In this document: piece after piece, positions 1-64,000 of the stretch
Layout: each line of letters begins with the position of its first letter
Position numbering within the stretch: the first letter of the stretch is position 1
Source: Candidatus Bathyarchaeota archaeon
GTDB lineage: Archaea > Thermoproteota > Bathyarchaeia > Bathyarchaeales > Bathycorpusculaceae
Assembly (NCBI GenBank): GCA_963827165.1
Contig: CAWGZR010000005.1
Location: forward strand, 96,001-160,000
Reading direction: 5' to 3'
Length of the DNA: 64,000 nt
Notes under the pieces: generated by a model
Told to the model about the DNA's origin: nothing
Databases searched by the model: none
The model's input: the letters and a program-made list of their open reading frames with translations, nothing else
Made by a program: the position numbers and the translations under genes

Positions 1-476
1 ATTTCAGCTATAAACTTGTCAAATTGGGGAAGCAAATCCGTAACCGACGGCAAAATCGGGTGCTGCTCAATTACATGATTCAAGTTAAGCAATCTCTCGC
101 CTTTTAGCACATCATCTAAGACTTCAAGCAAATGCTGAATAGTTGTGGAAGTTAATTCATGTCTAAGCGGTAGGAACAGAGGCGGCGGAACGTAATCTTG
201 GGGACCTGTTGGCGGCGGAGCGGGTGGCTCTTGCAAGGTAAGAAGCAGCTTGGATTTCATTAGGTAAATCAGGGCAGAAGAATCCAGCGCGACACCTGAT
301 GCGCGAAAATCCGTCTTGTTTGTCCGTTCCATTTCGGTGAGAAACGATCGCAACAGATAGGCGATGTTAACGTTCCACGGCGTGAGTTTTTCAAGTTTGC
401 TTATTTCGAATAGTATGTTCCAAGGTGGCCGCAGATAGAACGGTCTTCTCATTGGCGGGGAAGACGCAATCGCCAT
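1..476 (-). CDS. scpA: Segregation and condensation protein A (kleisin), 5' part; runs off the window start
   Basis: Manual translation from ATG at 476, directly after the smc stop: MAIASSPPMRRPFYLRPPWNILFE...PWNVNIAYLLRSF...DFRASGVALDSSALIY. This is typical of an archaeal ScpA N-terminus, and the gene sits in the expected position downstream of smc. Confidence 0.85.
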   Translation of the reverse strand, partial: MAIASSPPMRRPFYLRPPWNILFEISKLEKLTPWNVNIAYLLRSFLTEMERTNKTDFRASGVALDSSALIYLMKSKLLLTLQEPPAPPPTGPQDYVPPPLFLPLRHELTSTTIQHLLEVLDDVLKGERLLNLNHVIEQHPILPSVTDLLPQFDKFIAE

Positions 477-3400
477 TTAACTGGCAACCTCCGGTGGGAA
501 CTTTGCTGTGACAACGTTGGAAACTCCGTTTCGCTCGTAGACACCGTAGACTTTCTGTGCCTTGTTAACCATTTCAGGTCTAAGAGTAATGACAATGAAT
601 TGCATCTTCGCTGCTTCCTCAAGAAGCAACTCTGCAAGCTTCGTTGTGTGGTAGGCGTCTAAGTGTGCGTCGACCTCGTCAAGAATGTAGAATGATGCAG
701 GCGTGAAATCTTTAAGCGAGAAAATGAAGGCAACCGCCGTGATTGATCGTTCGCCGCCGCTTGCTCCGCTGACGACAATCGAAGGCTTGTTCGGGAATTG
801 CACAATCATGTCTATACCTCCAGAGAATGGTTCTTCTGGGTTTTCAAGCTTAATCGTTGCTTCTCCTCCGCCAGTGAGTTTGGAAAAGTAAACTTTGAGG
901 CTGGTGTTGATTTTTTCGAAGGCATCCATGAAAACCTTGCGTTTCTTAGCTTCAATTTCATCCATAAACTGCACGATGGCTTGTTTTTCCCGCTCCAACT
1001 CGTTTAGACGCACCGAAAGCTCTCGGTAACGGGAAAGCTGGTCGGTGTAGTGGGACAGAGCAAGCTGGTTTATGGCGCCGATTCGTTCTATCTCAAACTG
1101 CATCATTCGGATAGTGGTTTCTGCCTCTTCAACCTGCTTCTGATTGGTTTCCTGGGGCTGCTCGTAGCCATATTGGCGAAGTTGACTCTGAAGTTGTTGC
1201 AGACGAAGTTGGTTGGTTTCTGTGCTGACTTGAAGTTGATTGCGCAGTCGGTCCGCCACCTCATATTCTGTGTCGAGCATCCTAAGTTCAGCATCTATGG
1301 CATCTATTTGTGCAGTGAATTTCTTGGATTCTTCTCTTGAAGAAAACACCGCTTTCGATAATTCAACGCGGGTTTTCTCCAGCGCATCAAGCTCCTTTTT
1401 GGCGGCATCACGCTCCAATGCGGCGTCGGCTACTTCTTTTTCCGTTTTTCTCTGCTGCTGCTCAACCTTAACAATTTGGATTTTGATGTTTCTGTAACCG
1501 TTGCGAAGAACCCTGTCGAATTGTGACTGATAAGTTGAAATCTCAGTTTGCATTGACCCACTGTTTTGTTTAAGCTTGTTCGCTTCTTCCCCGAGTTTTT
1601 CCCGTTCAACCTCAAGCGCCTGAATATTCTTCACATCAGTTTTGAGCCTTAAGTTGGCGATTTCGCCGCGAAGCTTCTCGTCTTCTCTTCGCATCCTGTT
1701 GCGTTCGTTTCGGTAAACTTCCATGCGTCCCTTGTACGATGCTGCTTCACGCTCAAGTTTACCGCCGTATTTTTCTGTGTGGTGAATGTTAAACTGAGTT
1801 CTTTTGACTCCACGTTTGATTCGAACGATTTCCCGATCCAACGTTGCAATGCCTTCTTGTAGTCGCGTCATCTCAATTTTTGATCGTTCGACCTCCTCTT
1901 CAAGACCCGTGATGTCCACACCCCTTTGAGTAAGGTGCGTCTGCAGTGCGTTAACGGCTTCATCGAGGCTTTTGAGAGCGTTTTCGCTTGGAATAATTGT
2001 TGAGAAGTCTATCGGCGCACGGTAGTATCCGCTTTCGAAGGCGCCGGACTCGTATAGGTCGCCGTTGACTGTGACTGCGCGCCAGCCTTCGTTTGAAAGC
2101 GCAAAAGCCACCTTATCGTTCGAAACAACCAAGGTATCTCCGAAAACATAGTTTACAGCCAACTCATAGCTGCTGTCGTACTTCATAAAGCTGGAGAGCG
2201 AACCGACTACGCCTTCGCGATTTGGCACCGACTTGTTCTTGAGGCTTATGGCGCCCTGAAGCGGGATAATTTTGATTCTGCCCAGTTTCATGCGCCTAAG
2301 AGTTTCAGTGCAGGTAAAGGCTGAATCAAGGTTCGCAACAACCAAGGCATCAAGCCAACCAGTCGCCGCCGCCTCAATCGCCTTCTTGTAATTCCTATCG
2401 ATCTTGATGAGATTACGAAGCCTGCCTCGGATTCCGTTGATTGCCCCTACGTTGCCCATTTCCTCGATGCTTCTAAGGGCTTTTTCTTCAGCAGCAATAG
2501 TTGCAGCAAGATCCCTCTGTGTTGCAAACTCAATCACAGCATCTTTGGCTGAACTGGCAATTTTTTCGGCTTCAGCGATTTCTTTTCCAACAGTTTCTTT
2601 CTGAGTTTTCTTGCGTTCAATCGAAGCTTCTAGGTTCTTAAGCTGGATTCTTTGGTCCTTCTGAACTTGTTCAAGCTCGGAGAGCGACTTTTCAATCTCC
2701 GCTAAGCTCGCTTGGAATCTTTCTTTACGCACGACTAAACTTTTGATTCTCCCGGTGGACAGGCGAAGCGCAGCCTTTTCTTTGCTGTATTCCGAACGCA
2801 GGAACGCCATGCGCTTAACGTGGTTTTCGATTAAAGCCTGTTTCGCACGTATTTGCTCGTTGTTGCTGTCAAGTCCGCCCCAAAGCTCAGCGGTTTGTTT
2901 GGCTAACACCTCATGTTCTGAGGCTCTTTGAGTTAACGTAGTTTGGAGTTTTACAAGTTCGCTTCGGAACCCTCTGATTTTGAGGCGGTTCTCACGTATT
3001 TCATTTCGCAGGTTTTCCTGCTGCGCTACGTTGTTTTCTCTTACTCGCTTGAGACTTTCGAGGCTGCTTTGCCCAGAATTGATTTTTGTGTTCAACTCGG
3101 TTAATTTGGACTTTAAATCACCTATAGTTATCTGCACTCTAAGAACTTGTGAGCCGCCCTCCTCAAGGTTTTCCCCGCTGAGTTTCCGCCATTCGCCCTC
3201 AATATCATGGCGTTTGCCCCTGCGAACATCCCGCTGCTCTTTCAACTTATCGACCCTTGCCTGAACCTTCTCGGATTGGCCTTTAGCTTCAGTTAATTTG
3301 ACGTTTACTTGGGTGATGTCGCTTGAAATTTTAATTGCTTGAAACTTCTTTGTTTCCGCTTGGATGAAATTGTAGCGCAAGAGTTGGTTGCGCTCTCGTT

Positions 3401-4028
3401 CCAGATCGTCAAGGCGTTTCTGCACTTCGTCGATTCTTCCCATGGCAGTGCGGATGGAGATGTCTGCTGCACGGAGTTTCTCTTCCGCCTCAGCCTTCTC
3501 CGAGTCATATTGACCGATCCCGACGAGATCTTCGATTATTTTTCGACGTTCCAAAGAGTTGATTTCCGTCAGTCTTGTCAGGGTACCCTGTGGGATGATG
3601 TTTTGGCTCATGCTGCTAATAGAGCTCATCGAGAGGGTTTCTGTTATGTAAGTTCTTGACATTCTTCGTCCATTCAGTCGGTAAACGCTCTGACCATTCT
3701 TGAAAACCTCTCTAGAAATAGTCACAGTGGTGGTATCCACTGGCATTGTGCCGTCTGAATTATCAAATTGAAGGACAACCTTAGCCATCTTCGCTTTCTC
3801 TTGGCCAGCTTTATCTGAACCATGAAAAATCAGGTTTGAAGCGTTTTCAGCACGTAGCCTTCTGGTGCTTAATTCGCCAAGGGAGAAGAGTACGGCGTCC
3901 ATGATGTTGGATTTTCCGCTACCGTTCGGACCCGTAAGTGCCGTGAATCCTTTGTCTAGGGATATCTTGATAGTCTGCGGCCCAAAAGATTTGAAGCCTT
4001 TCAACTCGATTTTTTTTATATAGGGCAT
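477..4028 (-). CDS. smc: Chromosome segregation protein SMC
   Basis: 1183 aa; Walker A GPNGSGKSN, long coiled coils, hinge, signature SGGE, Walker B FYILDEVD. Confidence 0.97.
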   Translation of the reverse strand: MPYIKKIELKGFKSFGPQTIKISLDKGFTALTGPNGSGKSNIMDAVLFSLGELSTRRLRAENASNLIFHGSDKAGQEKAKMAKVVLQFDNSDGTMPVDTTTVTISREVFKNGQSVYRLNGRRMSRTYITETLSMSSISSMSQNIIPQGTLTRLTEINSLERRKIIEDLVGIGQYDSEKAEAEEKLRAADISIRTAMGRIDEVQKRLDDLERERNQLLRYNFIQAETKKFQAIKISSDITQVNVKLTEAKGQSEKVQARVDKLKEQRDVRRGKRHDIEGEWRKLSGENLEEGGSQVLRVQITIGDLKSKLTELNTKINSGQSSLESLKRVRENNVAQQENLRNEIRENRLKIRGFRSELVKLQTTLTQRASEHEVLAKQTAELWGGLDSNNEQIRAKQALIENHVKRMAFLRSEYSKEKAALRLSTGRIKSLVVRKERFQASLAEIEKSLSELEQVQKDQRIQLKNLEASIERKKTQKETVGKEIAEAEKIASSAKDAVIEFATQRDLAATIAAEEKALRSIEEMGNVGAINGIRGRLRNLIKIDRNYKKAIEAAATGWLDALVVANLDSAFTCTETLRRMKLGRIKIIPLQGAISLKNKSVPNREGVVGSLSSFMKYDSSYELAVNYVFGDTLVVSNDKVAFALSNEGWRAVTVNGDLYESGAFESGYYRAPIDFSTIIPSENALKSLDEAVNALQTHLTQRGVDITGLEEEVERSKIEMTRLQEGIATLDREIVRIKRGVKRTQFNIHHTEKYGGKLEREAASYKGRMEVYRNERNRMRREDEKLRGEIANLRLKTDVKNIQALEVEREKLGEEANKLKQNSGSMQTEISTYQSQFDRVLRNGYRNIKIQIVKVEQQQRKTEKEVADAALERDAAKKELDALEKTRVELSKAVFSSREESKKFTAQIDAIDAELRMLDTEYEVADRLRNQLQVSTETNQLRLQQLQSQLRQYGYEQPQETNQKQVEEAETTIRMMQFEIERIGAINQLALSHYTDQLSRYRELSVRLNELEREKQAIVQFMDEIEAKKRKVFMDAFEKINTSLKVYFSKLTGGGEATIKLENPEEPFSGGIDMIVQFPNKPSIVVSGASGGERSITAVAFIFSLKDFTPASFYILDEVDAHLDAYHTTKLAELLLEEAAKMQFIVITLRPEMVNKAQKVYGVYERNGVSNVVTAKFPPEVAS

Positions 4029-4303
4029 TCAGGCAGTATCCTCACGGCAAGCGATCTAGTATATTTTAACGTAAGACTATTAGGAGTATTGATATTAATT
4101 TCAATCTTATCTAATTTCGTCTTACATTCACCTTTACTTTTAACCATTAGTATTCAGAAAGCATATTAATCTAACTGAATACCCTACCTCGGAAATGCCC
4201 TAAACCTTGGCATATCAGAACTAAGAAATTTAGCTTAATTGTCCTTTTACTGAGTACGTCTTAACCTTGAATGTGCTCGGTAATAGCAGCGCACGCTTTT
4301 TGT

Positions 4304-4334
4304 GTCAAGAAATCTTTACAAGAACTCTTTTATC
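4304..4334 (+). promoter_or_regulatory. Conserved upstream element (GTCAA-N6-TTTAC plus TATA-like TTTTAT) of a secreted surface-protein gene
   Basis: 24/31 identical to 55436-55466; both lie 22-23 nt before the ATG of paralogous genes. Confidence 0.6.
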
Positions 4335-4357
4335 GCCAATCCTACCTAAAACTAATT

Positions 4358-5214
4358 ATGAGTAGAATCAGCACGAGTTTCTCATTGCTCTTTATTGTTC
4401 TCTTAGCCGTATCAAGTCTAATGATGGCTAAACCAGCATTTGCTCAAATACCTACGCCTTCGCCTTCACCTGTTCCTATTCCTATACCTACGCCCTCCGT
4501 TCCAACATTCACTGTACAGCTTGTCGGTCCTCCTTACACTGTGCCTACAACTTATTCGTTAAACCAAAGTTCAGGACAGATTGTTGCTCAAATCGGCTAC
4601 ACCGCTGAATATAATAATGTAGAAGTGACAATTAAAAATCAACCCTTTACTTCCTATGTTGATTCATCGGGAAATACCATTAACCTCTATTACAACATCC
4701 AAATAATGGACGACCAAACATCCGCTTGGACAGTCCTCTACAGTCCTGAAAGTTACCCAACACAGTCCATAGATTCCGATTATACCAACATATCAATCCC
4801 TGTGGCGACTGGTCAAAATGGGGGAATAACTATTCCTGTTGATACTCAAACCGATATCCAAGTTCAAGCAATTGATTGGATATATTACCGCAGAATTTAG
4901 TGGCATATACTATCTACTCCACCATATATTGGGGATTACTGGACCTATTCATTTGTTGGTCAAACAGGCAGTTGGAGCTGCAATGCAAACAGTAACCATA
5001 CCTGCGGATATTCCTTTAAGCCCTACCCCAACCCCAACATCCTCAACTTCAACGCTAACTCCAACTCCAATATCAACCTCTTCGTCTATTAGCAGCGCTT
5101 CTTACGCATCTCTTTTATTAATAGCTCTTGTTGTTATCACATTCTTGTTGGCTATCATTATTTTTCTTTCTAATTTATATGAGAAAACGAAAGCCCATTA
5201 ATTTAAGTGAGTGA
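4358..5214 (+). pseudogene. Secreted/membrane-anchored surface protein (paralog of 55489-56286), broken by several frameshifts
   Basis: Signal peptide and PTPSVPTFTV, IKNQPF, YYNIQ and DIQVQA motifs. The continuation LIGY / SFVGQTGSWS / QTVTIP / TM / YMRKRK is split over different frames at about 4870, 4890-4910, 4980 and 5170. Confidence 0.75.
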
Positions 5215-5251
5215 CGCCTAATTTCTTTTATTCTACGCTTTTCAGATTTAA

Positions 5252-5291
5252 GACTTATCTCTAAGTTTGATCAAACTTAAGAACATAAGTC
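5252..5291. repeat. Imperfect 40-bp palindrome upstream of the small ParB gene
   Basis: Perfect core TAAGTTTGATCAAACTTA (5262-5279) with outer arms GACTTAT/ATAAGTC. Confidence 0.8.
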
Positions 5292-5307
5292 GGCTAAAAG
5301 AAGGCTC

Positions 5308-5601
5308 ATGAAAGAACTGGATAAAGATAAAACAATCAGGTTTACCCTTGATTCTATTAAGTTATATGAAGATATTTTGCAAAAACAACAAGCAGATCCG
5401 TGTCACATGAAAAGAGTTAAAGCCCTTGCCAAAGACATATCCAAAAATGGTTTACAAAAACCAATAGAGGTTCTGCATCTCCAAAATGGGGAGTACAAAC
5501 TAATGGAAGGGTATCATCGTTACATGGCTTGTAAGTTACTTGGCTGGAAAGAGATTGAATGCTACGTTAAAGAATCAATCAAACTCTTTTATTATCAATG
5601 A
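5308..5601 (+). CDS. Stand-alone ParB/Srx N-terminal domain protein
   Basis: LAKDISKNGLQKPIEV...LMEGYHRYMACKLLG (GxxR motif). Confidence 0.85.
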   Translation: MKELDKDKTIRFTLDSIKLYEDILQKQQADPCHMKRVKALAKDISKNGLQKPIEVLHLQNGEYKLMEGYHRYMACKLLGWKEIECYVKESIKLFYYQ

Positions 5602-5649
5602 AAAATAGCAGTACTACCAGAACGAGATACTCGGTTAGTGATTAAAGAC

Positions 5650-5832
5650 TTAGGGATTTATTGAATGGTTTTTACCATAATTAGTTTTACCAAAAGTTAT
5701 GCGCCCATGCTTACCTTTAACAAGCTCTGTTATTACTTCCCGTAGTTCTTCTTTAGTTTTGTCTGGTAATGATTCATTGGCTAAATTGTAAGAGGTTTCT
5801 GTATCATCACTATACTTAACTGTTAATCCCAC
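5650..5832 (-). CDS. Small hypothetical protein
   Basis: 60-aa ORF co-oriented with and closely following the upstream element ORF. Confidence 0.5.
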   Translation of the reverse strand: MGLTVKYSDDTETSYNLANESLPDKTKEELREVITELVKGKHGRITFGKTNYGKNHSINP

Positions 5833-5844
5833 AATCTTTTTCTC

Positions 5845-6057
5845 TCATTTTTCATTTATCCATTCGAATTCACGATTTCTGTCGTTGCTTTCGTCTTTTG
5901 GAAGCCTAAAATCGCACATGGGACACGACCAAACAAAAGCACCATAGTAGCCAGCAAAAGGAACGAACGCTTTTTGCCACATTGACTGTCTATTGCTTTT
6001 TCTTATTGGCTTCACCATGTTTTTACATCGTGGGCATTTCACTAATGTTCTATTCAT
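5845..6057 (-). CDS. Small zinc-ribbon protein
   Basis: CPRC...CPMC; purine-rich RBS-like sequence upstream. Confidence 0.65.
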   Translation of the reverse strand: MNRTLVKCPRCKNMVKPIRKSNRQSMWQKAFVPFAGYYGAFVWSCPMCDFRLPKDESNDRNREFEWINEK

Positions 6058-6128
6058 TGTTCTACCGCTTTAGAATTAATTTTCACATTAAACTTATACG
6101 ATTTATGAATCTAAAATTCAGTTAATGC

Positions 6129-7602
6129 CTAACTCCTTGAAAATAGCTCTTTTTTATTTTGGTTAATGCGGTTGGTGATAACAAAATTTCTATTAGCAAT
6201 AGGACCAGTGTTAGAGTGCTTACCAAAATTACTCCATGTTTCACCACTGTTCATATCGTGGATAACTATCCTTGCCCCTGTTGCTGGTTTAATAGGAAAT
6301 AGCTGTTCATCCCAGAAGTTTAGCAATAAAAGAGAGTCTACAAGGTTGTCATAATGGGGATTGCTTTGTTTCTTATAGGACTTCATTTCTTGAATTAAGT
6401 CGTTATATTCCGCTGGTATCTCTAAACCCTGACTCTCTATCGTGTGGCTAAGTTGTTCTTGCATGACCTCTTTGTAATACCGTGAATTGACAGAGAAAAC
6501 TTTGCTCTTACCGTAAGCTTCCGATATGAGGTCAGACCACATGATAGGCAGACTATCAACCTTAACAAGCTGTACTTTATAGAGCTTTAGAAACTCTGCT
6601 ATTTCTGCAACAGCACCGTTAATCTCTTCAAATCCCCATGTCTTACGGAAGAGAACTTTAAGCTTATACTTACCGTTCTTCTCACCGATTGTTAAGGCTA
6701 ATTGGTCTCGGTCAGTGTGTCCAGTTCCACCACCGTCTACACCTGCCCATCTAATGCCACCTTCGCTTAGTACCTGTTCTCTAATAGCTTTGTTAATTTG
6801 CTCTGTGTCCCATAGTAACTTAATGCTGCTCTCGGATATTTCCCCGAGTACATCCCTTTTCCATTCATCTTCCGTCATTATCGTTTTTTTGTTGGTTAAT
6901 TCTTCTTGACTGTGCCAATCACAGTCTATTTAGCTCCACTTGAAAAGAGTAAAATTATATTTCTTAGGGTTTTTGAGTATCTCATTAAACTTAGAATACG
7001 GAGAGCTTGGAGTACCTAAGACTACCAGCTTAATCTTTTTACCGCTAAGATTCCCATAAGCAGTAGATAGTGTTTAAGAAGGCATTAATTCAGCCTCATC
7101 TAAGAAAAGAATGCTCGCACTTGCTCCACGAATACCCTTCTCGGAAGAGGATAATAGCTGCACCTTGCTACCGTTCTTTAAAGAGTAACCGTCTTTAGGG
7201 ATAATGTTGGCTACTCCTTCCCAACTTACATACTGCCTAAGCTCTGGGTTAGAGCTAAAGATGTCTGTTATGTGTTGGTAAACGTAGTTCTCTTTAGCAG
7301 AGACTAAACATACTTGAATCTTATTTTTGAGCGTTAAGTAAATAGCTGCTACTGCACAACATAACGACTTTGCCTGTCTGTCTGCCAGCTGAGATAAGAA
7401 CGTTAGTTAACTCTGGGTTTTCTAATCCCTGTAAGACCTCTATTTGTTTAGCGGTAGGAATTAGCTCTGTAATCTTAGTAAAAAATTCTGTTATGCTGAG
7501 ACTGAGAAGGGTATCACTTTCTATAGCTTTTGCTAAGTTTCCCTCTTTAGCCTTCTTTCGGTTTCTGTAATTCTTTTGTATAATTGCTCTGTCTAATGGC
7601 AA
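6129..7602 (-). pseudogene. Terminase large subunit (ATPase plus RNase H-like nuclease), disrupted
   Basis: Manual translation gives Walker A SAGRQTGK(S), GIRG...ILFLDEA (Walker B), coupling motif LGTP, and nuclease GVDGG...DNLVDS. There is one +1 frameshift at about 7369 and two in-frame TAA codons (about 7075 and 6931). Confidence 0.85.
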
Positions 7603-7638
7603 TAAAAATATCTCCTATTGGGGTTTATTTAAAAAAAC

Positions 7639-7782
7639 TTAGGATTCTGGTTTAGTTTTATCTGGAACGTTTAAAAGATTCCCGTCTGCATAGAGTTTCT
7701 TATAGAAATCGAGATTCTTTTTACTTAAGCCAATTTTGGTTAGAATCTCTTCCTTAACTTCTTCGGGAGTTTTTTTTGTCAT
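7639..7782 (-). CDS. 47-aa hypothetical protein (not in the ORF track)
   Basis: MTKKTPEEVKEEILTKIGLSKKNLDFYKKLYADGNLLNVPDKTKPES; fills the gap before terL. Confidence 0.5.
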   Translation of the reverse strand: MTKKTPEEVKEEILTKIGLSKKNLDFYKKLYADGNLLNVPDKTKPES

Positions 7783-8491
7783 GACTAAACAATCCTTTTC
7801 TCTTCTTGGAGTCTTTTTTAGGCTCTATGCTCTTTCGTTCTGCTCGCTCGTAAGATTCTACTACAGCTTTGTTTATCCAACCACCAGTAGTAGTATCTCT
7901 AACAAAACCGAACTCTTCCATCCCGTAATCTCTTGGATATTTCTTTTTAGCTTCTGGTTGCTTTGGTTTTTGTGCTGTAACTGGTTGCGTTACGTTAAAC
8001 AATTTTCTTATCATTGGGTCATGTATCGGTACAATCTTTAGTATGTAGATGTAATCAACTGTCTCGCCTTGAGTATCCGAGTTCATAGTTCCGACTTTTA
8101 CTTTAGCTGTTGAGTAGTCCTCTGACCATTCTATATCTGAGCTTTTGTATATGCTGCCTTCGTAGAAATCGAAGCGACCATTTCCATTATATCTTAGACT
8201 GTATCGAGCATTTCCATCACTAAGACTTATAGCAATCCCAACTGGCATTGTTGCTACTAAAAACTCGGTGCGTGGCATTAATTGATACTCTGCTATCAGG
8301 TCGTTTAGTCTTTTTATAGCTGTCTTCTGTGCCTCTACCGAGGGATAGATAACGCTCGGGTTTCCTACACTATTTTGGAGAGATTCTATTTCTTTTAGAA
8401 TCTCTCGTTTTTTCGTTTTTAATTGTTCATTATCCATTTTAATTACTTCCTTGTTCTCTTGCTTTTTCGTGATATGAGAACTGTAACACAT
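7754..8491 (-). CDS. Hypothetical protein (N-terminal coiled coil, beta-rich core)
   Basis: 245-aa ORF in the element operon; no motif recognised. Confidence 0.7.
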   Translation of the reverse strand: MCYSSHITKKQENKEVIKMDNEQLKTKKREILKEIESLQNSVGNPSVIYPSVEAQKTAIKRLNDLIAEYQLMPRTEFLVATMPVGIAISLSDGNARYSLRYNGNGRFDFYEGSIYKSSDIEWSEDYSTAKVKVGTMNSDTQGETVDYIYILKIVPIHDPMIRKLFNVTQPVTAQKPKQPEAKKKYPRDYGMEEFGFVRDTTTGGWINKAVVESYERAERKSIEPKKDSKKRKGLFSHDKKNSRRS

Positions 8492-8658
8492 TAACCCTCA
8501 GAGCCTACACGCACAGCAATCTCTTTGTTATGCTTGTTTAGATTCGTGGAGCTATCCCCTTTACAGCCTCTTAATTCTCTAAGTTGTGCTGGCGAAAGTG
8601 TTTGACCGACTACATGCCGTTTGTAGCTATACCCTCCATGATTTGAGTTAGATTTCAT
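8491..8658 (-). CDS. 55-aa hypothetical protein (not in the ORF track)
   Basis: MKSNSNHGGYSYKRHVVGQ...; ATGA overlap with the upstream ORF and TAATG overlap with the downstream ORF. Confidence 0.55.
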   Translation of the reverse strand: MKSNSNHGGYSYKRHVVGQTLSPAQLRELRGCKGDSSTNLNKHNKEIAVRVGSEG

Positions 8659-8867
8659 TGGTGACATAACCCCGAATCACACTGATTTTGAAAATGACGT
8701 TTCATATCCAATTCGCTCTTTGCTTTTGGTGCTGGTAAATCGAATTTAGTTAATAGAGCTATATCTCCCTCTAACTTTGCTATGTTCTTCATTCTTTCTC
8801 GTCTCACTGGACACGTAGAAGAACAACTTTTCTCTGGAAAAGCTCTTTTCTTAATTGTGTGAGTCAT
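8655..8867 (-). CDS. Small Cys-containing hypothetical protein
   Basis: 70 aa, CxxxC motifs, ATGA-coupled. Confidence 0.6.
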   Translation of the reverse strand: MTHTIKKRAFPEKSCSSTCPVRRERMKNIAKLEGDIALLTKFDLPAPKAKSELDMKRHFQNQCDSGLCHQ

Positions 8868-9106
8868 TGTTCCCTACTCCATTGTCTCATTTCTGGATAT
8901 ACTTCGTTTCGTACCCAGACTGGTCTGTTATTATTGGTTGTTTCAATATGCCATGAATAGGCTTCATTGATAGACTCTGCTTCCCTTTCAAATTCTAAAT
9001 AACAACCTATTGAACAGAAAAGGTCTGTCTCTAACTCTGGCTCGTAAAGTTTACCGCATTGAATACATTTCCGTTTAATTACGGCTAAAGAACCCAAGTT
9101 TGCCAT
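8864..9106 (-). CDS. Small treble-clef-type Zn-finger protein
   Basis: CIQC...FCSIGC; TAATG coupling. Confidence 0.65.
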   Translation of the reverse strand: MANLGSLAVIKRKCIQCGKLYEPELETDLFCSIGCYLEFEREAESINEAYSWHIETTNNNRPVWVRNEVYPEMRQWSREQ

Positions 9107-9303
9107 TAGTAAGACCAGCCTCCATAAACGCCCTTAGCATGGTGTTTGTGTAGTTTGTACTTCTGTTTACAGTCTGGGGAACACCAGAGATTATCTTTCA
9201 TGTACGTTTCAAATTCTGCTCCACAAGGACACTTACGAGTTATAATTTCATGAGAAAGATTAGCTAAGATTTCACTCACCATCTTAAAACACCAAACCAA
9301 CAA
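9106..9303 (-). CDS. Small treble-clef-type Zn-finger protein
   Basis: CPCG...WCSPDC; true start probably a few codons downstream (MVSEI). Confidence 0.6.
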   Translation of the reverse strand: MLVWCFKMVSEILANLSHEIITRKCPCGAEFETYMKDNLWCSPDCKQKYKLHKHHAKGVYGGWSY

Positions 9304-9544
9304 AGAACCTTTCTGGGTGTCTGTAGATTTCTTTCCTTAGCTGTCCTATTCCGAGTCTATGATAACATTCTCTAAGGGTAGCATTGTACTCTAATCTCTT
9401 CTCGGTTCTAAACTTCTTTGCTGACTTTCGACACTGTTCGCGCTCTACCTTATTCGCACATGAGAATGAACAATACTTTCGCCTACCCTTTGGGATAGGA
9501 TTATCACATTCTAAACAAGCAGCTTCTTTATTCACTCTAATCAC
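9284..9544 (-). CDS. Small treble-clef-type Zn-finger protein
   Basis: CLEC...RKYCSFSC. Confidence 0.65.
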   Translation of the reverse strand: MIRVNKEAACLECDNPIPKGRRKYCSFSCANKVEREQCRKSAKKFRTEKRLEYNATLRECYHRLGIGQLRKEIYRHPERFFVGLVF

Positions 9545-9726
9545 TAAACACTTGCTGCTCTCTTTGCTACAGTCTCAATCTTTGCTTTGTCTAAATCCCA
9601 ATTATCAAGTGTATCTTTGTCAGGGACTAAGTTATCTGGTAAATTAATATCAAACTCTACTTTGTGTATCTCCCTACATGTTGGGCATTGAACATTGAAC
9701 AGAAATTTATGTTTCTTAACACCCAT
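9544..9726 (-). CDS. Small protein with CPTC motif
   Basis: Start reassigned to ATG 9726 (MGVKK...), TAATG-coupled to the upstream micro-ORF. Confidence 0.6.
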   Translation of the reverse strand: MGVKKHKFLFNVQCPTCREIHKVEFDINLPDNLVPDKDTLDNWDLDKAKIETVAKRAASV

Positions 9727-9851
9727 TAAACAATATCCCCTAATAGTATTCTTCCACACTCACAACAGAGAAACCGTTGTTTCTTTCCCTGTCTGGTAAT
9801 CTGCTTACCAGCCTTAACGATGTGAAGACTGCCACATTGACATTTTTCCAA
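9726..9851 (-). CDS. 41-aa IS1 InsA-like zinc-ribbon protein, copy 2 (not in the ORF track)
   Basis: MEKCQCGSLHIVKAGKQITRQGKKQRFLCCECGRILLGDIV; TTG start, GGGGT RBS, TATA-like sequence upstream; clear paralog of 11692-11823. Confidence 0.8.
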   Translation of the reverse strand: MEKCQCGSLHIVKAGKQITRQGKKQRFLCCECGRILLGDIV

Positions 9852-9990
9852 GTTAGCTACCCCTAATCTATTGATTCATAGAAAGGTATATTAATACTTC
9901 ATGGTACTTCACTATACCCTAAACTTGATTTTTTTAGCTGTAGAAAACTTGGATTCACTATAAAAAGAGTATTGATTGTTCTTTCAGCTT

Positions 9991-10022
9991 CTTATTCTAC
10001 CGTGCTAAGACCGTACAATTAG
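9991..10022. repeat. 13-6-13 palindromic site A
   Basis: CTTATTCTACCGT-GCTAAG-ACCGTACAATTAG. Confidence 0.8.
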
Positions 10023-11668
10023 AGTTTCTTTCTTCCTTTAATGTACCAAGCGAAGCGTTCTAAGGTTTCAGTTTCTTTGAGAGATAATAGTTTATTTTCT
10101 TCTTCGCGGAATGGTTCCCAACCACTCCTAAACTTCCCATATTTTTTAAACAATAAGGGATGAATCTTATTGAAAGCTTTTTTTAGTGATAATTTCTTAT
10201 TTGAGAAGTCGGTAGTCAATTGTTGATGTATTTCTGGAAATATTGTTTTACTGGTTTCTATTAGGAGTACAGAATCGAGTTTTTCTATTGCTTTGTTTTC
10301 TTCTTCAAATGATGGTGGAAGAACCGTGTTTCTAACCATACTATTTTTGATTGGAATCTCTAATAGTTGAATTAATTGTAGTTTTAATGCTCGTATTCTT
10401 TTCTCTTCACTCTTCTGGATAAGCTCAATAGCTTCTTCTTTGATTGGGCTATGAACAAGAACATCTATTTTATGGCAGATATTAGCAAGTTTAGCTATTG
10501 GGTCTGTTGCATAATTCTCGGGGTTAATAGTATCTATTTTTTCTTGCTGGTCTGGATGGGAAACTTTGATATTTTTAATGTAATCTGTGATACGAGCAGT
10601 AGCTTCTTCTTCTGTTAGATATTCTATTGGATAGAATTTTTCTGTATTGTCATTGATGTCGTTTGATACATATTTTTCTGTACCAAATATTTTAGAATAA
10701 TCAGTATGAGCTAATAATAGAGGTTTCCAATCAGCTAAGTTATTTTCTACTAATTTCTTTCCAAGGTCTGTTAAGTAATATTTGTATTTGGCTTCATGCG
10801 ATTCAAAGCTATGTAGATTTTCTCTGCGTATTAAAAGGTTCAATACCAATGTGTTTATTGCAGTATTAAGAGAGTGACTAAAGTTACGAGCATAACCATC
10901 ATTTTTGGCTTTTACTTCGAGAAGTCCTATAACCTCAATGAAATCTGATTGTTTTAATCCTTCTTTGTTTGGTATAGTAAATATGTAAGCTGCTTCCTTT
11001 GTATCATGTTTATAATAATTTTCAAAATAGTTGATGTAAACCAAGAAGGCTTTTTGTTGTAGTGATAATCTATGTGATTTTTCGGCGAACTTTCTTGCTT
11101 TCTCCATCATTCTTTGTTCGGGTGAAATCTTGAATCCCATACGTTCAAATGGGTTTTTTTTAGACTCGGGTTTTACAGAAACATAAGAAGCATATTGTTT
11201 GTTTCCAACTAATTTCCCTTCATATTCGTAATGATGAACGTCTTGCTCGTTCATATCTAATAGGGCTGCTTTCTCCACTGCTGGTAATTCGCTATCGTTT
11301 ACAGAAACAGCAAACTCTTCTTCTGTAAGTGGAGTACGTTTGTGATTAGCAGCACGAGCTATCTTATGAGCTTCTTCTTTGCTTAACCCTTCGTAGATTT
11401 TAGCTTCTAAGGTCTGTTTCTCTGAGTATTCTTTAGTGCCTTTAGTTCTACAGAATCCATCCAGTAGTTGATATTTGTCTCCTGTCTTCAATAAAAGGAT
11501 AGGATAAAGCTGTCCTTCTGATTCGATGCTTTTGGCTAAGTTCTCTAATCTCTTAGGGTTGTAGTCTAATCTGCTTTGATATGTCTCGTCTTTAAGATCT
11601 ATCTTGTCTATTTGGAAATCTGGAACATAAAGAGGTTTTTTACTTGTTTCCTTTTGTGATGCTTTCAA
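10019..11668 (-). CDS. Large ParB N-terminal domain protein with probable winged-helix domain
   Basis: LAKSIESEGQLYPI...LLDGFCR...ANHKRTPL; later wing-like YYLTDLGKKLV. Confidence 0.85.
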   Translation of the reverse strand: MKASQKETSKKPLYVPDFQIDKIDLKDETYQSRLDYNPKRLENLAKSIESEGQLYPILLLKTGDKYQLLDGFCRTKGTKEYSEKQTLEAKIYEGLSKEEAHKIARAANHKRTPLTEEEFAVSVNDSELPAVEKAALLDMNEQDVHHYEYEGKLVGNKQYASYVSVKPESKKNPFERMGFKISPEQRMMEKARKFAEKSHRLSLQQKAFLVYINYFENYYKHDTKEAAYIFTIPNKEGLKQSDFIEVIGLLEVKAKNDGYARNFSHSLNTAINTLVLNLLIRRENLHSFESHEAKYKYYLTDLGKKLVENNLADWKPLLLAHTDYSKIFGTEKYVSNDINDNTEKFYPIEYLTEEEATARITDYIKNIKVSHPDQQEKIDTINPENYATDPIAKLANICHKIDVLVHSPIKEEAIELIQKSEEKRIRALKLQLIQLLEIPIKNSMVRNTVLPPSFEEENKAIEKLDSVLLIETSKTIFPEIHQQLTTDFSNKKLSLKKAFNKIHPLLFKKYGKFRSGWEPFREEENKLLSLKETETLERFAWYIKGRKKL

Positions 11669-11691
11669 AGTTGTTCTACCTCATAAGCCCT

Positions 11692-11823
11692 CTATTCTGT
11701 AGGGTTTAACACTCTGCCACAATCTTGGCATTGATACCTCTGAGTTTTTCCCTTTCTCGTAACCCTAAAACCCATCTTTACGATATGGGTACTTCCACAG
11801 ACGCATTTAGTTGGTTTACTCAC
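11692..11823 (-). CDS. 43-aa IS1 InsA-like zinc-ribbon protein, copy 1 (not in the ORF track)
   Basis: MSKPTKCVCGSTHIVKMGFRVTRKGKTQRYQCQDCGRVLNPTE; GTG start, TTTATAT box upstream. Confidence 0.8.
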   Translation of the reverse strand: MSKPTKCVCGSTHIVKMGFRVTRKGKTQRYQCQDCGRVLNPTE

Positions 11824-11944
11824 GGTCTTACTCTTCCCCAATATAGGTAGGTCTGTTTATAGATATAAAGATTATGGTTACTTCATATAGAATAGACCAT
11901 ACATCCTAAAGAAATATTTGTAGCCTCTCCCCATGACTGTAACT

Positions 11945-11976
11945 CTTATTCTACCGTGCTGTCACTGTATAATAAG
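11945..11976. repeat. 13-6-13 palindromic site B
   Basis: CTTATTCTACCGT-GCTGTC-ACTGTATAATAAG. Confidence 0.85.
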
Positions 11977-12064
11977 GAAATACTATTAGAGATAACAAAC
12001 CTTATTGTTTCATCTCATTAAGATGCAGATCAACCAATGCAAAAAGGGCAACGTTATTCGGTCT

Positions 12065-12097
12065 CTTAATGTAACCTTGCTGTCTATGTACAATAAG
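12065..12097. repeat. Degenerate palindromic site C
   Basis: CTTAATGTAACCTT-GCTGTC-TATGTACAATAAG (same spacer as B). Confidence 0.7.
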
Positions 12098-12521
12098 AGA
12101 ATGATAATAAGCCTATTCTTATTAGACCGTCACGGACTTTCTAATTACTAACTGTTATTTTTTTATTGATGATTTAGCGAGCCTGAAACACCTTACTTCT
12201 ACAGGGAAATAATAAGATAAGTTAAAAGTGTTTTCAATCTTAAGAGATAGGGAAACACCTTACGAATATTATTACTCGGCTAATTACTTGAGGTTGAGGT
12301 CGTATCCCGTTCTTAGTATCCTGAAGCCTTAATGAAGGTGAACGAGCCATTTAGCCACTTTAAACTCTTCCGAGTGACCTTACTTGTTCATTAGACTTTC
12401 TCGCCAATGCATTCTCTACACAATCAAGAAGTAATAGAGCATTGGCATACAAACAATTACTCCTTGATTGGTTAGATATTAACCCCTTTCTCGGCTCACA
12501 TAAAAAGCGTTATGGTTCAGT

Positions 12522-12553
12522 CTTAATGTACCGTGACAGCACAGTATAATAAG
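12522..12553. repeat. 13-6-13 palindromic site D, spacer inverted relative to B
   Basis: CTTAATGTACCGT-GACAGC-ACAGTATAATAAG; its reverse complement is 27/32 identical to site B. Confidence 0.85.
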
Positions 12554-12988
12554 AGTCGTAAGCAAAGGACAGAAGTAAGAGAAAAACAGATTTGTTATTT
12601 TTTATTTTTTATAGTATCCAGTATACTATACTGGATTAGCCGTTTCAAGCATTAATGAAGCATATTTCTGTTTTGTTTGATACTGGTAGGGTTACTCTGA
12701 GGTATTGAGATAAGCAGTATTGATATTGATTTGATGCATGGATGTAGACCCCTTGAAAAGACCATACATGGAGACCAGCGAGACCAGTCTCTTAATAGCG
12801 AGAACCTACCATCCAAGAAACTTAGCGTATAAGCTAAACCTTATTGAATATGAGTTAAAACTGTACTTAACTATTAGTATCCTTGCAAGCGAGTGAAGTC
12901 TGTAAGACGGAAGGAGCGCAGCTATAAGTACAGTTAGTTAAAGCATGGAAAATAATGATTGTTAGTAACAGTTTAGTTACTTGAAAGG

Positions 12989-14089
12989 TTACTCTTCTTT
13001 TAGTATGTCTTCTGCTTGTTTGTCTCTCTCTTCTTGATCGTGTATTATTTCTTCTAAGCTGTAGTCTTTAGCTAATAATCCTCTTTCCTTGAATGCAGTT
13101 AGTAAGGAATTGAAAGCGTATTCTAAGTTGTTGTACTTTTTCTCTAATTCACTAAGTTTCTTAACCTGTTCCTTGCTAATGCCAGAAGCAGCTTGAAAGT
13201 CTATGTTTAGATAATCATTGTAGACTGTAGGGTACTTCTCTTCTATCTCAACTTTGAGCGTCTGTAAGTAAGTTCTATCAGAGACTCCTATAGCCTTACC
13301 GAGAATGAACTTGATTTGAAACTCGTTAAAGCCACATCTGCTTAACCGAGACATCAGCCATTTTCTTATATTGTGGAATCTTAGACCACCAGTAGTTTTA
13401 AGACCGCTATTAACAGCTAACCGAGAAAGCATTTTCTGAATACCATCTGGGGTAAAAGGGAATAGTTTAGGGTTATCGTCTTTTCTTGTTTCAAGGTATT
13501 TAGATAACCATTCGATTGCAAGGGGATTAAAGACCGCTAATCTTGCTTCGCTTGTTTTGCTTCTGGTATCTTCAAAGAAAATAAACTTCTCATCATTTGC
13601 TTTAGCATGTTCAATTAATCGATATACTCTTTCTCTCTCTAATTCTAAGAAACTTGATATTTCCCATCCTAAGCTTGAAGCTGTGGCTATGATTGCTTTT
13701 TCTTGAGTGTCTCCTACTTGGAATAACTGCTTAAGGTCTCCATTAGTAAAAACGTGAGACTCGTTATCAGCTTCAACTTTCCCTAACATGCCTCTTCTAA
13801 ACTTCACGCTTTTATTTATTTGAGCTAAATAAGACCTAACGGCAATAATAACAGCTAAGACGCTGTTCTGTTTTTCACCCTTTGCTAAGGCTTCTCTTCT
13901 ATAATTCATGATTGCGCTCTTAATATCGTCTGGTTCCATTTCTCTAAGTTTCTCTTCACTTAATCCAGTAGCAGCAAAAAAGTTTTGAATTCTGTTCTTG
14001 TACATTCTTCGTGTACTGGGGTTTGAGAATTCGTTTAACCAGCCTTCAATACTTTTGTTTGATACTGGTTTATTCTTTGATTCGCTCAT
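12989..14089 (-). CDS. Tyrosine recombinase/integrase
   Basis: SAM-like N-terminus (STRRMYKNRIQNFF), RSKT, FHNIRK (HxxR), ILGK...RTY catalytic Tyr. Confidence 0.88.
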   Translation of the reverse strand: MSESKNKPVSNKSIEGWLNEFSNPSTRRMYKNRIQNFFAATGLSEEKLREMEPDDIKSAIMNYRREALAKGEKQNSVLAVIIAVRSYLAQINKSVKFRRGMLGKVEADNESHVFTNGDLKQLFQVGDTQEKAIIATASSLGWEISSFLELERERVYRLIEHAKANDEKFIFFEDTRSKTSEARLAVFNPLAIEWLSKYLETRKDDNPKLFPFTPDGIQKMLSRLAVNSGLKTTGGLRFHNIRKWLMSRLSRCGFNEFQIKFILGKAIGVSDRTYLQTLKVEIEEKYPTVYNDYLNIDFQAASGISKEQVKKLSELEKKYNNLEYAFNSLLTAFKERGLLAKDYSLEEIIHDQEERDKQAEDILKEE

Positions 14090-14478
14090 TCGCTAACACC
14101 TTATTTGACACTCTCAATAGATACAGTATGGTTACTTACTTTTAAAGGTTGTTAGATATCAATACTTGTAGTATGTGTATTTAACATCTCAGCAACATAC
14201 GTATAAAAGCTTATAGATATGCTACTGCTGTCAGGGAATAATTTCGAACCATGAATCGCTCAGCATTTGAGAAACATTTTGATTCTTTCTAAAAATGCTT
14301 GTAACGCTTTCATTGTTATCTCGTCACATTTTGTCCAGCCTGAAGTCCTACTAGCAGAATTAAATCATTTGACGTTAATTCGTACATTCGCACCGTTATG
14401 TCTTAGCAGTTTCTTTACCGTTAGAAGTTGAGTTGATACTAAAAAAAAGGAGATGGATTTTTTGTTTTGCTACTCTAT

Positions 14479-17181
14479 TTATGGTTTTCTTCTAAGCAGT
14501 ATCATTGCGAGTATGGCGATTCCCACGATTATTACAATTATTGTTGCAATTCCTATGTACATAACGGCGTTTTGCGTAGCTATACCTGTGAGTGGTGTTG
14601 CTGTTGGTGCAGATGTTGCTGCTGGTGAGGCGGCGTAGAATCCTGTGGAAGCAGTTGATCCATAGTATGATTGTGTGCCAGCAAAGGTTGCGTATACAGT
14701 GTAGTTACCTGCAATGTCAGGTTTCCACGTAAATGAGTAGTCGCCTAAGCTGTTTGTTGTCGTTGAGCCAATTGATCGGTAGTTGTTATTGGAGTCCAAT
14801 ACGTAGAAATTGACTGGGACTCCTGTTATGTTGCTCGGCATTGGCTGCTGCTCGTAAACTGCCTCCATAAACGGTGTCATGCTTGCATCAGAAACACATG
14901 GTAAGCCATTAGGAAAGTTGGCTGCGACTGCATTTTGCTGTGAGCCTGCGGAGATGTCGGTCACTGATCCTGTTACGGTTATTTGAGTGGAAGTTGTTAT
15001 GCCAACATCTGGTGCTGTAACGGTTGTTTTACTTGGTCCCATGCCGAAACCGTATATTTGGTTGTCATAGTCGTTTATCGTTGTCATTACACCGTCTGAA
15101 ATTGCTGGGGCACTCGTAATGTCGAAGCCCAATATGCTCCATGCCAGTTTTCCAGTGGTAGTGTTTATGGCAAGTTCGCTAGCTCCATGGAATAACGGTG
15201 GACTGTACATGTGACCTTCTGGAACGAATAGCATTCCATCAGCGAGTGATCCGCAGGTGAATGTCCAAAGAGGCCAGACTCCATAGGGTGTGTTAGACCC
15301 AGCAGGACCTGATAGTGTGTTAGTATTTGTCTGCCACGCGATCGCGCCTGTGGCCATGTTAATGGCCCATACGTCTCCTCCGAATCCCCACAAGTAAAGT
15401 ACTCCGTTGGCGAGAACTGCTTGATAGCCGCCGATGCTGTCGTAAGGATTGGCGCCGGCCAGACTTGTCGTCCATAGGCTGGTTCCTGTAGTCAAACTGT
15501 AACCAACAAGTGTTGACGTCTCCTCGTTAACTACAGCATAGGTCGAATCTCCGACTGCCGCGATAGATATCCTTGAAAACGGGGTTTCTGTCCTATTAGT
15601 TATCCATAGTTGTGCTCCGGTATTTGCGTTGTAGCCTGCCTCGATTTGGAAGCCAGATTGGAAGAATTGTTCTCCTGTGTATCCTGCATCTGTCATCAGT
15701 ATAATTCCACTATTGATTGATGAAATCGCTAGAGTTCCAGGCAAAGCCGACGCAGATGGTAAAGGAACGCCGTTAAGAGTCGTGGGTAGTGGCACAGTCC
15801 ACATTATCCCAGCTGAGAATTGAATGGTGGATCCCAGCACAGGTCTCCAAGACCAGTTTTGGTAGCCTGGAGCTTGGCCATTAGGGTACAGAATTGCTTG
15901 TGTCGAATTCCACATATTCAAGGTGGGTGCATTTGGATTAGTAGCGTTTACATAGTAGCCAATCAAGTCTCCACTTTGATCTTCAACCAGCGTTAATGGC
16001 GCAAGTCCAGATGCGGCAGGCGCATTGACAACAGTAAGTATAGGCTGTCCAGTCATGGCATCTAGCATTCCATATGTTGCGCCGGTGTTGGGGGGTATTG
16101 TTGGCTCTTGGACCCAAAGGTAAGCTAAGCTTCCGTACTGATTGGGTGAAACATAATCGTATATTTGACCGCATCTAAGTGTCGTTGTGTAAGGAACTGC
16201 TCCTGATGTTGTTAAGCCTCCCGAGGTTTCAAGCAAACCCTGTTGTAGTTGTGGCACGGTATAATTAAGACCCGTGTCGGTCCATAGTGTTTGTCCAGTT
16301 TGTAAGTTTACTGCGGTAATGCCTGCTGGGTCTTGGTTAGAGTTCGGGTACTCGGTGTAGTAGAGAATACCGCTTATTATTACAGGTGCGAATTTGGGTT
16401 CATACTGGGATGTCGAGTAGAAATTGCTCGTGTCGGATCCTCCGAATTCTCCGCCCACTAAGCCTCCGAAAGACTCAGGTTTTGTCCATAGGATGTGAGC
16501 GGATGTTGGCGCAGTAGTGTATGGATTATAGTTTCCGGTAATATTGTACTCGCCTGTGTTGGCAAATGTGGATGTACCTAAACCAAGCCAGTTCCCGCTA
16601 ATTGTATACCATTCGTTGTTCACTGATTCTATTGGACGACTCCAATAGTTTGTTGGAAGCGGAGTTTGGGGTATCATTGGTACTGGCCCTTGTTGCACTA
16701 CAAGAGTGTATGCTAAGCTGGTGCTTGGTTCATAATAATCTCCGATGAATGCCTTTGTTGCGGCAGTTGTTGTGGAAATAAGATTTGTTCCTGCCAACGT
16801 CTGTCCCGGAAAGCTCATCTGGAAAGTGTAGTTGCCAGCTTGACTAGGTGTATAATCTGTATGTGTTCCTCCAGTGTCGTCGGCTGTAAAGGTTCCAAGT
16901 TTTGTAGTGGTTCCATCAGGTAACTTTACCGTTACTGCCAATCCAGTCCATCGATCGCCATAAACGCCGCTGGCTGTTGGTGTCGGCAAACCGAGCCAAA
17001 AGCCAACGTTAACTGTTTGACCAACGCCGGCAGGGTTAGGATTTACTTCAATGTAAGCGTATGTTGGAATGTTCCATGGTGGTGAATGCGCATTTACGTT
17101 TGGTACTAAAATCATTGAACCCGTCATAGAAAGCACAAAGAATACACAAATTGTTATAGCTGCGATTTTGTTTTTCAACAT
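14479..17181 (-). CDS. Cell-surface PQQ-like beta-propeller repeat protein
   Basis: Signal peptide, repeated A(V/I)NxxTGxxxW motifs, Ig-like C-terminal domain, TM anchor plus RRKP. Confidence 0.9.
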   Translation of the reverse strand: MLKNKIAAITICVFFVLSMTGSMILVPNVNAHSPPWNIPTYAYIEVNPNPAGVGQTVNVGFWLGLPTPTASGVYGDRWTGLAVTVKLPDGTTTKLGTFTADDTGGTHTDYTPSQAGNYTFQMSFPGQTLAGTNLISTTTAATKAFIGDYYEPSTSLAYTLVVQQGPVPMIPQTPLPTNYWSRPIESVNNEWYTISGNWLGLGTSTFANTGEYNITGNYNPYTTAPTSAHILWTKPESFGGLVGGEFGGSDTSNFYSTSQYEPKFAPVIISGILYYTEYPNSNQDPAGITAVNLQTGQTLWTDTGLNYTVPQLQQGLLETSGGLTTSGAVPYTTTLRCGQIYDYVSPNQYGSLAYLWVQEPTIPPNTGATYGMLDAMTGQPILTVVNAPAASGLAPLTLVEDQSGDLIGYYVNATNPNAPTLNMWNSTQAILYPNGQAPGYQNWSWRPVLGSTIQFSAGIMWTVPLPTTLNGVPLPSASALPGTLAISSINSGIILMTDAGYTGEQFFQSGFQIEAGYNANTGAQLWITNRTETPFSRISIAAVGDSTYAVVNEETSTLVGYSLTTGTSLWTTSLAGANPYDSIGGYQAVLANGVLYLWGFGGDVWAINMATGAIAWQTNTNTLSGPAGSNTPYGVWPLWTFTCGSLADGMLFVPEGHMYSPPLFHGASELAINTTTGKLAWSILGFDITSAPAISDGVMTTINDYDNQIYGFGMGPSKTTVTAPDVGITTSTQITVTGSVTDISAGSQQNAVAANFPNGLPCVSDASMTPFMEAVYEQQPMPSNITGVPVNFYVLDSNNNYRSIGSTTTNSLGDYSFTWKPDIAGNYTVYATFAGTQSYYGSTASTGFYAASPAATSAPTATPLTGIATQNAVMYIGIATIIVIIVGIAILAMILLRRKP

Positions 17182-17548
17182 TTTTCTTTTTTCTCCTGAA
17201 TTTATTTATCCTGAGAAGAAATAAAATAAATATGGGCTTCTCAGGGCACGTTATTTTTCACAGATTTGGTATAAGTAATTTGCCTAATTTTTTTATCGTG
17301 ATTTAAAGCAAATAAGCGCTATTACTCAATTGATAAAGATACAAAATTAAATGAAAATAGTGGTTTTGCTTCAAAAAATAACCCTTCACAAAAAAATTCT
17401 CGCCGAAGAGGGAAAAAAAAAGGACGACACCCATGAAAGGAGAAAGCGGTCGACGATGGTACAGGGCATAGGCTCAGATTAAGCAAAGCATAAGGAATTA
17501 ATGTTTAGCATTACAGTTTAGAGTGTATGTGTTGTGGGGCGATTGAGT

Positions 17549-18988
17549 ATGAAAGTGACGGTTGCAGTGTTAAGTAAGCGTGGAAATAACGCAGTTGATC
17601 ATGTGGTTGAAGTGCTCAAAGAGTTCAATGAGCAATCCTTTCATTTCGGGATGGTTTCCCCCCGAAAAATCGTAATTGACAAGAACCTTGATCTACTATT
17701 CAGGCAAAGCCCTGAATCTTCAACCGCGGTTGGTTACGCTTCATCAAAACCAGCAGCAAAAGGCTACGAGTTTCTGCAGTTGAAAGAGGCATCGCTTGTC
17801 TTTCAAGGCAAAGTGTATTCGTCAATACCAAAAACCGCCGTTTTGCAGCAGCTTTCCAAAGAACCACAGCACTGCGAAACCATCCTGCAAACATTAATCG
17901 AAAAGGCCGACGGGGACTACTCGTTTCTTATGCTAAAAGACGGCTGGATTGCTACGGGTAGAGACCCAATAGGAGTTCAACCGCTTTATTACGGCGAAAA
18001 CCAAGAAGTAGCAGCTGTCGCCACAAATCGAAATGCACTGTGGAAACTTGGAGTAGAAAACCCAGTTTCTTTTCCGCCCGGAAACCTATGCTTCATAAAC
18101 CGCGAAGGCTTCCAGTTTAAACCGATCAAAAACCTGAGCTTTTCTGAACCAAAACTCATAACCTTGGATGATGCAGCTCAAAAGCTTCAGATCCTAATTG
18201 AAGAATCAATCAAGCGTCGAACACAGGATTTAAAAGAGGTCGCTGTTGCGTTTTCAGGCGGCTTAGACAGCAGCCTTGTTGCTTACTTGGCAAGCAAACG
18301 CGGGTTGAAAGTTAACCTGTTCCATGTTAGCATGGAAAACGAGGCGGAAATCGAAGAAGCCTTCGCTGCGTCAGAACAGCTGAACCTGCCGCTTCAGATG
18401 CATCTATTCAAGGATTCGGATGTGGAGAAAACTCTGCCTAAAGTGGTGGAATTGATTGAGGAGGCTGATCCAGTTAAGGCCAGTATTGGGTTGCCGTTTT
18501 TCTGGGCAGCGGAGGAGGCGGTTGAAGCGGGATTTCAAGTTATGTTGGCTGGGCAGGGCGCGGATGAACTTTTTGGGGGGTACCAACGCTACGTTGCCGA
18601 GTATTGCAAGGAGGGCAGTGAAAAGGTCTTAAAAACAATGTTTAATGATGTGATTAACATTCATTTGAGCAATCTTGAACGTGACTTGAAAGTTACGGGT
18701 TATCATGATGTAGAGCTGAGAATGCCCTTCGCTTCGTTTGATGTTGCCGAGTTCGCTATAAGGTTGCCGATTGAATGTAAAATTGAGCCCAAGCAGGATA
18801 CGTTAAGGAAACTGGTTTTGCGCAGGGTAGCATTGAATGTTGGTATGCATGGTTCGGTTGTGGATAAGCCTAAGAAAGCAGTTCAGTATTCAACGGGCGT
18901 AAATGACGCTGTGAAGCGAGTGGCGAAAAAACGCGGCGAATCCGTCAACGAATACATAGAGAAGCTTTATCAACAGTCAAGGCGCTGA
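17549..18988 (+). CDS. Asparagine synthetase B-like protein
   Basis: RDPIGVQPLYY, SGGLDSS, GQGADELFGGY; no N-terminal Cys. Confidence 0.85.
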   Translation: MKVTVAVLSKRGNNAVDHVVEVLKEFNEQSFHFGMVSPRKIVIDKNLDLLFRQSPESSTAVGYASSKPAAKGYEFLQLKEASLVFQGKVYSSIPKTAVLQQLSKEPQHCETILQTLIEKADGDYSFLMLKDGWIATGRDPIGVQPLYYGENQEVAAVATNRNALWKLGVENPVSFPPGNLCFINREGFQFKPIKNLSFSEPKLITLDDAAQKLQILIEESIKRRTQDLKEVAVAFSGGLDSSLVAYLASKRGLKVNLFHVSMENEAEIEEAFAASEQLNLPLQMHLFKDSDVEKTLPKVVELIEEADPVKASIGLPFFWAAEEAVEAGFQVMLAGQGADELFGGYQRYVAEYCKEGSEKVLKTMFNDVINIHLSNLERDLKVTGYHDVELRMPFASFDVAEFAIRLPIECKIEPKQDTLRKLVLRRVALNVGMHGSVVDKPKKAVQYSTGVNDAVKRVAKKRGESVNEYIEKLYQQSRR

Positions 18989-19230
18989 AACGCAAAACAG
19001 GCCATTGACTAACCCCTTGTGGTTTTCTGTTGACTTTTATTCACTTTTTTTGAATTTTTTTAACATATTATGACTTTTGTTCACGACAGTTAACTTTAGT
19101 AGACTTTTAGGGACGGATGCTGCAGAAGATTTGAGTCCTGCCGCAAAAAAGAAACCCAAAACACAAAGAAAAAAATCTTTCCCAATAAATGAGTTAGCCT
19201 CTGGATTCGCCCATGTAATTTTAGGATTGT

Positions 19231-19301
19231 CTATAATTGTCTGAAAGTGCATAATACTGTCTGGAAGCGTATAATATTGTATGAATGCATATAATATTGT
19301 C
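19231..19301. repeat. Tandem 20-bp repeat, about 3.5 copies
   Basis: ctataattgtctgaaagtgc / ataatactgtctggaagcgt / ataatattgtatgaatgcat / ataatattgtc. Confidence 0.8.
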
Positions 19302-19440
19302 TTTTTTAGACGCAACCTACAATGAATTCAATCCCCGAATCAAGAAAGCAGCTCAAAACTCAAACAACGAAATTTGCCGCGCCAAAAAATACGGAACCAC
19401 CTCTCACAAGTCAGCGGTCTTATTTTGTATTTTTTAGACT

Positions 19441-19490
19441 TTTTGAGATGTTTTGGGATGTTTCGAGATGTTTTAAGATGTTTTGGGAGA
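19441..19490. repeat. Tandem 10-bp repeat, 5 copies
   Basis: ttttgagatg ttttgggatg tttcgagatg ttttaagatg ttttgggaga. Confidence 0.85.
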
Positions 19491-19618
19491 CTAGTTGCAA
19501 TCAAATCAAGCACCAAACCGAAAAACCAACCCAAAACAAACCCAAAATTTTTTCGCGGAAAAATGAAGGGCTATCATTTATGCCAATAAAAACGTCACGG
19601 AAATGGGTTTCTGCCAAA

Positions 19619-20953
19619 CTAAGGCGTTAATCTTACCCTGTCGCGGGGATATAACGTGACTTCTCTTATGTTCTTTTTACCAGTCATGATCATGGTTAAC
19701 CGTTCAAGCCCGATAGCCCATCCTGCGTGCGGTGGCATGCCGTAATCAAACGCTTGTAAATGATGCTTAAACGATTCAGGGTTCAAGCCTTTCTCGCTCA
19801 TCCGCGCCATCAGTTGCTCCTTGCTGGAGATTCGTGTGCCGCCTGACACAAGCTCTATGTAGCGCCACATCAAATCGAAGCCTTCACAAACCTCGGGTTT
19901 GTCTGCGCGCGGTTTGATGTAGAAGGCTTTTGCGTGGGTTGGCCAGTCGGTTATGAAGTAGAAGTAGGGGTAGAGTTTGCCTATTGTGCGGAAGGCTTCT
20001 GTGGGGATGTCTTCGCCCCATGGAATTGTAACGCCCTGCCCTTTGAGGTCATCTAGGACTTGGTCGTAGGTTAAGCGTTTAAACGGTACTTCAGGTACTT
20101 CAAATCGGTATTTTAGAGTGGAAAGCTCTGATTTACATTTCTCTCGAACCTTAACACATGCATGATGAATAACTTGCTCAAGCAACGCCATGACTTCTTT
20201 GGCGTCAGCAAAAGCCGCCTCAACATCAACAGATGTGAACTCACTCAGATGCCTACGAGTATGAGATTCCTCTGCCCTGAAAAACGGACCTACCTCGAAA
20301 ACCTTCTCAAAACTCATCGTTAACTCTTCTTTGTAAAGTTGCGGGCTCTGCGCAAGATACGCTTTTTGCCCAAAATAGTCAACACAAAAAAGCTCCGCAC
20401 CACCCTCCGTCGCCGAACCAATGATGCGTGGCGTGTGAACTTCCAAAAAACCCTTCTCAAAAAGGTAACTTCGAATCGCTTCGAGAGCTACGTGTTGAAT
20501 TTTGAAGGCAGCTAAGCTCTTCTCCATAGTAAGATCAAGCGCTCGAGCGTCTAATCGCGTTTCAATGTTGGCAGGTGTTTTTCCAGTAATGTCAATGGGC
20601 AACTGTTCCGTGGCAGCACTCAAGATCTTAATAGCGTTTGGAATAACTTCGACTCCACGGGGGGTCATAGTTGTTTTTTTGACCGTCCCCTTCACGGCTA
20701 AACTGAATCTTTTCTGCAGAAGATCCGATTTGGCGAGAACTTCAGGCAGGATCCTTTTTTTAGGGATAGTGACTTGAATGGTTCCTTCGCGGTCCTGCAT
20801 TATGATAAAACGTATACCGCCAAGGTCACGTATTTCCTGTACCCAACCGAAAAGCGTCACCTCGCCCCCGTCGTTTTCAGGATTCACATTACATGTATAA
20901 TGTGTTCTATACCAGTCGCCAACAGAGTCTAAATCCATGCCGATCGCCAACAC
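19619..20953 (-). CDS. aspS: Aspartyl-tRNA synthetase, archaeal type (probably non-discriminating)
   Basis: YRTHY, GWVQEIRDLGG, LAQSPQLYK, FRAEES, GMPPHAG, YPRD. Confidence 0.96.
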   Translation of the reverse strand: MLAIGMDLDSVGDWYRTHYTCNVNPENDGGEVTLFGWVQEIRDLGGIRFIIMQDREGTIQVTIPKKRILPEVLAKSDLLQKRFSLAVKGTVKKTTMTPRGVEVIPNAIKILSAATEQLPIDITGKTPANIETRLDARALDLTMEKSLAAFKIQHVALEAIRSYLFEKGFLEVHTPRIIGSATEGGAELFCVDYFGQKAYLAQSPQLYKEELTMSFEKVFEVGPFFRAEESHTRRHLSEFTSVDVEAAFADAKEVMALLEQVIHHACVKVREKCKSELSTLKYRFEVPEVPFKRLTYDQVLDDLKGQGVTIPWGEDIPTEAFRTIGKLYPYFYFITDWPTHAKAFYIKPRADKPEVCEGFDLMWRYIELVSGGTRISSKEQLMARMSEKGLNPESFKHHLQAFDYGMPPHAGWAIGLERLTMIMTGKKNIREVTLYPRDRVRLTP

Positions 20954-20955
20954 CC

Positions 20956-21465
20956 TTAATCCGCGATTTCAACGCGTAAGGACATTTTACGTACTTTACT
21001 GGCAATTTCCTTTAAAGCTTTAACGTCATAAGGCATCTGCGCGCCACGTTTGCGCTTAAGAATCACCCGGGTCTCAGTTGTGCCATCTGGAAGCCAAATC
21101 GTGTTGATTGTTAATATGCTGAAAGGAATGAACAGGTCTTCAAGAAATTTGCGGTCATCAACACCGTTTTCCAGAACCTTAATGTTTCTACCTGTCTCAT
21201 CGCCTATGGTCTTCACGATTTTTCCACTATATCCCAAGAGTTTAGGAACATCGCCGTGACCGACGATGATGGCTAAGGTTTTATCTACATCAACTGCCTT
21301 GTAGAAGCAGACGTTTTGCAGGCTAGGATACTTGTCTTCAAGCGACAAAAGCAAACGCGCGATTTTGAGGTCTACCTCGCTGATCTCGCCTGCTTTAACT
21401 TTAGCTGAACACTTCTGACATAACATTCCGCTTTTCAAGCAGAAACTGCATAGTTCGGTTTTCAT
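20956..21465 (-). CDS. NusA-like KH-domain protein with N-terminal Zn-binding motif
   Basis: CSFCLKSGMLCQKC; KH-like LLGYSGKIVK; context next to aspS and Alba. Confidence 0.8.
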   Translation of the reverse strand: MKTELCSFCLKSGMLCQKCSAKVKAGEISEVDLKIARLLLSLEDKYPSLQNVCFYKAVDVDKTLAIIVGHGDVPKLLGYSGKIVKTIGDETGRNIKVLENGVDDRKFLEDLFIPFSILTINTIWLPDGTTETRVILKRKRGAQMPYDVKALKEIASKVRKMSLRVEIAD

Positions 21466-21510
21466 TGCTTGTCTGTTTTCCTGCAAATAAGGAGTTTCGC
21501 TAATGCGTAC

Positions 21511-21789
21511 CTACCTAATCAACGTTATTTCAATTGTGCTCACGTTAGTCGTCGAGTTCCCTTCTTCCTGTGGAAGCATCTGATCCGTCCCGATTCCGAT
21601 ACATTTGATCTTTACCTCGGGAAGAAACCTGTGCCTAACAACCTCGGCAACATCTATTGCCCGGCTGATGGATCTCCCCCGTGCTTTGATGCTCACTTCT
21701 TTAGCGCCGCCATGGAAGAACGTGAGGCATGCAAGGACATAGTTCATTATCGGCTTTTTCCCAATTAAGACCGCGTTGACTTCGGGCAC
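21511..21789 (-). CDS. albA: DNA/RNA-binding protein Alba
   Basis: [36 protein letters not shown]. Confidence 0.96.
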
Positions 21790-22047
21790 GCCTTCGCTTC
21801 ACTCCTAGTTTACTTTTTAAGTGGCTTGAGTAAAGATTTCTTTGAAAATAAATAGGTTGTGGTGCAAGCTTTGAGTTATTGCTGAAAATTTGCAAATTAG
21901 ATTTTTCAAGCGCCTGTTTGCTTGTTTTTGATCACTGATTGATTCTTAATTTTTTCGAGGCTGTATCTTCCCTGATCAGTTTCAAGCATCAAATTCTTAA
22001 GTAACTTCACACTATTGTAAAGATTTAACTTAACAAACATCACATAA

Positions 22048-22515
22048 GTGACCAAATTGGAACCACTAACTAAACGTTCAATTCAACTTCTAAAGACCCT
22101 CTACGAAAAAGGAAAATCCACAAACACTTACACATTAAGAGTAAAACAGGACGAGTTATCGAGCCAATTAGGCGTAAGCAGGCAAGCGTTAAACGTGCAT
22201 CTGCGTAAGCTTAAAAGCCGCGGTTACATCCGCACGGGCAGGGGCTTTATCGACGTCACCGACAAAGGCCTCAACGCACTGGGGATTTCGACAACCCCCG
22301 CTTTTATTCTTCTAAAGGTTTCGCCGATCAGGCGGATACATGTTTATGACCAGATCCGGGAACTTGCGGTTTCCAGAGCTTTCCGCATAGCTGGAGAGGT
22401 AGACGCATTAATCATTGTTGAACGTGATAATTTGGACGATGTCCTCAAGAAACTTTACGGCATAGATGGAATAGAAGATACCCGATCATACGTTACAATC
22501 GAAGAAATTAAATAG
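22048..22515 (+). CDS. Lrp/AsnC family transcriptional regulator
   Basis: N-terminal wHTH (QDELSSQLGVSRQAL) and C-terminal RAM-like domain. Confidence 0.85.
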   Translation: MTKLEPLTKRSIQLLKTLYEKGKSTNTYTLRVKQDELSSQLGVSRQALNVHLRKLKSRGYIRTGRGFIDVTDKGLNALGISTTPAFILLKVSPIRRIHVYDQIRELAVSRAFRIAGEVDALIIVERDNLDDVLKKLYGIDGIEDTRSYVTIEEIK

Positions 22516-22609
22516 CAATCTCCACCCGACAAAACGTAGGCTAAGACAAAAAGGTATATTTGATACCTAAGCATCAAAGAGTTAGCCAAAATAGAAGGTT
22601 AACAATAAA

Positions 22610-22771
22610 ATGCCGATATTAGATCCCGTCAAGAAAGCCATCGCACAAAAGCACAGGCTTTACATGAAAATCTGCAGAGACTGCGGCGCAAGAAACGCTG
22701 AAACTGCGGTTAAATGCAGAAAATGCAAAGGTAAGAACCTGCGCTGGAAGAAACGAGAAATAGTAAAGTAA
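22610..22771 (+). CDS. rpl40e: 50S ribosomal protein L40e (not in the ORF track)
   Basis: MPILDPVKKAIAQKHRLYMKICRDCGARNAETAVKCRKCKGKNLRWKKREIVK. Confidence 0.95.
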   Translation: MPILDPVKKAIAQKHRLYMKICRDCGARNAETAVKCRKCKGKNLRWKKREIVK

Positions 22772-23143
22772 TCGTTCAACTTTCTTTAGTTCCATTTTTG
22801 CAGATTAGCCGAGCCGCCAATTATCAGGATAAAGCGCTCAGTCTCATCTGCCCAGACAGCGTTTGCATTAACCACGGCTAAAAGTTCTCGAAACTCGTGG
22901 CGCGGTAAGAAGTTTCTGTTCTAACGAACCTCAGTTTCGGGACAATGGAAATCTCTTAGTTTTAGTTAAAGGGAATTATAGATCCTTCAGATTTTTCTTT
23001 GCAGAAATACCCTCATAAGCCCGATCCGAGAGACTTAATCTGTGTCCTTTTCAAGGTAATTTACATCCGGCATTATTGGGGAGGCTAAAATCGTTAGGCT
23101 TTGTTAAAATCAAAGGTTACATGTAAGATCTCAGGCTTTCAGA

Positions 23144-23758
23144 TTAAAGCACTTTTACAAGGCTTTCGAGATTAAAAATCGTGTTCGCGCAACCGTTCTT
23201 CAGCAAGGGAACAGATTGCCAAGCGACACCTAAGCTACTTAGCTTTTCTCCTGACATCACCACCTCTGGACCACAAGCAACGCCCACCACCCCTTCGTAT
23301 CTGTTTTGCTTCAAAATTTTGGGCATACAAGAGCCGCCAGACAGGACGTAAACGTCATATCCTTTTTCCTTCGCTAAGTGTTCCGCTTTATTTACGTAGC
23401 AGTCGGATGAGCAGTGAGCGCAAATGAAAGAGGTCAAGTTTGGATCAAAGGTTGCTTGGCATCGACTATCCATGTATTTTCGGCTACAGTGCGGAAGAAG
23501 CAAGGCTCTTTTCTTGGTCCGCGAGAATTCTTCTTTCTGGACTAAATTCAAAGTTTGCATTTTGACGAGGTCTTGAATCAACAATGCTGCATCTTGGATG
23601 TTCAGTCCTGTGACTTCCTGAATTTTGAATTTCCTGATTAATCCCTGGAGGGTCTTCTCAAGGACTTTCTGCATACCCATTTGATTACCGATAACTGCTA
23701 GCTCCACGAAAAAGTGTTGGGGAGCCTTAGAAATGTCGAAAGTGAATTTATAGGGCAT
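23144..23758 (-). CDS. DUF116 family protein
   Basis: LLLPHC, CxxC, VLSGGS, GVVGVAC, PLLKNGC. Confidence 0.85.
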   Translation of the reverse strand: MPYKFTFDISKAPQHFFVELAVIGNQMGMQKVLEKTLQGLIRKFKIQEVTGLNIQDAALLIQDLVKMQTLNLVQKEEFSRTKKRALLLPHCSRKYMDSRCQATFDPNLTSFICAHCSSDCYVNKAEHLAKEKGYDVYVLSGGSCMPKILKQNRYEGVVGVACGPEVVMSGEKLSSLGVAWQSVPLLKNGCANTIFNLESLVKVL

Positions 23759-23934
23759 AAATCAAGATGAATAAGGAGCCAAACTTAAAAAAATATCCCC
23801 TTGCCAACTATACAAACTCGAGCGTGAGTTTGGTGCAAAAAACCCCTCTCTTTCAGTGTCTAAAAGTCTTGCCCCAATCGTAAAGTGTTTCTGAAAAGTA
23901 AAATGAGTTGATCCGCACAAGTCCTACTCTGCAG

Positions 23935-24555
23935 CTACAGAACCTTGGCGAGGCTTTCCATGTTAAAAATCGTGTTTGAACACCCATTCTTGAGCAATGG
24001 AATAGCTTGCCCAGCGACATGCATACTATCTAAAAGCGGACGCAACATTTTCATTTCCTCTCCACAAGCAATTCCAACCACCCCTTCGTATCGTGTATTC
24101 TTAAGGATATTAGGAACGCAGGAACCGCCAGGCACCACGTAAACGTCGTAGCCTTTTTGTCGAGCTAAGCGGTCAGACTGGTTGACGAGGCAGTCTTCTG
24201 AACAATGAGCACATGAATAAGATGGAATATTTGAGTCAAAAACTGCTTTGCAGCGACCATCCAAATACTTTCTGCTGCAGTGAGAAAGAAACAGAGCCCT
24301 TTTCTTGGTCTGCAAGAATTTTCCGCGCTCAATCAAGTTCACAGCTTGCAAATCAATCAAGTCTTGCAGCAAAACTAAAGAGTCAGAAAGGTTTAGTCCA
24401 GTTGCTTCTTGGATTCTGAATCTCAAGATTATTTCTTGAAGTCGCTTAATCAATGTTTTATGCATGCCCTTCTGGTAGCTTACCGTTGCAATTTCGGTGA
24501 AGAAGAAAAGCGGGACCTTTGACAGATCGAAGGTAAACTTATAGGGCATATGCAT
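23935..24555 (-). CDS. DUF116 family protein, tandem paralog
   Basis: Same motifs as the neighbour; both begin MPYKFTFD. Confidence 0.85.
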   Translation of the reverse strand: MHMPYKFTFDLSKVPLFFFTEIATVSYQKGMHKTLIKRLQEIILRFRIQEATGLNLSDSLVLLQDLIDLQAVNLIERGKFLQTKKRALFLSHCSRKYLDGRCKAVFDSNIPSYSCAHCSEDCLVNQSDRLARQKGYDVYVVPGGSCVPNILKNTRYEGVVGIACGEEMKMLRPLLDSMHVAGQAIPLLKNGCSNTIFNMESLAKVL

Positions 24556-24615
24556 AGGTAAGCTAGCAGGCTGCTTAAAAAAATAACTGTGTCAATCGAA
24601 GATAATTCGAGAAGA

Positions 24616-24906
24616 TTAGTTTTTCTCGTCGTTTGAGCCTAAAAAGTCTCGTAGGCCTTTGAGCTCGTCTCGGAGCTGTTTTACTTCGTCTTCGAGACTG
24701 CTGGCTCTTTCTTCGGCGTCACGTTTAGCCTTCTCAAGATTTGTTAATAGTTCAGGCTCAGAATCAAACGCCTCAAGCTTTTGCTGCAAATCAGCTAGGC
24801 TGTTCTTGAGTCCAATCTGTATTTCTCTAAGCTTGCAAACCAACTCGTCCATTTTCGGGTCTTGCACTGTTTTTCTGTTAGACTTCGCCACAGCCCACAA
24901 CCCCAC
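24616..24906 (-). CDS. Small coiled-coil hypothetical protein
   Basis: Heptad-rich ORF directly downstream of tfb. Confidence 0.6.
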   Translation of the reverse strand: MGLWAVAKSNRKTVQDPKMDELVCKLREIQIGLKNSLADLQQKLEAFDSEPELLTNLEKAKRDAEERASSLEDEVKQLRDELKGLRDFLGSNDEKN

Positions 24907-24935
24907 CGTAGCAGATCTAAAATGAGATGATACGG

Positions 24936-25901
24936 TTAGATGCTTATTTGGAACATCAACCGTTCAACGAGTTCTTTGTATCTGTTTCTAATAGTGACCT
25001 CAGTTACCTGTGCGATTTCAGCGATTTCCCTTTGGGTTTTCCTTTCCCCTGTCAAAACGGATGCTACGTAACTTGCTGCCGCTGCTATACCTGTTGGGCC
25101 TCTACCTGATGTGAGTTTAAGTTCTTTTGCTGCAGCGAGAATTTTATGTGCGATTTCTTCAACTTTGCCTTGCATAGTCAATTGGTTGGAAAACTTTGTT
25201 ATGTATTGACTTGGTCTCAACGGCGGAATCGAATAGTCTAGTTCTCTTATTAGGAAACGGTAGCTTCTTCCAACTTCTTTCTTGTTCACATTTGACGCTT
25301 GAGCGATTTCATCCAAGGTGCGGGGCAACGCACATTGTCTGCAGGCTAAGTAAAGTGCTGCCGAAGTGACACCTTGAATTGACCTACCTCGAATCAGACG
25401 TTCTTTAACCGCTTTTCGGTAGATCACTGAGGCTGTTTCAAGAATGTTTTTTGGCAGATTCAAGTTATTTGAAATCTTGGTTATTTCAGAGAGGGCAAAC
25501 GCCAAGTTTCTCTCTGTCGCATCCGAAACTCTGATGCGTCTTTGCCATTTTCTGAGACGATAAACCTGCGCTTTCTGGCCTGGTGAGAGGCTTTTACCGT
25601 AAATGTCTCGGTCATGCCAATCAATGGTTGTAGACAAACCCTTATCATGGATGGTATAGGTTAGGGGTGCTCCAACCCTGGTTCTTTTCGACCTCTGCTC
25701 ATCGTCAAACGCCCTCCATTCAGGTCCTCGGTCAGCTATTTTCTGCTGCACGACGAAGCCGCAATCCATGCACACTATTTCAGCTTGCTCATAGTCGCGC
25801 ATCAGACGGGTGCTGCCGCATTCAGGGCATGGCTGGGTCTTTGGAGGCTCTGTTTTTGCAGATTGGTCGGGCTCTTCATGTATCTTGGTGTCGCCAATCA
25901 T
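24936..25901 (-). CDS. tfb: Transcription initiation factor IIB
   Basis: Zn ribbon CPECG...CMDCG, GPEWRAF, cyclin repeats, TIRNRYKEL. Confidence 0.97.
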
Positions 25902-26149
25902 TCATTTAGGCTCCTCTTTGTCTTCGAGAAGAGCAAGTATACTGGCTTATTCAATAGGTTAACCGGTTCACTCACTACCGGCTTAACGACTGCATAAGGA
26001 GCGGACACCGGACCGATGATATCAAATACTTTACCGATCACTTTGAGGTTTTCATCAACAACTTCTGTGCCGATCTTGGGAGCTTTTTCCGTCTTTACAA
26101 TAATGTTTTTAGATGGAGTTAACGCCCGCACTCTACCTAATTTTTGCAA
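25898..26149 (-). CDS. gar1: H/ACA RNP component Gar1/Naf1
   Basis: [18 protein letters not shown]; conserved gar1-tfb pairing. Confidence 0.88.
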
Positions 26150-26316
26150 CTGCGCAATTCCCCTCTCGAAAACATGATGGTGACCGTAGATGTTTATTTA
26201 AAGCTTTCTAAAGTGTTTATAAGGGGTACGCTAATTCTGCGCATTTTCCAGTCGAAAGCTTCTTAAAGAAGAAGTGCGGATAAAATTGTGCCTTAAAAGG
26301 GTGAGGCTAAGAAAAA

Positions 26317-26697
26317 ATGTCTAAACCGTTTTATGTAAAATATGAAGTACCGAAAGAAATCGTAGATGCAGCCTATGAAGCCCTATCTATTGCTTCCAAA
26401 ACAGGAGTAGTTAGGAAAGGAACAAACGAAGCAACAAAAGCTGTTGAACGATCCCAAGCAAAACTTGTTATAATAGCCGAAGATGTTGACCCACCGGAAG
26501 TAGTAGCGCATCTACCGCTTCTCTGCGACGAAAGAAAAATTCCATACGTTTTCGTCCCCGAAAAACTCAAGCTAGGCAACGCGCTAGGCATCGACGTCCC
26601 ATGCGCTGCAGCATGCATACTCAGGGAAGGCGAAGCCACAGGATTAATCAAAGAAATCATCACTCGGATTGACCAGGTTAAACGAGGATCTCAGTAA
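26317..26697 (+). CDS. rpl7ae: 50S ribosomal protein L7Ae
   Basis: [26 protein letters not shown]. Confidence 0.97.
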
Positions 26698-26915
26698 TGA
26701 GCAAAGAATCGGCTGAAGAACTTATTCCGTCTGAAGTTATCCAAATCATAGGCCGAACCGGCGTTACCGGCGAAATCACTCAGGTTCGAGTGCGCATCAT
26801 GGAAGGTAAAGACAAGGGCAGAATCATAACACGCAACGTTAAAGGACCAGTGAGAGTGCAAGATATTCTGATGCTGAGAGAAACAGAAAGAGAAGCAAAG
26901 AAAATCACCAGGTAA
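26697..26915 (+). CDS. rps28e: 30S ribosomal protein S28e
   Basis: [28 protein letters not shown]. Confidence 0.97.
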
Positions 26916-26936
26916 ATTGTTTAGGAGAAAATTTCC

Positions 26937-27134
26937 ATGCCGAAAAACCGTAAATGTTCGTTCTGTGGCGCTGATTTCCCAGCTGGCACAGGCATGATGT
27001 TCGTAAAAAACGACGGGTCAATCCTATGGTTCGATTCGGGCAAATGCAAGAAAAGCTCTTTGCTATTCAAACGGGACGCACGCAAACTAAAATGGACCAA
27101 GTACTTCGGTAAAGAAGAGAAAGGCAAAGGTTAA
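26937..27134 (+). CDS. rpl24e: 50S ribosomal protein L24e
   Basis: CSFCG, GTGMMFVKNDG, RKLKWT. Confidence 0.95.
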   Translation: MPKNRKCSFCGADFPAGTGMMFVKNDGSILWFDSGKCKKSSLLFKRDARKLKWTKYFGKEEKGKG

Positions 27135-27236
27135 GCTTCGTCTTCTCCGCTCCATCATTTTTTTAACTTCATTTTTATTCGGATTTCAACTTAACCTTTA
27201 TTTTCACCGGCCGCTTTATTCAATTTTGGTGCTCTC

Positions 27237-27545
27237 TTGCCGGTTTTCCGAACAAAGAAAGAACCATTCGAATGGCTAAAGACAGGTAGAAAAACAATAG
27301 ATGTCAGAAAAGGAGAGCTATTGCGTGGAGAAATCGCGGTTTTTCTTTCGGGTCGAAACGTTCTGCGAATGAAGATAACAAAAAGGGAAACCGGGAAGAT
27401 TAACGAAATCGTGCGGGCTGACAATTTCAGGTTAGTTATTCCTTCAGCCGTCACCATTGAAGAGGCGGTTGCATATTTGGCACGGCTTTACGATGGATAC
27501 GTAGGCATTTACGCTGCGTATCATGTTGCGCCAATGGTTTATTGA
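27237..27545 (+). CDS. ASCH/PUA-like domain protein
   Basis: FEWLKTGRKTIDVR motif. Confidence 0.7.
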   Translation: MPVFRTKKEPFEWLKTGRKTIDVRKGELLRGEIAVFLSGRNVLRMKITKRETGKINEIVRADNFRLVIPSAVTIEEAVAYLARLYDGYVGIYAAYHVAPMVY

Positions 27546-27684
27546 GTTTTCAAACACTGAAAGGGCATTTTATAACAGGCAGGCTCGGTCGAAATTGTTA
27601 CGCTTTTAGTAATGAACATAATGAAAACGTAACGCTTAAATATCATCATAAACTGATTATTTCAGTCAAAATGAGGAATTCGGA

Positions 27685-28722
27685 ATGGTAAGATTTAGTG
27701 GGTGTTATACAGCATTGATTACTCCAATGACTCCCGATATTCAAGTCGACTATGAGGGACTCAGCCAACTAGTGGATTTCCAAATAGAACAAGGTGCAAA
27801 AGGAATACTTGCCGTCGGCACAACTGGCGAAAGCCCTACTTTGGATTGGAGTGAGCACAATCGGGTAATCGAAAAAATACATGAGTACACAAACCCAAAG
27901 GGTTTGACCATCGCTGGAACCGGAAGCAACTCGACCCAAGAAGCCATCGAAGGCACCGAACATGCAAAGCGCACAGGCGTAAACTGTGTTCTGCTTGTAG
28001 ACCCATATTATAATGGTCCAAGTTCTCTGGAAATACGAAGGGAGTATATTGAACCGATTGCCAAGCAGTTTCCAGACGTTCAAATTATCCCGTATATTAT
28101 TCCTGGCAGAACTGGAACCCAACTTTACCCTCAGGACCTCGCCATACTTCACCAACAGTACCCAAACGTCAGCTGCGTTAAGGAAGCAACCTGCGATTTG
28201 AAAAACGCTGAGTTAACGAGGAAGTTCTGCGGCGACGACTTTGACATCCTTTCAGGCGACGACGACAAAACGTACAACATGATGATTTCGCCAGACATTT
28301 CGGCAAGCGGCGTCATTTCAGTCGTGTCTAACGTTGCGCCAAGCTCCGTCGCAGATATGGTTCATTACTTGATAGACGGAAACGAGGAAGCTGCCAGCGC
28401 AATCGCGCAAGCACTCCAACCGCTATTTGACATGGTTACCGTCAAAACGCAGGAACCAACGCCTTACGGCGACGTCTCATGCAAAGCCCGCAATCCCTTA
28501 GCTTTCAAAACGTTGATGAATGTGTTAGGGATGCCTTCTGGCCCATGCAGGCAGCCGCTGGGGAAAATGACTCGCAACGGCTTGGAAGTGGTCTTGACAA
28601 ACGCTAGAAAAGTTTTAGAGAACACCCCTGAAGTGCTCAAGCCCATTACAGACTACTTTGATGTAGACTTGAAAGAACGATTATACAATGAACGTTACTT
28701 AGAGGGACTATTCTATGCTTAA
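27685..28722 (+). CDS. dapA: 4-hydroxy-tetrahydrodipicolinate synthase
   Basis: TALITP, GTTGES, PYYN, YIIPGRTG, VKEA. Confidence 0.93.
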   Translation: MVRFSGCYTALITPMTPDIQVDYEGLSQLVDFQIEQGAKGILAVGTTGESPTLDWSEHNRVIEKIHEYTNPKGLTIAGTGSNSTQEAIEGTEHAKRTGVNCVLLVDPYYNGPSSLEIRREYIEPIAKQFPDVQIIPYIIPGRTGTQLYPQDLAILHQQYPNVSCVKEATCDLKNAELTRKFCGDDFDILSGDDDKTYNMMISPDISASGVISVVSNVAPSSVADMVHYLIDGNEEAASAIAQALQPLFDMVTVKTQEPTPYGDVSCKARNPLAFKTLMNVLGMPSGPCRQPLGKMTRNGLEVVLTNARKVLENTPEVLKPITDYFDVDLKERLYNERYLEGLFYA

Positions 28723-29509
28723 GCTCTGCGTAGCAGGCGCCGCAGGCAGAATGGGCAACGCCATCATAAATGAAGCAGTATCCCGAGGTCACCTGATAGT
28801 TGGAGCCATTGAAGCGCCAAATAATCCGAGCATCGGTAAAACTCTAAGAACATTGGGCTTTTTCAATTCTGAAACGCAGATTATGAGCTCTGACAAGTTG
28901 AAAGAGGCAGTTCAGGACGCCGACACATACATCAGTTTCACTTCGCCAGCCGCCGAAGTGGTTAACATTCCGATCGTGGCTGACCTTCGAAAACGTGTAA
29001 TCCTAGGCACCACAGGGTTCACGCCAGAACAGAATCGCCATGTGGTAAATGCGATAACGGGCAGGATTCCAGCAGTTTTTTCACCGAACTATTCTGTGGG
29101 CGTCAACATTCTCTTCAAACTCGCGGAATATTTGAAAGCGTTTCCAGAAGGCTACGACTTCAGCATAACCGAAATCCACCACACTGGCAAGAAGGATGCA
29201 CCAAGCGGCACCGCCAAAAAACTTGGCGAAATCATTGCAAACGCCCGTGGCTATAGCAAGGTTGTTTATGGACGAGAAGGCATGAGCCCACGTCAAGCTG
29301 GAGAACTTGAAATAACAGCGTTACGGGCAGGCGGAGTGCCAGGAATTCATGATTTAATCGTCGCTGGACCTTATGAAATGCTCCGAATCGAGCATACGGC
29401 GTTTTCGCGAAATGTGTTAGCGCAAGGCGCCATTTACGCAGCGGAATGGTTAAGCAGACAAACTGAACCAAAGGTCTACAGCATGGCTGACGTATTAGGC
29501 TTATCTTAA
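28715..29509 (+). CDS. dapB: 4-hydroxy-tetrahydrodipicolinate reductase
   Basis: GAAGRMG, GTTGF, EIHHTGKKDAPSGTA. Confidence 0.95.
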   Translation: MLKLCVAGAAGRMGNAIINEAVSRGHLIVGAIEAPNNPSIGKTLRTLGFFNSETQIMSSDKLKEAVQDADTYISFTSPAAEVVNIPIVADLRKRVILGTTGFTPEQNRHVVNAITGRIPAVFSPNYSVGVNILFKLAEYLKAFPEGYDFSITEIHHTGKKDAPSGTAKKLGEIIANARGYSKVVYGREGMSPRQAGELEITALRAGGVPGIHDLIVAGPYEMLRIEHTAFSRNVLAQGAIYAAEWLSRQTEPKVYSMADVLGLS

Positions 29510-29521
29510 AGGTGAAGCAGC

Positions 29522-30691
29522 TTGGTCAGAGTTGTTGTAAAGTTCGGAGGGGCAGATTTATCTTCTGGCGAAAAAATTCAGCGGGCAGCCGAGCTGTTGA
29601 CAGATGCATGTTTTGAAGAGGTGGTTGTTGTGGTTTCGGCTATGGGTAAAACCACTGACAGCCTTACCCAAACAGTCTCTCAGATAGGGGTAAACGATGC
29701 TGAATGGGCAGAGATAATATCTACGGGTGAACGGACAAGCGCCCGAATTTTTTGCGCTGCGCTTAAGGCTCAAGGACTAGAGGCTGAAGTGTTCGACCCT
29801 GCATACGATAATTGGCCAATAATCACCGACTCAAACTTCCGTAATGCAAAACCTGACATGCAAAAAACCGAATCTTTGACCGCTCAGTTCCTAACTCCAC
29901 TCTTAGGCAAGGTCATTCCGGTAGTGTGTGGCTTTCTCGGAAAGGATCCTTACGGTAGAGTCACAACTCTTGGGAGAGGCGGAAGCGACACGACAGCAAT
30001 TCTGCTTGCAAGAAGCGTATTGGCTGATGAAATTATCCTTGTGAAAGAAACAAGCGGAGTTCTATCTGCAGATCCAAAGATAGTTCCTGTTGCAAGGTAC
30101 ATAGATAAGTTGGAAATACATGAAATGTTTGACTTAGCTCAGGGCGGCGCAAGAATCGTTAAGGCAGGATCCCTCAAATACAAACTGCCTAACCAAAAGC
30201 TAAGGATTGTCGATTTCAACTCCGGTGAGCTCGCAAGGGGCGGTACTGAAATTACAGGGTTCTTCAATCTTAATTCAGCTGAAACCTTAACGCAAAAGGA
30301 CTTAATCGCTGTGAGCATTGTCTGCGAAGTCAACGCTCAAAACATTAGGGATGTCTTTTCAGTGCTAAACGATAAGCCAGTTTACGGCATCAGTTCGGGA
30401 AGAAAATCGGTGACGGTCTTCACCACGAGCGACAACGTAGCGCAAACCCTAAACAGACTGCATGAGATAAGGGATTTCAAGGCCGTAAGCCATAGGGAAA
30501 ATGTTGGCATGATCCAAATCAGCGACCCAGACTTCATAGATTCACCAGGCGGCATCGCAAAAATCTCAAACGCTCTAAGCCAGGCAGGAATCAACATTAT
30601 AGAAGTCACAACCAGCAAAGCAACCATTAATGTTTTTATCGAAGAAAAAGAAATCACAAGGGCGAAGGAAGCAATAGAAAATGTCGTATAA
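29522..30691 (+). CDS. lysC: Aspartate kinase
   Basis: VVKFGG, VVSAMG, TLGRGGSDTTA, C-terminal ACT domain. Confidence 0.93.
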   Translation: MVRVVVKFGGADLSSGEKIQRAAELLTDACFEEVVVVVSAMGKTTDSLTQTVSQIGVNDAEWAEIISTGERTSARIFCAALKAQGLEAEVFDPAYDNWPIITDSNFRNAKPDMQKTESLTAQFLTPLLGKVIPVVCGFLGKDPYGRVTTLGRGGSDTTAILLARSVLADEIILVKETSGVLSADPKIVPVARYIDKLEIHEMFDLAQGGARIVKAGSLKYKLPNQKLRIVDFNSGELARGGTEITGFFNLNSAETLTQKDLIAVSIVCEVNAQNIRDVFSVLNDKPVYGISSGRKSVTVFTTSDNVAQTLNRLHEIRDFKAVSHRENVGMIQISDPDFIDSPGGIAKISNALSQAGINIIEVTTSKATINVFIEEKEITRAKEAIENVV

Positions 30692-31739
30692 GCGTAAGGT
30701 AGCCGTCCTAGGCGCAACGGGAGCCGTAGGGCAAAGGTTCATTCAGCTACTGCAGGGACACCCGTGGTTCCAAATTGAAGTGCTTGCTGCTTCGGAGCGG
30801 TCGGCAGGCAAGAAATACGGTGAAGCCTGCAACTGGGTCATGGAGACGAATTTGCCTAAAGAAATAGCGGAGATGCCGGTAGCAAATGCTGACGTTGAGT
30901 CCGTTGAGAAGGCAGGTGATGTTGACTTAGTGTTTTCTTCATTGCCAGGCGATTTGGCCGGTCCAGTTGAATCGCAGTTTGCGGCGCTTTACCCGGTATT
31001 CAGCAAGGCAAGTGCCCACAGAATGGAGAAAGATGTTCCGCTGCTCATCCCGGAAATTAACTCAGATCACGCAGATTTAATTAAGGTTCAACAGAGGATG
31101 CGAGGCTGGAAAGGATTCATATCGACTGATCCAAACTGCAGTACCATCCAGCTTGCGATCACCCTAAAACCCTTAACAAAATTCGGCTTAAACCAAATAA
31201 TTGTTTCAACGATGCAAGCTCTCAGCGGCGCAGGATACCCAGGGGTGGCTTCACTTGACATAATTGACAATGTGGTTCCCTTCATTTCAGGTGAAGAAGA
31301 AAAAATGGAAGCGGAAGCGCTAAAGATACTTGGCACATTTGATGGCAAAGCAGTGCAGAATGCCGATTTCAAACTTAGCGCAAGCTGCAACCGCGTTAAT
31401 GTGAAAGATGGACATTTAGAATCAGTCTTCATAAAGACCGAATGTGATCCCTCAGTAGAAGAAATTGAGGCGGCATTTAGCGCCTTTAAGGGCGAGCCCC
31501 AAAAACTCAAGTTGCCCTCAGCGCCAAAGCAGCCGATCGTTGTGCGGCACGAAAAGAACAGGCCTCAACCGAGGTTCGACCGTGACACAGGTTACGGAAT
31601 GAGCGTTGTTGTCGGTAGGATACGCAAGGATCCGATAATGACTTTCAAGTACATGTGTCTGGGGCACAACACGGTGCGCGGGGGAGCAGGTGCAGGAATC
31701 TTAAGCGCTGAGCTCTATGTTGCTAAAGGCTTAGCGTAA
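30681..31739 (+). CDS. asd: Aspartate-semialdehyde dehydrogenase
   Basis: GATGAVGQ, PNCST, QALSGAG, HNTVRGGAG. Confidence 0.96.
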   Translation: MSYKRKVAVLGATGAVGQRFIQLLQGHPWFQIEVLAASERSAGKKYGEACNWVMETNLPKEIAEMPVANADVESVEKAGDVDLVFSSLPGDLAGPVESQFAALYPVFSKASAHRMEKDVPLLIPEINSDHADLIKVQQRMRGWKGFISTDPNCSTIQLAITLKPLTKFGLNQIIVSTMQALSGAGYPGVASLDIIDNVVPFISGEEEKMEAEALKILGTFDGKAVQNADFKLSASCNRVNVKDGHLESVFIKTECDPSVEEIEAAFSAFKGEPQKLKLPSAPKQPIVVRHEKNRPQPRFDRDTGYGMSVVVGRIRKDPIMTFKYMCLGHNTVRGGAGAGILSAELYVAKGLA

Positions 31740-31779
31740 AGCCTCTGGAAGGTATTGATGCGTAAATCGGGTGTGAAGG

Positions 31780-33072
31780 ATGGTCAAGGCAAAAAGATTT
31801 CGTGAGCCATTGGAAAACCGAAAAGGAAGCTTATTCTTTGAGGGCGTTTCAGTTAAAGAGTTAGCACAGAAATTCGATACACCACTATATGTGGTAAGTG
31901 AGAAACGCATCAGAGACAATTATAATCGGCTCGTCGACGCCTTAGTTAGCAACTACAAGTATCTAAGGGTCTACTACGCAGCAAAAGCCAACTCTAACCT
32001 AACCGTCCTTAAGGTTTTGAGGTCTCAAGGTGCATACTTAGACACTGTTAGCCCAGGCGAAGTCTTCATGGGCTTAGTAACCGGATACACGCCGGATCGT
32101 ATCATGTTCACAGGAACCAGCGTTCGAAACGACGAATTGAAAATGCTTGCGGACGCCAATATAACAGTAAACATCGACTCACTCTCCGAACTCGAAAGGC
32201 TATTTAAAATTGGAGTTCCGCAGGTTTTGTCGGTTCGGGTTAACCCGGAAGTCGGCGCAGGACATCACACCCATTGTGTAACCGCTGGTCCAGACTCTAA
32301 ATTCGGACTCTGGGAAGAAGAGGCCATTCAAGCTTACGCGATTGCAAAAAGAGCACGTGTGGAGCGCTTTGGCATTCACATGCATATTGGCTCGGGCATC
32401 TTAGAAATAGAACCCTACGTGCAGGCTGTCGATAAGCTGCTAAGCATAGCTAAACGTGTTCATGAAGAAGTAGGCATAAGCTTCGAATTCATCGATATCG
32501 GAGGCGGCTTTGGGGTTCCTTACAAGCCGGAAGACAAAGATTTCGATTTGGCCACCTTCTCAAGCAAAGTAGTGTCGCTCTTCAAAAACAAGGTTGCAGA
32601 GTACGGTTTAGGCAAACCATTCTTATGCGTTGAGCCAGGCAGATACTTAGTTTGCGATGCAAGCATACTTCTAACAACAGTTAACACAGTGAAGACGACG
32701 CCTTCAAAGAAGTTCGTCGGCGTAGACGCAGGCTTCAACACCTTAATTCGCCCAACAATGTACGGCTCCTACCAGCCAATCCTAGTTTCAAGCAAACTAG
32801 ACGAGTCAAATAAGGAAACCTATGATGTAGTCGGTCCAATATGTGAGTCAGGCGACATATTAGCCAAAGACCGCGAATTGCCAACCGTGGAAGAAGGGGA
32901 CGTGCTGGCGGTACTGAACGTCGGCGCCTACGGTTTCAGCATGAGTTCACAGTACAACGCGAGACCGAGAGCGGCGGAAGTCATGATTAGGCAAGGCAAA
33001 CCCGCGGTCATACGGGAACGCGAGCAACTCGACAACTTAACCGTTAACCAACATATGGAAGAGTCATCTTGA
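31780..33072 (+). CDS. lysA: Diaminopimelate decarboxylase
   Basis: YAAKAN, SKFG, HMHIGS, EPGRY, GPICESGD. Confidence 0.96.
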   Translation: MVKAKRFREPLENRKGSLFFEGVSVKELAQKFDTPLYVVSEKRIRDNYNRLVDALVSNYKYLRVYYAAKANSNLTVLKVLRSQGAYLDTVSPGEVFMGLVTGYTPDRIMFTGTSVRNDELKMLADANITVNIDSLSELERLFKIGVPQVLSVRVNPEVGAGHHTHCVTAGPDSKFGLWEEEAIQAYAIAKRARVERFGIHMHIGSGILEIEPYVQAVDKLLSIAKRVHEEVGISFEFIDIGGGFGVPYKPEDKDFDLATFSSKVVSLFKNKVAEYGLGKPFLCVEPGRYLVCDASILLTTVNTVKTTPSKKFVGVDAGFNTLIRPTMYGSYQPILVSSKLDESNKETYDVVGPICESGDILAKDRELPTVEEGDVLAVLNVGAYGFSMSSQYNARPRAAEVMIRQGKPAVIREREQLDNLTVNQHMEESS

Positions 33073-33908
33073 CACATTTCTGGAAAATGCATGGCTTAGG
33101 TAACGACTACATAGTAATCGACAGCAGAAATGAAAAAATCAACAGCTCAAAAGCAGCCAAGTTGGCAAAGATTCTTTGTGAACGCCGCTTCTCAGTCGGT
33201 GCAGATGGCCTCCTACTTGTTTCCGCTTCCAAAACGGTTGACGCCAGGATGAGGATTTTCAACGCTGACGGTTCCGAAGCAGAAATGTGCGGCAACGGAA
33301 TAAGATGCTTTGCCAAGTACTGCTACGAAAACTGCATTGCCAATAAAAAAGATTTTACCATTGAAACCCTCTCAGGATTCAAACATGTCTGGTTAACAAT
33401 CAATGGAGGAGTAGTACAGACAGTTAAGGTTGATATGGGAGAGCCGAACTGGGAAAGGAGTTCGCTACCCATGGTCGGTCAAGGAACCTGGGTAGATGAA
33501 AACCTTGATGTAAACGGCAAAGCCTTCAAAGTCACTTGCCTTTCAATGGGTAATCCCCACTGTGTCTTATTCGTCGATAATGTGGATGATTTTCCCGTAG
33601 ACCAAATGGGACCAAAAATCGAGAACCATAATGATTTTCCCAAAAGAACCAACGTCGACTTCGTCCAAGTCCTAAATAGAACTCAACTGAAAATTCGAGT
33701 TTGGGAACGCGGCTGTGGAGAAACCTTAGCTTGCGGAACTGGAACTTGCGCGTCAGTGGCTGCCGCAAACAGACTTGGAAAAGTCGGAAATAAGGTTACT
33801 GTGCATCTTTTGGGGGGCTCTTTGAAGGTTGAGGTTATTTCGGGAAAACTATTCTTGAGCGGTCCCGCAGATAAAGTCTTTGAGGGAAGGCTGTTTTGTG
33901 AGGCGTAG
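33069..33908 (+). CDS. dapF: Diaminopimelate epimerase
   Basis: KMHGLGND, EMCGNG, MGNPH, ERGCGETLACGTG. Confidence 0.96.
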   Translation: MTHFWKMHGLGNDYIVIDSRNEKINSSKAAKLAKILCERRFSVGADGLLLVSASKTVDARMRIFNADGSEAEMCGNGIRCFAKYCYENCIANKKDFTIETLSGFKHVWLTINGGVVQTVKVDMGEPNWERSSLPMVGQGTWVDENLDVNGKAFKVTCLSMGNPHCVLFVDNVDDFPVDQMGPKIENHNDFPKRTNVDFVQVLNRTQLKIRVWERGCGETLACGTGTCASVAAANRLGKVGNKVTVHLLGGSLKVEVISGKLFLSGPADKVFEGRLFCEA

Positions 33909-33910
33909 AC

Positions 33911-35071
33911 ATGACGTTTGAGTATGCTAAGAGAATTAAGCGGTTGCCGCCGTACTTGTTCGCTGAAATTGAGAAAAAGATCAAGGAGAAGAAAGCTCTG
34001 GGTGTTGATTTGATCTCGCTGAGCATTGGTGACCCTGATTTGCCACCGCCAAAATTCGTTATTGAAGCGCTCAAAGAGGAGGCAGCTAACCCCAGGAACC
34101 ACAACTATTCTTTCAGCCAAGGAGAGCCAGATTTCCGTGAGGCAGTCACAGAATGGTACAAGAAAAGGTTCAATGTTGATTTGGCACAAGACCAAGTGGT
34201 AGCTCTCTTAGGCTCGAAGGAAGGAATAGCAAATGTAGCCCGAGCGTTCATCAACCCAGGCGAACACGTTTTGGTGCCTGACCCCAGTTACCCAGTATAC
34301 GCTAATGGAAGTACAATTCTTTGCGATGGCAAGGTCGAGCTAATGCCTCTTATTGAAGAGAACGGTTTCCAACCCGATTTTGAAGCCGTCGACCCCAATG
34401 GAGCCAAAATGATGTTCATCAACTACCCGAACAACCCGACGGCAGCAACCACCGATAAGAAATCTTTGGAGAAAGCAGTGGACTTCGCTAAAGACAATAA
34501 CATAATTCTCTGCTACGACAACGCCTACTCGGAAATAACCTACGACGGGTACCGCGCGCCAAGCATCTTAGAAGTTGACGGCGCCATGGAAGTGGCTATT
34601 GAGTTCCACTCGCTCTCGAAAACTTTCAACATGACTGGTGACCGGATCGGCTTCGCGGTAGGGAACAAGCAGCTCATTTGCGGCTTGGCTAAAGTTAAGT
34701 CACAGATTGATTCTGGACCGCCAGTGTACACTCAGAAAGTAGCAGTAAAAGCCTTAGCAGCTTACAAAGATAAGGAACCACCAGAATTCCTGAGGAAAAA
34801 CAACCAAATCCTTCAAGAACGTCGAAACCTTCTCGTGGAAACCCTGTGCAAAATCGGATACAAATGCGACAAACCCAAAGCAACATTCTACGTCTGGGCA
34901 AACTGCAAAGGCGACTCGATCAAGTTCGCCACCAAACTGCTCGACGCGGGAGTTGCTGTGACGCCTGGGATCGGCTTTGGAAAATGCGGAGAAGGCTATG
35001 TAAGGATGACTTTCACCCAACCTAAAGAGCGCATAGTTGAAGCATCCGAAAGAATAAGCAGTGCTTTCTAA
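33911..35071 (+). CDS. dapL: LL-diaminopimelate aminotransferase
   Basis: LPPYLFAEI, NYPNNPT, DNAYSE, SLSKTFNMTGDRIG; last gene of the dap operon. Confidence 0.88.
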   Translation: MTFEYAKRIKRLPPYLFAEIEKKIKEKKALGVDLISLSIGDPDLPPPKFVIEALKEEAANPRNHNYSFSQGEPDFREAVTEWYKKRFNVDLAQDQVVALLGSKEGIANVARAFINPGEHVLVPDPSYPVYANGSTILCDGKVELMPLIEENGFQPDFEAVDPNGAKMMFINYPNNPTAATTDKKSLEKAVDFAKDNNIILCYDNAYSEITYDGYRAPSILEVDGAMEVAIEFHSLSKTFNMTGDRIGFAVGNKQLICGLAKVKSQIDSGPPVYTQKVAVKALAAYKDKEPPEFLRKNNQILQERRNLLVETLCKIGYKCDKPKATFYVWANCKGDSIKFATKLLDAGVAVTPGIGFGKCGEGYVRMTFTQPKERIVEASERISSAF

Positions 35072-35207
35072 CCACTTTCTTGAATTTCTATTTTACCTCC
35101 AGCAGCTAGCTGAGGTCATAGAGCCGAATACCACTCGTTAATACGGTATATATTAAATATGTGATGTATTAAATTCCTTAGAGTCGTAAACATCTTGGTG
35201 GATTAGA

Positions 35208-36221
35208 ATGGAACGCAGAATAATGTCTTTGGGCAGATCCTCAATGGTGATTTCGCTCCCAAAAAACTGGATGAACCTAAATGAATTAAACAAGGGAGAC
35301 GTAGTTTCGTACGCTATCCAACGTGACCGTTCACTGGTCGTTTATCCGGGAGCAGAGAAAAAGTCGCCACCGAAAGAGACAACGATTAAGATTGGACACA
35401 ACGATGATGAAGCATTAATAACCCAGAAGATCATTGGGTCATTTTTGAACGGATACGCTGGAATCACGCTCATAGCGGAAAAAATCCTCTCCGTTACCCA
35501 GAGAAAAGCCATACGGTACATCGCAGGCCGACTTTACATGAGAATTATGGAGTCGGATTCAAAAGGAGTTTACCTCCAAACTCTAACTGACGAATCAAAA
35601 GCTTCACTTGACCAGGCAGTGCAAAGAATGCATCTGATATCCTATTCCATGTGTGAAGATGTCTTCAATGCCTTGAAAACAAACGACGTTTCACTTGCAA
35701 AATCTGTTCTTTCACTCGACGATGACGTGGATCAATTTCACTTCCTTATCCTAAGAATATTACGGGGCGCAGCTCAAAGTCCAGTTTTGGCAAATGAACT
35801 TCGCTTGGACCCGCTCGATTGCATGGACTACCAGTATCTTTCGGTGCTAATCGAGCATGCCGCAGATTACGTCGCAGACATAGCCAAACACATCATAATG
35901 ATAGATGGAATGGGAGAGAAAATTCCAGCCAACTTGTTGGAGCTTATGGTCGATGAAGGAATGGAGGTAGTCGACTTGTACATTAAAGCCGTCAACGCTT
36001 TCTTTCAACACGACGCTGATTTTTCAGTTGAAATAATGAAGCAGACCAAGAGAATTGAAAAATTGGATCAAGAAATCGCAAATACAACTTTCATAAGCAA
36101 CAAAAGACCCGAGCTAATCTGCGCAGTTTGTTCTATTAGAGAAGACATAAAGAGAATTGCTTTCTATGCAGCAAACATCGCTGAAGTTACGGTGAATCAC
36201 GCGTTCAAAGTTTCGACGTAA
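35208..36221 (+). CDS. AbrB-PhoU domain regulator (archaeal phosphate uptake regulator family)
   Basis: RRIMSLGRSSMVISLPKNW AbrB fold plus two PhoU-like helical repeats (DDDVD). Confidence 0.88.
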   Translation: MERRIMSLGRSSMVISLPKNWMNLNELNKGDVVSYAIQRDRSLVVYPGAEKKSPPKETTIKIGHNDDEALITQKIIGSFLNGYAGITLIAEKILSVTQRKAIRYIAGRLYMRIMESDSKGVYLQTLTDESKASLDQAVQRMHLISYSMCEDVFNALKTNDVSLAKSVLSLDDDVDQFHFLILRILRGAAQSPVLANELRLDPLDCMDYQYLSVLIEHAADYVADIAKHIIMIDGMGEKIPANLLELMVDEGMEVVDLYIKAVNAFFQHDADFSVEIMKQTKRIEKLDQEIANTTFISNKRPELICAVCSIREDIKRIAFYAANIAEVTVNHAFKVST

Positions 36222-36249
36222 AAAAAAATAAACGTGAAAAAGGAAAACC

Positions 36250-37965
36250 CTATGCGGGTTTCTTTGTCGATTGATAATTCAACGTCATAGCCAGCTTTGA
36301 GGGTAGCAGATCTTTTTCCAGCATCTTTCTTGCCATCGGTAATGCTACGTTGAAGTTGTATACTTCTTTGCCGTTGCTTCGTGCATCCCGCAGCATTTCT
36401 TTCTCAACTTTGTGCTTTAAGTCGCCTACGCTTAGAGCGCCGATAACGAATATTCCAGGTAGCATTTCTTTCATGTCGTCTTTGAGTTCGATGCCTTCTA
36501 CGCCGAAGGGTGGAACTGCGTTTATGTCAAGCAGCAACTTCATGTGTTTGACGTCTTTGAGCATCTCTTTGTCGATGATGCGGACTCCTTTGACGCCTGC
36601 GCACATAATTACATCAGATTTCTGTATAATCTCGATTTTTGACGCAGGTGTCGGTGCGAATACTCCTTGAACTTGTACGCCGTGGTCTTTTGCCAAAAGT
36701 TTCCCTATACCTTCTGCATGTTCTTTACCGTCTGCACGTTTCGGGTTCAGGCTGGCAATCATTACTTTGCAACCCATCTTAGCGAGAAGGACAGCTGCTA
36801 TTTGTCCGACTGCACCGGTTCCCATGATGGCGCATGTCTTGTCTTTTAGTTCTCCAAGTTTGTTTGTTATTAGTGCGTTTTCTGCTTTCGCAACCATCGC
36901 TGCGGCTGTGGTATAAGCGCCGGCCGGGTCAATTATGATGCTTGTTTTGAATGGTGGGAACATTGAGTCCTTGACTGCCTGAAAGACTTCTTCGCTTCGT
37001 TCAGCGTTTTTTCCGCCGATCATGAAGGCTGTGTGTTTAACGCCTTTGGGCCCTCTTGAGAGCAATGCGTCTTGAGTGATGTTTCTTGCATCTTCAGGAT
37101 TCACGTTTTCGTATGGGATGACTGCGTCGTAGCCGACGTCGTATGCCATGCAGATGTCGAATGGGCTAGCTTTGGCGTCGGTGTCAATATAAAATAGTAA
37201 GTAAGGTGCTTCTTCCGTTCCTTTGCCCATTGTTGGCTTAACTTGGATCTGGATTGATTCCAACCAGTTTTCCATCTCATGAGTGGATGGTACTTCCGTG
37301 CTTGCTGCGATAACTTTCTTCGAAAGCTTTGCAGTTTCAACTTTCGCGTTCATCGATTCGAGCATCTGCTTTACTCCAGTCATGTGCTCGGGACTACAGA
37401 TGTGTAGGCAGGTCATTTCTTCTTTTCCTTTGACCTCTCTTGCGTGATTTAGAATGCCCATTGTTATCCAGCTTTCTCTAATCGAGAAATTAACTTCTTT
37501 TTGATGTTCTTCTATCTCAAATTGGAGACTTTGGCCAAGAGCGATCAAGTATTCTTTTTCCATTGAATCGTCTTTCTGTTTGGGCAGATTGTCCAAAGCT
37601 CTTAACAAATCATTTAGTGAGTTTATTTTTTTAGCGATTACGTCTCCGATATAGTCTTTTGCGGTTGCGTCAATGTCAACGGCGAAATAAGGAATGCTGC
37701 TTTTGCGCAAAATGTCCGTGGTTATGCTACCATCAAAGTCTGCGTTGGATCGATTACCTAATTCATCTGTGACGAAATCCACATTGACTTTGCTTACAAG
37801 GTTTTCGAGAAACTTGTAGAAACCTATGGAAGGCTTGAGCAAGGCTTTGGCTGAGTTCGAGTTTGCTTGCGGCTCGGTGACCCAGAACTGCTCATTGTAT
37901 TCTTTTTCCAGCAGTAAGACGTTGAGTTTCTTTTTTTCTAAAGGTTTTAATTCGAGAGTTTCCAT
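36250..37965 (-). CDS. NAD(P)-dependent methylene-H4MPT dehydrogenase (MtdA/B family) with a ~250-aa N-terminal extension
   Basis: SPFDICMAYDVG, DPAGAYTTAAA, GTGAVG Rossmann motif, DINAVPPFGVEG. Confidence 0.88.
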   Translation of the reverse strand: METLELKPLEKKKLNVLLLEKEYNEQFWVTEPQANSNSAKALLKPSIGFYKFLENLVSKVNVDFVTDELGNRSNADFDGSITTDILRKSSIPYFAVDIDATAKDYIGDVIAKKINSLNDLLRALDNLPKQKDDSMEKEYLIALGQSLQFEIEEHQKEVNFSIRESWITMGILNHAREVKGKEEMTCLHICSPEHMTGVKQMLESMNAKVETAKLSKKVIAASTEVPSTHEMENWLESIQIQVKPTMGKGTEEAPYLLFYIDTDAKASPFDICMAYDVGYDAVIPYENVNPEDARNITQDALLSRGPKGVKHTAFMIGGKNAERSEEVFQAVKDSMFPPFKTSIIIDPAGAYTTAAAMVAKAENALITNKLGELKDKTCAIMGTGAVGQIAAVLLAKMGCKVMIASLNPKRADGKEHAEGIGKLLAKDHGVQVQGVFAPTPASKIEIIQKSDVIMCAGVKGVRIIDKEMLKDVKHMKLLLDINAVPPFGVEGIELKDDMKEMLPGIFVIGALSVGDLKHKVEKEMLRDARSNGKEVYNFNVALPMARKMLEKDLLPSKLAMTLNYQSTKKPA

Positions 37966-38150
37966 TTTTGTTAACCTCTGCTTCTGTGAGAACTACAAAG
38001 GCTGATATATACTTAATCGAAATACGCCATGTAAAGTTATATATGGTATATACAAGTAGGCAACAAACGATATATCGGCATATACTGCCTATACAGCATA
38101 TTCTGCGAACAAAACAATAGAAAAAGAATAAAAAAGAGTTTAAAAAACAT

Positions 38151-39038
38151 TCAAGAATTATTTTGGCTGTAACTCTCTTCATCAAAGGTTGGTTGAGCCA
38201 TCAGTTTAGTCTTGTATTTTAGTTTGCCATCCTTCGCATGAGGCTTTCTCAATAATTCATCGGTGTATTTTTCGATCTCACGCGCTTCCTCAGCTAGTCT
38301 GGCAGCTGCCTGAGCTACTTCGTGGGCGGATGCCACCAATGGGATGTATTTTTCATGCTCCTTTTCTATGAAGCAGGCTAACGTATTGATGTCAGCGACT
38401 TTTTCAGCCATTCCGTAGGCAGCGATTGCTTTAGCTTTTGCGTAAGGATTGTTGAAGAAAATCTGATCCCGGATGGTTGCGATATCGATGACTATCTTGG
38501 GCAAAATAGGAGGCAAACCAGCTTCAACTGCGTAAATCACTTTGTCGATCTCCTGATACACGATCCGGTAGACACCTGTTATGGCGAGGACTTTGCTTAT
38601 GTTTGAATTAAAAATTGCCATTTCAATAGGATCTAGGAACTCTTTTCTTGCTCCAATGAGCGGGTCCCCAGTGATAATGATGTAGCCTAAGCCTTGTTTT
38701 TCGATGTCGCCTTTGATGCGTTTGCCGGGAGAATCAGTTATGACTATTCCAGGTATCTTTCTGCTTGCGACTGCATCTCGAGCTTTAGTGGGACCTGGCA
38801 ACGCTGTGTTAGGCGATATTATTACCATAACTTCAGGATAAAACTCGAAGATTTTAGGCAAGGCTTCTTCGACGTCGTCAGCGCCCATTTTTGAACCTGT
38901 TGTTACGGTTCGAACCTTGATGTCTCTTCGATCGGCTAATTCATCCAATAGAAGCTCGAGACAAGGTGATGTCCCGATATTTCCACATTTGAAAATTCCA
39001 ATTTTTCTTGGAGCCGGTTGTTGTTGCTGTTCCGCCAA
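38151..39038 (-). CDS. mtd: F420-dependent methylene-H4MPT dehydrogenase
   Basis: KIGIFKCGNIGTS, LLLDELADR, SPN, DPLIGARKEFLDPIEMAIFN. Confidence 0.93.
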   Translation of the reverse strand: MAEQQQQPAPRKIGIFKCGNIGTSPCLELLLDELADRRDIKVRTVTTGSKMGADDVEEALPKIFEFYPEVMVIISPNTALPGPTKARDAVASRKIPGIVITDSPGKRIKGDIEKQGLGYIIITGDPLIGARKEFLDPIEMAIFNSNISKVLAITGVYRIVYQEIDKVIYAVEAGLPPILPKIVIDIATIRDQIFFNNPYAKAKAIAAYGMAEKVADINTLACFIEKEHEKYIPLVASAHEVAQAAARLAEEAREIEKYTDELLRKPHAKDGKLKYKTKLMAQPTFDEESYSQNNS

Positions 39039-39243
39039 TTTGTACTTACCCCTTAGTAGATAGAATTTTATGCTGTTTTGAGCATTTAAAAGTTGTCATA
39101 TTATGCATTCTTGATAGTTTTTGAGTTTATTTTTGTTGTGAGGTGACTTATTTTTTTGGAAATCGGATCGAGACAAAGCTGAATTAAGGGTTGAACCGTA
39201 ATTTTTTAATAACTTAGTCTTCAAAGATGTAGTCAAGTAAAGT

Positions 39244-40305
39244 TTGAACGAGGGTTACGTGTTGTCGTTAAATGAGAATATTGAGAATCTTGCAAACGCA
39301 TGTGGCGTTACGGGTAGAGAAGGCGAGGTTCGTGAGTTGATGATTAGGCTCATGACCCCTTACGTTGACGAGATTGTTGTCGATAAACTTGAAAATGTCA
39401 TAGGTATTAAAAAAGGCAAAGAAAAATCGACTAAAATAATGCTAGCAGCCCATATGGATGAAATTGGGTTGATGGTGAAAACAATCACTAAAGACGGCTT
39501 TTTACAATTCGCAAAAATGGGAGGAATAGACGACCGCATCCTGCCTGCTCAAATGGTCACGGTTTTTTCGAGAAAAACCTCTTTCCCAGGCATAATTGGC
39601 TCTAAACCACCCCACATCCAAAAGGAGGAAGAACGAAAAAAAATCATTACGTCAGATGAACTCTTTATCGATGTAGGTGCAGAAAGCCGGGATGATGCTT
39701 TAGCCATGGGTATTGCGGTGGGTGACCCTATAGGTTTCAACATCAAATACACGAAGTTGGGTAGAGATGTGGCGGTGGGCAAAGCTTTCGATAATCGAGC
39801 AGGCTGCGCGGCTATGATTGAAACCCTCAAACTTATCGAAAAAACCGACTACACAATCTATGCCGTGGGAACGGTTCAGGAAGAGGTAGGCTTGCGAGGC
39901 GCAGGTGCGGCAGCTTTCCAGATTGATCCCGATGTGGCGATAGCTCTCGATGTCACAATAGCCGGCGATGTCCCGGGTGTAAGGGAATATGACACAAGCG
40001 TCAAGATGGGCAAAGGTCCCGCAGTAACAATTTCCGATTCCGGCTTGATTACTCATCCAAAGGTTCTACGTTGGCTTCTGGATTCGGCTGAGGAAGAGAA
40101 AATCCCCTTTCAGATAGAAACAGGACTCATGGGTTCAACGGACGCTGCGCGCATTTCCTTAACAAGGCAAGGAATCCCTAGCGGAAACATTTCGATAGCG
40201 ACAAGGTACATTCATAGCCCCGTGGGCATGCTTAGCATAAAGGACATTGAGAACTCAGCGAAACTCGCCGTTGCCGCTATTCAAAGAACATCCAGATACT
40301 TCTAG
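39244..40305 (+). CDS. M42 family aminopeptidase (TET/FrvX)
   Basis: AAHMDEIG, KAFDNRAG, QEEVGLRGA, RYIHSP. Confidence 0.93.
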   Translation: MNEGYVLSLNENIENLANACGVTGREGEVRELMIRLMTPYVDEIVVDKLENVIGIKKGKEKSTKIMLAAHMDEIGLMVKTITKDGFLQFAKMGGIDDRILPAQMVTVFSRKTSFPGIIGSKPPHIQKEEERKKIITSDELFIDVGAESRDDALAMGIAVGDPIGFNIKYTKLGRDVAVGKAFDNRAGCAAMIETLKLIEKTDYTIYAVGTVQEEVGLRGAGAAAFQIDPDVAIALDVTIAGDVPGVREYDTSVKMGKGPAVTISDSGLITHPKVLRWLLDSAEEEKIPFQIETGLMGSTDAARISLTRQGIPSGNISIATRYIHSPVGMLSIKDIENSAKLAVAAIQRTSRYF

Positions 40306-40318
40306 GAGGTAAAAAAAA

Positions 40319-40774
40319 ATATCATCACCAGAGAAACTTGTCGTTGAAATAGCCACTAAAACTTATCAAAGCGGCTACAACTGCGCCCAAACCGTTTTAC
40401 TAACCCTTTACAACCAGATTGAACCCAACTCTAAAAATGATTTAATCCCGAAAATTGCCGCAGGATTCGGGGGAGGCATAGGACGCTGCGGGTCCGTGTG
40501 CGGCGCATTAACGGGCAGCATAATGGCTGTGGGAATCAAATATGGATCCAATGAGGTTAGCCCTGAAAAGCAAGCTAAAGCTTACGCTTACGCAAACAAG
40601 CTGTACAAGCAATTTGAAAAGCAGCACGGAACGGTCTATTGTCGAGATTTGATTAAATACGACTTGTCAAAGCCGGAGGAAGCGGTTAAAGCGCGTCATG
40701 AAAAAGTGTCTGAGAAGGTCTGTGCTAATTTGATTAAGGCAGGAATTATAAGTTTTCTTGAACTTGAAAAGTGA
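40319..40774 (+). CDS. C-GCAxxG-C-C family redox protein; apparent ATA start
   Basis: Frame is open from 40319: SGYNCAQ, GFGGGIGRCGSVCGALTG, VYCRDL; GGAGGT lies 8 nt before ATA. Confidence 0.85.
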   Translation: MSSPEKLVVEIATKTYQSGYNCAQTVLLTLYNQIEPNSKNDLIPKIAAGFGGGIGRCGSVCGALTGSIMAVGIKYGSNEVSPEKQAKAYAYANKLYKQFEKQHGTVYCRDLIKYDLSKPEEAVKARHEKVSEKVCANLIKAGIISFLELEK

Positions 40775-40838
40775 CCTATCGCACATATAGAAAGTGTTTT
40801 TAGCAGTTCAGCCTCATTGATTAGGGTAGGGCTAAAAA

Positions 40839-41288
40839 ATGGAACCTGCTCAAAAATTTGCTGGAAAATTCGAGTTCTTAGAACACACCGCGGACGTCTA
40901 CATTCGCGCTTTCGGAAAAACGATGGAGGAAGCATATGCTAATTCTGCTTTAGCAATGTTTGAAGTTATGACGGACACAGACAAAATTGCTCAAACATCA
41001 CAAGAAAGTTTAGAGGTGGAAGCAGAAGACCAGTATGCACTACTTTACAATTGGCTAGAAGTCTTACTTGTAAAATTTGAAACTGAAGGAATGCTCTACT
41101 CAAAATTTGAAATATCTGATTGGAAAGAAACTGAGGAAACCTTCCGCTTCAAGGCAAAAATATGGGGGGAAAAATATGACGCCCAAAAGCACCCGCAAAA
41201 AGTAGGCGTTAAAGCTATAACCTACCATAGAATGATGATAATCAGAGAAAAAGAAAGCGCTGTTTTAGAGTTTATTTTGGATATTTAG
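40839..41288 (+). CDS. Archease
   Basis: FLEHTADV, VKAITYH. Confidence 0.95.
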   Translation: MEPAQKFAGKFEFLEHTADVYIRAFGKTMEEAYANSALAMFEVMTDTDKIAQTSQESLEVEAEDQYALLYNWLEVLLVKFETEGMLYSKFEISDWKETEETFRFKAKIWGEKYDAQKHPQKVGVKAITYHRMMIIREKESAVLEFILDI

Positions 41289-41956
41289 ATGAAATGTCGT
41301 TTTTTCAGTTCCTCAACCATTTTGTCAACAACTGGCTCTGGCGGCTGGTCAAGAGCGGTGGTTTTTGAGACTACTAAGGGCACTTTTTTCTGTTCAAAGT
41401 ACATTAAGAGTGGTTTTGCCTGTTCATGATAAACCTGCAGCCTTTTCTTAATGACCTCAGGGGTATCGTCCGAACGCTGGTATAGTGGACCTTCGCATTT
41501 GTCACAGACTCCCTCAGCCTTCGGCTTCAGAAAGCGGACATTGTAAACTGTCCCGCAATCTCGACATATCCTTCGGCTGGACAGTCGTTCTATGATAAGC
41601 CAGTCGGGCACGTCAAGCATCAATACGACATCAATTTTGGCTATGGCTTCAAGGGCTTTGGCCTGTTCAAGTGTGCGTGGGAAACCGTCCAAAATGAAGC
41701 CTTTCCCTAAAGGAATCTTTGCTAAACGTAGCTTTAGAACTTCTAACACAATTTCGTCAGGAACCAAAAGCCCCTTTTCAACGTAACCCTTGACTTTTCG
41801 CCCCAGTTCCGAGTCCTGCTTGATCAATTCACGAAAAATGTCGCCTGTCGCGATTGTTTCAACACCGAGCTTTTGTTGAAGCCTGCTTACGTAGGTGCCT
41901 TTTCCTGCGCCTGGCGCTCCAAACATGACAGCTTTCAAATTTCTTTTTGCCCCCAC
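41285..41956 (-). CDS. adk: Adenylate kinase (Zn-lid type)
   Basis: GAPGAGKGT, TGDIFR, LDGFPRT, CxxC lid. Confidence 0.95.
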   Translation of the reverse strand: MGAKRNLKAVMFGAPGAGKGTYVSRLQQKLGVETIATGDIFRELIKQDSELGRKVKGYVEKGLLVPDEIVLEVLKLRLAKIPLGKGFILDGFPRTLEQAKALEAIAKIDVVLMLDVPDWLIIERLSSRRICRDCGTVYNVRFLKPKAEGVCDKCEGPLYQRSDDTPEVIKKRLQVYHEQAKPLLMYFEQKKVPLVVSKTTALDQPPEPVVDKMVEELKKRHFI

Positions 41957-42067
41957 TTACCCACTTGCATAGAGGGTGAGCAATAATTAAGTTTTATGTG
42001 CTATTTTTGGCTTTCACGGAAACGTTTATGCCAACACGGCGCCTATCAAAGGTGGCAAGGTGAAGAT

Positions 42068-43027
42068 TTGCATACAACAGCGATCGGCAGAAGCTTGTAC
42101 CAAATTGATTTGGAAACAGGCGGGTTCAAAAATCTTATCTGTAGCTACGTTTTGGTCGGCGCGAAAGTCAGCCTAGTCGAGTCGGGACCCACCTCTTCAG
42201 TGTCTATGCTTCTTGAAGGATTGAAAGAACTTGACGTAAAATTTGAGGACGTTGATTATGTGGCGATAACCCATGTTCATTTGGATCATGGCGGAGGCGC
42301 TGGAACACTGCTAAAGTTTCTGCCTAACGCAAAAGTAATCGTGCACCCAAGAGGAATGCCGCATCTGGTTGATCCTCAACGGCTATGGGAATCCGCACAG
42401 TCAGTTCTGGGGTACGTAAGCGAAATCTTCGGTAAACCAGAGCCCGTCCCGAAAGAACGTATAATACCAGTTTTTGAAGGCTCTTTTGATTTAGATGCCG
42501 GCGCAAAACTGCAGGTTTATGAAACCTTAGGTCACGCTTCCCACAACCTCAGCTTCTATGAAACATTGAACGACGGTGTGTTTCCAGGAGATGCAGCTGG
42601 CACTTACTTTCCCGAGTTTGACTCTGTTATCCCTACGACGCCCCCGCCTTTCCGCTTAGACATCGCGTTGGCTTCTCTGGATAAGTTAATCAGCCTAAAA
42701 CCATCATTTTTGTATTACAGTCATTTCGGCAAAGCCTCGGACGCGGTTGAGCGGCTGATAGATTACAAAGCTCAACTTCAGCTCTGGGGAAGAATTGCAA
42801 AGGAAGGAGTGCAGGAACAACAAGGCTTTGATCAAATATGTAAGAGAATTCTTTGGGAAGACAAAGTAATGCATCGACTAGCCGATTACCTGGGCAGACA
42901 TCCGATCTACTCGGTGACAGCTCTGAGGAATACTATCCAAGGATTTGTCGACTACGCAAAACAAACCACAACCAAAGAATGCCAGAATCAAGGTAAACTG
43001 TCACCCGGAAAACCTCAGCAAACATAA
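42068..43027 (+). CDS. MBL-fold metallohydrolase
   Basis: THVHLDHGGG, GHASH, GDAAG, YSHFG; start reassigned to TTG after GGTGA. Confidence 0.9.
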   Translation: MHTTAIGRSLYQIDLETGGFKNLICSYVLVGAKVSLVESGPTSSVSMLLEGLKELDVKFEDVDYVAITHVHLDHGGGAGTLLKFLPNAKVIVHPRGMPHLVDPQRLWESAQSVLGYVSEIFGKPEPVPKERIIPVFEGSFDLDAGAKLQVYETLGHASHNLSFYETLNDGVFPGDAAGTYFPEFDSVIPTTPPPFRLDIALASLDKLISLKPSFLYYSHFGKASDAVERLIDYKAQLQLWGRIAKEGVQEQQGFDQICKRILWEDKVMHRLADYLGRHPIYSVTALRNTIQGFVDYAKQTTTKECQNQGKLSPGKPQQT

Positions 43028-43325
43028 ATTTCATAAACGAAAACTCCTGCCTTTACACCTGGGTCTTCATCCATCAACTTTTGGTCTCCTCGGCTGAGGA
43101 GTCAAAAATTCCAAAACCCGAAATGTCCACATCATTTGAAACCGGACAAGAATCGGCAACACTCCATCCCTTCGAAGAGCAAAATTTCTCCGCCCATGTT
43201 CCCAAACGATTCTTTTGGCGTCTTCACCGTTCCGATTCGGCCCGTCTTTGAGGATTACATATAGTAGCATTTAGTTTTGCAAGCATCTGTCTCGTGTAAT
43301 CATCGGTTATTTCAGCCATCGTCAT
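42988..43325 (-). pseudogene. YCII-like small protein pseudogene
   Basis: Frame-joined translation MAEITDDYTRQMLAK / VILKDGP...IVWEHGRRNFALR / CPVSNDVDISGFGIFD / MDEDPGVKAGVFVYEIYVC*GFPGDSLP, with several frameshifts and one TGA. Confidence 0.7.
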
Positions 43326-43455
43326 TCACCAATTACATCAATTAACATATCATACGTAGCTTAAGATTCTCGTAAAAACTCGGGTTGAATCTCTTTATTG
43401 ACAGGCTCAAGTCACAACTGTTTTATTTGAGCAGCCCCCTTTTTGAGTCTGGTGA

Positions 43456-44940
43456 ATGATTTTGGGTGAAAACGACAGCAGAAGGGCACCGGAACAAGTT
43501 CCTCTGGAGAAAATAAATGATTATTCATGGCGCATTCCAAAATACAAGCCTGGAATGCGTGTTCCCGGCATAGTTTTTGCTAACGAAGCTCTATTAGAGA
43601 AAATGAAAACTGACAGAACCCTTTGGCAATGCTCAAACGTTACTCACCTGCCTGGAATCTACAAGCATGCAGTAACGTTGCCTGATGGACATGAAGGCTA
43701 CGGCTTCCCAATCGGGGGAGTCGCGGCGACAGACTACCAAGATGGTGTCATAAGCCCTGGTGGAGTCGGTTACGACATAAACTGCGGCGTGCGCCTCTTG
43801 GCAACAACACTGACCGAAAAGGATATTCGACCCAAACTGGCGCCTTTAGCAGAAAGTATTTTCCGCAATGTTCCATCTGGGCTTGGGAGCCGCCGAAAAG
43901 ACCTTTCAATATCCACAAACGAACTAGACCACCTCGCGGTTGAAGGAGTTGAGTGGCTTATTAAACGGGGCTTTGGGTGGCCTGAAGACGCTGACCACTG
44001 TGAAGAGAGCGGGCGAATGCCAAACGCAAATCCCGAAAAAGTGTCCCAAACAGCCAAAAGCCGAGGGTTAACGCAAATCGGCACCCTGGGTTCAGGCAAC
44101 CATTTCCTAGAAATTCAAAAAGTAGATAAAATCATCAATGCGAAAAAGGCGAAGGCTTTTGGGATCACCGAGGAAGGGCAGGTTACGGTTATGATTCACT
44201 GCGGGTCAAGAGGCTACGGACATCAGGTCTGCTCGGATTATCTGCGAGTAATGGAGCATGCAATCACAAAATACAAGATCACTTTGCCAGATCGCGAATT
44301 AGCCTGCGCCCCCGGAAACAGCAGCGAAGCCCAAGACTACGTTCAAGCCATGGCATGCGCGGTCAACTACGCCTTCTGCAACCGCCATGCAATCATGCAT
44401 TGGGTCCGCCAAAGCTTCCAGGAAGTCTTCCATGAAAACTCAGAAAAATTCGGCTTAAAGCTAGTCTACGACGTTTGCCACAACGTTGCCAAAGCAGAAA
44501 CACACGACATTGACGGCGTCCAAAAGAAAGTTTGGGTTCACCGCAAAGGAGCCACACGCGCCTTCCCAGCAGGGCACCCAGACGTCCCAGACGACTACCG
44601 CAGCGAAGGACAACCCGTTCTTATCCCCGGCAGCATGGGCACTAGCAGCTGGGTTTTGGTGGGCTCGCAGAAAGCAATGGATTTGACTTTCGGTTCAACC
44701 GCGCATGGCGCGGGGAGGATGATGAGCCGATCATCGGCGAAGCGGCAGTTTTGGGGCGGAGACATAAAATCGGGTTTGGAGAAGCGTGGAATCGTGGTTC
44801 GCGCGGCGAGCACCTCGGTTTTAGCCGAAGAAGCAGACCCAGCCTACAAAAACGTGGACATCGTAGCCGACGTCAGCGACAAAGTGGGAATAGCAACGAA
44901 GGTTGCGAGGCTTGTCCCGATCGCAGTGGTTAAAGGGTAA
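43456..44940 (+). CDS. rtcB: tRNA-splicing ligase RtcB
   Basis: LPDGHEGYGFPIGG, GYDINCG, GSGNHF, HRKGAT, STAHGAGR. Confidence 0.97.
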   Translation: MILGENDSRRAPEQVPLEKINDYSWRIPKYKPGMRVPGIVFANEALLEKMKTDRTLWQCSNVTHLPGIYKHAVTLPDGHEGYGFPIGGVAATDYQDGVISPGGVGYDINCGVRLLATTLTEKDIRPKLAPLAESIFRNVPSGLGSRRKDLSISTNELDHLAVEGVEWLIKRGFGWPEDADHCEESGRMPNANPEKVSQTAKSRGLTQIGTLGSGNHFLEIQKVDKIINAKKAKAFGITEEGQVTVMIHCGSRGYGHQVCSDYLRVMEHAITKYKITLPDRELACAPGNSSEAQDYVQAMACAVNYAFCNRHAIMHWVRQSFQEVFHENSEKFGLKLVYDVCHNVAKAETHDIDGVQKKVWVHRKGATRAFPAGHPDVPDDYRSEGQPVLIPGSMGTSSWVLVGSQKAMDLTFGSTAHGAGRMMSRSSAKRQFWGGDIKSGLEKRGIVVRAASTSVLAEEADPAYKNVDIVADVSDKVGIATKVARLVPIAVVKG

Positions 44941-45068
44941 CTTTAACCTGCCAAATTTTGCTTTTTCCATTTTTTAGATTTTTTCTTGGAAGAACTTTGG
45001 GGAATTATATAACTAGATGTTCTAATAATTCAGTATAAACTGATTTCGGCAGACAGGAAAACGGGCAT

Positions 45069-46646
45069 TTGACTGAAACCAAAGACATCAGGTTCCAATA
45101 TAGTGGATACGTTATCTATGCGGTTCAGATTTTCAGTGTAGTTACTGGTCTCATTTTCACTCTTCTGCTTACCAGAAACATGAGTACTAATTATCCTAAC
45201 CAATACGGCATTTGGACGAGCATTTTTGATTATGTTGCCTACTTCACGCTTTTCAGCGGTGTCTTCCCGTTCTGGGCGGAACGATTCGTGGCAAGGGGCA
45301 GAACAGGCGCCGTAAGAACAGGAATCATGGCTCAGTTAGTCATATCACTCATTTTCTTGGGAGCTTACTTCCCCCTAATCTACCTAATATACAAGGACGC
45401 CATCGCCGTGAAAATCGGAACCATGTCCTACCTGCCCATCTTCTTTCTTGCTGGACCCTACATCGTCACTTTCTACATGATAACCCTCTGCGAAGGGTTA
45501 CTGCAGCCCAAAAAACCCCAAGCGCTCGGCTACGGCTTACTTATCGAGGAAATAGTCAAAGTAAGTGTTGCCTTGGTTTTGATTTTGGGTTTCCACCAGC
45601 TGTTTCTCGGCGCAATGTTGGCATTGGTTCTATCCTGTTTCGTTCAAGTGGGTTACTACGTTTGGCTTTTACGCGACGCCTTTAAGGAGAAAACAAATTG
45701 GAGCTACCTCAGAGAATGGTTCAAAGGCTCCACAGTGATTGCCTTCAACGCCATCGGCAACCAGCTTTCATCCTTCGTGTACATTCTGCTTTTCTTCTAC
45801 GGCGGACCCAACACCAGAGCATACTATCAAGCTGCCGGAAGCTTCACTGCCATAATTGGCTACTCAATATCTTTGTCTATTGCGCTCTACCCAAGGCTGC
45901 TGTCGAAAAGCTGCTCCAAAGAGCAAGTTGGCACATCTTTCAGGACAGTTATGATGCTGGGCATCCCTATAGCAGCAATAGTGATGGTTATGTCCTACTC
46001 GTTCTTAACCGTTTTAAAAGTTAATTATGGGATTGCTTGGCCAGTTCTCGTAGCGCTCTCAATTTACACCCTATTCGGATTAGTCACCTCGTTTTACTCC
46101 AACTGTGTCATGGGTGTAGAGGTGTTCGACGCTGAAGGCAAAATCGCGCTGCGACGCCTAATCAAAAGCAAGATCTTTGTCGTATTCGCACTTCCCTATC
46201 TTAATGCAGCAATCGCAATCCCGCTCACATTTCTTGCTTTAACAATACTGCCAATAGCTGGTTCAGTGCAGGCTACATTGTATGTTGTGGCAATACTCAT
46301 CGCGGCTCAACTTTCAACCTTCACCGTATTATACATGTACATGCGTCATTCAATCGGCATACCTGTCGCATGGAAAAGCATTGGCAAATACGTTTTAGCC
46401 GCCGCCCTAGCCACAGTCATCCTGTATCTGCTTCCGACCACGACAACACTGTTTTCTACTATAGCTAAGGCAATAGCTGGATTTGCAATTTACGTAGTGT
46501 TTTTGTTAGCTATCGACAGTCAAGCAAGAGAACTCATAAGACAAGTGTTGAATGAAGTCAAAGGCACCGTTCGCAACCTGCGGCAGTTGACCAAAAGAGG
46601 TGCCGCGAAGAATTCTTCAGGCGAAAACACAGCGCAAACAAACTGA
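45069..46646 (+). CDS. MOP-superfamily (flippase-like) polytopic membrane protein
   Basis: About 14 hydrophobic segments with a Wzx-like layout. Confidence 0.7.
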   Translation: MTETKDIRFQYSGYVIYAVQIFSVVTGLIFTLLLTRNMSTNYPNQYGIWTSIFDYVAYFTLFSGVFPFWAERFVARGRTGAVRTGIMAQLVISLIFLGAYFPLIYLIYKDAIAVKIGTMSYLPIFFLAGPYIVTFYMITLCEGLLQPKKPQALGYGLLIEEIVKVSVALVLILGFHQLFLGAMLALVLSCFVQVGYYVWLLRDAFKEKTNWSYLREWFKGSTVIAFNAIGNQLSSFVYILLFFYGGPNTRAYYQAAGSFTAIIGYSISLSIALYPRLLSKSCSKEQVGTSFRTVMMLGIPIAAIVMVMSYSFLTVLKVNYGIAWPVLVALSIYTLFGLVTSFYSNCVMGVEVFDAEGKIALRRLIKSKIFVVFALPYLNAAIAIPLTFLALTILPIAGSVQATLYVVAILIAAQLSTFTVLYMYMRHSIGIPVAWKSIGKYVLAAALATVILYLLPTTTTLFSTIAKAIAGFAIYVVFLLAIDSQARELIRQVLNEVKGTVRNLRQLTKRGAAKNSSGENTAQTN

Positions 46647-46718
46647 AAATTAATATGCCAAAGAAAACAAATGTTCTTCAGGCGATTTTGCCTCGCTCAA
46701 GTGATGGTTTGATTTGTC

Positions 46719-47339
46719 GTGAAGGATGAATGTGGAATCTGCGGCAGAGTTCTAAGGACAACTTACATGCGTAAGTGTCAACGTTGCCAGAAAATGTATT
46801 GCCGCGATTGTATGGTACCCGATGTTGCAACAGGCGATCCCAACGCAATGTTATGCCTTCATTGCGCGAGACGTATAGTTGCGCCGCGTTCAGCCTCCAA
46901 GTACGAGGGGCTTGAACGCCACCTGAAGTTTAGAGCAGCCTTCACGAGTTTGGTAAAGCTTTCGTTTGCAAGAATAGATGGTTTAATCGGCTCAAACCTT
47001 CCGATGAGCGCTTACAAGGATTCTATGTGGTGGAGTAACACCTCGTCTAGCGCCCACGCTAAGGCTTGGTTAAATGCTGGGTGGGAAGTGCAAGAAGTAA
47101 ACCTCAAAGAAGGTTACGCCGTCTTTAAGAAAGTACTCAATGTCCCATTCAAGAAAACAAGGCAGAAAAAACTAGAGATAAACAAGCCATTCACCCCTGT
47201 CCCCGTTCATATTCCGAGATCTAAGGTGCCATCAAAAACCAAAGTCTCAAAACTGTATGCAAGAATCAAGAATCTAGAAAGGCAGCGGGCCGAAGGGCGC
47301 AGGCAAATCAGGGGTTTTAAGGCGCGACCCCGGCATTAG
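46719..47339 (+). CDS. Zn-finger protein fused to a conserved WWSN domain
   Basis: Four CxxC pairs, then LSFARIDGLIG.LP.SAY...WWSN...AWLNAGW. Confidence 0.75.
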   Translation: MKDECGICGRVLRTTYMRKCQRCQKMYCRDCMVPDVATGDPNAMLCLHCARRIVAPRSASKYEGLERHLKFRAAFTSLVKLSFARIDGLIGSNLPMSAYKDSMWWSNTSSSAHAKAWLNAGWEVQEVNLKEGYAVFKKVLNVPFKKTRQKKLEINKPFTPVPVHIPRSKVPSKTKVSKLYARIKNLERQRAEGRRQIRGFKARPRH

Positions 47340-47385
47340 ACAAGCTTTTTAGGTTAAAAAGAAACAACTAATTCACATCCCTGGA

Positions 47386-47955
47386 ATGGTGCGTTGGTTG
47401 CTTGAGCGAACATTCAAATTAGAACTCAAAGAGGCATACGAAGGCGTAAAAGCTTTGCTTATGCGGAAAGGGTGCAAAATAGTTTCTGAAGATTCGCCTA
47501 AACACCTCGCCGTCAAACAAGGGTCACTTTGGGGAATGCTGCCTACCACAGCCAAAAAAACTGTGGACTTGTCTTTTGTCGCCAATGAATCAGGGACAAA
47601 AGTCTCTTGCTCTTCACGCCTCAGCCCGGACTGGAAAAACATAACCATAGTCGGCTGCGTCTTAGCCGCGGTTCTGGTTGGGTTATGTTTGTGGATGGCT
47701 TCAGACTTAACCACCTTCGTGAATACGGGCAAAACTTCTTTTTGGAGCTTCTTAGCCTCGGTCAACGGGAACGTGAATATACCAGTTGCACAAAATTTTG
47801 TTAACTTAACCAAGTCACTCGCGGCCTTCCTATCGCTCATAATAGTTTTAGAAGCCGCAATAGCCCTTTACGCCTACAAAGCAATCGATAAGTTTATTGA
47901 GGAAACATTTGACACGCTAAATAAAGAAACAGCGCCTAAATCTAAAAAAATGTAA
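47386..47955 (+). CDS. Hypothetical membrane protein
   Basis: Soluble N-terminal domain plus two TM segments. Confidence 0.7.
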   Translation: MVRWLLERTFKLELKEAYEGVKALLMRKGCKIVSEDSPKHLAVKQGSLWGMLPTTAKKTVDLSFVANESGTKVSCSSRLSPDWKNITIVGCVLAAVLVGLCLWMASDLTTFVNTGKTSFWSFLASVNGNVNIPVAQNFVNLTKSLAAFLSLIIVLEAAIALYAYKAIDKFIEETFDTLNKETAPKSKKM

Positions 47956-47962
47956 AAGCCCC

Positions 47963-49111
47963 TTATGCTTCACCTATTTTTTTGCCGCAGTTCTCACAGT
48001 ACAACGCAAACGATTTGTTGGCTGAACCACAGTGAACACAGAATTTGGCTTTGCTCGTATCCGCTTGTACGGGCGCAGAGCTAACCTCAGCTGGCATAAA
48101 GATTTGAGAAGGATCCGTTTTTACTCCGAATCTTAGTGGTCTAACCACTACCGCTATCGAGATTCCGATTGCGACTATCATAAGAACGAAAAATAGGGGG
48201 TCTCGGGAAATCAAGTTTAAAGAAATAGGTGCAACCGGTTCGATCGTTGGTCCAGCCACTGAGGGCAAAGGCTCCATGGTTTCATTTGGACCAACAGACG
48301 GCGTGGCTTGTGGTGTGTCGGGATTATATGGAGCAAAAGAAGGATTCGGCGCTGCAAGTGAAAGGGCTTGAAGATTTACAACGTACTGTAGGCTTGTATC
48401 AATCGGGTAGACATATGCACCTACACCGTTGAACTGTGAGGGCAATTGGCCGACTGTGAATCCTTCCCCGGTTGTTTCGCAGTAATAGTAGTTTTGGTTA
48501 TTATACGTCCAGTAAGTACCTCCAAGATTGTTCCCCAGTACCCCGACTGCCAAGTGGTCTGGAGGATTAATGAAAACTACGTCAAAACCTAACATCAACG
48601 TCAAAGTTGCAAAGAGAATGGAGTGGCTCTTGCAATCGCCGATATTGTCGATTAAGGTCTCAACCGGGAACCTCGGGTAATCTTGATACCCGGTGCTGTT
48701 CAGATCCGTCGCGTAGGGTATGCTTTGAACGAAAGCTAAGGCAAAGTTCACTTCCTGAAGCGAACTGTATCCAGCTTGGGTTGCAGTTTCATTTATCTTT
48801 GTGGCCAAGCTTTCCATGTAGGGATCTTGAGTAGTGGTGAAGTACCCGAAACTTGCAAGTTGAATTTGCGACCTCACCGAATCTGGAATAGCAACGTAAG
48901 CTGAATACAGCTCTTGGGGGATAGTCAGGTTCCAACTCCAGGTTTCGCCGCCATAGTTCCAGCAAAACGAGCGGTTATAGTATTGAGGTTGACTCTGAGT
49001 TTGAGCATTAGCCACCACAAAAGGCTGAAGGACCGGGAAACAAGCGAGAAATAAGACAGTAAAGACCGTTAACAGGCTCCACGGTTTGCGTCGAAGCAGG
49101 GACTTACTCAT
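47963..49111 (-). CDS. Secreted transglutaminase-like protein with TM and C-terminal Zn ribbon
   Basis: FVQSIPY, PVETL...GDC, HLAVGV, YYYCETT; CVHCG...CENCG. Confidence 0.82.
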   Translation of the reverse strand: MSKSLLRRKPWSLLTVFTVLFLACFPVLQPFVVANAQTQSQPQYYNRSFCWNYGGETWSWNLTIPQELYSAYVAIPDSVRSQIQLASFGYFTTTQDPYMESLATKINETATQAGYSSLQEVNFALAFVQSIPYATDLNSTGYQDYPRFPVETLIDNIGDCKSHSILFATLTLMLGFDVVFINPPDHLAVGVLGNNLGGTYWTYNNQNYYYCETTGEGFTVGQLPSQFNGVGAYVYPIDTSLQYVVNLQALSLAAPNPSFAPYNPDTPQATPSVGPNETMEPLPSVAGPTIEPVAPISLNLISRDPLFFVLMIVAIGISIAVVVRPLRFGVKTDPSQIFMPAEVSSAPVQADTSKAKFCVHCGSANKSFALYCENCGKKIGEA

Positions 49112-49173
49112 TCATTCATCAACATCCCTTAAATGACCCTTGATGCATTTTTAAAACTATTCCCAAATGCTAT

Positions 49174-49626
49174 TCAGCGACGAACTGTTGAACGCATATA
49201 CCAAGTCGCAAAGCTATAGGCAGCTATCGCAAAAAGGCAAAACAGAACCAAAACCTTCAGACCAGTCAGGGTTTGCAACATTGAAAAAACCAATGCTGTC
49301 GCCGGAAGCGGAAGCAGTAGAAAATATATGAAACCTACTAATCCAACGCGGTTTCCAACGCTTTCTTTCTTAACGGATCCTCTTCCGAAGAACGCCCCCG
49401 CCAACCTTCCGAAGCCACTCGTGCAAGCTTTACATCTGTAACAGCTACTGCACCCGAGCCTACGCAGAATGACGTAGATTACAATGACAACCACAATCAA
49501 ATAGAGCAGACTATAGAGTGGAGCGTAGATGAGCACAGCGAAGAACGCTAAGAAAACCCATACGAGCAGTGCAAGATTTCCCAGAATGTTAAGCTGACGA
49601 GTGAATTCAAGTCTTTCTTCGCTCAA
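49174..49626 (-). CDS. Hypothetical membrane protein with Cys cluster
   Basis: Four TM segments, CSSCYRCKAC. Confidence 0.7.
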   Translation of the reverse strand: MSEERLEFTRQLNILGNLALLVWVFLAFFAVLIYAPLYSLLYLIVVVIVIYVILRRLGCSSCYRCKACTSGFGRLAGAFFGRGSVKKESVGNRVGLVGFIYFLLLPLPATALVFSMLQTLTGLKVLVLFCLFAIAAYSFATWYMRSTVRR

Positions 49627-49711
49627 GCCGTCGCCCTAATCATTTTACATTGAATCTCGCTTATTAGTTACTCTGTTTTTCCTGCTAACGCTTGCGACCC
49701 TCGGAACTATA

Positions 49712-50005
49712 TTATTTCTGCTTTATTATTCCGTAGCTTTGCTTTTTCCAAGCATCCCGGAACTTGTTGTAGTAATCTATCGGCTGGAAAACAGGCGCGT
49801 AAACCAGCGGCCACTCAAGTCCGCATTTGCAGCAAGCATAAACCTTTTTATTTTTTAAGTCTGCTAGAATTTGCAATAATTCTTTTCTGCATTTTGGGCA
49901 ATAGTATGGTCCATTGACCATTTGCTTTGCATCTTTGGTGAGGCATTTAATTCGGCTAGTTGGAACTTTACTTGTTCCCTTTCCCATACTCATGGTTGCG
50001 ACCAA
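49712..50005 (-). CDS. Elf1-like transcription elongation factor
   Basis: CPKC...CCKCGL...PIDYYNKFRD. Confidence 0.72.
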   Translation of the reverse strand: MVATMSMGKGTSKVPTSRIKCLTKDAKQMVNGPYYCPKCRKELLQILADLKNKKVYACCKCGLEWPLVYAPVFQPIDYYNKFRDAWKKQSYGIIKQK

Positions 50006-50214
50006 TCCAGCATACTAACCGTCAACGCACAAAGATATACCATTCCGTCAACATTAGAGATTTCAAAATGGAAAAGCAGCCTTTTTCATTATTTCTCCGA
50101 AAGAGTTGCGGGAAATCCCAAATCTTCGAATCGAGCGAAATCGCCATTTTTTGACCGAACAGAGATTGAAGCACAGAAAACTTAAATTACGCTTGAGCTA
50201 TGAGCTATTCCAGC

Positions 50215-50322
50215 GCGGCCGTCGTCTAGTCTGGTTTAGGACATTAAACCGCATATAACCATAAGCGGTATGTAAGCCTTCCAAGCTAATGATCCCGGGT
50301 TCAAATCCCGGCGACCGCACCA
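50215..50322 (+). tRNA. tRNA-Gly(UCC) with a 29-nt intron at position 29/30 (50247-50275) and encoded CCA
   Basis: Cloverleaf forms after splicing: anticodon arm TTAGC-CTTCCAA-GCTAA, T arm CCGGG-TTCAAAT-CCCGG; BHB motif GG/ACAT/TAA/ACCGC...GCGGT/ATGT/AAG/CC. Confidence 0.95.
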
Positions 50323-50735
50323 CAACCGCACCAAATTTTAGGTTCAAATCCAGCCGCAAATAGTTGCCTTGCTGACAAAGATTGCCTTTTTCGGTTGCCG
50401 TTCGATGAATGAATAACGACTACCTTACAAAGACCTTCGAGACGTTTTCTGAAGGTGGATTCTAAAGAAATATAACTTGCGCTGCATGGAAATTGAACCT
50501 CAAAGTTCAATTTTCGCGTTTTTTTGTTGTAAAATAAGGCTGGGTTGGGCTTGAAAATGGAATCGGGTTAAAAGCCGCGTTGATTGCTTTGGAAGTTGTG
50601 AACTTTTTGCATGGAAAACTTATCGCCAATTGAACTTTTCGCATGTTGAGGTTGCACGATTTTGACCTGATTTTGAACGGTTTGAGTTTGTACTGAAGCG
50701 GCGGTTGTTGTGGGAAAAAACGATGCGTCGATGAC

Positions 50736-51083
50736 TCAATCAAGAGGTTGGGGCTCTTTGTTGCCGCGCCATTTTATAGTCCATTGTGCCATGCTGTCGA
50801 GGATTGGAGTTAATTCTTGACCCTTTGATGTTAATGAGTATTTTATTAGGACGGGTGTTTCTGCGATGACTTGTTTGTTTATGATGCCGCAGGCTGCTAA
50901 TTCCTTTAGTTTTGAAGACAGCGTCTTTGAACTGATGGGTTTGAGGGCTTTCATGAACTCGTTGAATCTTAGGGGCTGTTTGCGTAGGTGGAGTTCCTTT
51001 ATTATTTGCAGGCTCCATCGGTTGCCCACTAGCTGTATTGCTTGCTCGTAGGGGCAGTTTGTGGCTAGGACGGTTTTGCCCAT
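50736..51083 (-). CDS. HxlR family winged-helix regulator
   Basis: CPYEQAIQLVGNRWS, RFNE, ISSKTLSSKLKEL, YSLTSKG; start reassigned to ATG 51083. Confidence 0.9.
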   Translation of the reverse strand: MGKTVLATNCPYEQAIQLVGNRWSLQIIKELHLRKQPLRFNEFMKALKPISSKTLSSKLKELAACGIINKQVIAETPVLIKYSLTSKGQELTPILDSMAQWTIKWRGNKEPQPLD

Positions 51084-51183
51084 GATTTCACCAGGGTTAC
51101 TTGCTTTATCTAGCTTCAGCTTAGATTTATATGCTTTCGTAAGTAAAGCTAATAGCTTAAGTAAATTGGGAGAAAAACTGAAA

Positions 51184-51963
51184 ATGTTTACAATAAATCG
51201 CTTCGAAAACGGAAGAATAATAAGGCAAGCGACCGACAAGGAACATTCAAGATATCTTGCAGAATTATCGAAGAAACCAAAAGACGATCAATTGTCTGGA
51301 GAAGTCAAAGGCGACGCTTATGGCTTAACAGGCTTGATTTACATGCAAGAAATAAGTCACAAAAAAACCAAAACTAAATCGAATAGCATCAAAAGTGAAA
51401 TAACCTATTTTGACGTCGCGGGCAAAGAAAATTCGGATGAAACCCTTGAATTGGCCAAAGAGAGAGCAGTGGAAAGAGGGGTAAAAACAATTATTATCGC
51501 TTCAATAAGAGGAGAAACAGCGTCAAAAGCACTGAAAACCTTCAAGGATACCGATATCAAGTTGGTAATGGCCACATGCAATGCCTGTAATGGGTGTGAC
51601 CGCTTTTCTAAAGAAATATGGCAAGAAGTTGAGAAGGCAGGACACAAAGTAATTTACACCAATGAGGACGCTGTCCCGTTCCCTCCGGAAGCCGTGCTCG
51701 CTTACAGGAGAATATGCGAAGGCATGAAAGTCGCCGTGCAGATAACCATGTCTGCAGTGGACCAAGGCTACATCGCGCCAGGTGAGAAAATAATAGCCAT
51801 CGCAGGTACAGGCGGCAAAAGTTATAGCAAAGGGTGGGGAGTGGACACGGCAGTGATAATCGAAGCCCAAGGAAGCACTGAATTTTTTAGCTATCCGCAA
51901 ATGATGAAGGATCTAAAATTGTACGGCCAGAAAATCAGGGAAATAATTTGCATGCCTCGATAA
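51184..51963 (+). CDS. Pyruvate-kinase C-terminal-like domain protein (MTH1675/DUF1867 type)
   Basis: ITYFDVAGKENSDETL, IIASIRGETA, GMKVAVQI, IAIAGTG, IREIICMPR; start uncertain. Confidence 0.8.
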   Translation: MFTINRFENGRIIRQATDKEHSRYLAELSKKPKDDQLSGEVKGDAYGLTGLIYMQEISHKKTKTKSNSIKSEITYFDVAGKENSDETLELAKERAVERGVKTIIIASIRGETASKALKTFKDTDIKLVMATCNACNGCDRFSKEIWQEVEKAGHKVIYTNEDAVPFPPEAVLAYRRICEGMKVAVQITMSAVDQGYIAPGEKIIAIAGTGGKSYSKGWGVDTAVIIEAQGSTEFFSYPQMMKDLKLYGQKIREIICMPR

Positions 51964-52126
51964 GTAAAGAGAGTTGCCCTTGAGCTATATAGACTTCGTT
52001 TCAAATCCGGGCAGCCCCATCACGGAAGTTTCTCAGATTCATTGAGACACACTGGAAAAAGAAAGGAAAACTAGGCAGTATAAACGGCGGTTGCTCGATA
52101 TCGGTTCCGCCCGGTCCACAAACAGT

Positions 52127-52573
52127 TCAACAACTCAGTTTTATCTCTTCCAGGAAAACTAAGGGGGTGTCAAATGGTTTTTTCCCCATTTCCTCTACCA
52201 ATTCTTGCTCTTGTCGGGCAAAAAGAGCGCCGCCGGTAATTTTATGAGTCAATGCCAAAGTGAAGCAGTCCGGTAGCGAAATGGCCCTTTTGCATTTGAT
52301 TTTGGCCGCTTCATCGATTAATCGTGAGGTCTCCTCAACCATAAAATATCCTGAATTAACGAGTTTGTTTACTCTTTCGCATGATTCCTGCAATCCAAGT
52401 TTTCTGCAGAGGATGTATCGCAGCTCTGTTATGGCTAACTCCGTAGTGTGGGCTTCAATTAAATTAGTTTCGAGCGCTTTTTTGAGTTTCTGTCCCAAAC
52501 TATCGCAGTATATTAGTTCAATTAATGCGCTTGTGTCTATTGCTAATTTTCCTTTCAAGTCTTGCATCGTCAA
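52127..52573 (-). CDS. PIN-domain toxin (VapC-like)
   Basis: AIDTSALI, ITEL, ISLPDCF. Confidence 0.85.
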   Translation of the reverse strand: MTMQDLKGKLAIDTSALIELIYCDSLGQKLKKALETNLIEAHTTELAITELRYILCRKLGLQESCERVNKLVNSGYFMVEETSRLIDEAAKIKCKRAISLPDCFTLALTHKITGGALFARQEQELVEEMGKKPFDTPLVFLEEIKLSC

Positions 52574-52796
52574 GCTTCCGTTCTTTCTCTAATTCTTCGA
52601 GAGCCTCTGTAACTCCTCTGGTTGGGCTGCATGCTTCTTCAAGCAACCGAGAGTTTTTCTCCCGTTGATCCACCAGGAAACGAAGGGCGTCATTTAGGTC
52701 AACTCGGTGTCCCAACTTGATTTGAAGTTCGGATGCAACCTTCAAAAGTTTTTCTTTAACGTCCTCTGTTACTGATATTGTAGTCATTGAGACCAC
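52518..52796 (-). CDS. Antitoxin (VapB-like)
   Basis: MTTISVTEDVKEKL; overlaps the PIN gene from upstream. Confidence 0.8.
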   Translation of the reverse strand: MVSMTTISVTEDVKEKLLKVASELQIKLGHRVDLNDALRFLVDQREKNSRLLEEACSPTRGVTEALEELEKERKLDDARLERKISNRHKRIN

Positions 52797-52869
52797 ATCA
52801 GTTATATCAGCTATAGTAAATATAATTTATCTACCAATATATGAGTCAATACGCTATCCGCCCTCTAGT

Positions 52870-52985
52870 ATGATCGCTGCTTTCGCAAAGCGGAAACCGT
52901 AACAACTCGCTGAACTCCTAAAAATGGAGAAAGGAAACGTAGGAGAGCACATTAGACGAGCTGAAAAAACATCATGGACTTTTTG
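52870..52985 (+). pseudogene. Fragment of an HTH_10 (Bat-like) regulator C-terminus
   Basis: QLAELLKMEKGNVGEHIRRAEK from 52903, with no intact upstream frame. Confidence 0.55.
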
Positions 52986-53471
52986 ATGACGTCGTAAACC
53001 TCGTTGAATGAATTAAAGTTTTGCCTCGTTAGAGAGTGTGAAAAACTCAAATTTATTTTAGGAAATTGCCGCTTATATTTTAAAATTCCGTCTTGAATCG
53101 CTACCAAATCGCTACAAAGGACACAATTTTCTGAACTTGAAGATAGTTTTTACACAGTCTCAAAAGGGTATGGGGACTGGCAGCTCCAAACCGTGGTCCA
53201 AATTTACGACAATGGCCCTATCCAATCAGTCGCAGCAAGAGACTCAGTCCTTTTCGGAGGGCAAGCCCTTCCTTTCTTGAAGGCTTAAAGCAGTTAAATC
53301 AAGTTGTCAAAACAGCAGGTTGTCACCTGGTCAAAAATCCCCCAAAAAACACATTCATCTTAATTTCACTAAACAGCCTAAAAAACGAACCCGTTTGCAG
53401 GGTAAAATCGCTTAGTCGGTACTGTAAATATTAATAAAACATGCTTTTCATTCATCCTTCCGGCGGTTTGG

Positions 53472-53936
53472 TTGGCTAGAAGAGTCTTGGTTACCTCAAT
53501 GCTTCTGGCGGTAGCTTGGGTCCTAATGTTGACCTACCAGATCTTTACAAAAACCGCTTTAACCACCTTCGCATCAGGCCTCAAGGCCGTCCCATATTTG
53601 GAAATGACGTTCAACTCCAACATCGGTCTTGCCGTTTTCATCTGTTCTTTCGCGTGGATGTTTGTACTCTCAACAGTTATCTCTAGCCTCATCTTTGGGA
53701 AGCAACGGCGGATTTTCATCCAGTTCCTAATCGGCTTGGCGTTGACGTTGACGGCTTCGGCGTTGTTTGACGCGGCTAAATGGTTCGGTTGGGACCTTTC
53801 AAATCCTAAAACATTGCTCGCGAATAGGTACGCACAAGTCTTCAACAGCGCAGTTTTCTCGGCGCTTTTCCTGTCCTTGCCGTTCGTTTTCATGATAGCG
53901 ATGGATTTGCGGGCTATGATAATAGCAAGAAAATAA
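53472..53936 (+). CDS. Hypothetical membrane protein
   Basis: Four hydrophobic segments. Confidence 0.7.
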   Translation: MARRVLVTSMLLAVAWVLMLTYQIFTKTALTTFASGLKAVPYLEMTFNSNIGLAVFICSFAWMFVLSTVISSLIFGKQRRIFIQFLIGLALTLTASALFDAAKWFGWDLSNPKTLLANRYAQVFNSAVFSALFLSLPFVFMIAMDLRAMIIARK

Positions 53937-54058
53937 GCCTTCTCTGAATCCGCAATAGTTTAAACTAACTCATCATTAACGGAGGTCAAAGGGTTTCACC
54001 TGAATTTAGTTGGAATCGCAAAGCAGCCTATCCATAAGCAAAAGATAAACTTGTTTTA

Positions 54059-55282
54059 TCAAGTTTTCCAGTGTTTCAAGGCCATTTTCAGTTCCATATT
54101 AGACTTAGCGTACTCTTCCAACGTTTCTTTTTTTAAGACTGCGTCAACAGCTTGTCGCATCGCCTTAGCCCCTGCCGTTGTTCCGTCAGGGTGACCGTGG
54201 ATTCCTCCACCAGCTTGGATCACCACGTCGTTGCCGAATGTTTCAAGTAGCGCGGGAACCAGTGTTGGATACAATCCGCCTGAAGCTACAGGTAGGACGG
54301 TTTTTAGGTTGCCCAGTTGGTTTTTGCACGCATCGATGTTTTCAAGGACTTCAGCCTTGGTTTCACTCATTTTGCCGACGACGGTGCCCACGTGGAGTTG
54401 ATCGACTCCGATGACCCGTGCCACGATTGCTATGGGGCGCATGGCGATGCCGTGCAACTGGTTCTTGGTGAAAGCCGCGTGTCCTGCCCTATGCGCATGA
54501 ATGACTAGTTTAAGGTTTTGATCTCTGAGCGTCTGCAGAGCTGACCACCCCGTGGTTAAGATGTCCACCATCACGTATTCGCCGCCTTGAGCAACCACAG
54601 CTTCCGCCCGCTTCAGCATCAAATTTGTCTCAGCTGTGACGTTTATCATGTAAACTTTACGTTCCCCAGTCTCCTGCTGAGCCTTGTCACATTTGTCTAA
54701 GGTGTGTGCTAAGCGCTCTTCGAATGGGTTGAAAGATTGGCTGCTTAGGTTTTCGTCATCTTTCACAATGTCGCAGCCGCCGCTCCAAGCGTCATAAGCC
54801 ACCTTCGCGTGGTCTCGGGTGTTTAATCCGAGTTTAGGCTTGATTATTGTGCCGACCAATGGGCGTTCGGGAACTTTTAGGAGACTGCGGATTCCTGCTA
54901 TGCCGAAGGCGGGTCCTTTGAAGCTGTCCAGTAAGGCTTTTGGGAATTGGATGTCGAGGAGGCGAAGGTTTTTTAGAGCTTTTAGCCCGAAGACGTTTCC
55001 TGCTACACTGCTCAGGATGTTGGGCATGTTGACAGGTTCAAAAAGTTCTATGGGATAGGCTATTTTTATTACGTTAGCTTCAATGCTGAAGACGTGGGCT
55101 GCCAAGCGCTTAACGTAGGGTTTCTCAGTTGTGAGCTCTGTCCATGTGCCTATCGAGCTCTCAGCGGCTACTCCACCCGCGGCTTCTTGCAGGCTTATGC
55201 CCTCAGGTTCAACGTAAAATGTACATGTTAAATCGGTTTCTTTGGGTTCATAAGTAGGATCGATAAAGTCAAGATACTTCAC
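54059..55282 (-). CDS. rbcL: Form III RuBisCO
   Basis: AAESSIGTW, GTIIKPKLGL, DIVKDDE, HAHRAGH, GKM loop 6, SGG, GGGIHGHP. Confidence 0.95.
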   Translation of the reverse strand: MKYLDFIDPTYEPKETDLTCTFYVEPEGISLQEAAGGVAAESSIGTWTELTTEKPYVKRLAAHVFSIEANVIKIAYPIELFEPVNMPNILSSVAGNVFGLKALKNLRLLDIQFPKALLDSFKGPAFGIAGIRSLLKVPERPLVGTIIKPKLGLNTRDHAKVAYDAWSGGCDIVKDDENLSSQSFNPFEERLAHTLDKCDKAQQETGERKVYMINVTAETNLMLKRAEAVVAQGGEYVMVDILTTGWSALQTLRDQNLKLVIHAHRAGHAAFTKNQLHGIAMRPIAIVARVIGVDQLHVGTVVGKMSETKAEVLENIDACKNQLGNLKTVLPVASGGLYPTLVPALLETFGNDVVIQAGGGIHGHPDGTTAGAKAMRQAVDAVLKKETLEEYAKSNMELKMALKHWKT

Positions 55283-55411
55283 GGTGTTCCTCTCTGCTAG
55301 TTTTAACTGGTTTAACCTTAAAATCTTTAACTATACTTGTTCGGACATAGTTAAAGAAACCCTTCCATGACTAATCTGCAGAAATCAGAGAAGCAACTGA
55401 AAGAAGGCTCC

Positions 55412-55466
55412 GTCAAGAAACTTTGACTAAAGTCAGTCAAGAAAATTTTACGAATATCCTTTTATC
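55412..55466 (+). promoter_or_regulatory. Tandem GTCAAGAAA-type boxes plus TATA-like element
   Basis: GTCAAGAAACTTTGAC (55412-27) and GTCAAGAAAATTTTAC (55436-51), then CTTTTATC. Confidence 0.6.
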
Positions 55467-55488
55467 TTAACCAGTTCTATGAGGTATT

Positions 55489-56286
55489 ATGGGAAGTTTA
55501 GGTAAGAGTCTTGTTTTAATTCTTATTCTATTAGTGGTTATCTCAAGTGTAGGTCTATTGACAGATAAATCTGTAAGTGCTCAAACTGCGACTCCAATAT
55601 CGTCTATACCTGCTCCGACTGTTCCGCAATTCACGGTTAAGTTTAATTCAAATTTCATTAATGTGATTACAACCGACCCATACACAGGAGCAAATACTAC
55701 CACAACCCAAAACCAAAGCACCATAGAGTTATCGATTGCAAATCAACTCTATAGTTACTCTAACGGTTCAACATTCTCAATATACTACAATGTCAGAGTT
55801 AAAGGACACTTTGCTAACTCCTCTTGGACAGAGCTTTACCCAACAATACAGCTTCTACCACATACAGGGGATTATAACATAAATAACTTTCAACAATATG
55901 AGGTACCCTATATTTGGGGTGAAAATACTGGGAACCACCCAATTCTTCCCCAATCAAACACCACTTATACGACAGTATCAATTCCTGCTAACAGCTACCC
56001 CGTTGGTGGACAAGTGGATATTCAGGTAGAGGCAATGTTAGGTGTTAATTCAACATACTTCCTTTCCACTAACACCTTTTTTGCTATGGGTGACAACTAC
56101 TTACCTGCCATTGCTTATGTAACATCAAGCGACTGGAGCAACACACAAACAGTAACCATATCTGAAACTGCATCTTCTCCAACTCCGACCTCATTCATTC
56201 CAGAGCTATCTTGGTCGGTTATTGTGCCTTTGCTTCTTTCTGTGTTGTCTGTTGCTGTGATAGTTAGGCTTCGAAAAAACCGCTAA
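55489..56286 (+). CDS. Secreted/membrane-anchored surface protein
   Basis: Signal peptide, PTVPQFTV, YYNVRVKGH, QVDIQVEA, SDWSNTQTVTI, PEF-CTERM-like IPEL + TM + basic tail. Confidence 0.85.
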   Translation: MGSLGKSLVLILILLVVISSVGLLTDKSVSAQTATPISSIPAPTVPQFTVKFNSNFINVITTDPYTGANTTTTQNQSTIELSIANQLYSYSNGSTFSIYYNVRVKGHFANSSWTELYPTIQLLPHTGDYNINNFQQYEVPYIWGENTGNHPILPQSNTTYTTVSIPANSYPVGGQVDIQVEAMLGVNSTYFLSTNTFFAMGDNYLPAIAYVTSSDWSNTQTVTISETASSPTPTSFIPELSWSVIVPLLLSVLSVAVIVRLRKNR

Positions 56287-56398
56287 CCAAAACAACAGAC
56301 TTTTCCTGATGAAACCGTAGTGGAATGTTTTGACGATTTTCTGACGTTTTGTAATCTTTAACTATTCCTAAATCTACTCAGTTACAGAGTGATTTGCA

Positions 56399-57943
56399 TT
56401 GGAGTTAAGGGTTGAAATCTTACCGATTATGACGGGCGGAAGCAGAATCGCCATCCTCAGCGAAGAAGCAGCCAGCTCTTTGGGCGTGCACAGTGCCGAC
56501 AGAATACGAATAAAATACGGCAGCCAAGAAATGATTGCCATAGCGAACATCGCAGCGTTCTTCTCGCCCAAACGCATCGGGCTCTATGACGAAACCGTTA
56601 AAGCGCTCGGCGTAAAGGAGGACGAAACAGTTTCGGTCCAGATAGCGCCGCTTCCCGAGTCACTTTTCAACGTGAGAGCAAAGTTACATGGGGAACGATT
56701 GCGCGAGAACGACATCATCACGATTGTCAAGGATGTAGTTGAACGCCACTTGAGTGCTTCTGAAGTGTCGGCTTTCTTAACCGCTCTTAGCATTTACGGG
56801 TTAAGTGCAAGCGAGAACGAAGCCTTGTCGAGAGCTATGGTTGCAACGGGAAAAACCATGAGTTTCGGCGAAGGTCCAATCCTTGATAAGCACAGCGTCG
56901 GAGGAATCCCCGGGGACAAAACATCCATGCTAGTTGTCCCCATAGTTGCAGCTGCTGGATACACTATTCCTAAAACTTCTTCACGTGCAATCACTTCCCC
57001 TGCAGGAACCGCAGACAGAGTGGAAACTCTTTGCCCCGTAAACCTAAGTATTGATGAGATTAAGGGGGTGGTGGCAAAGACTGGCGGGTGCTTGGTTTGG
57101 GGCGGGGCTTTGGAGCTTGCGCCAGCCGACGACCTCTTCATTCAAGTGGAGTATCCGCTGGGAATTGATCCAATGCTTTTGCCTTCGATTCTTAGCAAAA
57201 AGAAAGCCATGGGAGCCACGCATGTCGCTATAGATATTCCAACCGGCTTAGGCGCGAAAATTAAGACGCGGACTGAAGCGTACACGTTGGCTTCGGATTT
57301 TGTGGATTTAGGCAAACGTCTTGGTTTAAACATTCAGTGCGCGCTGACTTTTGGGGATCAGCCGCTTGGCTGCGGCATCGGACCCGCATTGGAGGCCAGA
57401 GAAGCCTTGTCGACTCTTCTTGGCGAGGGTCCCCCTGACCTGCGCGACAAAGCAGTTAGCCTTGCAGGGATGCTTTTTGAGATGGTTGGCGCAGAAAACG
57501 GACGAGCCAAGGCGGAGGACATGATTGACTCTGGAAAAGCAGCGGCGAAAATGAGGCAAATCATCGATGCCCAAGGTGGAAACCCGAAGGTCATGCCAGA
57601 CGATATCCCTGTTGGCCCGGAGTATGCTGAGGTGAAGTCTGAACGCGCGGGTAAGGTGATTTGGCTGAGCACGGACAATATTGTGCGGATTGCGCGGGAA
57701 GCCGGAGCGCCCAAGGAGAAAGGGGCAGGAATGATTCTTCATGCGAAACTCGGGGACGCGGTACGTAAAGATGGCGTGCTCTTTGAAATCTACGCTGAGA
57801 AAAGCAGCAAGTTGACGGCGGCTCTGGAACTTGCCAAGATGTTGCCGCCCGTTTTGTTGACGAATAAGCCTGCGGAGAAGATGATTCTGGATCAGGTGCC
57901 TGAGAAGCTTGCACGCGAAAAAACCTTCAGCTTAGACCGATAA
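56399..57943 (+). CDS. deoA: AMP phosphorylase
   Basis: N-terminal double-psi-like domain, DKHSVGGIPGDKT, PKTSSRAITSPAGTAD, GIGPALEA; neighbour of rbcL. Confidence 0.93.
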   Translation: MELRVEILPIMTGGSRIAILSEEAASSLGVHSADRIRIKYGSQEMIAIANIAAFFSPKRIGLYDETVKALGVKEDETVSVQIAPLPESLFNVRAKLHGERLRENDIITIVKDVVERHLSASEVSAFLTALSIYGLSASENEALSRAMVATGKTMSFGEGPILDKHSVGGIPGDKTSMLVVPIVAAAGYTIPKTSSRAITSPAGTADRVETLCPVNLSIDEIKGVVAKTGGCLVWGGALELAPADDLFIQVEYPLGIDPMLLPSILSKKKAMGATHVAIDIPTGLGAKIKTRTEAYTLASDFVDLGKRLGLNIQCALTFGDQPLGCGIGPALEAREALSTLLGEGPPDLRDKAVSLAGMLFEMVGAENGRAKAEDMIDSGKAAAKMRQIIDAQGGNPKVMPDDIPVGPEYAEVKSERAGKVIWLSTDNIVRIAREAGAPKEKGAGMILHAKLGDAVRKDGVLFEIYAEKSSKLTAALELAKMLPPVLLTNKPAEKMILDQVPEKLAREKTFSLDR

Positions 57944-58339
57944 ACGAAGCATCCTCAACAAAGCCATCTGCAAAATGCCGAACCGCTACCCGATTAAGGG
58001 TTGTGATGACCGCCGAGGGTTACGGATACGGGAAAGTGTAACTAAGAATCCGACAAGCCCCTAACCACGTGGTTCCCGTATTACTACGCGCCTTCAGGTC
58101 AATTCTGGCTTGAACACCTATAGATTTTAGGCCAAAACCAAAGAAGAACCTAACTACCCAGCCACGTAGACAAACGGGGGCAATTTAGATTATTTAGGGA
58201 ACAGTTAAGTAACTTTTGCCACTTAACATACGTTAATTTTAATAAAGGGATGTTGCAAGTATCCATAAAAGTAAACTTTGCGCAGGGAAGAAAAAAGGGG
58301 TAGTTTCTGGGATTTGACTAAGCGCCAAGCCGTTTGGGT

Positions 58340-59015
58340 AATGACAAAAAAAGTATTCAGCTTAACCCTGATTCTGAACGCGCTCATGACGGTAACGACG
58401 TTGGCGGGAATTCTATATGGTTTCTACTTTGCATGGCCATGGTGGAGACCCTACTATCCAATGCTGATCAGCGGCAACATTTTCGTCATAGCGATTATTG
58501 CTGCACTCATCAACATTTTCCCAAGCGCTGCCATCGGGCGAGCTCTACACACGGGACGCTTCCTATTCCACCACTACGTCTACGGCTTCTTTGTCCTGTT
58601 CACATCCGCCATCTACGTCGTCGCGTTCACTTCAGTTTCCTTAGTAATGCTTTTCCTCGTGAACTCCTCAAGCCTAGCAGTTAACACGGGAAGATTCTTT
58701 CTTTTGACAGGGTTAACTTTGGTTTTAGACGACCTTCCAGACGTTTCAAAAAGAGTCGAATCAACCCTGAACAAGATAAAATCGCAGGCTTGCCGAATAC
58801 GGAAAGTCTTCCATGTACTGCAATTCGTCACAGGCGCTGTCAGCCTCTACATCGTAATTGCCATAGTCGCCTTCGAAATCACTCATCCATCAACAAACAT
58901 CGCCAACTACCTTACACTGGGTACACTCCTAGTTACGAGTCTCACATCGTTTGCCTGCGTAAAAAGAAAAGCTTGGCTCAAAATAACGCCTCCAACAACA
59001 ACGAGCCAACATTAG
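58340..59015 (+). CDS. Hypothetical membrane protein
   Basis: About six TM segments, HHYVYG motif. Confidence 0.7.
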
Positions 59016-59728
59016 CCTTTTTGTCTTAGAATTTCTTTTCCGATCTCTTCCAGCTGCCTCTGAGATAAGCCGCTGGAACTTCTTTGTGAGATTATGTGAT
59101 TTAGCAGCTGTGTAAGTTTGAGGATTGGAACAGTAGGATTGTTCAATCGCAGCGTTGAATGGCTGTTTGTGAAAACTACTATGCCTTCAACCCAGACCCC
59201 GTTCAAATTTAAAGAGGGAGAAGAGTCAATTATTTGTTTTATTTTGTAGGCGTTCCGCTTCACCTGCAGGCTTGGGCTACTTTTAAAATTGGGTCTACCC
59301 GCCCTTTGCCACTCGTCACCGCGGCAAGTTATCTCGCCGCTCCAGTTTTTGGTCTCCAAAACGAAGACGCCGTTTGGACCCAAAACGATGTGATCAATGT
59401 CGCCGCCGCCCGTGCGCAGATGCAGGTCGTTTAACAAAAAATAATCGTCGTTTAGCTTGCTGCTCAACAGTTTAGTTACTTGTTTTTCGCCTTCCCAGCC
59501 GCCGTTGTAAATTCGGTACTTGCGAAGGTAATAATAGAAGAGGGCAAGCGGTACCAGAGAAATAAGCAATGCAGCCGCCTCAAAAATGTACAAGTTCAAA
59601 CCTAAGAAAAAGCTTGAACCTGTTATGAGGACTATTAGACTGAACAAGAAAAGGCAAAAAGCCGCCTTCGCCAAGTACTTTCTAACCTGATTTCTCAAGT
59701 AACTGCCTGAACCCTTTATTTTCTTCAT
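59012..59728 (-). CDS. NERD-domain nuclease-related protein with N-terminal TMs
   Basis: GWEGE, DIDHIVLGPNGVFVLETKNWSG, SPSLQ. Confidence 0.9.
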   Translation of the reverse strand: MKKIKGSGSYLRNQVRKYLAKAAFCLFLFSLIVLITGSSFFLGLNLYIFEAAALLISLVPLALFYYYLRKYRIYNGGWEGEKQVTKLLSSKLNDDYFLLNDLHLRTGGGDIDHIVLGPNGVFVLETKNWSGEITCRGDEWQRAGRPNFKSSPSLQVKRNAYKIKQIIDSSPSLNLNGVWVEGIVVFTNSHSTLRLNNPTVPILKLTQLLNHIISQRSSSGLSQRQLEEIGKEILRQKG

Positions 59729-59881
59729 GAATCAGACCTTAGGACATTTTCGTTTTGATGCTATATTACCTTAATGCATTTTGCCCGTTTTACTTCAAGG
59801 AAAAACAAATCCGTTCTTCATTCCGTTTAGGCACGGGTAAAATTAGCAATCTTTATAATCACACATATTCAATGAGCAAGC

Positions 59882-61081
59882 ATGACTACCAAAAAAGAAA
59901 AAACTGTCCGCAGAATGTTTTTTCTTCCCGCTTTGGGATTGGCAGTCTTCTCTTCGTGGCTTGTGACAGTCACATTTGAGCTTCTTCTGATAAACATCGC
60001 CCACACGTTTAATGTTCAAGTGGGAACCGCAGGTCTTGTGGCCGCCGTGGGTTCCGTGTCGGGTATTGCCGCGGGGCTAATGTTATCTGTCATAAGCGTG
60101 CGTTTCAACCACAAAATACTTTTGATGTTTGGATCAGCTTGTACCAGCTTAGCAACGGTAGGCTTCTTTCTGGCCCCTACGTTTGGTTTGTTATTAGCCA
60201 CCAACATCGCAGTGGGAGCGGGAATAGCATTCGCTACTTCAATGGCTTACTCATTAATCGGGGATTTCTATCCGCTGGAAAAAAGAGGCCGAGCAATCGG
60301 CTGGATTGTTGCATCCACTGCGTTTGCTTACATCGTCGGAACCCCCGTAATAGGCGTAATTGCAGACATCAGTGGTTGGCGCGGGACCATGATTCTGTTT
60401 GCGTTGCCAGTTGCTTTGGCAGGTTTAGTCTTATCTTTTATTGCCGTTCCGAATAAATCAAACCACGACTTAATTATTCGAAAAGAACCGTTTTGGGAAG
60501 GTTGCAAACAGGCTGTCACAAACAGGTCGGCAGTCGCAGCTCTGTTTGTCACGATGTTCAGCATGGCTGAAGGATCAATAGGCTTCTATGCCGTTTCGTA
60601 TTTCAGGTCTCAATTTGCAATTACTATCGCATTGAGTTCCATCGTAATGTTGGTATGTAATGTTCTTTCGGCGGGCGGTGGGGTAGTTGCAGGTATGTTT
60701 GTCAATCGGATAGGTCGAAAGACTCTAGGAACGTTAACTTGCTTTCTCGCGGCTTCGTTTACATTGGCTTTTACTTTCATGCCTACCTTTAACTTGTCCT
60801 GGGCTTTGACTGCCCTCCGGTTTTGGTTTGCTGGAATGTCATTCACCGCGGGCGGCAGCCTAGTGATAGAGCAGCTTCCCAGATTCCGAGCAACCATGAT
60901 GTCGCTTAACACCACCTTCATGAACCTAGGCATGCTCGTGGCTTCTTTCACCGCCGCCTTCGCCCTTGACCTCTACAATTATCAAATATTAGCATTAATT
61001 CTTGGAGGATTGGGCGTAGTTGGAACAATTATCTGGGTAGCTCTCGTTACGGACCCTTGCAAAACTCAGGTTCAAACATAA
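59882..61081 (+). CDS. MFS transporter
   Basis: 12 TM segments, EKRGRAIG, NRIGRK. Confidence 0.9.
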   Translation: MTTKKEKTVRRMFFLPALGLAVFSSWLVTVTFELLLINIAHTFNVQVGTAGLVAAVGSVSGIAAGLMLSVISVRFNHKILLMFGSACTSLATVGFFLAPTFGLLLATNIAVGAGIAFATSMAYSLIGDFYPLEKRGRAIGWIVASTAFAYIVGTPVIGVIADISGWRGTMILFALPVALAGLVLSFIAVPNKSNHDLIIRKEPFWEGCKQAVTNRSAVAALFVTMFSMAEGSIGFYAVSYFRSQFAITIALSSIVMLVCNVLSAGGGVVAGMFVNRIGRKTLGTLTCFLAASFTLAFTFMPTFNLSWALTALRFWFAGMSFTAGGSLVIEQLPRFRATMMSLNTTFMNLGMLVASFTAAFALDLYNYQILALILGGLGVVGTIIWVALVTDPCKTQVQT

Positions 61082-61148
61082 ACAAAAACAAGTTGATTAA
61101 AAACAAAAAATGTCGTTGCCGCAAAAGAGGCAATTGCTGCTTTTTGGT

Positions 61149-62573
61149 TTATTTTTTGTTCATAAGATATTCGTGCATTGCTCTTGCCGCGCGTTTGCCT
61201 GCGCCCATTGCGCTGATTACTGTTGCGGCTCCGGTGGCAACGTCTCCGCCCGCGTAGACTCCGTCTAAGCTGGTTTTGCCGACTTCGTTAACGCATATTG
61301 TTCCGTGTCGAGGGTCGCTTTGTAAACCGTCTGTGGTTCGCTGGATGATTGGGTTTGGTGTTTGTCCAATGGCAATGATTACTGTGTCAACGTCCATTGT
61401 GAACTCTGAGCCCGGAACTTCTCGTACACCTCGCCTGCCTTTTGCGTCAGGTTCGGTTAGCTCCATCGCTATACATTTCATGCTTTTGACCCAGCCGCTT
61501 TCATCGCCATAGAATTCTACTGGTGCGCCGAGAAACTTGCATACCAAGCCTTCTTCTTCAGCGTTCTCGACTTCTTCATGTCTCGCGGGCAACTCAGCAC
61601 GTGAACGTCTATATAGTAAGCAAACATCAGCGCCGAGGCGCATGCTACTTCTTGCGCAGTCCATAGCTACGTTTCCGCCGCCAATGACGACCACGTGTTT
61701 ACCAATGCGTATTGGTGTGTCGTAGTCTGGGAATTGGAATGCCTTCATAAGGTTAACGCGTATTAGGAACTCGTTAGCTGAGTAGATTCCGCCGAGGTTT
61801 TCTCCGCCGCAACCTGTGAACTGTGGCAAGCCTGCTCCGCTGCCGATGAATACTGCGTCGTAACCGTTTTTCATGAGTTCAGGTATTGTGTGGATTCTGC
61901 CTACGAGGTTGCCTAGGCGTAGGTCAACTCCGAGTTTTTGGATGTAGGTTACTTCGTTTTGCACTATTGCTTTGGGTAAACGGAACTCTGGAATGCCGTA
62001 CGATAACACTCCGCCGCCGACATGTAGAGCTTCGAACATTGTGATTTCGTGGCCAAGCTTTACAAGGTCAGCTGCCGCTGTTAAGCCGGCTGGACCTGCA
62101 CCTACTATTGCAACTTTTTTGCCTGTTGGTGCCGTTTTTGGTGGAAGTGCATAGCCATTGTCTCTTTCCCAGTCGGCTAGGAACCGTTCGAGACGTCCGA
62201 TGCTGAGTGGATCGCCCATTTTTCCGATTACACATTTGCTTTGGCATTGTACTTCTTGGGGGCAAACGCGTCCGCAAACTGCTGGCAACGCGTTTTTGGT
62301 CTTTATCAATGCTATTGCTTGGTCGTATTTTTTTTCTCTGAGCAGTTTTATGAAGCCGGGAATTGGAACTTCTACTGGACAACCGGTCATGCATTGTGGT
62401 TTAGGACATTGCAGGCATCGGCTTGCTTCTTCTTGCGCTTCTGTTTCATTGTATCCTAAAGCAACTTCACTGAAGTTTTTAGCTCTAACTTTAGGCTCTT
62501 GTTTAGCCATTTCAACGGCTTTCTTGTTTAACTTTGGTTTAGGCTTAACTTCTGCCACACTTACAACCTCCAC
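61149..62573 (-). CDS. sudA: NfnB/SudA (GltD-like) flavoprotein large subunit
   Basis: RCLQC...CPV, CGRVCPQE, GAGPAG, GGGNVAMD, AGGD. Confidence 0.9.
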   Translation of the reverse strand: MEVVSVAEVKPKPKLNKKAVEMAKQEPKVRAKNFSEVALGYNETEAQEEASRCLQCPKPQCMTGCPVEVPIPGFIKLLREKKYDQAIALIKTKNALPAVCGRVCPQEVQCQSKCVIGKMGDPLSIGRLERFLADWERDNGYALPPKTAPTGKKVAIVGAGPAGLTAAADLVKLGHEITMFEALHVGGGVLSYGIPEFRLPKAIVQNEVTYIQKLGVDLRLGNLVGRIHTIPELMKNGYDAVFIGSGAGLPQFTGCGGENLGGIYSANEFLIRVNLMKAFQFPDYDTPIRIGKHVVVIGGGNVAMDCARSSMRLGADVCLLYRRSRAELPARHEEVENAEEEGLVCKFLGAPVEFYGDESGWVKSMKCIAMELTEPDAKGRRGVREVPGSEFTMDVDTVIIAIGQTPNPIIQRTTDGLQSDPRHGTICVNEVGKTSLDGVYAGGDVATGAATVISAMGAGKRAARAMHEYLMNKK

Positions 62574-63384
62574 GCATTTCCCACAGTACTGAACTTAACC
62601 TTTCTTCAGGCAACATAGTTCGCTGCCTTAGAATCAACTCGTCAAAATCGGTTTTGTGACCGTCAAATTCTGGTCCATCAACACAGCCGAACAACATTTT
62701 GCCGCCGACTGTAACTCTGCAAACACCGCACATGCCCATGCCGTCAATCATTATAGGTGTTAAAGTTACGATAGTTGGTATGCTATAGGGTTTAGTGATT
62801 TCACTAACGTCCTTCATGAGGATCACCGGGCCCATAACTACGCATCGGTCAAACTTTTCTTTCATAAGTAAATCTTTGAGGAATTCTAACCCTTTGGAAC
62901 CGACTGATCCGTCGTCTGTTGCAATGTACACTTTGTCGCTGTAGCGTTTCGCTTCATCCTCCATCATAATGAACTCCTTTGTTCTTGCGCCAAGAATCGT
63001 GGTTACATTGTTGCCAGCTTCTTTCATGGCTTTAGCCTGCAATAGCAAAGGTGCAATCATTACACTTCCGCCGACACAGAGAACTTTGCCGTAGTTTTTG
63101 ACTTCAGATGGGTTGCCAAGTGGACCTGTAACGTTGTCGATGCTTTCGCCTTGGTTTAGTAAGCCAAGTGCTTTGGTTGTTTTGCCGACTTCATGGAAAG
63201 CGAATGATACGGTTCCTTTCACGGTGTCGTATCCTGCGATTGTCAGAGGTACCCGTTCGCCTTCTTTGCCGTTTATAACGATTAAGAATTGGCCCGCTTG
63301 CGATTTAGCCGCAACATCTGGGGCTTCAACTTCGAAGAGTTTTATTTTCGGTGCAAGTTCTTTTTTAGACACTATTTTGTACGT
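62545..63384 (-). CDS. sudB: NfnA/SudB small subunit; start ACG 63384 or GTG 63372
   Basis: GQF, GERVPLTI, GPLG, DGMGMCGVCRV, CVDGPEFDG. Confidence 0.9.
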   Translation of the reverse strand, partial: TYKIVSKKELAPKIKLFEVEAPDVAAKSQAGQFLIVINGKEGERVPLTIAGYDTVKGTVSFAFHEVGKTTKALGLLNQGESIDNVTGPLGNPSEVKNYGKVLCVGGSVMIAPLLLQAKAMKEAGNNVTTILGARTKEFIMMEDEAKRYSDKVYIATDDGSVGSKGLEFLKDLLMKEKFDRCVVMGPVILMKDVSEITKPYSIPTIVTLTPIMIDGMGMCGVCRVTVGGKMLFGCVDGPEFDGHKTDFDELILRQRTMLPEERLSSVLWEMRGGCKCGRS

Positions 63385-64000
63385 TTTGCTTTCGCCTCCA
63401 CGGTTATTTCACATTTTGGTAACGCAGAGATCTTTTTGTAGAATTCATCCAGTTTCTGGGTGAACTCGTCAGCGCATCTGGGTGACTCTTCATAAATTGT
63501 GAATCGTTCAAGCAGGTTGTTCTTTTTCAGCACCGTGAATAATGCAGCTAGGTTACGCTCTGCAGTGGCTCTGCCTTCTTGAAGTTTGCAATCTTGTGCG
63601 GAGCACACTACCGCCATTACGCCGTCGAAACCGCAGTTCAAAGCGTTGACTATGTGGACTGGGTCTAAAGACTTGAAGCAGGGGACTTCGAGAGTTAGCA
63701 CGTTTTTGCCTGCAAAGACGCTGTTAGGGTTGTCTAAAGATGAGAAGTTTGACCATTGACAAACGAATGCTAGAACTGCTGGACTCTGGTTTTTAGATTT
63801 CAACTTTGCAAGAGAATCAGCGTATCGATCCACTACGTTTTCAAATTCGAAGCCTTTCACCTGAATTGCGTGATGTGGACAAACAAGCTGGCATGCACCG
63901 CAGCCAACACATTTCTCCTCATCCACCTTTGGAGTGGCGAATGATTCGAATGTTATCGCTTTGTAGGGACAGATGAAGATGCATTTGTCACAGCCGACGC
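63372..64000 (-). CDS. Ferredoxin plus MvhD/FlpD-like fusion protein, 3' part (start outside the window)
   Basis: Two CxxCxxCxxxCP motifs, then AFVCQW, VPC, ALNCGFDGV, CSAQDC. Confidence 0.85.
   Translation of the reverse strand, partial: VGCDKCIFICPYKAITFESFATPKVDEEKCVGCGACQLVCPHHAIQVKGFEFENVVDRYADSLAKLKSKNQSPAVLAFVCQWSNFSSLDNPNSVFAGKNVLTLEVPCFKSLDPVHIVNALNCGFDGVMAVVCSAQDCKLQEGRATAERNLAALFTVLKKNNLLERFTIYEESPRCADEFTQKLDEFYKKISALPKCEITVEAKAKRTK

Follow-up and report, generated by a model that had tools for sequence, protein, structure and literature searches.

A block of 10.1 kb in the genome of a Candidatus Bathyarchaeota archaeon is best explained as an integrase-mobilised element, within whose borders the terminase gene terL is the only virion-related gene recognised by Pfam and PHROGs. 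In our preferred reading, to which we give a probability of roughly 45%, the element belongs to a family of satellite-like, helper-dependent elements, and recent disabling best explains the state of the present copy. All positions refer to the analysed stretch of 64,000 nucleotides of contig CAWGZR010000005.1, in the following called the window.

The element covers positions 4071 to 14179 (10,109 bp, or 10,115 bp if one copy of the TTTAAC repeat is counted), and host sequence extends up to 4070 on one side and resumes at 14180 on the other. In the same-genus genomes G072 and G035 the site is empty, with 4070 joining 14180 directly. In the metagenome run X1, a contig of 4,605 nt fuses 4064 to 14180, the six letters in between fitting either side. 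Since this contig shows no difference to the window across 3500-4064 and 14180-14800, the population contains forms with and without the insert, and the insertion is polymorphic within this natural population. The extent of 5220-14250 given by the initial annotation therefore had to be corrected, while its listed gene content was recovered apart from the state of terL. G+C content drops from about 47% in the flanks to about 36% within the element. Just inside its ends lie two oppositely oriented copies of the motif AGTATTGATAT, and all four matches to this motif in the window (at most one mismatch allowed) fall within the element, versus 0.9 expected.

Assignment of the integrase is based on PHROGs and on the precise insertion, whereas its Pfam Phage_integrase score stays below the cut-off of 27.1 bits (20.7 bits in the window, 26.9 bits in the sister element L019 described below) and PDB sequences gave no match at E ≤ 0.1. 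In both elements, insertion was site-specific: exact empty sites exist, and a short core, TTTAAC in the window and TATACA in L019, is duplicated beside the integrase gene. The neighbouring non-coding region contains a 35-nt inverted repeat (11942-11976 and 12522-12556), two copies of GTAAGGTGTTTC (12185-12196 and 12252-12263), a copy of AGTATTGATAT at 12716 and palindromic hairpins. A module of 33-35 nt precedes both Zn-ribbon genes, and a third, inverted copy of it lies in the non-coding region. The initial annotation had described this region as structured; it is indeed present and conserved, with 76% column identity to L019, but the structure holds only in part, because RNA-fold z-scores for eight 150-nt segments were mixed (-2.41, 0.06, -1.81, -2.14, 1.07, 1.11, -0.23, and 0.13) and a search of the region against Rfam gave no match.

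Table 1. Features of the integrated element, with positions in the window.
Feature	Position	Strand	Basis or remark
attL core, left TTTAAC 6-bp direct repeat	4065..4070	.	Empty sites in G072 and G035; X1 contig
AGTATTGATAT motif inside left end, opposite in orientation to that at 14156-14166	4085..4095	+	Candidate integrase binding site
Cargo gene, secreted C-terminally anchored protein; pseudogene split across frames	4271..5201	+	Three-frame translation
parB97, 97 aa, limited to a ParB N-terminal (Srx-like) domain; convergent with main operon	5308..5601	+	PF02195
60-aa ORF, no family	5650..5832	-	Pfam, PHROGs
Double CxxC Zn-ribbon ORF, 70 aa, downstream of terL	5845..6057	-	Zn-ribbon Pfam matches only sub-threshold
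terL pseudogene	6129..7602	-	Frame analysis; PHROG TerL; L019 identity
o47, 47-aa ORF directly upstream of terL	7639..7782	-	
o245 (245-aa ORF), orphan family	7754..8491	-	Alignment, model, Foldseek
Overlapping micro-ORFs after second Zn-ribbon gene: 71, 86, 65, 80 (zn80), 70 (o70), and 58 aa	within 8491..9860	-	
Second Zn-ribbon paralogue, 56% identical to zn49, first of micro-ORF run	~9744..9860	-	
33-nt repeated module copy upstream of second Zn-ribbon gene	9990..10022	.	Repeat search
ParB549, 549 aa, divergent N-terminal ParB/Srx domain, ~420-aa C-terminal part of no known family	10019..11668	-	
zn49, 49-aa Zn-ribbon ORF, first in ParB operon	11692..11841	-	
Non-coding region, 1,147 bp, without ORFs, conserved	11842..12988	.	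Candidate origin, regulatory or packaging-site region
Integrase, tyrosine-recombinase type, 366 aa, adjoins right end	12989..14089	-	PHROG integrase, 4e-10; precise insertion with 6-bp repeat
AGTATTGATAT motif inside right end	14156..14166	-	Motif search
attR core, right TTTAAC 6-bp direct repeat	14174..14179	.	Empty sites; X1 contig

A syntenic element with intact terL, for which the initial annotation had proposed to search, was found in another Bathyarchaeota MAG (G061). This collinear element, L019, comprises about 9,991 bp between TATACA repeats and occupies a different locus, for which the host genome of the window (G000) provides the empty site. Its TerL is an open frame of 491 aa and reaches 28.4 bits with the T4-type family Pfam Terminase_6N (cut-off 22). 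Identities between the two elements amount to 94% for TerL, 65% for the integrase, 74% for zn49, 85% for zn80, 76% for o70, 72% for o245, and 80% for o47. In a variable slot, where the window has ParB549, L019 encodes a protein of 486 aa together with one resembling GHKL ATPases. Only these two complete elements of the family are known.

For the catalytic part of TerL, comparison of the window with L019 gave a dN of 0.033, a dS of 0.386, and a dN/dS of 0.085, the lowest among eight comparisons made. Judged from these substitution rates, TerL of the family is kept by purifying selection. Full-length TerL genes from metagenomes were open in all six cases tested, and GRQxGK, DE, and acidic Asp residues, which we take to be the Walker A, Walker B, and nuclease motifs, are invariant across 12 family members. 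The family is small, with 13 proteins among 5.8 billion and occurrence in 3 of 120 genomes of the genus. No close member was found on IMG/VR viral contigs, where the best match had 37% identity, and so far the family has been observed solely in one Bathyarchaeia genus and in related metagenome contigs. Among five chromosomal copies or remnants, TerL is intact only in L019; it is broken in the window, truncated in G104, split in L056, and absent from the remnant G000:C10. Decay in most chromosomal copies also resembles that of decaying proviruses.

Such frequent decay would be expected of a relic lineage. Its ancestor would be a head-tail provirus that lost its structural genes; its integrase would still move it, or would have done so until recently, and terL would be a leftover with no present function, conserved because little time has passed or because full viruses recently recombined with it. 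The single comparable archaeal element, NitKor-E1, was read in this way ("likely is a relic"; PMC6563490). A contig with 55% TerL identity (L053) also connects the TerL clade to tail-fibre-like genes: two such ORFs of 1,002 aa and 1,113 aa, the second with a tail-fibre chaperone domain, lie directly upstream of TerL, so that the clade may include full viruses whose capsid genes are off the contig. However, a functionless terL is hard to reconcile with so low a dN/dS at a dS of 0.39, and the open metagenome genes and invariant catalytic motifs also speak against it. Moreover, the two compact elements are collinear end to end and, at different loci, nearly equal in length (10,115 and ~9,991 bp) despite their swapped internal modules. 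As the initial annotation had inferred, the element is compact and organised and not the product of random provirus deletion. We regard the relic reading as unlikely, though it deserves to be taken seriously.

The ParB-like proteins bear on a further alternative. ParB549 scored 26.0 bits with PF02195 (cut-off 26.3) and 4.3e-12 with the PHROG ParB-like family, and matched PDB ParB (5e-5) over residues 30-125, only the N-terminal domain being covered. It has two homologues only, and at the aligned position of the arginine patch it reads DGFCR versus GERRxR in the PDB ParB chain. A ParABS partition system was considered and rejected, as no ParA-like ORF was found among 18 scanned, no parS was identified, and ParB549 matches in its N-terminal domain only. 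The short parB97 passed the PF02195 cut-off with 32.9 bits (PHROG ParB-like, 1.8e-13) and gave weak PADLOC matches to PD-Lambda-5_A (best 3.6e-5). The terminase might accordingly have been exapted by a non-viral integrative element, for antiviral packaging interference or as a DNA-processing nuclease or translocase. TerL being the most constrained gene of an element that encodes no TerS, portal or capsid partner would suit this idea, as would the adjoining variable slot with ParB-like or GHKL-ATPase proteins, which resembles cargo and defence hotspots of satellites as described in PMC9122126, and the PADLOC match of parB97. Yet PADLOC gave no match for TerL, ParB549, o245, or either of the proteins in the L019 module. 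TerL keeps both its ATPase and its nuclease motifs, as packaging enzymes do, and the literature searches yielded no described precedent. We therefore consider exaptation improbable.

The gene taken for terL in the initial annotation is present, but one frameshift and two TAA codons make it a pseudogene. The N-terminal piece, which contains Walker A (GRQTGK), reads in a single frame (7602-7321); the frameshift results from one extra base at about 7362-7372 beside a short A run, two in-frame GAA>TAA stops follow at 7074-7076 and 6930-6932, and the gene ends with a TAG stop at 6129-6131. When read through, it matched PHROG TerL with 3.7e-8 and Pfam Terminase_6N with 17.6 bits, which is under the cut-off of 22. 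The cargo gene is broken as well: its ORFs lie at 4271-4900 and 4839-5201, and the frame changes several times along AT-rich sequence; an intact homologue of 303 aa was found in G035 (L066), and Pfam assigned no family. With both genes broken, the locus today represents a disabled member of the family at best.

These lesions are seen in a single assembly, and no contig or read of at least 99% identity was shown across them, which would also fit long-read consensus errors in a copy that is really intact. The one-base excess beside the A run and the frame changes in the cargo gene point in this direction, as does the depth in X1, where the element-specific contig reached 2.6 and the empty-site contig 14.4, so that the insert may be a poorly polished minority form. 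However, only one of the three terL lesions is an indel, the other two being G>T exchanges that create TAA, and the window terL also departs from the family at 2 of 66 invariant positions, one of them through D>N in the conserved HYDD motif. In the same AT-rich element, the genes for integrase, ParB549, and o245 are open, and the host genes have long ORFs as usual, with ORFs of at least 100 aa covering 82% of the window. We consider an assembly artefact quite improbable.

With regard to the absence of capsid and portal genes, the initial annotation stood up to all searches. Capsid, portal, and tail families were detected neither among 18 window ORFs (Pfam, PHROGs) nor among nine ORFs of L019 (Pfam), so that the syntenic relative likewise lacks portal and MCP genes, and neither TerS nor a replication initiator was recognised in either element. 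No ORF above 250 aa is left without assignment, the larger ones being the integrase, ParB549, and terL only. The 245-aa ORF, which had been singled out as a capsid candidate, bears no such resemblance: its model (pLDDT 81.6) combines a helical hairpin with a small beta domain and has a helix at the C-terminus, and Foldseek found no match in PDB and BFVD at E ≤ 1e-3, including HK97 capsid, TerS, and portal folds. Homologues of o245 begin at Met19, and the gene therefore likely comprises 7754-8437 (~227 aa). Relatives are few (25 among 1.84 billion representatives), and 0 of 14 had a Pfam family. Assignment as a head-tail provirus (Caudoviricetes) was rejected, as neither an HK97-fold MCP nor a portal was found; the locus is a small mobile element with part of a virion module only, as satellites are defined. 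TerL-type packaging is known only from systems that have a portal protein several hundred residues long and a capsid protein of HK97 fold (Duplodnaviria), and although most ORFs are without family and the fold of the orphan o245 is unmatched, a complete virus of a new kind with capsid and portal among the small ORFs is hardly credible given that none of these exceeds 250 aa and that the o245 model has no HK97 features.

According to the satellite-like reading, the element would reside integrated until its integrase excises it at the 6-bp core. Once a head-tail virus infects the cell or is induced, the TerL encoded by the element would load the element DNA into procapsids of that virus, which would make the element a "hitcher". 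The family would thereby retain a working TerL, comprising the packaging ATPase and the nuclease domain, as well as a few small co-travelling, presumably Zn-binding proteins, while the variable slot (ParB-like protein or GHKL-ATPase pair) and the distal secreted-protein gene may represent exchangeable cargo. A possible helper is the complete head-tail provirus located about 70 kb from the element on the same contig, which has TerL, portal, scaffold, a capsid-like protein, connector, tape measure, and a fibre of 1,312 aa; the element has no portal, scaffold, capsid, or tail gene of its own. Portal homologues were found in four of five genomes checked, including G061, the carrier of L019, but as portal-bearing proviruses also occur in the element-free G072 and G035, this co-occurrence says nothing. 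TerL of the family shares about 25% identity with TerL of the resident proviruses and no DNA is common to both, so that no link to any one helper is evident.

Among viruses, eight IMG/VR contigs (L028-L035) carry a TerL of the same superfamily with 29-37% identity over nearly the full length, and one of them (L028) also has a tyrosine integrase, as the element does. Unlike the element, they possess portal-like genes and an MCP gene, the latter followed by a gene for a Cas4-like protein of ~230 aa and then by that for TerL. The nearest viruses consequently contradict the premise that capsid genes come after terL, since their MCP precedes it.

A TerL-only module lies between classical PICIs, which have TerS or redirecting factors and are not known to carry TerL, and capsid-forming PICIs (cfPICIs). 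Like the element, PICIs/SaPIs and cfPICIs are described as integrase-bearing islands of ~10-15 kb with a partial packaging module; they travel in helper-phage particles, and cfPICIs have terL (PMC10085698; 10.1101/2022.09.08.507074). However, the hosts of these islands are bacterial, the described gene set of cfPICIs also includes capsid, portal, and head-tail connector genes (PMC10085698), and the homology seen with the element does not go beyond the generic TerL fold. Membership in either group was rejected: of the core genes, as compiled from PMC10085698 and general knowledge, only integrase and TerL are present, while a PICI-type regulator, primase-replicase, capsid, and portal were not found.

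In Archaea, pSSVx and pSSVi were the only satellites described before 10.1101/2025.02.15.638363, according to that paper. Together with the haloarchaeal SRCEs and the putative Asgard satellite NMV2S, they share small size, archaeal hosts, and an incomplete morphogenetic module with the element and are proposed to use helper virions (10.1101/2025.02.15.638363; 10.64898/2026.08.12.739948). Unlike the element, pSSVx, pSSVi, and SRCEs are characterised there as plasmid-derived partners of spindle-shaped viruses with MCP and/or AAA+ ATPase, and for none of these satellites, NMV2S included, do these accounts report a TerL. Also comparable is NitKor-E1 of Ca. Nitrosopumilus koreensis AR1 (Krupovic et al. 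2019, PMC6563490), which its authors called enigmatic: also integrated in an archaeal genome, it has a tyrosine integrase, terminase as sole head-tail hallmark, and no capsid or portal. According to its description, it differs by a recognisable TerS beside TerL, and the relic reading was drawn from a single genome; the collinear sister elsewhere, the constrained TerL, and the empty site in the population set the present element apart from NitKor-E1 as described.

More tentatively, and with the odds against it, the family might represent a novel satellite type, the first among satellites of archaeal head-tail viruses to supply its own TerL and no other virion gene; with this motor it would package its ~10-kb genomes into helper procapsids. 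If true, this strategy would stand between that of PICIs, which redirect the helper terminase, and that of cfPICIs with their whole capsid module. TerS would then be replaced by a basic N-terminal extension of TerL or by zn80/o70. Both of these small proteins, encoded in the overlapping micro-ORF stretch from 9759 down to 8491, accompany TerL in further family members, and o70 has four invariant Cys.

Bathyarchaeia are an abundant uncultured lineage of sediment and soil. In the source genome (G000; 14 contigs, 3.13 Mb, completeness 94.5%), the G+C content drops from about 47% to about 36% between an SMC gene and a surface-protein gene. For definition of the borders, a 19-kb DNA query was compared with 60 genomes of the same genus. 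Two of these (G072 and G035) carry empty sites, in which the sequence left of 4070 runs directly into the sequence from 14180. Both junctions contain TTTAAC inside a longer imperfect repeat (TATATTTTAAC / TGTATTTAAC). Among the public sequencing runs searched, no RNA run was listed as a match, and the only DNA run found was a soil metagenome (X1, examined as Logan contigs), which contains 9% of the sampled words. An X1 contig of 4,605 nt agrees with 3500-4064 and 14180-14800 without a single difference and lacks the 10,115 bases between them, with 6 letters at the joint compatible with either side; X1 also contains, at lower depth, a 312-nt contig from within the element (1 difference). From the empty sites and this joint it follows that the element comprises 4071-14179, and that one population contains both occupied and empty sites. 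The initial annotation had thus made a real observation and its list of ORFs was confirmed, while its borders (5220-14250) and its view of terL, which is broken in this copy, needed correction.

AGTATTGATAT has four matches in the window (at most one mismatch, against 0.9 expected), all of them within the element; two are inverted and located 15-24 nt inside its ends, which fits candidate recombinase binding sites. None of eight joints of X1 contigs was back-joining as expected of a circular or excised form, in a data set where contigs drop rare forms and much of the element is uncovered. Neither the window nor seven related loci contain a tRNA gene as integration target. The region upstream of the SMC gene looks like an insertion hotspot. 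Adjoining the element, the surface-protein block at 14229-17485 varies as well: G072 lacks it between the same flanks, a different ~11.4 kb takes its place in G035, and paralogues occur on contigs C4, C9, and C10 of G000.

Features of the integrated element and its surroundings. Positions refer to the window unless stated otherwise; identities are those of the counterparts in the sister element L019; dN and dS were calculated according to Nei-Gojobori (window versus L019).
Feature	Position	Strand	Identity	dN	dS	Remarks
SMC gene	477-4028	-				flanks element, left
Distal cargo gene	4271-5201
Integrase gene	12989-14089		65% (aa)	0.31	saturated
Non-coding stretch without ORFs, 1,147 bp			76% (columns)			after integrase in element order; conserved
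49-aa Zn ribbon (zn49)			74%	0.135	0.692	followed by ParB549
ParB549, ParB-like, 549 aa
Second Zn-ribbon paralogue						56% identical to first; heads overlapping micro-ORFs
zn80, micro-ORF			85%	0.087	0.287
245-aa ORF (o245)			72%	0.184	0.55	followed by 47-aa ORF, terL, two small ORFs
47-aa ORF (o47)			80%	0.119	0.529
TerL			94%			L019: open, 491 aa; Pfam Terminase_6N 28.4 bits (cut-off 22)
TerL, N-terminal part				0.161	0.392
TerL, catalytic part				0.033	0.386	ratio 0.085
o70, micro-ORF			76%	0.168	0.611
ParB-N protein, 97 aa (parB97)						convergent
Surface protein, 900 aa	14479-17181	-				flanks element, right
L019 element, ~9,991 bp	2344-12334 (L019)					between TATACA repeats
L019 middle module	4784-7638 (L019)					465-aa protein (sub-threshold GHKL-ATPase match) and 486-aa orphan
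L019 end after TerL						Zn-ribbon ORF and 166-aa secreted-type protein

Terminases count as hallmark genes of head-tail viruses. Family scans with Pfam and PHROGs covered 18 ORFs of the window, none of which matched a capsid, portal or tail family; in agreement with the initial annotation, the element has no recognisable capsid genes on either side of terL. Only parB97 exceeded its Pfam curated cut-off (32.9 versus 26.3 bits), with ParB549 just below (26.0 versus 26.3) and the integrase below (20.7 versus 27.1). PHROG matches were obtained for the integrase (4e-10), ParB-like proteins (4.3e-12 and 1.8e-13), and, as TerL, a 249-aa ORF (1.7e-4). Rfam gave no match in 3900-14400 at E≤1, PADLOC found nothing in six proteins beyond weak parB97 matches, and the ESM Atlas gave no usable match to o224 or to residues 130-549 of ParB549. 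Bacterial-type promoter and terminator scans, whose models are unsuited to archaea, were not above shuffles (30 versus 28.0 and 9 versus 6.1). The non-coding region has strong palindromes at 12400-12640 (minus strand), including a perfect hairpin with a 9-bp stem at ~12600-12620 and a hairpin with a ~16-bp stem at ~12420-12480.

A search for syntenic elements with an intact terL, as proposed beforehand, was successful. The sister element L019 (contig CAWHDT010000005.1 of genome G061) has the same gene order and an open terL, and lies at a locus unrelated to that of the window element; its empty site is found in G000 itself. The counterpart of its middle module is ParB549, and since the same repeated Zn-ribbon modules flank both, this position suggests an exchangeable cargo slot. 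With sizes of 10.1 and 10.0 kb, swapped internal modules, and separate loci, the two elements must have integrated independently; the compact form is the mobile unit.

By the dN and dS estimates, TerL is the most constrained gene of this capsid-less element, so its lesions in the window must be recent. Three-frame translation revealed an N-terminal terL piece with the Walker A motif in one frame (7602-7321) and its continuation in the next, in-frame TAA codons at 7076 and 6932, and the TAG stop of the gene at 6129-6131. Compared with the intact L019 orthologue (151 mismatches in 1,473 aligned bases), the window carries an additional base at ~7362-7372, and both stops are GAA>TAA changes. The read-through product (X at stops) matches PHROG TerL at 3.7e-8. 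Of 66 residues that are invariant across the family, two are altered in the window copy, one being D>N within the conserved HYDD motif. TAA recoding was ruled out: both codons are GAA in L019, a frameshift would be needed too, and TAA is the stop codon of the adjacent 47-aa ORF. An assembly artefact is an unlikely explanation of the lesions but was kept in consideration because no read or contig of at least 99% identity was found across them (X1 contigs). However, two of them are substitutions rather than indels, other genes of the same AT-rich element are open, and the host genes of the window show normal long ORFs; these three points argue for real decay. X1 also contains contigs from a relative with ~90-93% identity in the terL/o245 region, in which the extra base at 7369 is absent. 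The distal cargo gene is split across frames compared with its intact 303-aa homologue in G035 (locus L066), a secreted, C-terminally anchored protein. The window copy is a recently disabled family member. At the same end, the 166-aa protein of L019 is unrelated to the cargo protein. The 27 nt at 5236-5262, immediately after the cargo gene, are found in identical form between genes on contig C11 of G000 (~5,450-5,480).

Among 5.8 billion proteins, a word-indexed search yielded 13 TerL relatives (34-100% identical to L019 TerL) with lengths of 475-508 aa and one exception of 285 aa. A metagenome scan with TerL gave 12 close loci (55-73% identity) and one distant locus. Among the close loci, a zn80-like ORF was found upstream of TerL in eight, an o70-like ORF downstream in five, and either in 11; no o245 homologue was detected on any of the 12, most of these contigs having just 2-4 kb. 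All six full-length metagenome TerL genes tested are open, and at one locus (L056), adjoining host metabolic genes, TerL is split into 285 and 151 aa. Within the genus, the family occurs in 3 of 120 genomes: TerL is broken in G000 and intact in G061, and G104 retains a C-terminal TerL fragment together with o70 and part of an integrase. A class-wide sample of 400 other genomes contained no match at E≤1e-40, L019 was the sole match in genome contig scans, and viral contigs scanned with the TerL read-through contained no relative. Family remnants (zn55, o70, o66, an o47 fragment, and a C-terminal integrase fragment) without TerL were also found on contig C10 of G000, in an island that is low in G+C and poor in long ORFs (~197,000-212,000; ~5,000-20,000 of locus L005).

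In the family member L053/L052, TerL is 55% identical. ORFs of 1,002 and 1,113 aa lie directly upstream of TerL (3089-9522 of L053); the latter has a Peptidase_S74 (tail-fibre) chaperone domain at its end and shares 36% identity over 233 aa with the 1,312-aa fibre of a resident G000 provirus. Next in order come o70, an Mrr-like ORF and an integrase, and capsid genes may lie further upstream, beyond the part in view. This gene content complicates the satellite reading. The best IMG/VR matches to TerL (29-37% identity) lie on contigs with the order MCP, a conserved Cas4-like protein of ~230 aa, and TerL; the MCP of contig L028 matches the PHROG major head protein (5.5e-13), and weak portal matches occur downstream in L034 and L035. 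The premise of the initial annotation that capsid genes normally follow terL is therefore unfit for this group, since the MCP precedes TerL in the nearest viruses. GenBank phages matched TerL only through the ATPase halves of T4-like gp17 (22-27%). Two plasmids of 14.9 and 15.9 kb (NZ_CP030359.1, Salinibacter ruber; NZ_CP025962.1, Rhodococcus qingshengii) each encode a 'terminase family protein' with weak similarity to TerL (24-26%).

The 245-aa ORF had been singled out as a possible HK97-fold or TerS protein. Its homologues begin at Met19; 25 relatives emerged when 1.84 billion representatives were searched with a profile, and none of the 14 tested has a Pfam family. An AlphaFold2 model from 24 aligned sequences (mean pLDDT 81.6, pTM 0.42), which replaced an earlier one from seven sequences (pLDDT 64.8, no match), consists of a helical hairpin, a small beta domain and a long C-terminal helix. 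Foldseek against PDB and BFVD returned no match at E≤1e-3 (TM-scores ≤0.24); as judged by this predicted structure, o245 is not an HK97-fold capsid protein and not demonstrably a TerS. The Cas4-like protein of L028-L035 was ruled out as an o245 homologue due to missing BLASTP similarity (best E-value 2.4). Complex prediction for TerL and o70 gave a score of 0.00, which is evidence neither way.

A complete-looking head-tail provirus (L063) is located outside the window on the same contig (C5 ~13,200-30,000), ~70 kb from the element. It encodes a TerL (387 aa, PHROG 3.1e-37), a portal (490 aa, 3.3e-18), a scaffold, a 299-aa protein with a capsid match below threshold, a connector, a tape measure and the 1,312-aa fibre. 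No DNA or protein match between the element and this provirus was found. Portal homologues are present in four of five genomes checked (G000, G061, G072, and G035) and absent from G104 (80%-complete), those of G072 (two copies) and G061 (split) being 94-96% identical to the G000 portal. Helpers are therefore plausible, though not specific to element carriers.

The view that the element is an organised compact unit rather than the product of random deletion is supported by the sister element, the selection on TerL, and the population polymorphism. The satellite mechanism proposed with it is unproven; it is the best-supported one, and we assign it a probability of about 45%. The main rival, a relic lineage which is still mobile, seems rather unlikely to us. 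Against a mere relic stand the strong purifying selection on TerL, the two collinear ~10-kb members at different chromosomal sites, and the insertion polymorphism in nature. In Krupovic et al. 2019 (PMC6563490), the archaeal NitKor-E1, with TerS and TerL as sole viral genes, is called enigmatic and probably a relic; both it and our element are capsid-less with a terminase, whereas the latter belongs to a small family. According to Zhou et al. (10.1101/2025.02.15.638363), pSSVx and pSSVi were the sole archaeal satellites described previously, to which their study adds SRCEs of spindle-shaped viruses. The cfPICIs, according to PMC10085698, carry terL together with capsid genes, in contrast to TerL without capsid genes here. 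The word 'satellite' occurs 0 times in a Bathyarchaeia virus survey, and no description of a TerL-only satellite was found in the literature searched, though supplementary tables may contain such elements.

If helper-dependent, the family would make Archaea a further domain with tailed-virus satellites and represent an additional packaging strategy, in which the motor is the element's own and the capsid is borrowed; we found no description of it for bacterial satellites. The L019 TerL, the end motifs and the candidate helper provirus would then provide a handle on virus-virus parasitism in Bathyarchaeia. For annotation, finding terL alone in an archaeal island does not necessarily indicate a decayed provirus, even though the window copy itself is decaying. 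A second TerL (416 aa, PHROG 7.7e-43) is encoded on contig C13 of G000 (~38,200-41,200; 10240-13196 of locus L065). No portal or capsid match was found among the ORFs scanned after it, a 188-aa ParB-like/methyltransferase-like protein and a phrog_11143 protein lie upstream, and this locus may be another terminase-only remnant.

Follow-up and report, generated by a model that had tools for sequence, protein, structure and literature searches.

Two stand-alone zinc-ribbon genes each lead an operon

The window (the whole stretch of DNA analysed, 64,000 nucleotides) contains an integrated archaeal virus- or plasmid-like element of about 10 kb that is low in GC content and partly decayed. It carries two very small genes, designated mg1 and mg2, alongside a broken terminase gene and genes for a tyrosine recombinase and a ParB_N-like protein:

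9726..9851, minus strand: mg1, stand-alone zinc-ribbon gene (CxC...CxxC), 41 aa, TTG start; just below the NF050000 cut-off; 51-aa relative, P0015
11692..11841, minus strand: mg2, stand-alone zinc-ribbon gene, 49 aa from the TTG at 11841 or 43 aa from the GTG at 11823
10019..11668, minus strand: ParB_N-like protein, 549 aa, second gene of the mg2 unit; matches phrog_1033 and ParB/Spo0J N-domains of the PDB, and PF02195 just below its cut-off
12989..14089, minus strand: tyrosine recombinase (integrase), 366 aa; phrog_1, E = 4e-10; XerA_Arch, E = 7e-15, below the cut-off
5845..9726, minus strand: mg1-led run of abutting small ORFs, including the disrupted terminase large-subunit gene at about 6129-7602

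The initial annotation described two paralogous minus-strand genes, each the first of its transcription unit; both peptides are present in the sequence as quoted there, and both genes indeed head a same-strand unit of their own. The stop codon of mg1 overlaps the next ATG (TAATG), from which a chain of abutting small ORFs continues. Three ORFs in this run (8864-9544) are Cys rich, the small zinc proteins continue as far as the terminase remnant, and the terminase gene is interrupted by a frameshift and two TAA stops. The 549-aa ParB_N-like ORF, on the same strand, begins 23 nt downstream of mg2. G-rich Shine-Dalgarno-like motifs precede both starts (AGGGGT in front of the mg1 TTG). For mg2, the GTG at 11823 (43 aa) appears more likely to be the start than the TTG at 11841, because the 43-aa metagenomic protein P0002 begins MSKPIQ, compared with MSKPTK in mg2. 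The island was also scanned for domain families (16 ORFs profiled) and for RNA genes; it contained no Rfam match, and no tRNA gene was detected within positions 1-20000.

The two peptides are closely related (21 of 34 residues identical, 27 of 34 similar; E = 4e-15). Uniqueness was counted over the whole 3.13-Mb genome, in which mg1 and mg2 were the only significant copies of the ribbon, the next match having an E value of 0.04. Over the 34 aligned codons, the nonsynonymous difference was 0.28 and the synonymous difference 0.75 (saturated), with 11, 9, and 18 differences at codon positions 1, 2, and 3, respectively. All four Cys residues and the basic hairpin are kept in both diverged paralogs despite this saturation. 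We conclude that mg1 and mg2 are genuine paralogous free-standing genes leading one operon each. An earlier claim that the locus is a duplicated module holds for the paralogy of the genes and for the recurrence of the palindrome and motif described below. Duplication of the whole block is not demonstrable, since the upstream stretches, leaving aside site, motif, and coding sequence, aligned no better than shuffled sequences (z = 1.2; 41 of 300 shuffles reached the score).

The ribbons match a transposase-type zinc-binding domain

The suggestion that the peptides resemble the N-terminal ribbon of IS1-type transposases, with no DDE domain attached, was borne out by profile searches. Against NF050000, the NCBIfam model of the IS1/IS1595 family N-terminal zinc-binding domain (curated cut-off, 28 bits), mg2 scored above the cut-off (32.2 bits, E = 1.1e-7), and mg1 fell 1.2 bits short of it (26.8 bits, E = 5.5e-6). 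Across 51 sequences, C7, C9, C32, and C35 were invariant or nearly so, giving the two Cys pairs, about 20-25 residues apart, of a zinc ribbon; the first pair in mg1 and mg2 is CxC, not CxxC. The AF2 model of mg2 (pLDDT 86) places a long beta-hairpin (E14-22/E25-32) between the Cys pairs. Neither mg1 nor mg2 contains an HTH or DDE domain, both proteins ending 5-10 residues past the last Cys, and the 16 island ORFs likewise gave no match to a DDE family. On profile evidence, mg1 and mg2 are therefore assigned to the IS1/IS1595-type transposase N-terminal zinc-binding domain.

Other resources were less informative. At E values up to 1, mg1 and mg2 matched neither PF03811 (Zn_ribbon_InsA) nor PF12760 (Zn_ribbon_IS1595); in Pfam as a whole, mg1 had no match and mg2 had sub-threshold unrelated matches only. 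PF03811 and PF12760 do recognize relatives of the ribbon (one, L118, reached 33.1 bits on PF03811), and such relatives also gave weak matches to the Lar family (E ~0.02). Neighbors in the ESM Atlas include a 44-aa "InsA N-terminal domain-containing protein" cluster, taken here as a lead only. Foldseek comparison with the PDB returned nothing at an E value of 0.001 or better, and sequence searches of the PDB gave only generic ribbons and repeated short matches to the C2H2 knuckle YxCxxCGKxF (each stretch with E above 1).

Relatives of mg2, for which a word-based search gave no candidate, were found by exhaustive search. The closest relatives of mg1 and mg2 are free-standing proteins of 40-70 aa from metagenomes, viral contigs, and related archaeal genomes. 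Among them, P0002 is 70% identical to mg2 and P0015 (51 aa) is a relative of mg1 (range for the two, 56-70%); 19 of 20 metagenome frames examined were 43-69 aa long. At viral-contig loci, 16 of 65 ribbons were free-standing and 47 were fused forms, in which the ribbon follows an RNase_H_2 exonuclease as its C-terminal tail, within viral proteins of 250-330 aa (phrog_403). These fusions imply that the role of the ribbon may be generic contact with DNA or protein rather than sequence-specific regulation. Ribbon matches occurred in 116 of 200 related genomes, many of them inside 370-460-aa IS6-type frames; the same ribbon also forms the N-terminus of the IS6-family transposases (PF13610, NF033587), of which this archaeal family has many. 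Double ribbons in tandem, in proteins of ~100-130 aa, also occur and were grouped with the free-standing "transposase-like" mini-proteins.

The setting of the ribbon at 15 genomic loci is a mobile one: integrases occur nearby, as do a terminase preceded by a D5 primase, Cas1, a fusellovirus-like capsid gene, and genes of toxin-antitoxin and restriction systems. A ParB_N gene lay within 3.5 kb at one of these 15 loci and was not adjacent to the ribbon. Two terminase-related elements were found in genomes: one (G180) has the gene order ribbon, primase, terminase and no repeated palindrome, and in the other (G179) the ribbon was not detected. Viral contigs held no relatives of the terminase. A limited literature search found no functional study of free-standing ribbons.

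Three palindromes and one promoter motif recur in the element

The following sequence features lie upstream of mg1, mg2, and the integrase gene:

9991..10022: site A, 13-6-13 imperfect palindrome, spacer GCTAAG; overlaps the ParB_N-like stop codon, 139 nt before mg1
11945..11976: site B, 13-6-13 palindrome, spacer GCTGTC; 121 nt before the mg2 GTG (103 nt before the TTG)
12522..12553: site C, third palindrome copy, spacer GACAGC; in the 1.1-kb noncoding stretch between the integrase gene and mg2
9901..9909, minus strand: AAGTACCAT motif, 49 nt before the mg1 start, with A/T-rich TATA-like stretches on either side
11874..11883, minus strand: AAGTAACCAT motif, 50 nt before the mg2 GTG start
14128..14137, minus strand: AAGTAACCAT motif, 38 nt before the integrase ATG, directly after TTTAAAAG

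The 32-bp palindrome occurs three times in the window (0.00 expected), and these are the only copies in the 3.13-Mb genome. Sites A and B lie at the distances of 120-140 bp upstream that had been proposed for them. Together they bracket the two-gene unit of mg2 and the ParB_N-like gene, and site C lies 577 bp further up. The spacer of site C is the reverse complement of that of site B; the spacer of site A differs. The 545-bp interval between B and C is free of ORFs longer than 48 aa, drew no Rfam match, and does not include the mg2 promoter.

The 32-bp palindrome was found beside none of the ribbon relatives examined, and its pattern had no match in the viral_contigs set; the co-occurrence of ribbon gene and palindrome is thus seen inside this one element only. 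Palindromes in general were weakly enriched upstream of ribbon relatives, with a mean best match of 9.28 of 13 compared with 9.0 in controls, and scores of 10 or more in 16 of 40 upstream regions compared with 39 of 200 controls, several of the loci being redundant. Two matches to the pattern in genome_contigs, at contig ends of a single Bacteroidota MAG, were judged unrelated. Around five IS6-type copies, no terminal inverted repeat resembled the palindrome half-site, which counts against a transposase remnant.

The motif AAGTA(A)CCAT occurs six times in the window, compared with 0.86 expected, and none of 100 shuffles reached six. It is common to exactly three promoters, those of mg1, mg2, and the integrase gene; a fourth copy falls within the mg2 coding sequence. 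In all three upstream regions the motif is flanked by A/T-rich TATA-like stretches. The pairing of motif and TATA-like box given in the initial annotation therefore stands as regards the motif, with its matched spacing ahead of mg1 and mg2, and the presence of such stretches; which of them is the putative TATA box is a matter of interpretation. The palindromes are situated ~100 nt upstream of the putative TATA boxes, a position in which an archaeal repressor would not normally be expected.

The ParB_N-like protein and the integrase

The ParB_N-like protein scored 26.0 bits on PF02195, just under the cut-off of 26.3, and matched phrog_1033 (E = 4e-12) and the ParB/Spo0J N-domains of the PDB (E = 5e-5), with the ParB match confined to residues ~20-125. 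It had no close relatives in genome_contigs or viral_contigs, and searches of 200 related genomes returned ParB_N-domain matches only. No ParA or Walker ATPase was found among the 16 island ORFs scanned.

Relatives of the integrase are up to 57% identical to it. At 12 loci of related integrases (28-57% identity), no ribbon gene was detected over about 10 kb (best HMM E value, 0.15), and none of the loci had the 13-6-13 site. The co-occurrence of the peptides with the sites and this integrase family, which would be expected of accessory recombination factors, was accordingly not observed outside this element. Metagenome contigs spanning site B (11839-11989) and site C (12501-12657) showed the reference orientation only; cover was patchy, and because rare variants are lost from contigs the observation carries little weight.

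Possible function of mg1 and mg2

Most likely, each of the two peptides is a small zinc-dependent DNA-binding regulator or adaptor. We tentatively favor the more specific reading, plausible though short of probable, that they are element-encoded ribbon regulators or adaptors acting on the element's own cis sites. Each peptide would form a ~40-residue zinc-bound beta-hairpin that contacts DNA through its conserved basic face (K-x-G...TR-x-GK-x-QR[YF]). Its targets may be the three 32-bp palindromes, the AAGTA(A)CCAT motif close to the promoters of mg1, mg2, and the integrase gene, or both. By analogy with InsA at IS1 ends, mg1 and mg2 might then tune their own operons. The stand-alone regulators named in the initial annotation are thus stand-alone as a matter of observation and plausible as regulators. 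Absence of the HTH that partners the InsA ribbon counts against this reading, and in a decaying element intact ORFs of 43 aa are weak evidence of current function.

The same evidence bears on several other explanations. It is somewhat unlikely that the ribbons act on proteins or RNA (for example, in anti-defense or as replication accessories) or are functionless leftovers, the palindromes and motif belonging to other factors. Such a reading would fit the ribbon's place as an RNase_H_2 tail in the fused viral forms, the frequent location of genomic relatives amid defense and toxin-antitoxin genes, the Lar-family matches, and the decay of the element. It fits poorly with the retention of four Cys residues and the basic hairpin in both paralogs at saturated synonymous divergence and with the matched spacing to the shared motif. 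That mg1 and mg2 are truncated remnants of IS1, IS6, or IS1595 transposase genes is extremely unlikely and already largely refuted: the ribbon family is shared with transposases and is widespread in related genomes, yet no DDE or HTH remnant follows either gene, functional-looking unrelated genes come directly after, the genome offers no significant match beyond the pair, and the closest relatives are themselves free-standing proteins and not transposase fragments. A role in recombination, in which the tyrosine recombinase would use the 13-6-13 sites as core sites and the ribbons would assist it as directionality or architectural proteins, for instance in inversion of the B-C segment, is distinctly improbable. 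A 13-6-13 arrangement with a 6-bp spacer is the classical geometry of a tyrosine recombinase core site, the B and C spacers are identical in opposite orientation, and the AAGTAACCAT motif is common to the integrase gene and both ribbon genes. However, the related-integrase loci have neither ribbon nor similar site, the B-C segment holds no substantial ORF or RNA family and excludes the mg2 promoter, the contigs show a single orientation, and the spacer of site A is different. The directionality factors and "two-step switch" proposed earlier thus found no support.

Segregation or silencing is an unlikely alternative, in which mg2 would bind specific DNA sites as the first component of a cassette formed with the ParB_N-like protein, and the palindromes would be centromere-like, as in the AspA-ParB system of pNOB8. 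The short distance from mg2 to the ParB_N-like gene and the bracketing of the unit by sites B and A, with C beyond, are in keeping with it. TFIIB, for its part, has an N-terminal zinc ribbon. In thaumarchaeal conjugative elements, a TFIIB homologue is reported directly upstream of a ParB-like gene (PMC6563490), a gene order that lends the idea some support, as does the reported binding of pNOB8 AspA to an upstream palindrome and to ParB-N (PMC5120986). On the other side, neither a ParA nor a Walker ATPase was found among the island ORFs scanned, mg1 lacks a ParB partner, a ParB_N gene is near but not adjacent to the ribbon at a single genomic locus, the ParB_N-like protein lacks close relatives in which the pairing could be tested, and the ribbon fold differs from the winged helix of AspA. 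A broader and quite doubtful version would make transposase-derived zinc ribbons the element's site-specific DNA readers: mg2 would nucleate on the palindromes bracketing its operon and recruit the ParB_N-like protein, in an AspA-ParB-like arrangement with a zinc ribbon replacing the winged helix, and mg1 would do likewise for a late or packaging operon. If so, a domesticated IS DNA-binding module would serve as a centromere or silencing adaptor of archaeal mobile elements.

Returning to regulators acting on the element's own sites, mg1 and mg2 represent an ordinary but uncharacterised kind of mobile-element protein, probably small DNA-binding regulators. Free-standing IS1/IS1595-type ribbons are frequent in archaeal genomes, viral contigs, and metagenomes, with dozens of stand-alone forms. 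The locus offers a compact test case, combining a pair of diverged ribbon paralogs with a unique palindrome in triplicate and one motif in three promoters. An answer on what the ribbon does outside a transposase would help in annotating archaeal mobile elements and would overturn nothing.

Comparison with known systems

The N-terminal zinc ribbon of NrdR, a DNA-binding repressor, shares the generic zinc-ribbon fold, which in NrdR serves sequence-specific DNA binding. NrdR appeared at ranks 6-9 in Foldseek (TMq, 0.57-0.60; E = 0.47-0.65, not significant), and no homology is claimed; unlike mg1 and mg2, it carries an ATP-cone. As described in PMC5120986, AspA of pNOB8 is small and dimeric; it recognizes a 23-bp palindrome located upstream of aspA-parB-parA and is itself bound by ParB-N. 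The mg2 unit is similar in having a small first-gene protein before a large ParB_N-type protein and a palindrome upstream of the operon. It differs in that AspA is a winged-helix dimer, in that ParA is absent here, and in having no sequence relationship, so that the likeness is one of analogy only.

IS1 InsA, with NF050000, shares with mg1 and mg2 the four-Cys ribbon, the basic hairpin, and the QR[YF]xCxxCG knuckle. InsA is a small regulator made of the DNA-binding end of a transposase, and it is in this respect that mg1 and mg2 are likened to it. In InsA, both the zinc finger and the HTH are reported to be required for IR-specific binding (PMC12428005), whereas in mg1 and mg2 no HTH follows the zinc finger. 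Nor do they have a downstream insB' or DDE frame, a frameshift window, or IS ends: the frame downstream of mg2 opens only past the mg2 stop (an open frame of 553 aa, compared with the 549-aa ORF), which leaves no overlap of the InsA type. Archaeal IS6-family transposases have this ribbon too (40-58% identity across ~30 residues) but are proteins of 370-460 aa with SWIM, ribbon, HTH, and DDE parts, compared with the bare 41-49 aa here. The free-standing mini-proteins (P0002, P0015, P0010, and the L125-L143 frames), although they are without the palindrome, ParB_N-like gene, or integrase of this element, are alike in size, motif, and stand-alone state and are up to 70% identical; where those of metagenomes and viral contigs have been named by JGI/IMG, the name is "transposase-like protein."

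Two ribbon genes leading separate operons

The two zinc-ribbon micro-genes, mg1 and mg2, lie in a low-GC island at ~4000-14200 of the window (GC 0.34-0.38 versus 0.42-0.50 around it), in a genome of 3.13 Mb and 14 contigs (window G000:C5:96001-160000). The host is an archaeon, as its relatives carry thermosome, Cdc6, and TackOD1-type genes. The island includes the following features:

12989-14089, minus: tyrosine recombinase (integrase), 366 aa (phrog_1, E 4e-10; XerA_Arch, E 7e-15, below cut-off)
Between integrase gene and mg2: non-coding stretch, 1.1 kb
11692-11823 or 11841, minus: mg2
10019-11668, minus, after mg2: ParB_N-like protein, 549 aa, residues ~20-125 matching the ParB N-domain
9726-9851, minus: mg1, 41 aa
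After mg1, minus: series of small ORFs that abut one another, and the gene for a terminase large subunit

Both peptides quoted in the initial annotation occur in the sequence exactly as given, and their proposed paralogy was confirmed (21/34 identical, E 4e-15); no other significant copy occurs in the genome. The non-synonymous difference between them is 0.28 and the synonymous difference 0.75 (saturated), a pattern that would be expected of proteins kept by selection. The most likely start of mg2 is GTG 11823, giving 43 aa, because its closest relative, the metagenomic protein P0002, is 43 aa long and begins MSKPIQ. As previously proposed, each gene leads its own minus-strand operon: mg2 is separated by 23 nt from the ParB_N-like ORF (PF02195, 26.0 bits versus 26.3; phrog_1033, E 4e-12; PDB ParB/Spo0J, E 5e-5), and the stop codon of mg1 shares bases with the following start (TAATG), after which the ORFs abut or overlap. 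Three successive small ORFs of this series (8864-9544, minus; 80, 65, and 86 aa) have a CxxC...[YFW]CSxxC pattern in common, match NinG, HNH, and DksA-like zinc-finger families weakly, and are probably tandem paralogs.

Ribbon family and its relatives

The assignment to the N-terminal ribbon of IS1-type transposases was supported by the NCBIfam model NF050000 ("IS1/IS1595 family N-terminal zinc-binding domain," cut-off 28 bits), against which mg2 scored 32.2 bits and mg1, below the cut-off, 26.8; Pfam searches of both gave nothing useful. Modelled with AF2 from 51 sequences, mg2 folds confidently as a zinc ribbon (pLDDT 86). No solved relative was found by sequence, and fold matches were weak generic ribbons only, including the NrdR DNA-binding ribbon. 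Neither a DDE domain, as noted initially, nor a helix-turn-helix (HTH) follows mg1 or mg2, and we rejected truncated transposases as their origin. An InsAB'-style frameshift fusion was likewise excluded: the ParB-like frame opens only past the mg2 stop. Rather than truncated transposases, mg1 and mg2 are stand-alone members of the transposase-ribbon family.

Ribbon matches occurred in 116/200 genomes of the host's family, many fronting IS6-family transposases of 370-460 aa (PF13610, NF033587) and others in frames of 45-110 aa. Searched exhaustively, 1.84 billion representatives yielded 117 matches at E 0.001 or better, mostly proteins of 40-65 aa or tandem double ribbons of ~100-130 aa, with some 250-aa RNase_H_2 exonucleases carrying a C-terminal ribbon; where the source named these relatives, it called them "transposase-like protein." Up to six to eight ribbon repeats per protein were seen in P0022, P0032, and P0071 (280-713 aa). 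Among 65 ribbon loci on viral contigs, 47 were fused (to exonuclease, IS1595 transposase, and others), 2 were of 91-200 aa, and 16 were free-standing. Metagenome frames measured 43-69 aa in 19 of the 20 loci sized and 175 aa in the other, four partial matches of the 24 loci being left out. Neighbouring ORFs fit an operon-leading placement that is frequent, not universal: of 29 free-standing ribbons (non-redundant, with sufficient flanking DNA), 12 had a same-strand ORF starting within 60 nt downstream and 8 had one ending within 60 nt upstream. The best genomic relative of mg2, a 41-aa ribbon (L042, G139:C30), has a fusellovirus VP2-like capsid gene on one side and a Cas1 gene on the other. 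In a related element (L048, G180:C1), a 63-aa ribbon, a 699-aa D5_N/DUF5906 primase-helicase, and an intact terminase follow in order.

Borders and state of the element

The terminase large-subunit gene (6129-7602, minus) is a pseudogene: it is broken, with its Walker-A piece (7321-7602) in a different frame and two TAA codons interrupting the frame, at 7076 and 6932, and otherwise aligns with residues 45-429 of the intact 469-aa G180 relative. The right att site or border is likely at ~14180-14226, because contigs from other metagenomes follow the host flank up to ~14180 and differ on the island side; in three other metagenome runs, contigs share just ~40 bp (~14180-14226) or run from 14180 into host flank. 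An exact 17-nt direct repeat, with one copy within the 5' integrase coding region (14053-14069) and the other in non-coding DNA downstream of that gene (12671-12687), may be an att-site trace. A 23-nt repeat (87% identical) has one copy at the left island edge (4079-4101) and another at 12710-12732, also downstream of the integrase gene, and its 11-nt core recurs inverted at 14156-14166, a short way upstream of the promoter of that gene. In one contig of run X1, 12667 is followed directly by 12880, with 212 bp missing; the contig probably derives from a related element, since its matching part carries 12 differences.

Palindromic sites and the recombination reading

The 32-bp palindrome CTTATTNTACNGT-N6-ACNGTANAATAAG occurs at 9991-10022 (A), 11945-11976 (B), and 12522-12553 (C), three matches versus 0.00 expected in the window and no others in the genome; degenerate half-sites lie at 12085-12130. 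The motif AAGTA(A)CCAT has six copies in the window versus 0.86 expected, three of them preceding mg1, mg2, and the integrase gene, at 49 nt from the mg1 start and 50 nt from the mg2 GTG. Of the "duplicated module" initially described, the shared elements at similar spacing stood; block duplication was not demonstrable, because the remaining upstream DNA (minus site, motif, and coding region) matched no better than shuffled sequence did (z 1.2).

Sites B and C share a 6-bp spacer in opposite orientation and flank 545 bp of non-coding DNA (11977-12521), the layout of an invertible segment. Nothing was found encoded in this segment, the mg2 promoter lies outside it, and metagenome contigs crossing B and C showed the reference orientation only, which is weak evidence. 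The initial annotation read the ribbons as possible recombination directionality factors in a two-step switch. Integrase relatives (28-57% identity) occurred in 35/200 related genomes; around the best 12 loci (up to ±10 kb, less at contig ends), we found no ribbon gene (best HMM E 0.15), no other island protein, and no palindrome site with up to 6 mismatches. This integrase family thus does not travel with the ribbons, and the reading as recombination factors in a two-step switch is unsupported. The site was also found at none of the ribbon loci examined and in no viral contig. Palindromes of any sequence were only mildly enriched before free-standing ribbons (at least 10 of 13 matching in 16/40 versus 39/200 control windows; redundant set). 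A degenerate site pattern matched the ends of two contigs (L152 and L153, both from one Bacteroidota MAG), probably an unrelated repeat.

Possible function

We favour, at somewhat less than even confidence, a role for mg1 and mg2 as the element's small, Zn-dependent DNA-binding regulators or adaptors, because the basic hairpin is conserved, both genes hold the leader position, the cis repeats are element-specific, and the domain has a role in InsA, where zinc finger and HTH are needed for inverted-repeat binding (PMC12428005). The tidy locus would make a good test case for what we consider newly found examples of a known, uncharacterised kind of mobile-element mini-protein. An attractive, more specific variant would make mg2 a site-specific adaptor for the ParB_N-like protein, although the locus has no ParA and the ribbon-ParB_N pairing is not conserved. 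AspA plays this same part for pNOB8 ParB (PMC5120986), and the arrangement would echo thaumarchaeal conjugative elements, which have TFIIB-then-ParB operons (PMC6563490).

Follow-up and report, generated by a model that had tools for sequence, protein, structure and literature searches.

A group of palindromic sites next to a tyrosine recombinase gene in a Bathyarchaeia genome raises the question of whether these are core sites for the recombinase, with the DNA between two of them acting as an invertible switch, or binding sites for another protein. The DNA analysed, referred to as the window, is a 64,000-nt stretch of contig CAWGZR010000005.1 (GCA_963827165.1; positions 96,001 to 160,000, forward strand), to which all coordinates refer unless stated otherwise. 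A sequence-only reading of this window had described four sites with a common consensus plus one half-site. It proposed that an inverted pair of them brackets an invertible non-coding segment, and mentioned parS-like sites for a ParB-like protein as an alternative.

The consensus occurs at exactly three places in the 64-kb window at ≤3 mismatches, each time on both strands, and yields 0 matches in 100 dinucleotide-preserving shuffles. Sites A (9991-10022), B (11945-11976) and D (12522-12553) are 32 bp long, match the + strand with 0 mismatches and have the centres GCTAAG, GCTGTC and GACAGC, respectively, that of D being inverted relative to B and C. These three sites and their 6-bp spacers are exactly as first described, but the fourth, site C, is missed by the search at ≤3 mismatches. 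Read directly, it is a degenerate 33-nt copy at 12065-12097 (CTTAATGTAACCT-TGCTGTC-TATGTACAATAAG), with two mismatches per arm and a centre of 7 nt instead of 6, which includes GCTGTC. The half-site is present at 12118-12130 on the + strand (CTTATTAGACCGT, 1 mismatch), although half-sites taken alone occur near chance level (29 seen versus 19.1 expected at ≤2 mismatches). The GCTGTC shared by B, C and D irrespective of orientation might also be explained by recent copying.

The window-type sites thus form a family of CTTATTnTACnGT-type palindromes. Their arms are 13 bp long. Eleven of the 13 positions are retained; the variable ones, 7 and 11, often lack complementarity between the arms. The left arm plus GCT, a run of 17 bases, is identical in A and B, after which the two sites diverge. 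B and D make up a 35-nt inverted repeat (86% complementary) with 545 nt between its halves; the longest ORF in this interval (11977-12521) has 48 aa and none reaches 50 aa, in agreement with the inverted pair around a non-coding segment that had been described. When folded as RNA hairpins the sites are weak, with energies from -7.6 to -10.3 kcal/mol and z from -0.9 to -3.0, and no consistent target duplication is found beside them. The two-fold symmetry of the sites most likely reflects protein recognition on duplex DNA, not hairpin formation.

The sites are located in an integrated element of 10.1 kb (4071-14179, most genes on the - strand), which has a G+C content of 0.34-0.38 versus 0.42-0.50 around it. 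In all ten same-genus loci compared, the integration site is empty: window position 4070 (aligned over 4052-4070) is joined directly to ~14180 (14172-14180), with a flank overlap of ~6 nt in most of these loci. At the element junctions the 6-bp repeat TTTAAC is present on the left (4065-4070) and on the right (14180-14185), and may represent the crossover or a target duplication. The motif AGTATTGATAT occurs 15 nt inside the left end (4085-4095, + strand) and, in inverted orientation, 14 nt in from the right end, on the upstream side of the recombinase gene (14156-14166, - strand). A third exact copy lies between the recombinase stop and site D (12716-12726, + strand), and 4 matches are found at ≤1 mismatch versus 0.9 expected. 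As the junctions have an inverted motif of their own, AGTATTGATAT is a separate candidate site for the recombinase.

The tyrosine recombinase P0001 (12989-14089, - strand) is an Xer-like protein of 366 aa without an arm-binding domain. It retains the conserved residues R176, H239-x-x-R242 and Y274, and its best NCBIfam match is archaeal XerA (E 7e-15, below the cut-off); comparison of the recombinase profile with solved structures gave no meaningful match. Site D lies 436 bp past its stop codon. On the other side of the 545-bp segment the half-site, C and B are packed into 186 bp (11945-12130) ahead of an operon that starts with ZnR2 and continues with the ParB-like protein P0002. ZnR2 (11692-11841, - strand, 49 aa) is a zinc ribbon with an IS1/IS1595-type Zn-binding domain (NF050000, 32.2 bits, cut-off 28), and site B lies 104 bp upstream of its longest reading frame. 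The P0002 gene (10019-11668, - strand) has its TAA stop inside the right arm of site A, and the first gene after site A encodes ZnR1 (9726-9851, - strand, 41 aa), a paralog of ZnR2. The element also encodes an 86-aa protein with a DksA-like zinc-finger match. An RNA-library contig (X6) corresponds to 11564-11735 without differences, although DNA carry-over is possible.

A, B and D are the only matches to the site family in the 3.13-Mb genome itself. Among 400 other Bathyarchaeia genomes a single one contains a match with 2 mismatches, whereas a backwards control pattern matched 2 genomes, and viral contigs contain no exact match. A half-site scan of 11 related loci revealed no window-type sites, a palindrome-family scan of 86 loci did not show the window-type pair, and no related sites came from simple scans for palindromes in five loci of the same genus whose recombinases have 33-51% identity. 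Three palindromes in locus L021 were considered as related sites and dropped, since all of them are contained in a tandem-repeat ORF of 1524 aa; recurrence of exact 9-mers among the related loci gave too noisy a picture for use. The site family is private to this one element.

The only syntenic relative of the element is locus L024, with identities of 65% for the recombinase, 74% for ZnR2, 83% for ZnR1 and 92% for the C-terminal part of the terminase. The terminase of L024 has no relative in viral contigs, and phages yield only T4-type terminases with 22-27% identity. The least conserved backbone genes are those of a 71-aa protein (38%) and a 65-aa protein (34%), and the 86-aa protein has no match. 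L024 does not contain window-type sites, so that the sites are not retained together with a 65%-identical recombinase. Instead, a different repeat of 64-73 nt, with arms GTTCCCTTTTTTGCA and TGCAAAAAGGGA separated by ~35-45 nt, is found in L024 at the same three module boundaries; its three copies are all direct and have T6/A6 tracts in both arms. At the right end of L024 the counterpart of AGTATTGATAT is a co-varying AGTATTAGAAT, and the counterpart of the third copy is at 11347-11357.

The two elements also differ in cargo, L024 having two other genes at the place where the window has P0002, and the window-type sites occur together with the P0002 gene. Homology between the window and L024 ends at the ZnR2 stop (~11698) and restarts at ~9950; site A is therefore part of a window-specific cargo block, and its counterpart A′ is part of an L024-specific block. 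A copy of AGTATTGAT is located within the window cargo block, 14 nt from site A. Between C and B the window retains a decayed sequence orthologous to the L024-type repeat (GTTGCCCTTTTTGCA..., 11995-12052, - strand), which indicates that the window-type sites are additions of this lineage. In another branch of the recombinase family, loci L082 and L087 share 97% identity as far as base 1305, the recombinase stop being at 1304, and beyond this point only L082 has a palindrome array, with 10 or more short units. Comparison of the two sequences suggests that in this branch palindrome arrays accompany the downstream module rather than the recombinase.

The segment between B and D (11977-12521, - strand, 545 bp) is conserved in L024, in the same orientation and with 68% identity over ~430 nt. 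It includes conserved stems with compensatory changes as well as three AGTAAGGT(G/C) repeats. A conserved hairpin motif within it (12290-12365, - strand), which is common to three mobile elements, has 12 pairs, 3 of which show compensatory changes. A covariance model of this hairpin matched 3 of 120 genus genomes, all three being training sequences, and gave nothing in the 89 loci collected. Rfam contains no family matching 9500-14500 at E up to 1. A gapped pattern derived from the segment has no match in viral contigs; a conserved 21-nt string of the segment that does recur in two viral contigs was attributed to chance, since similarity is otherwise absent.

The sequence-only reading proposed that this segment is flipped by recombination between B and D. 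The public runs inspected consist of short assembled contigs (Logan), the best run containing 0.29 of the sampled words, with fragments of 151-312 nt from parts of 11349-12932. The fragments over B (X2, 11839-11989; X3, 11945-12095) and over D (X1, 12501-12657) show the reference arrangement, and in 2 of the 3 one flank of the site is shorter than 31 nt. No strand-changing joint, inversion or deletion between the sites is listed in these sparse contigs, but the cover is very thin and thus too little to count against inversion. One listed joint, from 12667 to 12880 with 477 other letters between, was rejected as a rearrangement: its source, a contig of 1147 nt, shows 12 differences in one of its two pieces and hence comes from a relative. 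The ZnR2/P0002 operon and its L024 counterpart share a conserved promoter region located beyond the B-D segment, so that flipping would probably leave this operon unswitched. Nothing supports DNA inversion between B and D, and the proposed switch is disfavoured by the common orientation of the segment in an element lacking the sites, by the position of the promoter and by the different motif at the element junctions.

The core sites loxP, FRT and dif, recognized by Cre, Flp and Xer recombinases, respectively, are built from two 11-13-bp arms in inverted orientation, with a short asymmetric centre between them. Like these, the sites of the element combine 13-bp inverted arms with an asymmetric 6-bp centre (the arms of A, B and D having 0 mismatches), and an Xer-like recombinase gene is ~0.4 kb away, as had been pointed out correctly. 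B and D share a centre in inverted orientation and could act as partners; A is not a partner. Unlike known core sites, the element sites show no recombination product in the sparse public contigs, include one decayed copy, one half-site and one site whose centre differs, and are missing beside the 65%-identical recombinase, while the element junctions have another motif. In bacterial invertible promoters (invertons), inverted repeats surround a few hundred non-coding bases close to a recombinase gene, as in the window. The arrangement differs from those promoters in that the promoter region of the neighbouring operon lies outside the segment and a single orientation is seen in the sparse data.

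The cargo protein P0002 (549 aa) contains a ParB_N domain, a predicted HTH and a long helical C-terminal part. The ParB_N domain scores 26.0 bits in Pfam, 0.3 below the cut-off of 26.3, with PHROG matches to ParB-like proteins down to 4.7e-12, and residues 21-125 can be aligned with solved ParB/Spo0J chains. An HTH following the ParB_N domain is predicted from relatives that align over residues 110-150 and match Pfam HTH_ParB (P0007, 22.9; P0008, 32.6; cut-off 22.6). The arginine-rich CTP motif GERRxR is not kept: the sequence DGFCRTK in P0002 is aligned to GERRWR of 7bnk, which makes CTP-clamp behaviour doubtful. No ParA-like P-loop partition ATPase was found among the 5 of 7 element ORFs ≥100 aa that were scanned, the two others having 120 and 101 aa. 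P0002 is almost an orphan among ParB_N+HTH proteins. A collection of 5.8 billion proteins contains only two close homologs, P0003 (97% identical, on a 10.5-kb contig) and P0004 (55%, on a 1.9-kb contig), and viral contigs and GenBank phages contain no relatives. Matches in 8 of 400 Bathyarchaeia genomes are all confined to the ParB_N domain, and with P0004 as query 1 of 119 other genomes of the genus matched, in the N-terminal domain only. Residues 130-549 have no usable match in the protein atlas, structure prediction is poor (mean pLDDT 44.9, pTM 0.26), and PADLOC found nothing for P0002, the recombinase or the L024 cargo.

The sites recognized by ParB (parS), Noc (NBS) and KorB are 13-16 bp long, half the 32 bp of the element sites, and the KorB operators of plasmid RK2 are located upstream of several transcription units. 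Like ParB-parS, Noc-NBS and KorB sites, the palindromes of the element are scattered, clustered by the gene of a ParB_N+HTH protein and positioned upstream of several units. Unlike those systems, the element has 32-bp sites and no ParA or KorA partner was found in it, while P0002 has DGFCRTK in place of GERRxR and an extra helical part of ~400 aa of no known family. In the archaeal plasmid pNOB8, which has an AspA-ParB-ParA segregation system, a palindromic site is present upstream of an operon encoding a ParB_N-domain protein. The element shares with pNOB8 the setting in an archaeal mobile element and the palindrome upstream of a ParB_N-protein operon, but no AspA-like or ParA-like gene was found in it, and its ParB-like protein itself has a predicted HTH.

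We regard the sites, tentatively and with somewhat less than even confidence, as element-private operator or centromere-like sites, most likely for P0002. The earlier suggestion of a ParB-protein site agrees better with the comparative data than the switch does. The sites, their symmetry, their positions, their restriction to the element and their co-occurrence with the P0002 gene are observed, whereas the binding protein and the effect of binding are inferred. A P0002 dimer may bind the palindromes in the manner of KorB at its operators or ParB at parS. The sites lie at three boundaries between transcription modules. D precedes the conserved non-coding unit, the ZnR2/P0002 operon is preceded by the half-site, C and B, and A separates the P0002 end from the ZnR1 operon. 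With one relative to compare, the site type co-varies with the cargo and equally with the 65%-identical recombinase and the small proteins of 34-38% identity, which weakens the link to P0002 in particular. The shared GCTGTC centre and the 13-6-13 geometry also suit an Xer-like recombinase and are not needed by a dimeric HTH protein.

That the sites are recombinase core sites is, all versions taken together, unlikely. In the version with an invertible switch, where recombination of B and D by the adjacent Xer-like enzyme would flip a non-coding RNA or an origin in 11977-12521, the arms, the opposed identical centres, the intact R, H-x-x-R and Y residues with the archaeal XerA match, the closeness of D to the recombinase gene and the conservation of the segment as a functional unit all fit. 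This version is nevertheless improbable. The L024 segment has the same orientation relative to both flanks, without such sites and with direct flanking repeats of its own; the thin public fragments crossing B or D are all in the reference arrangement, and the operon promoter is outside the segment. Moreover, C and the half-site within the segment are decayed, A has a different centre, and the junctions carry another inverted motif. The same geometry would serve for multimer resolution of an excised circle, or for an integron-like process in which captured cargo blocks each arrive with a site of their own. Capture would agree with the ending of each cargo block in the site type of its own element (A with P0002, A′ with the L024 cargo), with the AGTATTGAT copy near A, and with the 17 bases shared by A and B, reminiscent of a hybrid site. 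However, the left border of the cargo swap is the ZnR2 stop rather than any site, and D and D′ differ beside the conserved unit, a misfit with cassette-borne sites. In addition, the ~35-45 nt between the arms of the L024-type repeats are impossible for a duplex core site, and several same-centre sites on one replicon would yield deletions. Resolution and capture together are likewise rated as improbable. The evidence weighs against both an archaeal inverton and integron-like cassette capture, and lox-like use of the sites by the Xer-like recombinase in either form has a low probability.

The proteins encoded elsewhere in the element offer another, also unlikely, explanation, namely that the sites are operators for one of its small zinc-finger, 71-aa, 65-aa or 86-aa DksA-like proteins. 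Each module boundary has one site or cluster, L024 has its repeats at equivalent places, and conservation among the backbone genes is lowest for these small proteins, the 86-aa protein having the DksA-like zinc-finger match. Yet the searches run recognized a DNA-binding domain in none of them, and the location of site A within the cargo block, overlapping the P0002 stop, would be left unexplained. Very unlikely is the explanation that the palindromes act as hairpins in termination or processing, or are small mobile insertions of palindromic DNA that have no function of their own. Archaeal termination signals are oligo-T runs, and the location of the sites between transcription units, the T6/A6 tracts in both arms of the L024-type repeats and the presence of window-type sites in or beside older repeats are compatible with it. 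It is opposed by the weak hairpins with mismatches at fixed positions, by the lack of copies elsewhere in the genome and of consistent target duplications in the flanks, and by the failure to match any Rfam family.

We regard the feature as an element-borne binding site of an ordinary kind, set in an unusual host, and the inversion claim should not be carried on without read evidence. Bathyarchaeia are abundant uncultured archaea of sediments and soils. To our knowledge, their mobile elements have barely been described and the lineage is without genetics. The locus offers a delimited 10.1-kb integrative element with an empty-site control, together with a private family of recognition sites, a candidate ParB_N+HTH ligand and a non-coding unit that is both structured and conserved. 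Should the sites belong to the recombinase, they would provide a rare case of programmed inversion or cassette exchange in archaea; if they are ParB-like operators, the element would contain a compact protein-DNA recognition system that is testable in vitro.

In the window, the G+C content is 0.34–0.38 at about 4–14 kb versus 0.42–0.50 elsewhere. The left flank of this region was searched in the genus and 10 of the 112 matching genomes were compared with the window. In all ten the sequence passes from position 4070 (4052–4070) directly to about 14180, in most cases with an overlap of ∼6 nt at the junction. This empty site defines an inserted element of 10.1 kb (4071–14179), bounded by TTTAAC junction repeats at 4065–4070 and 14180–14185, with an SMC gene as neighbour on one side and a PQQ/Ig-like surface protein gene on the other. 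The genes on the minus strand are, in order, the tyrosine recombinase P0001 (12989–14089), followed by 1.15 kb without ORFs, the 49-aa zinc-ribbon gene ZnR2, the 549-aa P0002 (a ParB_N plus HTH protein), ZnR1 (41 aa, a paralog of ZnR2), several small zinc-finger ORFs, a 245-aa ORF and a large terminase subunit split into two ORFs (6129–6878 and 7321–7602). The terminase is unbroken in L024, a syntenic element in a genome of the same genus (491 aa, L024 positions 17291–18766), and no capsid or portal family was matched among the element ORFs scanned; the element may be satellite-like or a decayed provirus. The main text of PMC10848311 contains none of the terms 'ParB', 'inverted repeat' or 'satellite'. 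A second, ParB_N-only protein of 97 aa with the motif EGYHR is encoded at 5308–5601 (+) and weakly matches PD-Lambda-5_A defence models. A peat metatranscriptome library contains a 172-nt contig identical to 11564–11735, the ZnR2/P0002 junction, which may reflect co-transcription of these genes or DNA carry-over in the library.

The palindromic sites were searched with the consensus of the sequence-only reading, allowing up to three mismatches on both strands of the whole window. Three places match, each on both strands, and 100 shuffles used as a control gave no match. Sites A (9991–10022), B (11945–11976) and D (12522–12553), with the centres GCTAAG, GCTGTC and GACAGC, respectively, match on the plus strand with no mismatches; they are real, carry the centres attributed to them, and lie far above chance. 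Site C (12065–12097), which had been counted as a fourth site, was missed by the search at this threshold and, read directly, is a decayed copy of 33 nt, with a 7-nt centre containing GCTGTC and two mismatches per arm. The half-site noted at 12118 is present at 12118–12130 with one mismatch. Sites B and D together form a 35-nt inverted repeat (86% complementary) with 545 nt between them, in which an ORF scan found no frame of at least 50 aa, in agreement with the described inverted pair around a non-coding segment. In the arms 11 of the 13 positions are constant across the sites; positions 7 and 11 are variable and frequently non-complementary between the two arms, and the RNA-hairpin energies are weak (−7.6 to −10.3 kcal/mol), which argues that the symmetry serves a symmetric protein that recognises the sites as duplex DNA.

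The site family is confined to the element. It does not occur elsewhere in the 3.13-Mb genome (14 contigs) and viral contigs contain no exact match to the pattern; of 400 other Bathyarchaeia genomes one holds a match with two mismatches, and a control pattern matched two. Window-type palindromes are also absent from L024, which shares with the window the recombinase (65% identity), ZnR2 (74%), ZnR1 (83%), the 245-aa protein (72%) and the C-terminal part of the terminase (92%). P0002 is missing there, and the interval between ZnR2 and ZnR1 is filled by two other genes (465 and 486 aa). Where the window has D, B and A, L024 carries three copies of another repeat of 64–73 nt, with arms GTTCCCTTTTTTGCA and TGCAAAAAGGGA flanking a conserved middle; a strict pattern for it recovered one L024 copy and no others in either genome. 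Since a decayed ortholog of this repeat persists in the window between C and B, the window palindromes are additions of this lineage. The homology between both elements stops at the ZnR2 stop codon (about 11698) and restarts at ∼9950, which places A inside a window-specific cargo block and its L024 counterpart inside an L024-specific block.

Between the recombinase and ZnR2, the non-coding sequences of the window and L024 can be aligned (68% over ∼430 nt). The segment between B and D has no match in Rfam; in its alignment with L024, 42 pairs are predicted, three with compensatory changes, and a 7-bp stem (CCAATGC/GCATTGG) is retained around a diverged loop. A 74-nt hairpin motif, at 12290–12365 (−) in the window and 11731–11803 in L024, also occurs at 9770–9842 of L143, an integrated element unrelated to these two; 3 of 12 pairs covary once the L143 copy is taken into account. 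The motif is present in 3 of 120 genus genomes. The L143 element (7.2 kb, in another genome of the genus) is flanked by exact 24-nt direct repeats at 7132–7155 and 14366–14389, one of which overlaps the start of an integrase-like ORF. Inside the conserved segment lie direct, iteron-like copies of AGTAAGGT(G/C) on the minus strand (about 12378, 12262 and 12195), with counterparts in L024 at about 11443, 11710, 11830 and 11952; they number three to four per element, and over the 24 nt that make up the last copy and its flanks the two elements do not differ. The kept stems and the recurring, covarying hairpin point to a functional unit, which could be an origin or a structured RNA; G-U pairs on the strand of the genes suggest that the latter would be transcribed in their direction.

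The layout comprises one site or site cluster for each module boundary. Site D is located ∼50 nt past a TATA-like A/T block conserved with L024 and precedes the non-coding unit that both elements conserve. A stretch of 186 bp contains the half-site, C and B; the distance from B to the longest ZnR2 frame is 104 bp, and a promoter-like region that is also conserved in L024 lies downstream of B. The promoters near D and B are putative, as judged from this conservation. The TAA stop of P0002 falls within A, and ZnR1 begins ∼140 bp further on. ZnR1 (9726–9851, −) and ZnR2 (11692–11841, −) consist solely of an IS1/IS1595-type zinc-binding domain. In both cases the first gene to follow a site and a conserved promoter-like stretch is the zinc-ribbon gene, an arrangement that looks like a duplicated site-promoter-ZnR module.

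Recombinase P0001 retains the R, H-x-x-R and Y residues, and its best curated family match is archaeal XerA (E 7e-15, under the cut-off). That the palindromes are its core sites appears rather unlikely, taken over both rival forms of this explanation. A candidate for its own site is the exact 11-mer AGTATTGATAT, located inside both element ends (4085–4095, +; 14156–14166, −) as part of imperfect inverted repeats of ∼25 nt at the termini. It recurs exactly at 12716–12726 and with one mismatch at 9888–9898 (four matches versus 0.9 expected). L024 carries AGTATTAGAAT at two equivalent places beside its recombinase gene (five matches with at most one mismatch versus 0.5 expected). The terminal motif flanks the crossover and co-varies from one element to the other, and it is unlike the site motif CTTATTnTACnGT; it could also be regulatory. 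A transposition-like insertion would likewise be consistent with the terminal inverted repeats and the 6-bp repeat. A metagenome scan with an alignment of four recombinases retained 80 loci (36–67% identity), none with the non-coding unit, zinc-ribbon genes, P0002 or terminase of the window. In one branch of the family, L082 and L087 share 97% identity as far as base 1305, with the recombinase stop at 1304; the sequences that follow are unrelated. Ten or more short palindromes (TAGGGAAATTTTCCCTA type) form an array in L082 at 1535–2354, ∼230 bp after the recombinase gene; the recombinase regions of L087 and L079, which are 97% and 91% identical, diverge just past the stop and lack the array. 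In this family palindrome arrays therefore follow the downstream module and not the recombinase. Many metagenome recombinase contigs (L045–L057 and others) begin 160–290 nt upstream of the gene and several are 8–11 kb long, which points to assembly breaks at the attachment site and to contigs that represent whole elements. The genome of the window also contains, on a different contig, what remains of the 3′ end of a related recombinase together with sequence downstream of it (L033, G000:C10:210089-210657).

The sequence-only reading had taken 11977–12521 as an invertible switch. This finds no support in the comparisons made, and some evidence speaks against it. The non-coding region has the same orientation relative to both flanks in L024, the three L024 repeats are all direct, and the neighbouring promoter region, as placed by conservation, would lie outside the segment. 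The best public run contains 0.29 of the sampled words; contig fragments across B (X2, 11839–11989; X3, 11945–12095) and D (X1, 12501–12657) show the reference arrangement, and joints between sites are not listed, at a cover too thin to weigh either way.

The leading candidate for a ligand of the sites is P0002. It scores 26.0 bits against Pfam ParB_N (cut-off 26.3), reaches 4.7e-12 against PHROG ParB-like families and 1e-8 against NCBIfam parB_part, and its residues 21–125 align with solved ParB/Spo0J chains, extending into their HTH. A search of 1.84 billion representatives (E ≤0.001) yielded 191 proteins, nearly all matching only the N-terminal 150 residues; two of these, P0007 and P0008, contain a Pfam ParB HTH above cut-off that aligns to P0002 residues ∼110–150. 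The GERRWR motif of solved ParB is replaced by DGFCRTK, which makes a CTP clamp doubtful, and no ParA-like gene was found in the 5 of 7 element ORFs of at least 100 aa that were scanned. P0002 comes close to being an orphan: 5.8 billion proteins include two close homologs, and no full-length relative was found in 400 genomes of the class, in the genus (searched with P0004, a homolog), or in viral contigs and GenBank phages; its predicted structure was too poor in quality for use. The best-supported reading, which we hold tentatively and at somewhat less than even chance, is that the palindromes are binding sites confined to the element and used by a protein that the element encodes, with P0002 as the leading candidate, and would serve as operators or as a centromere-like array.
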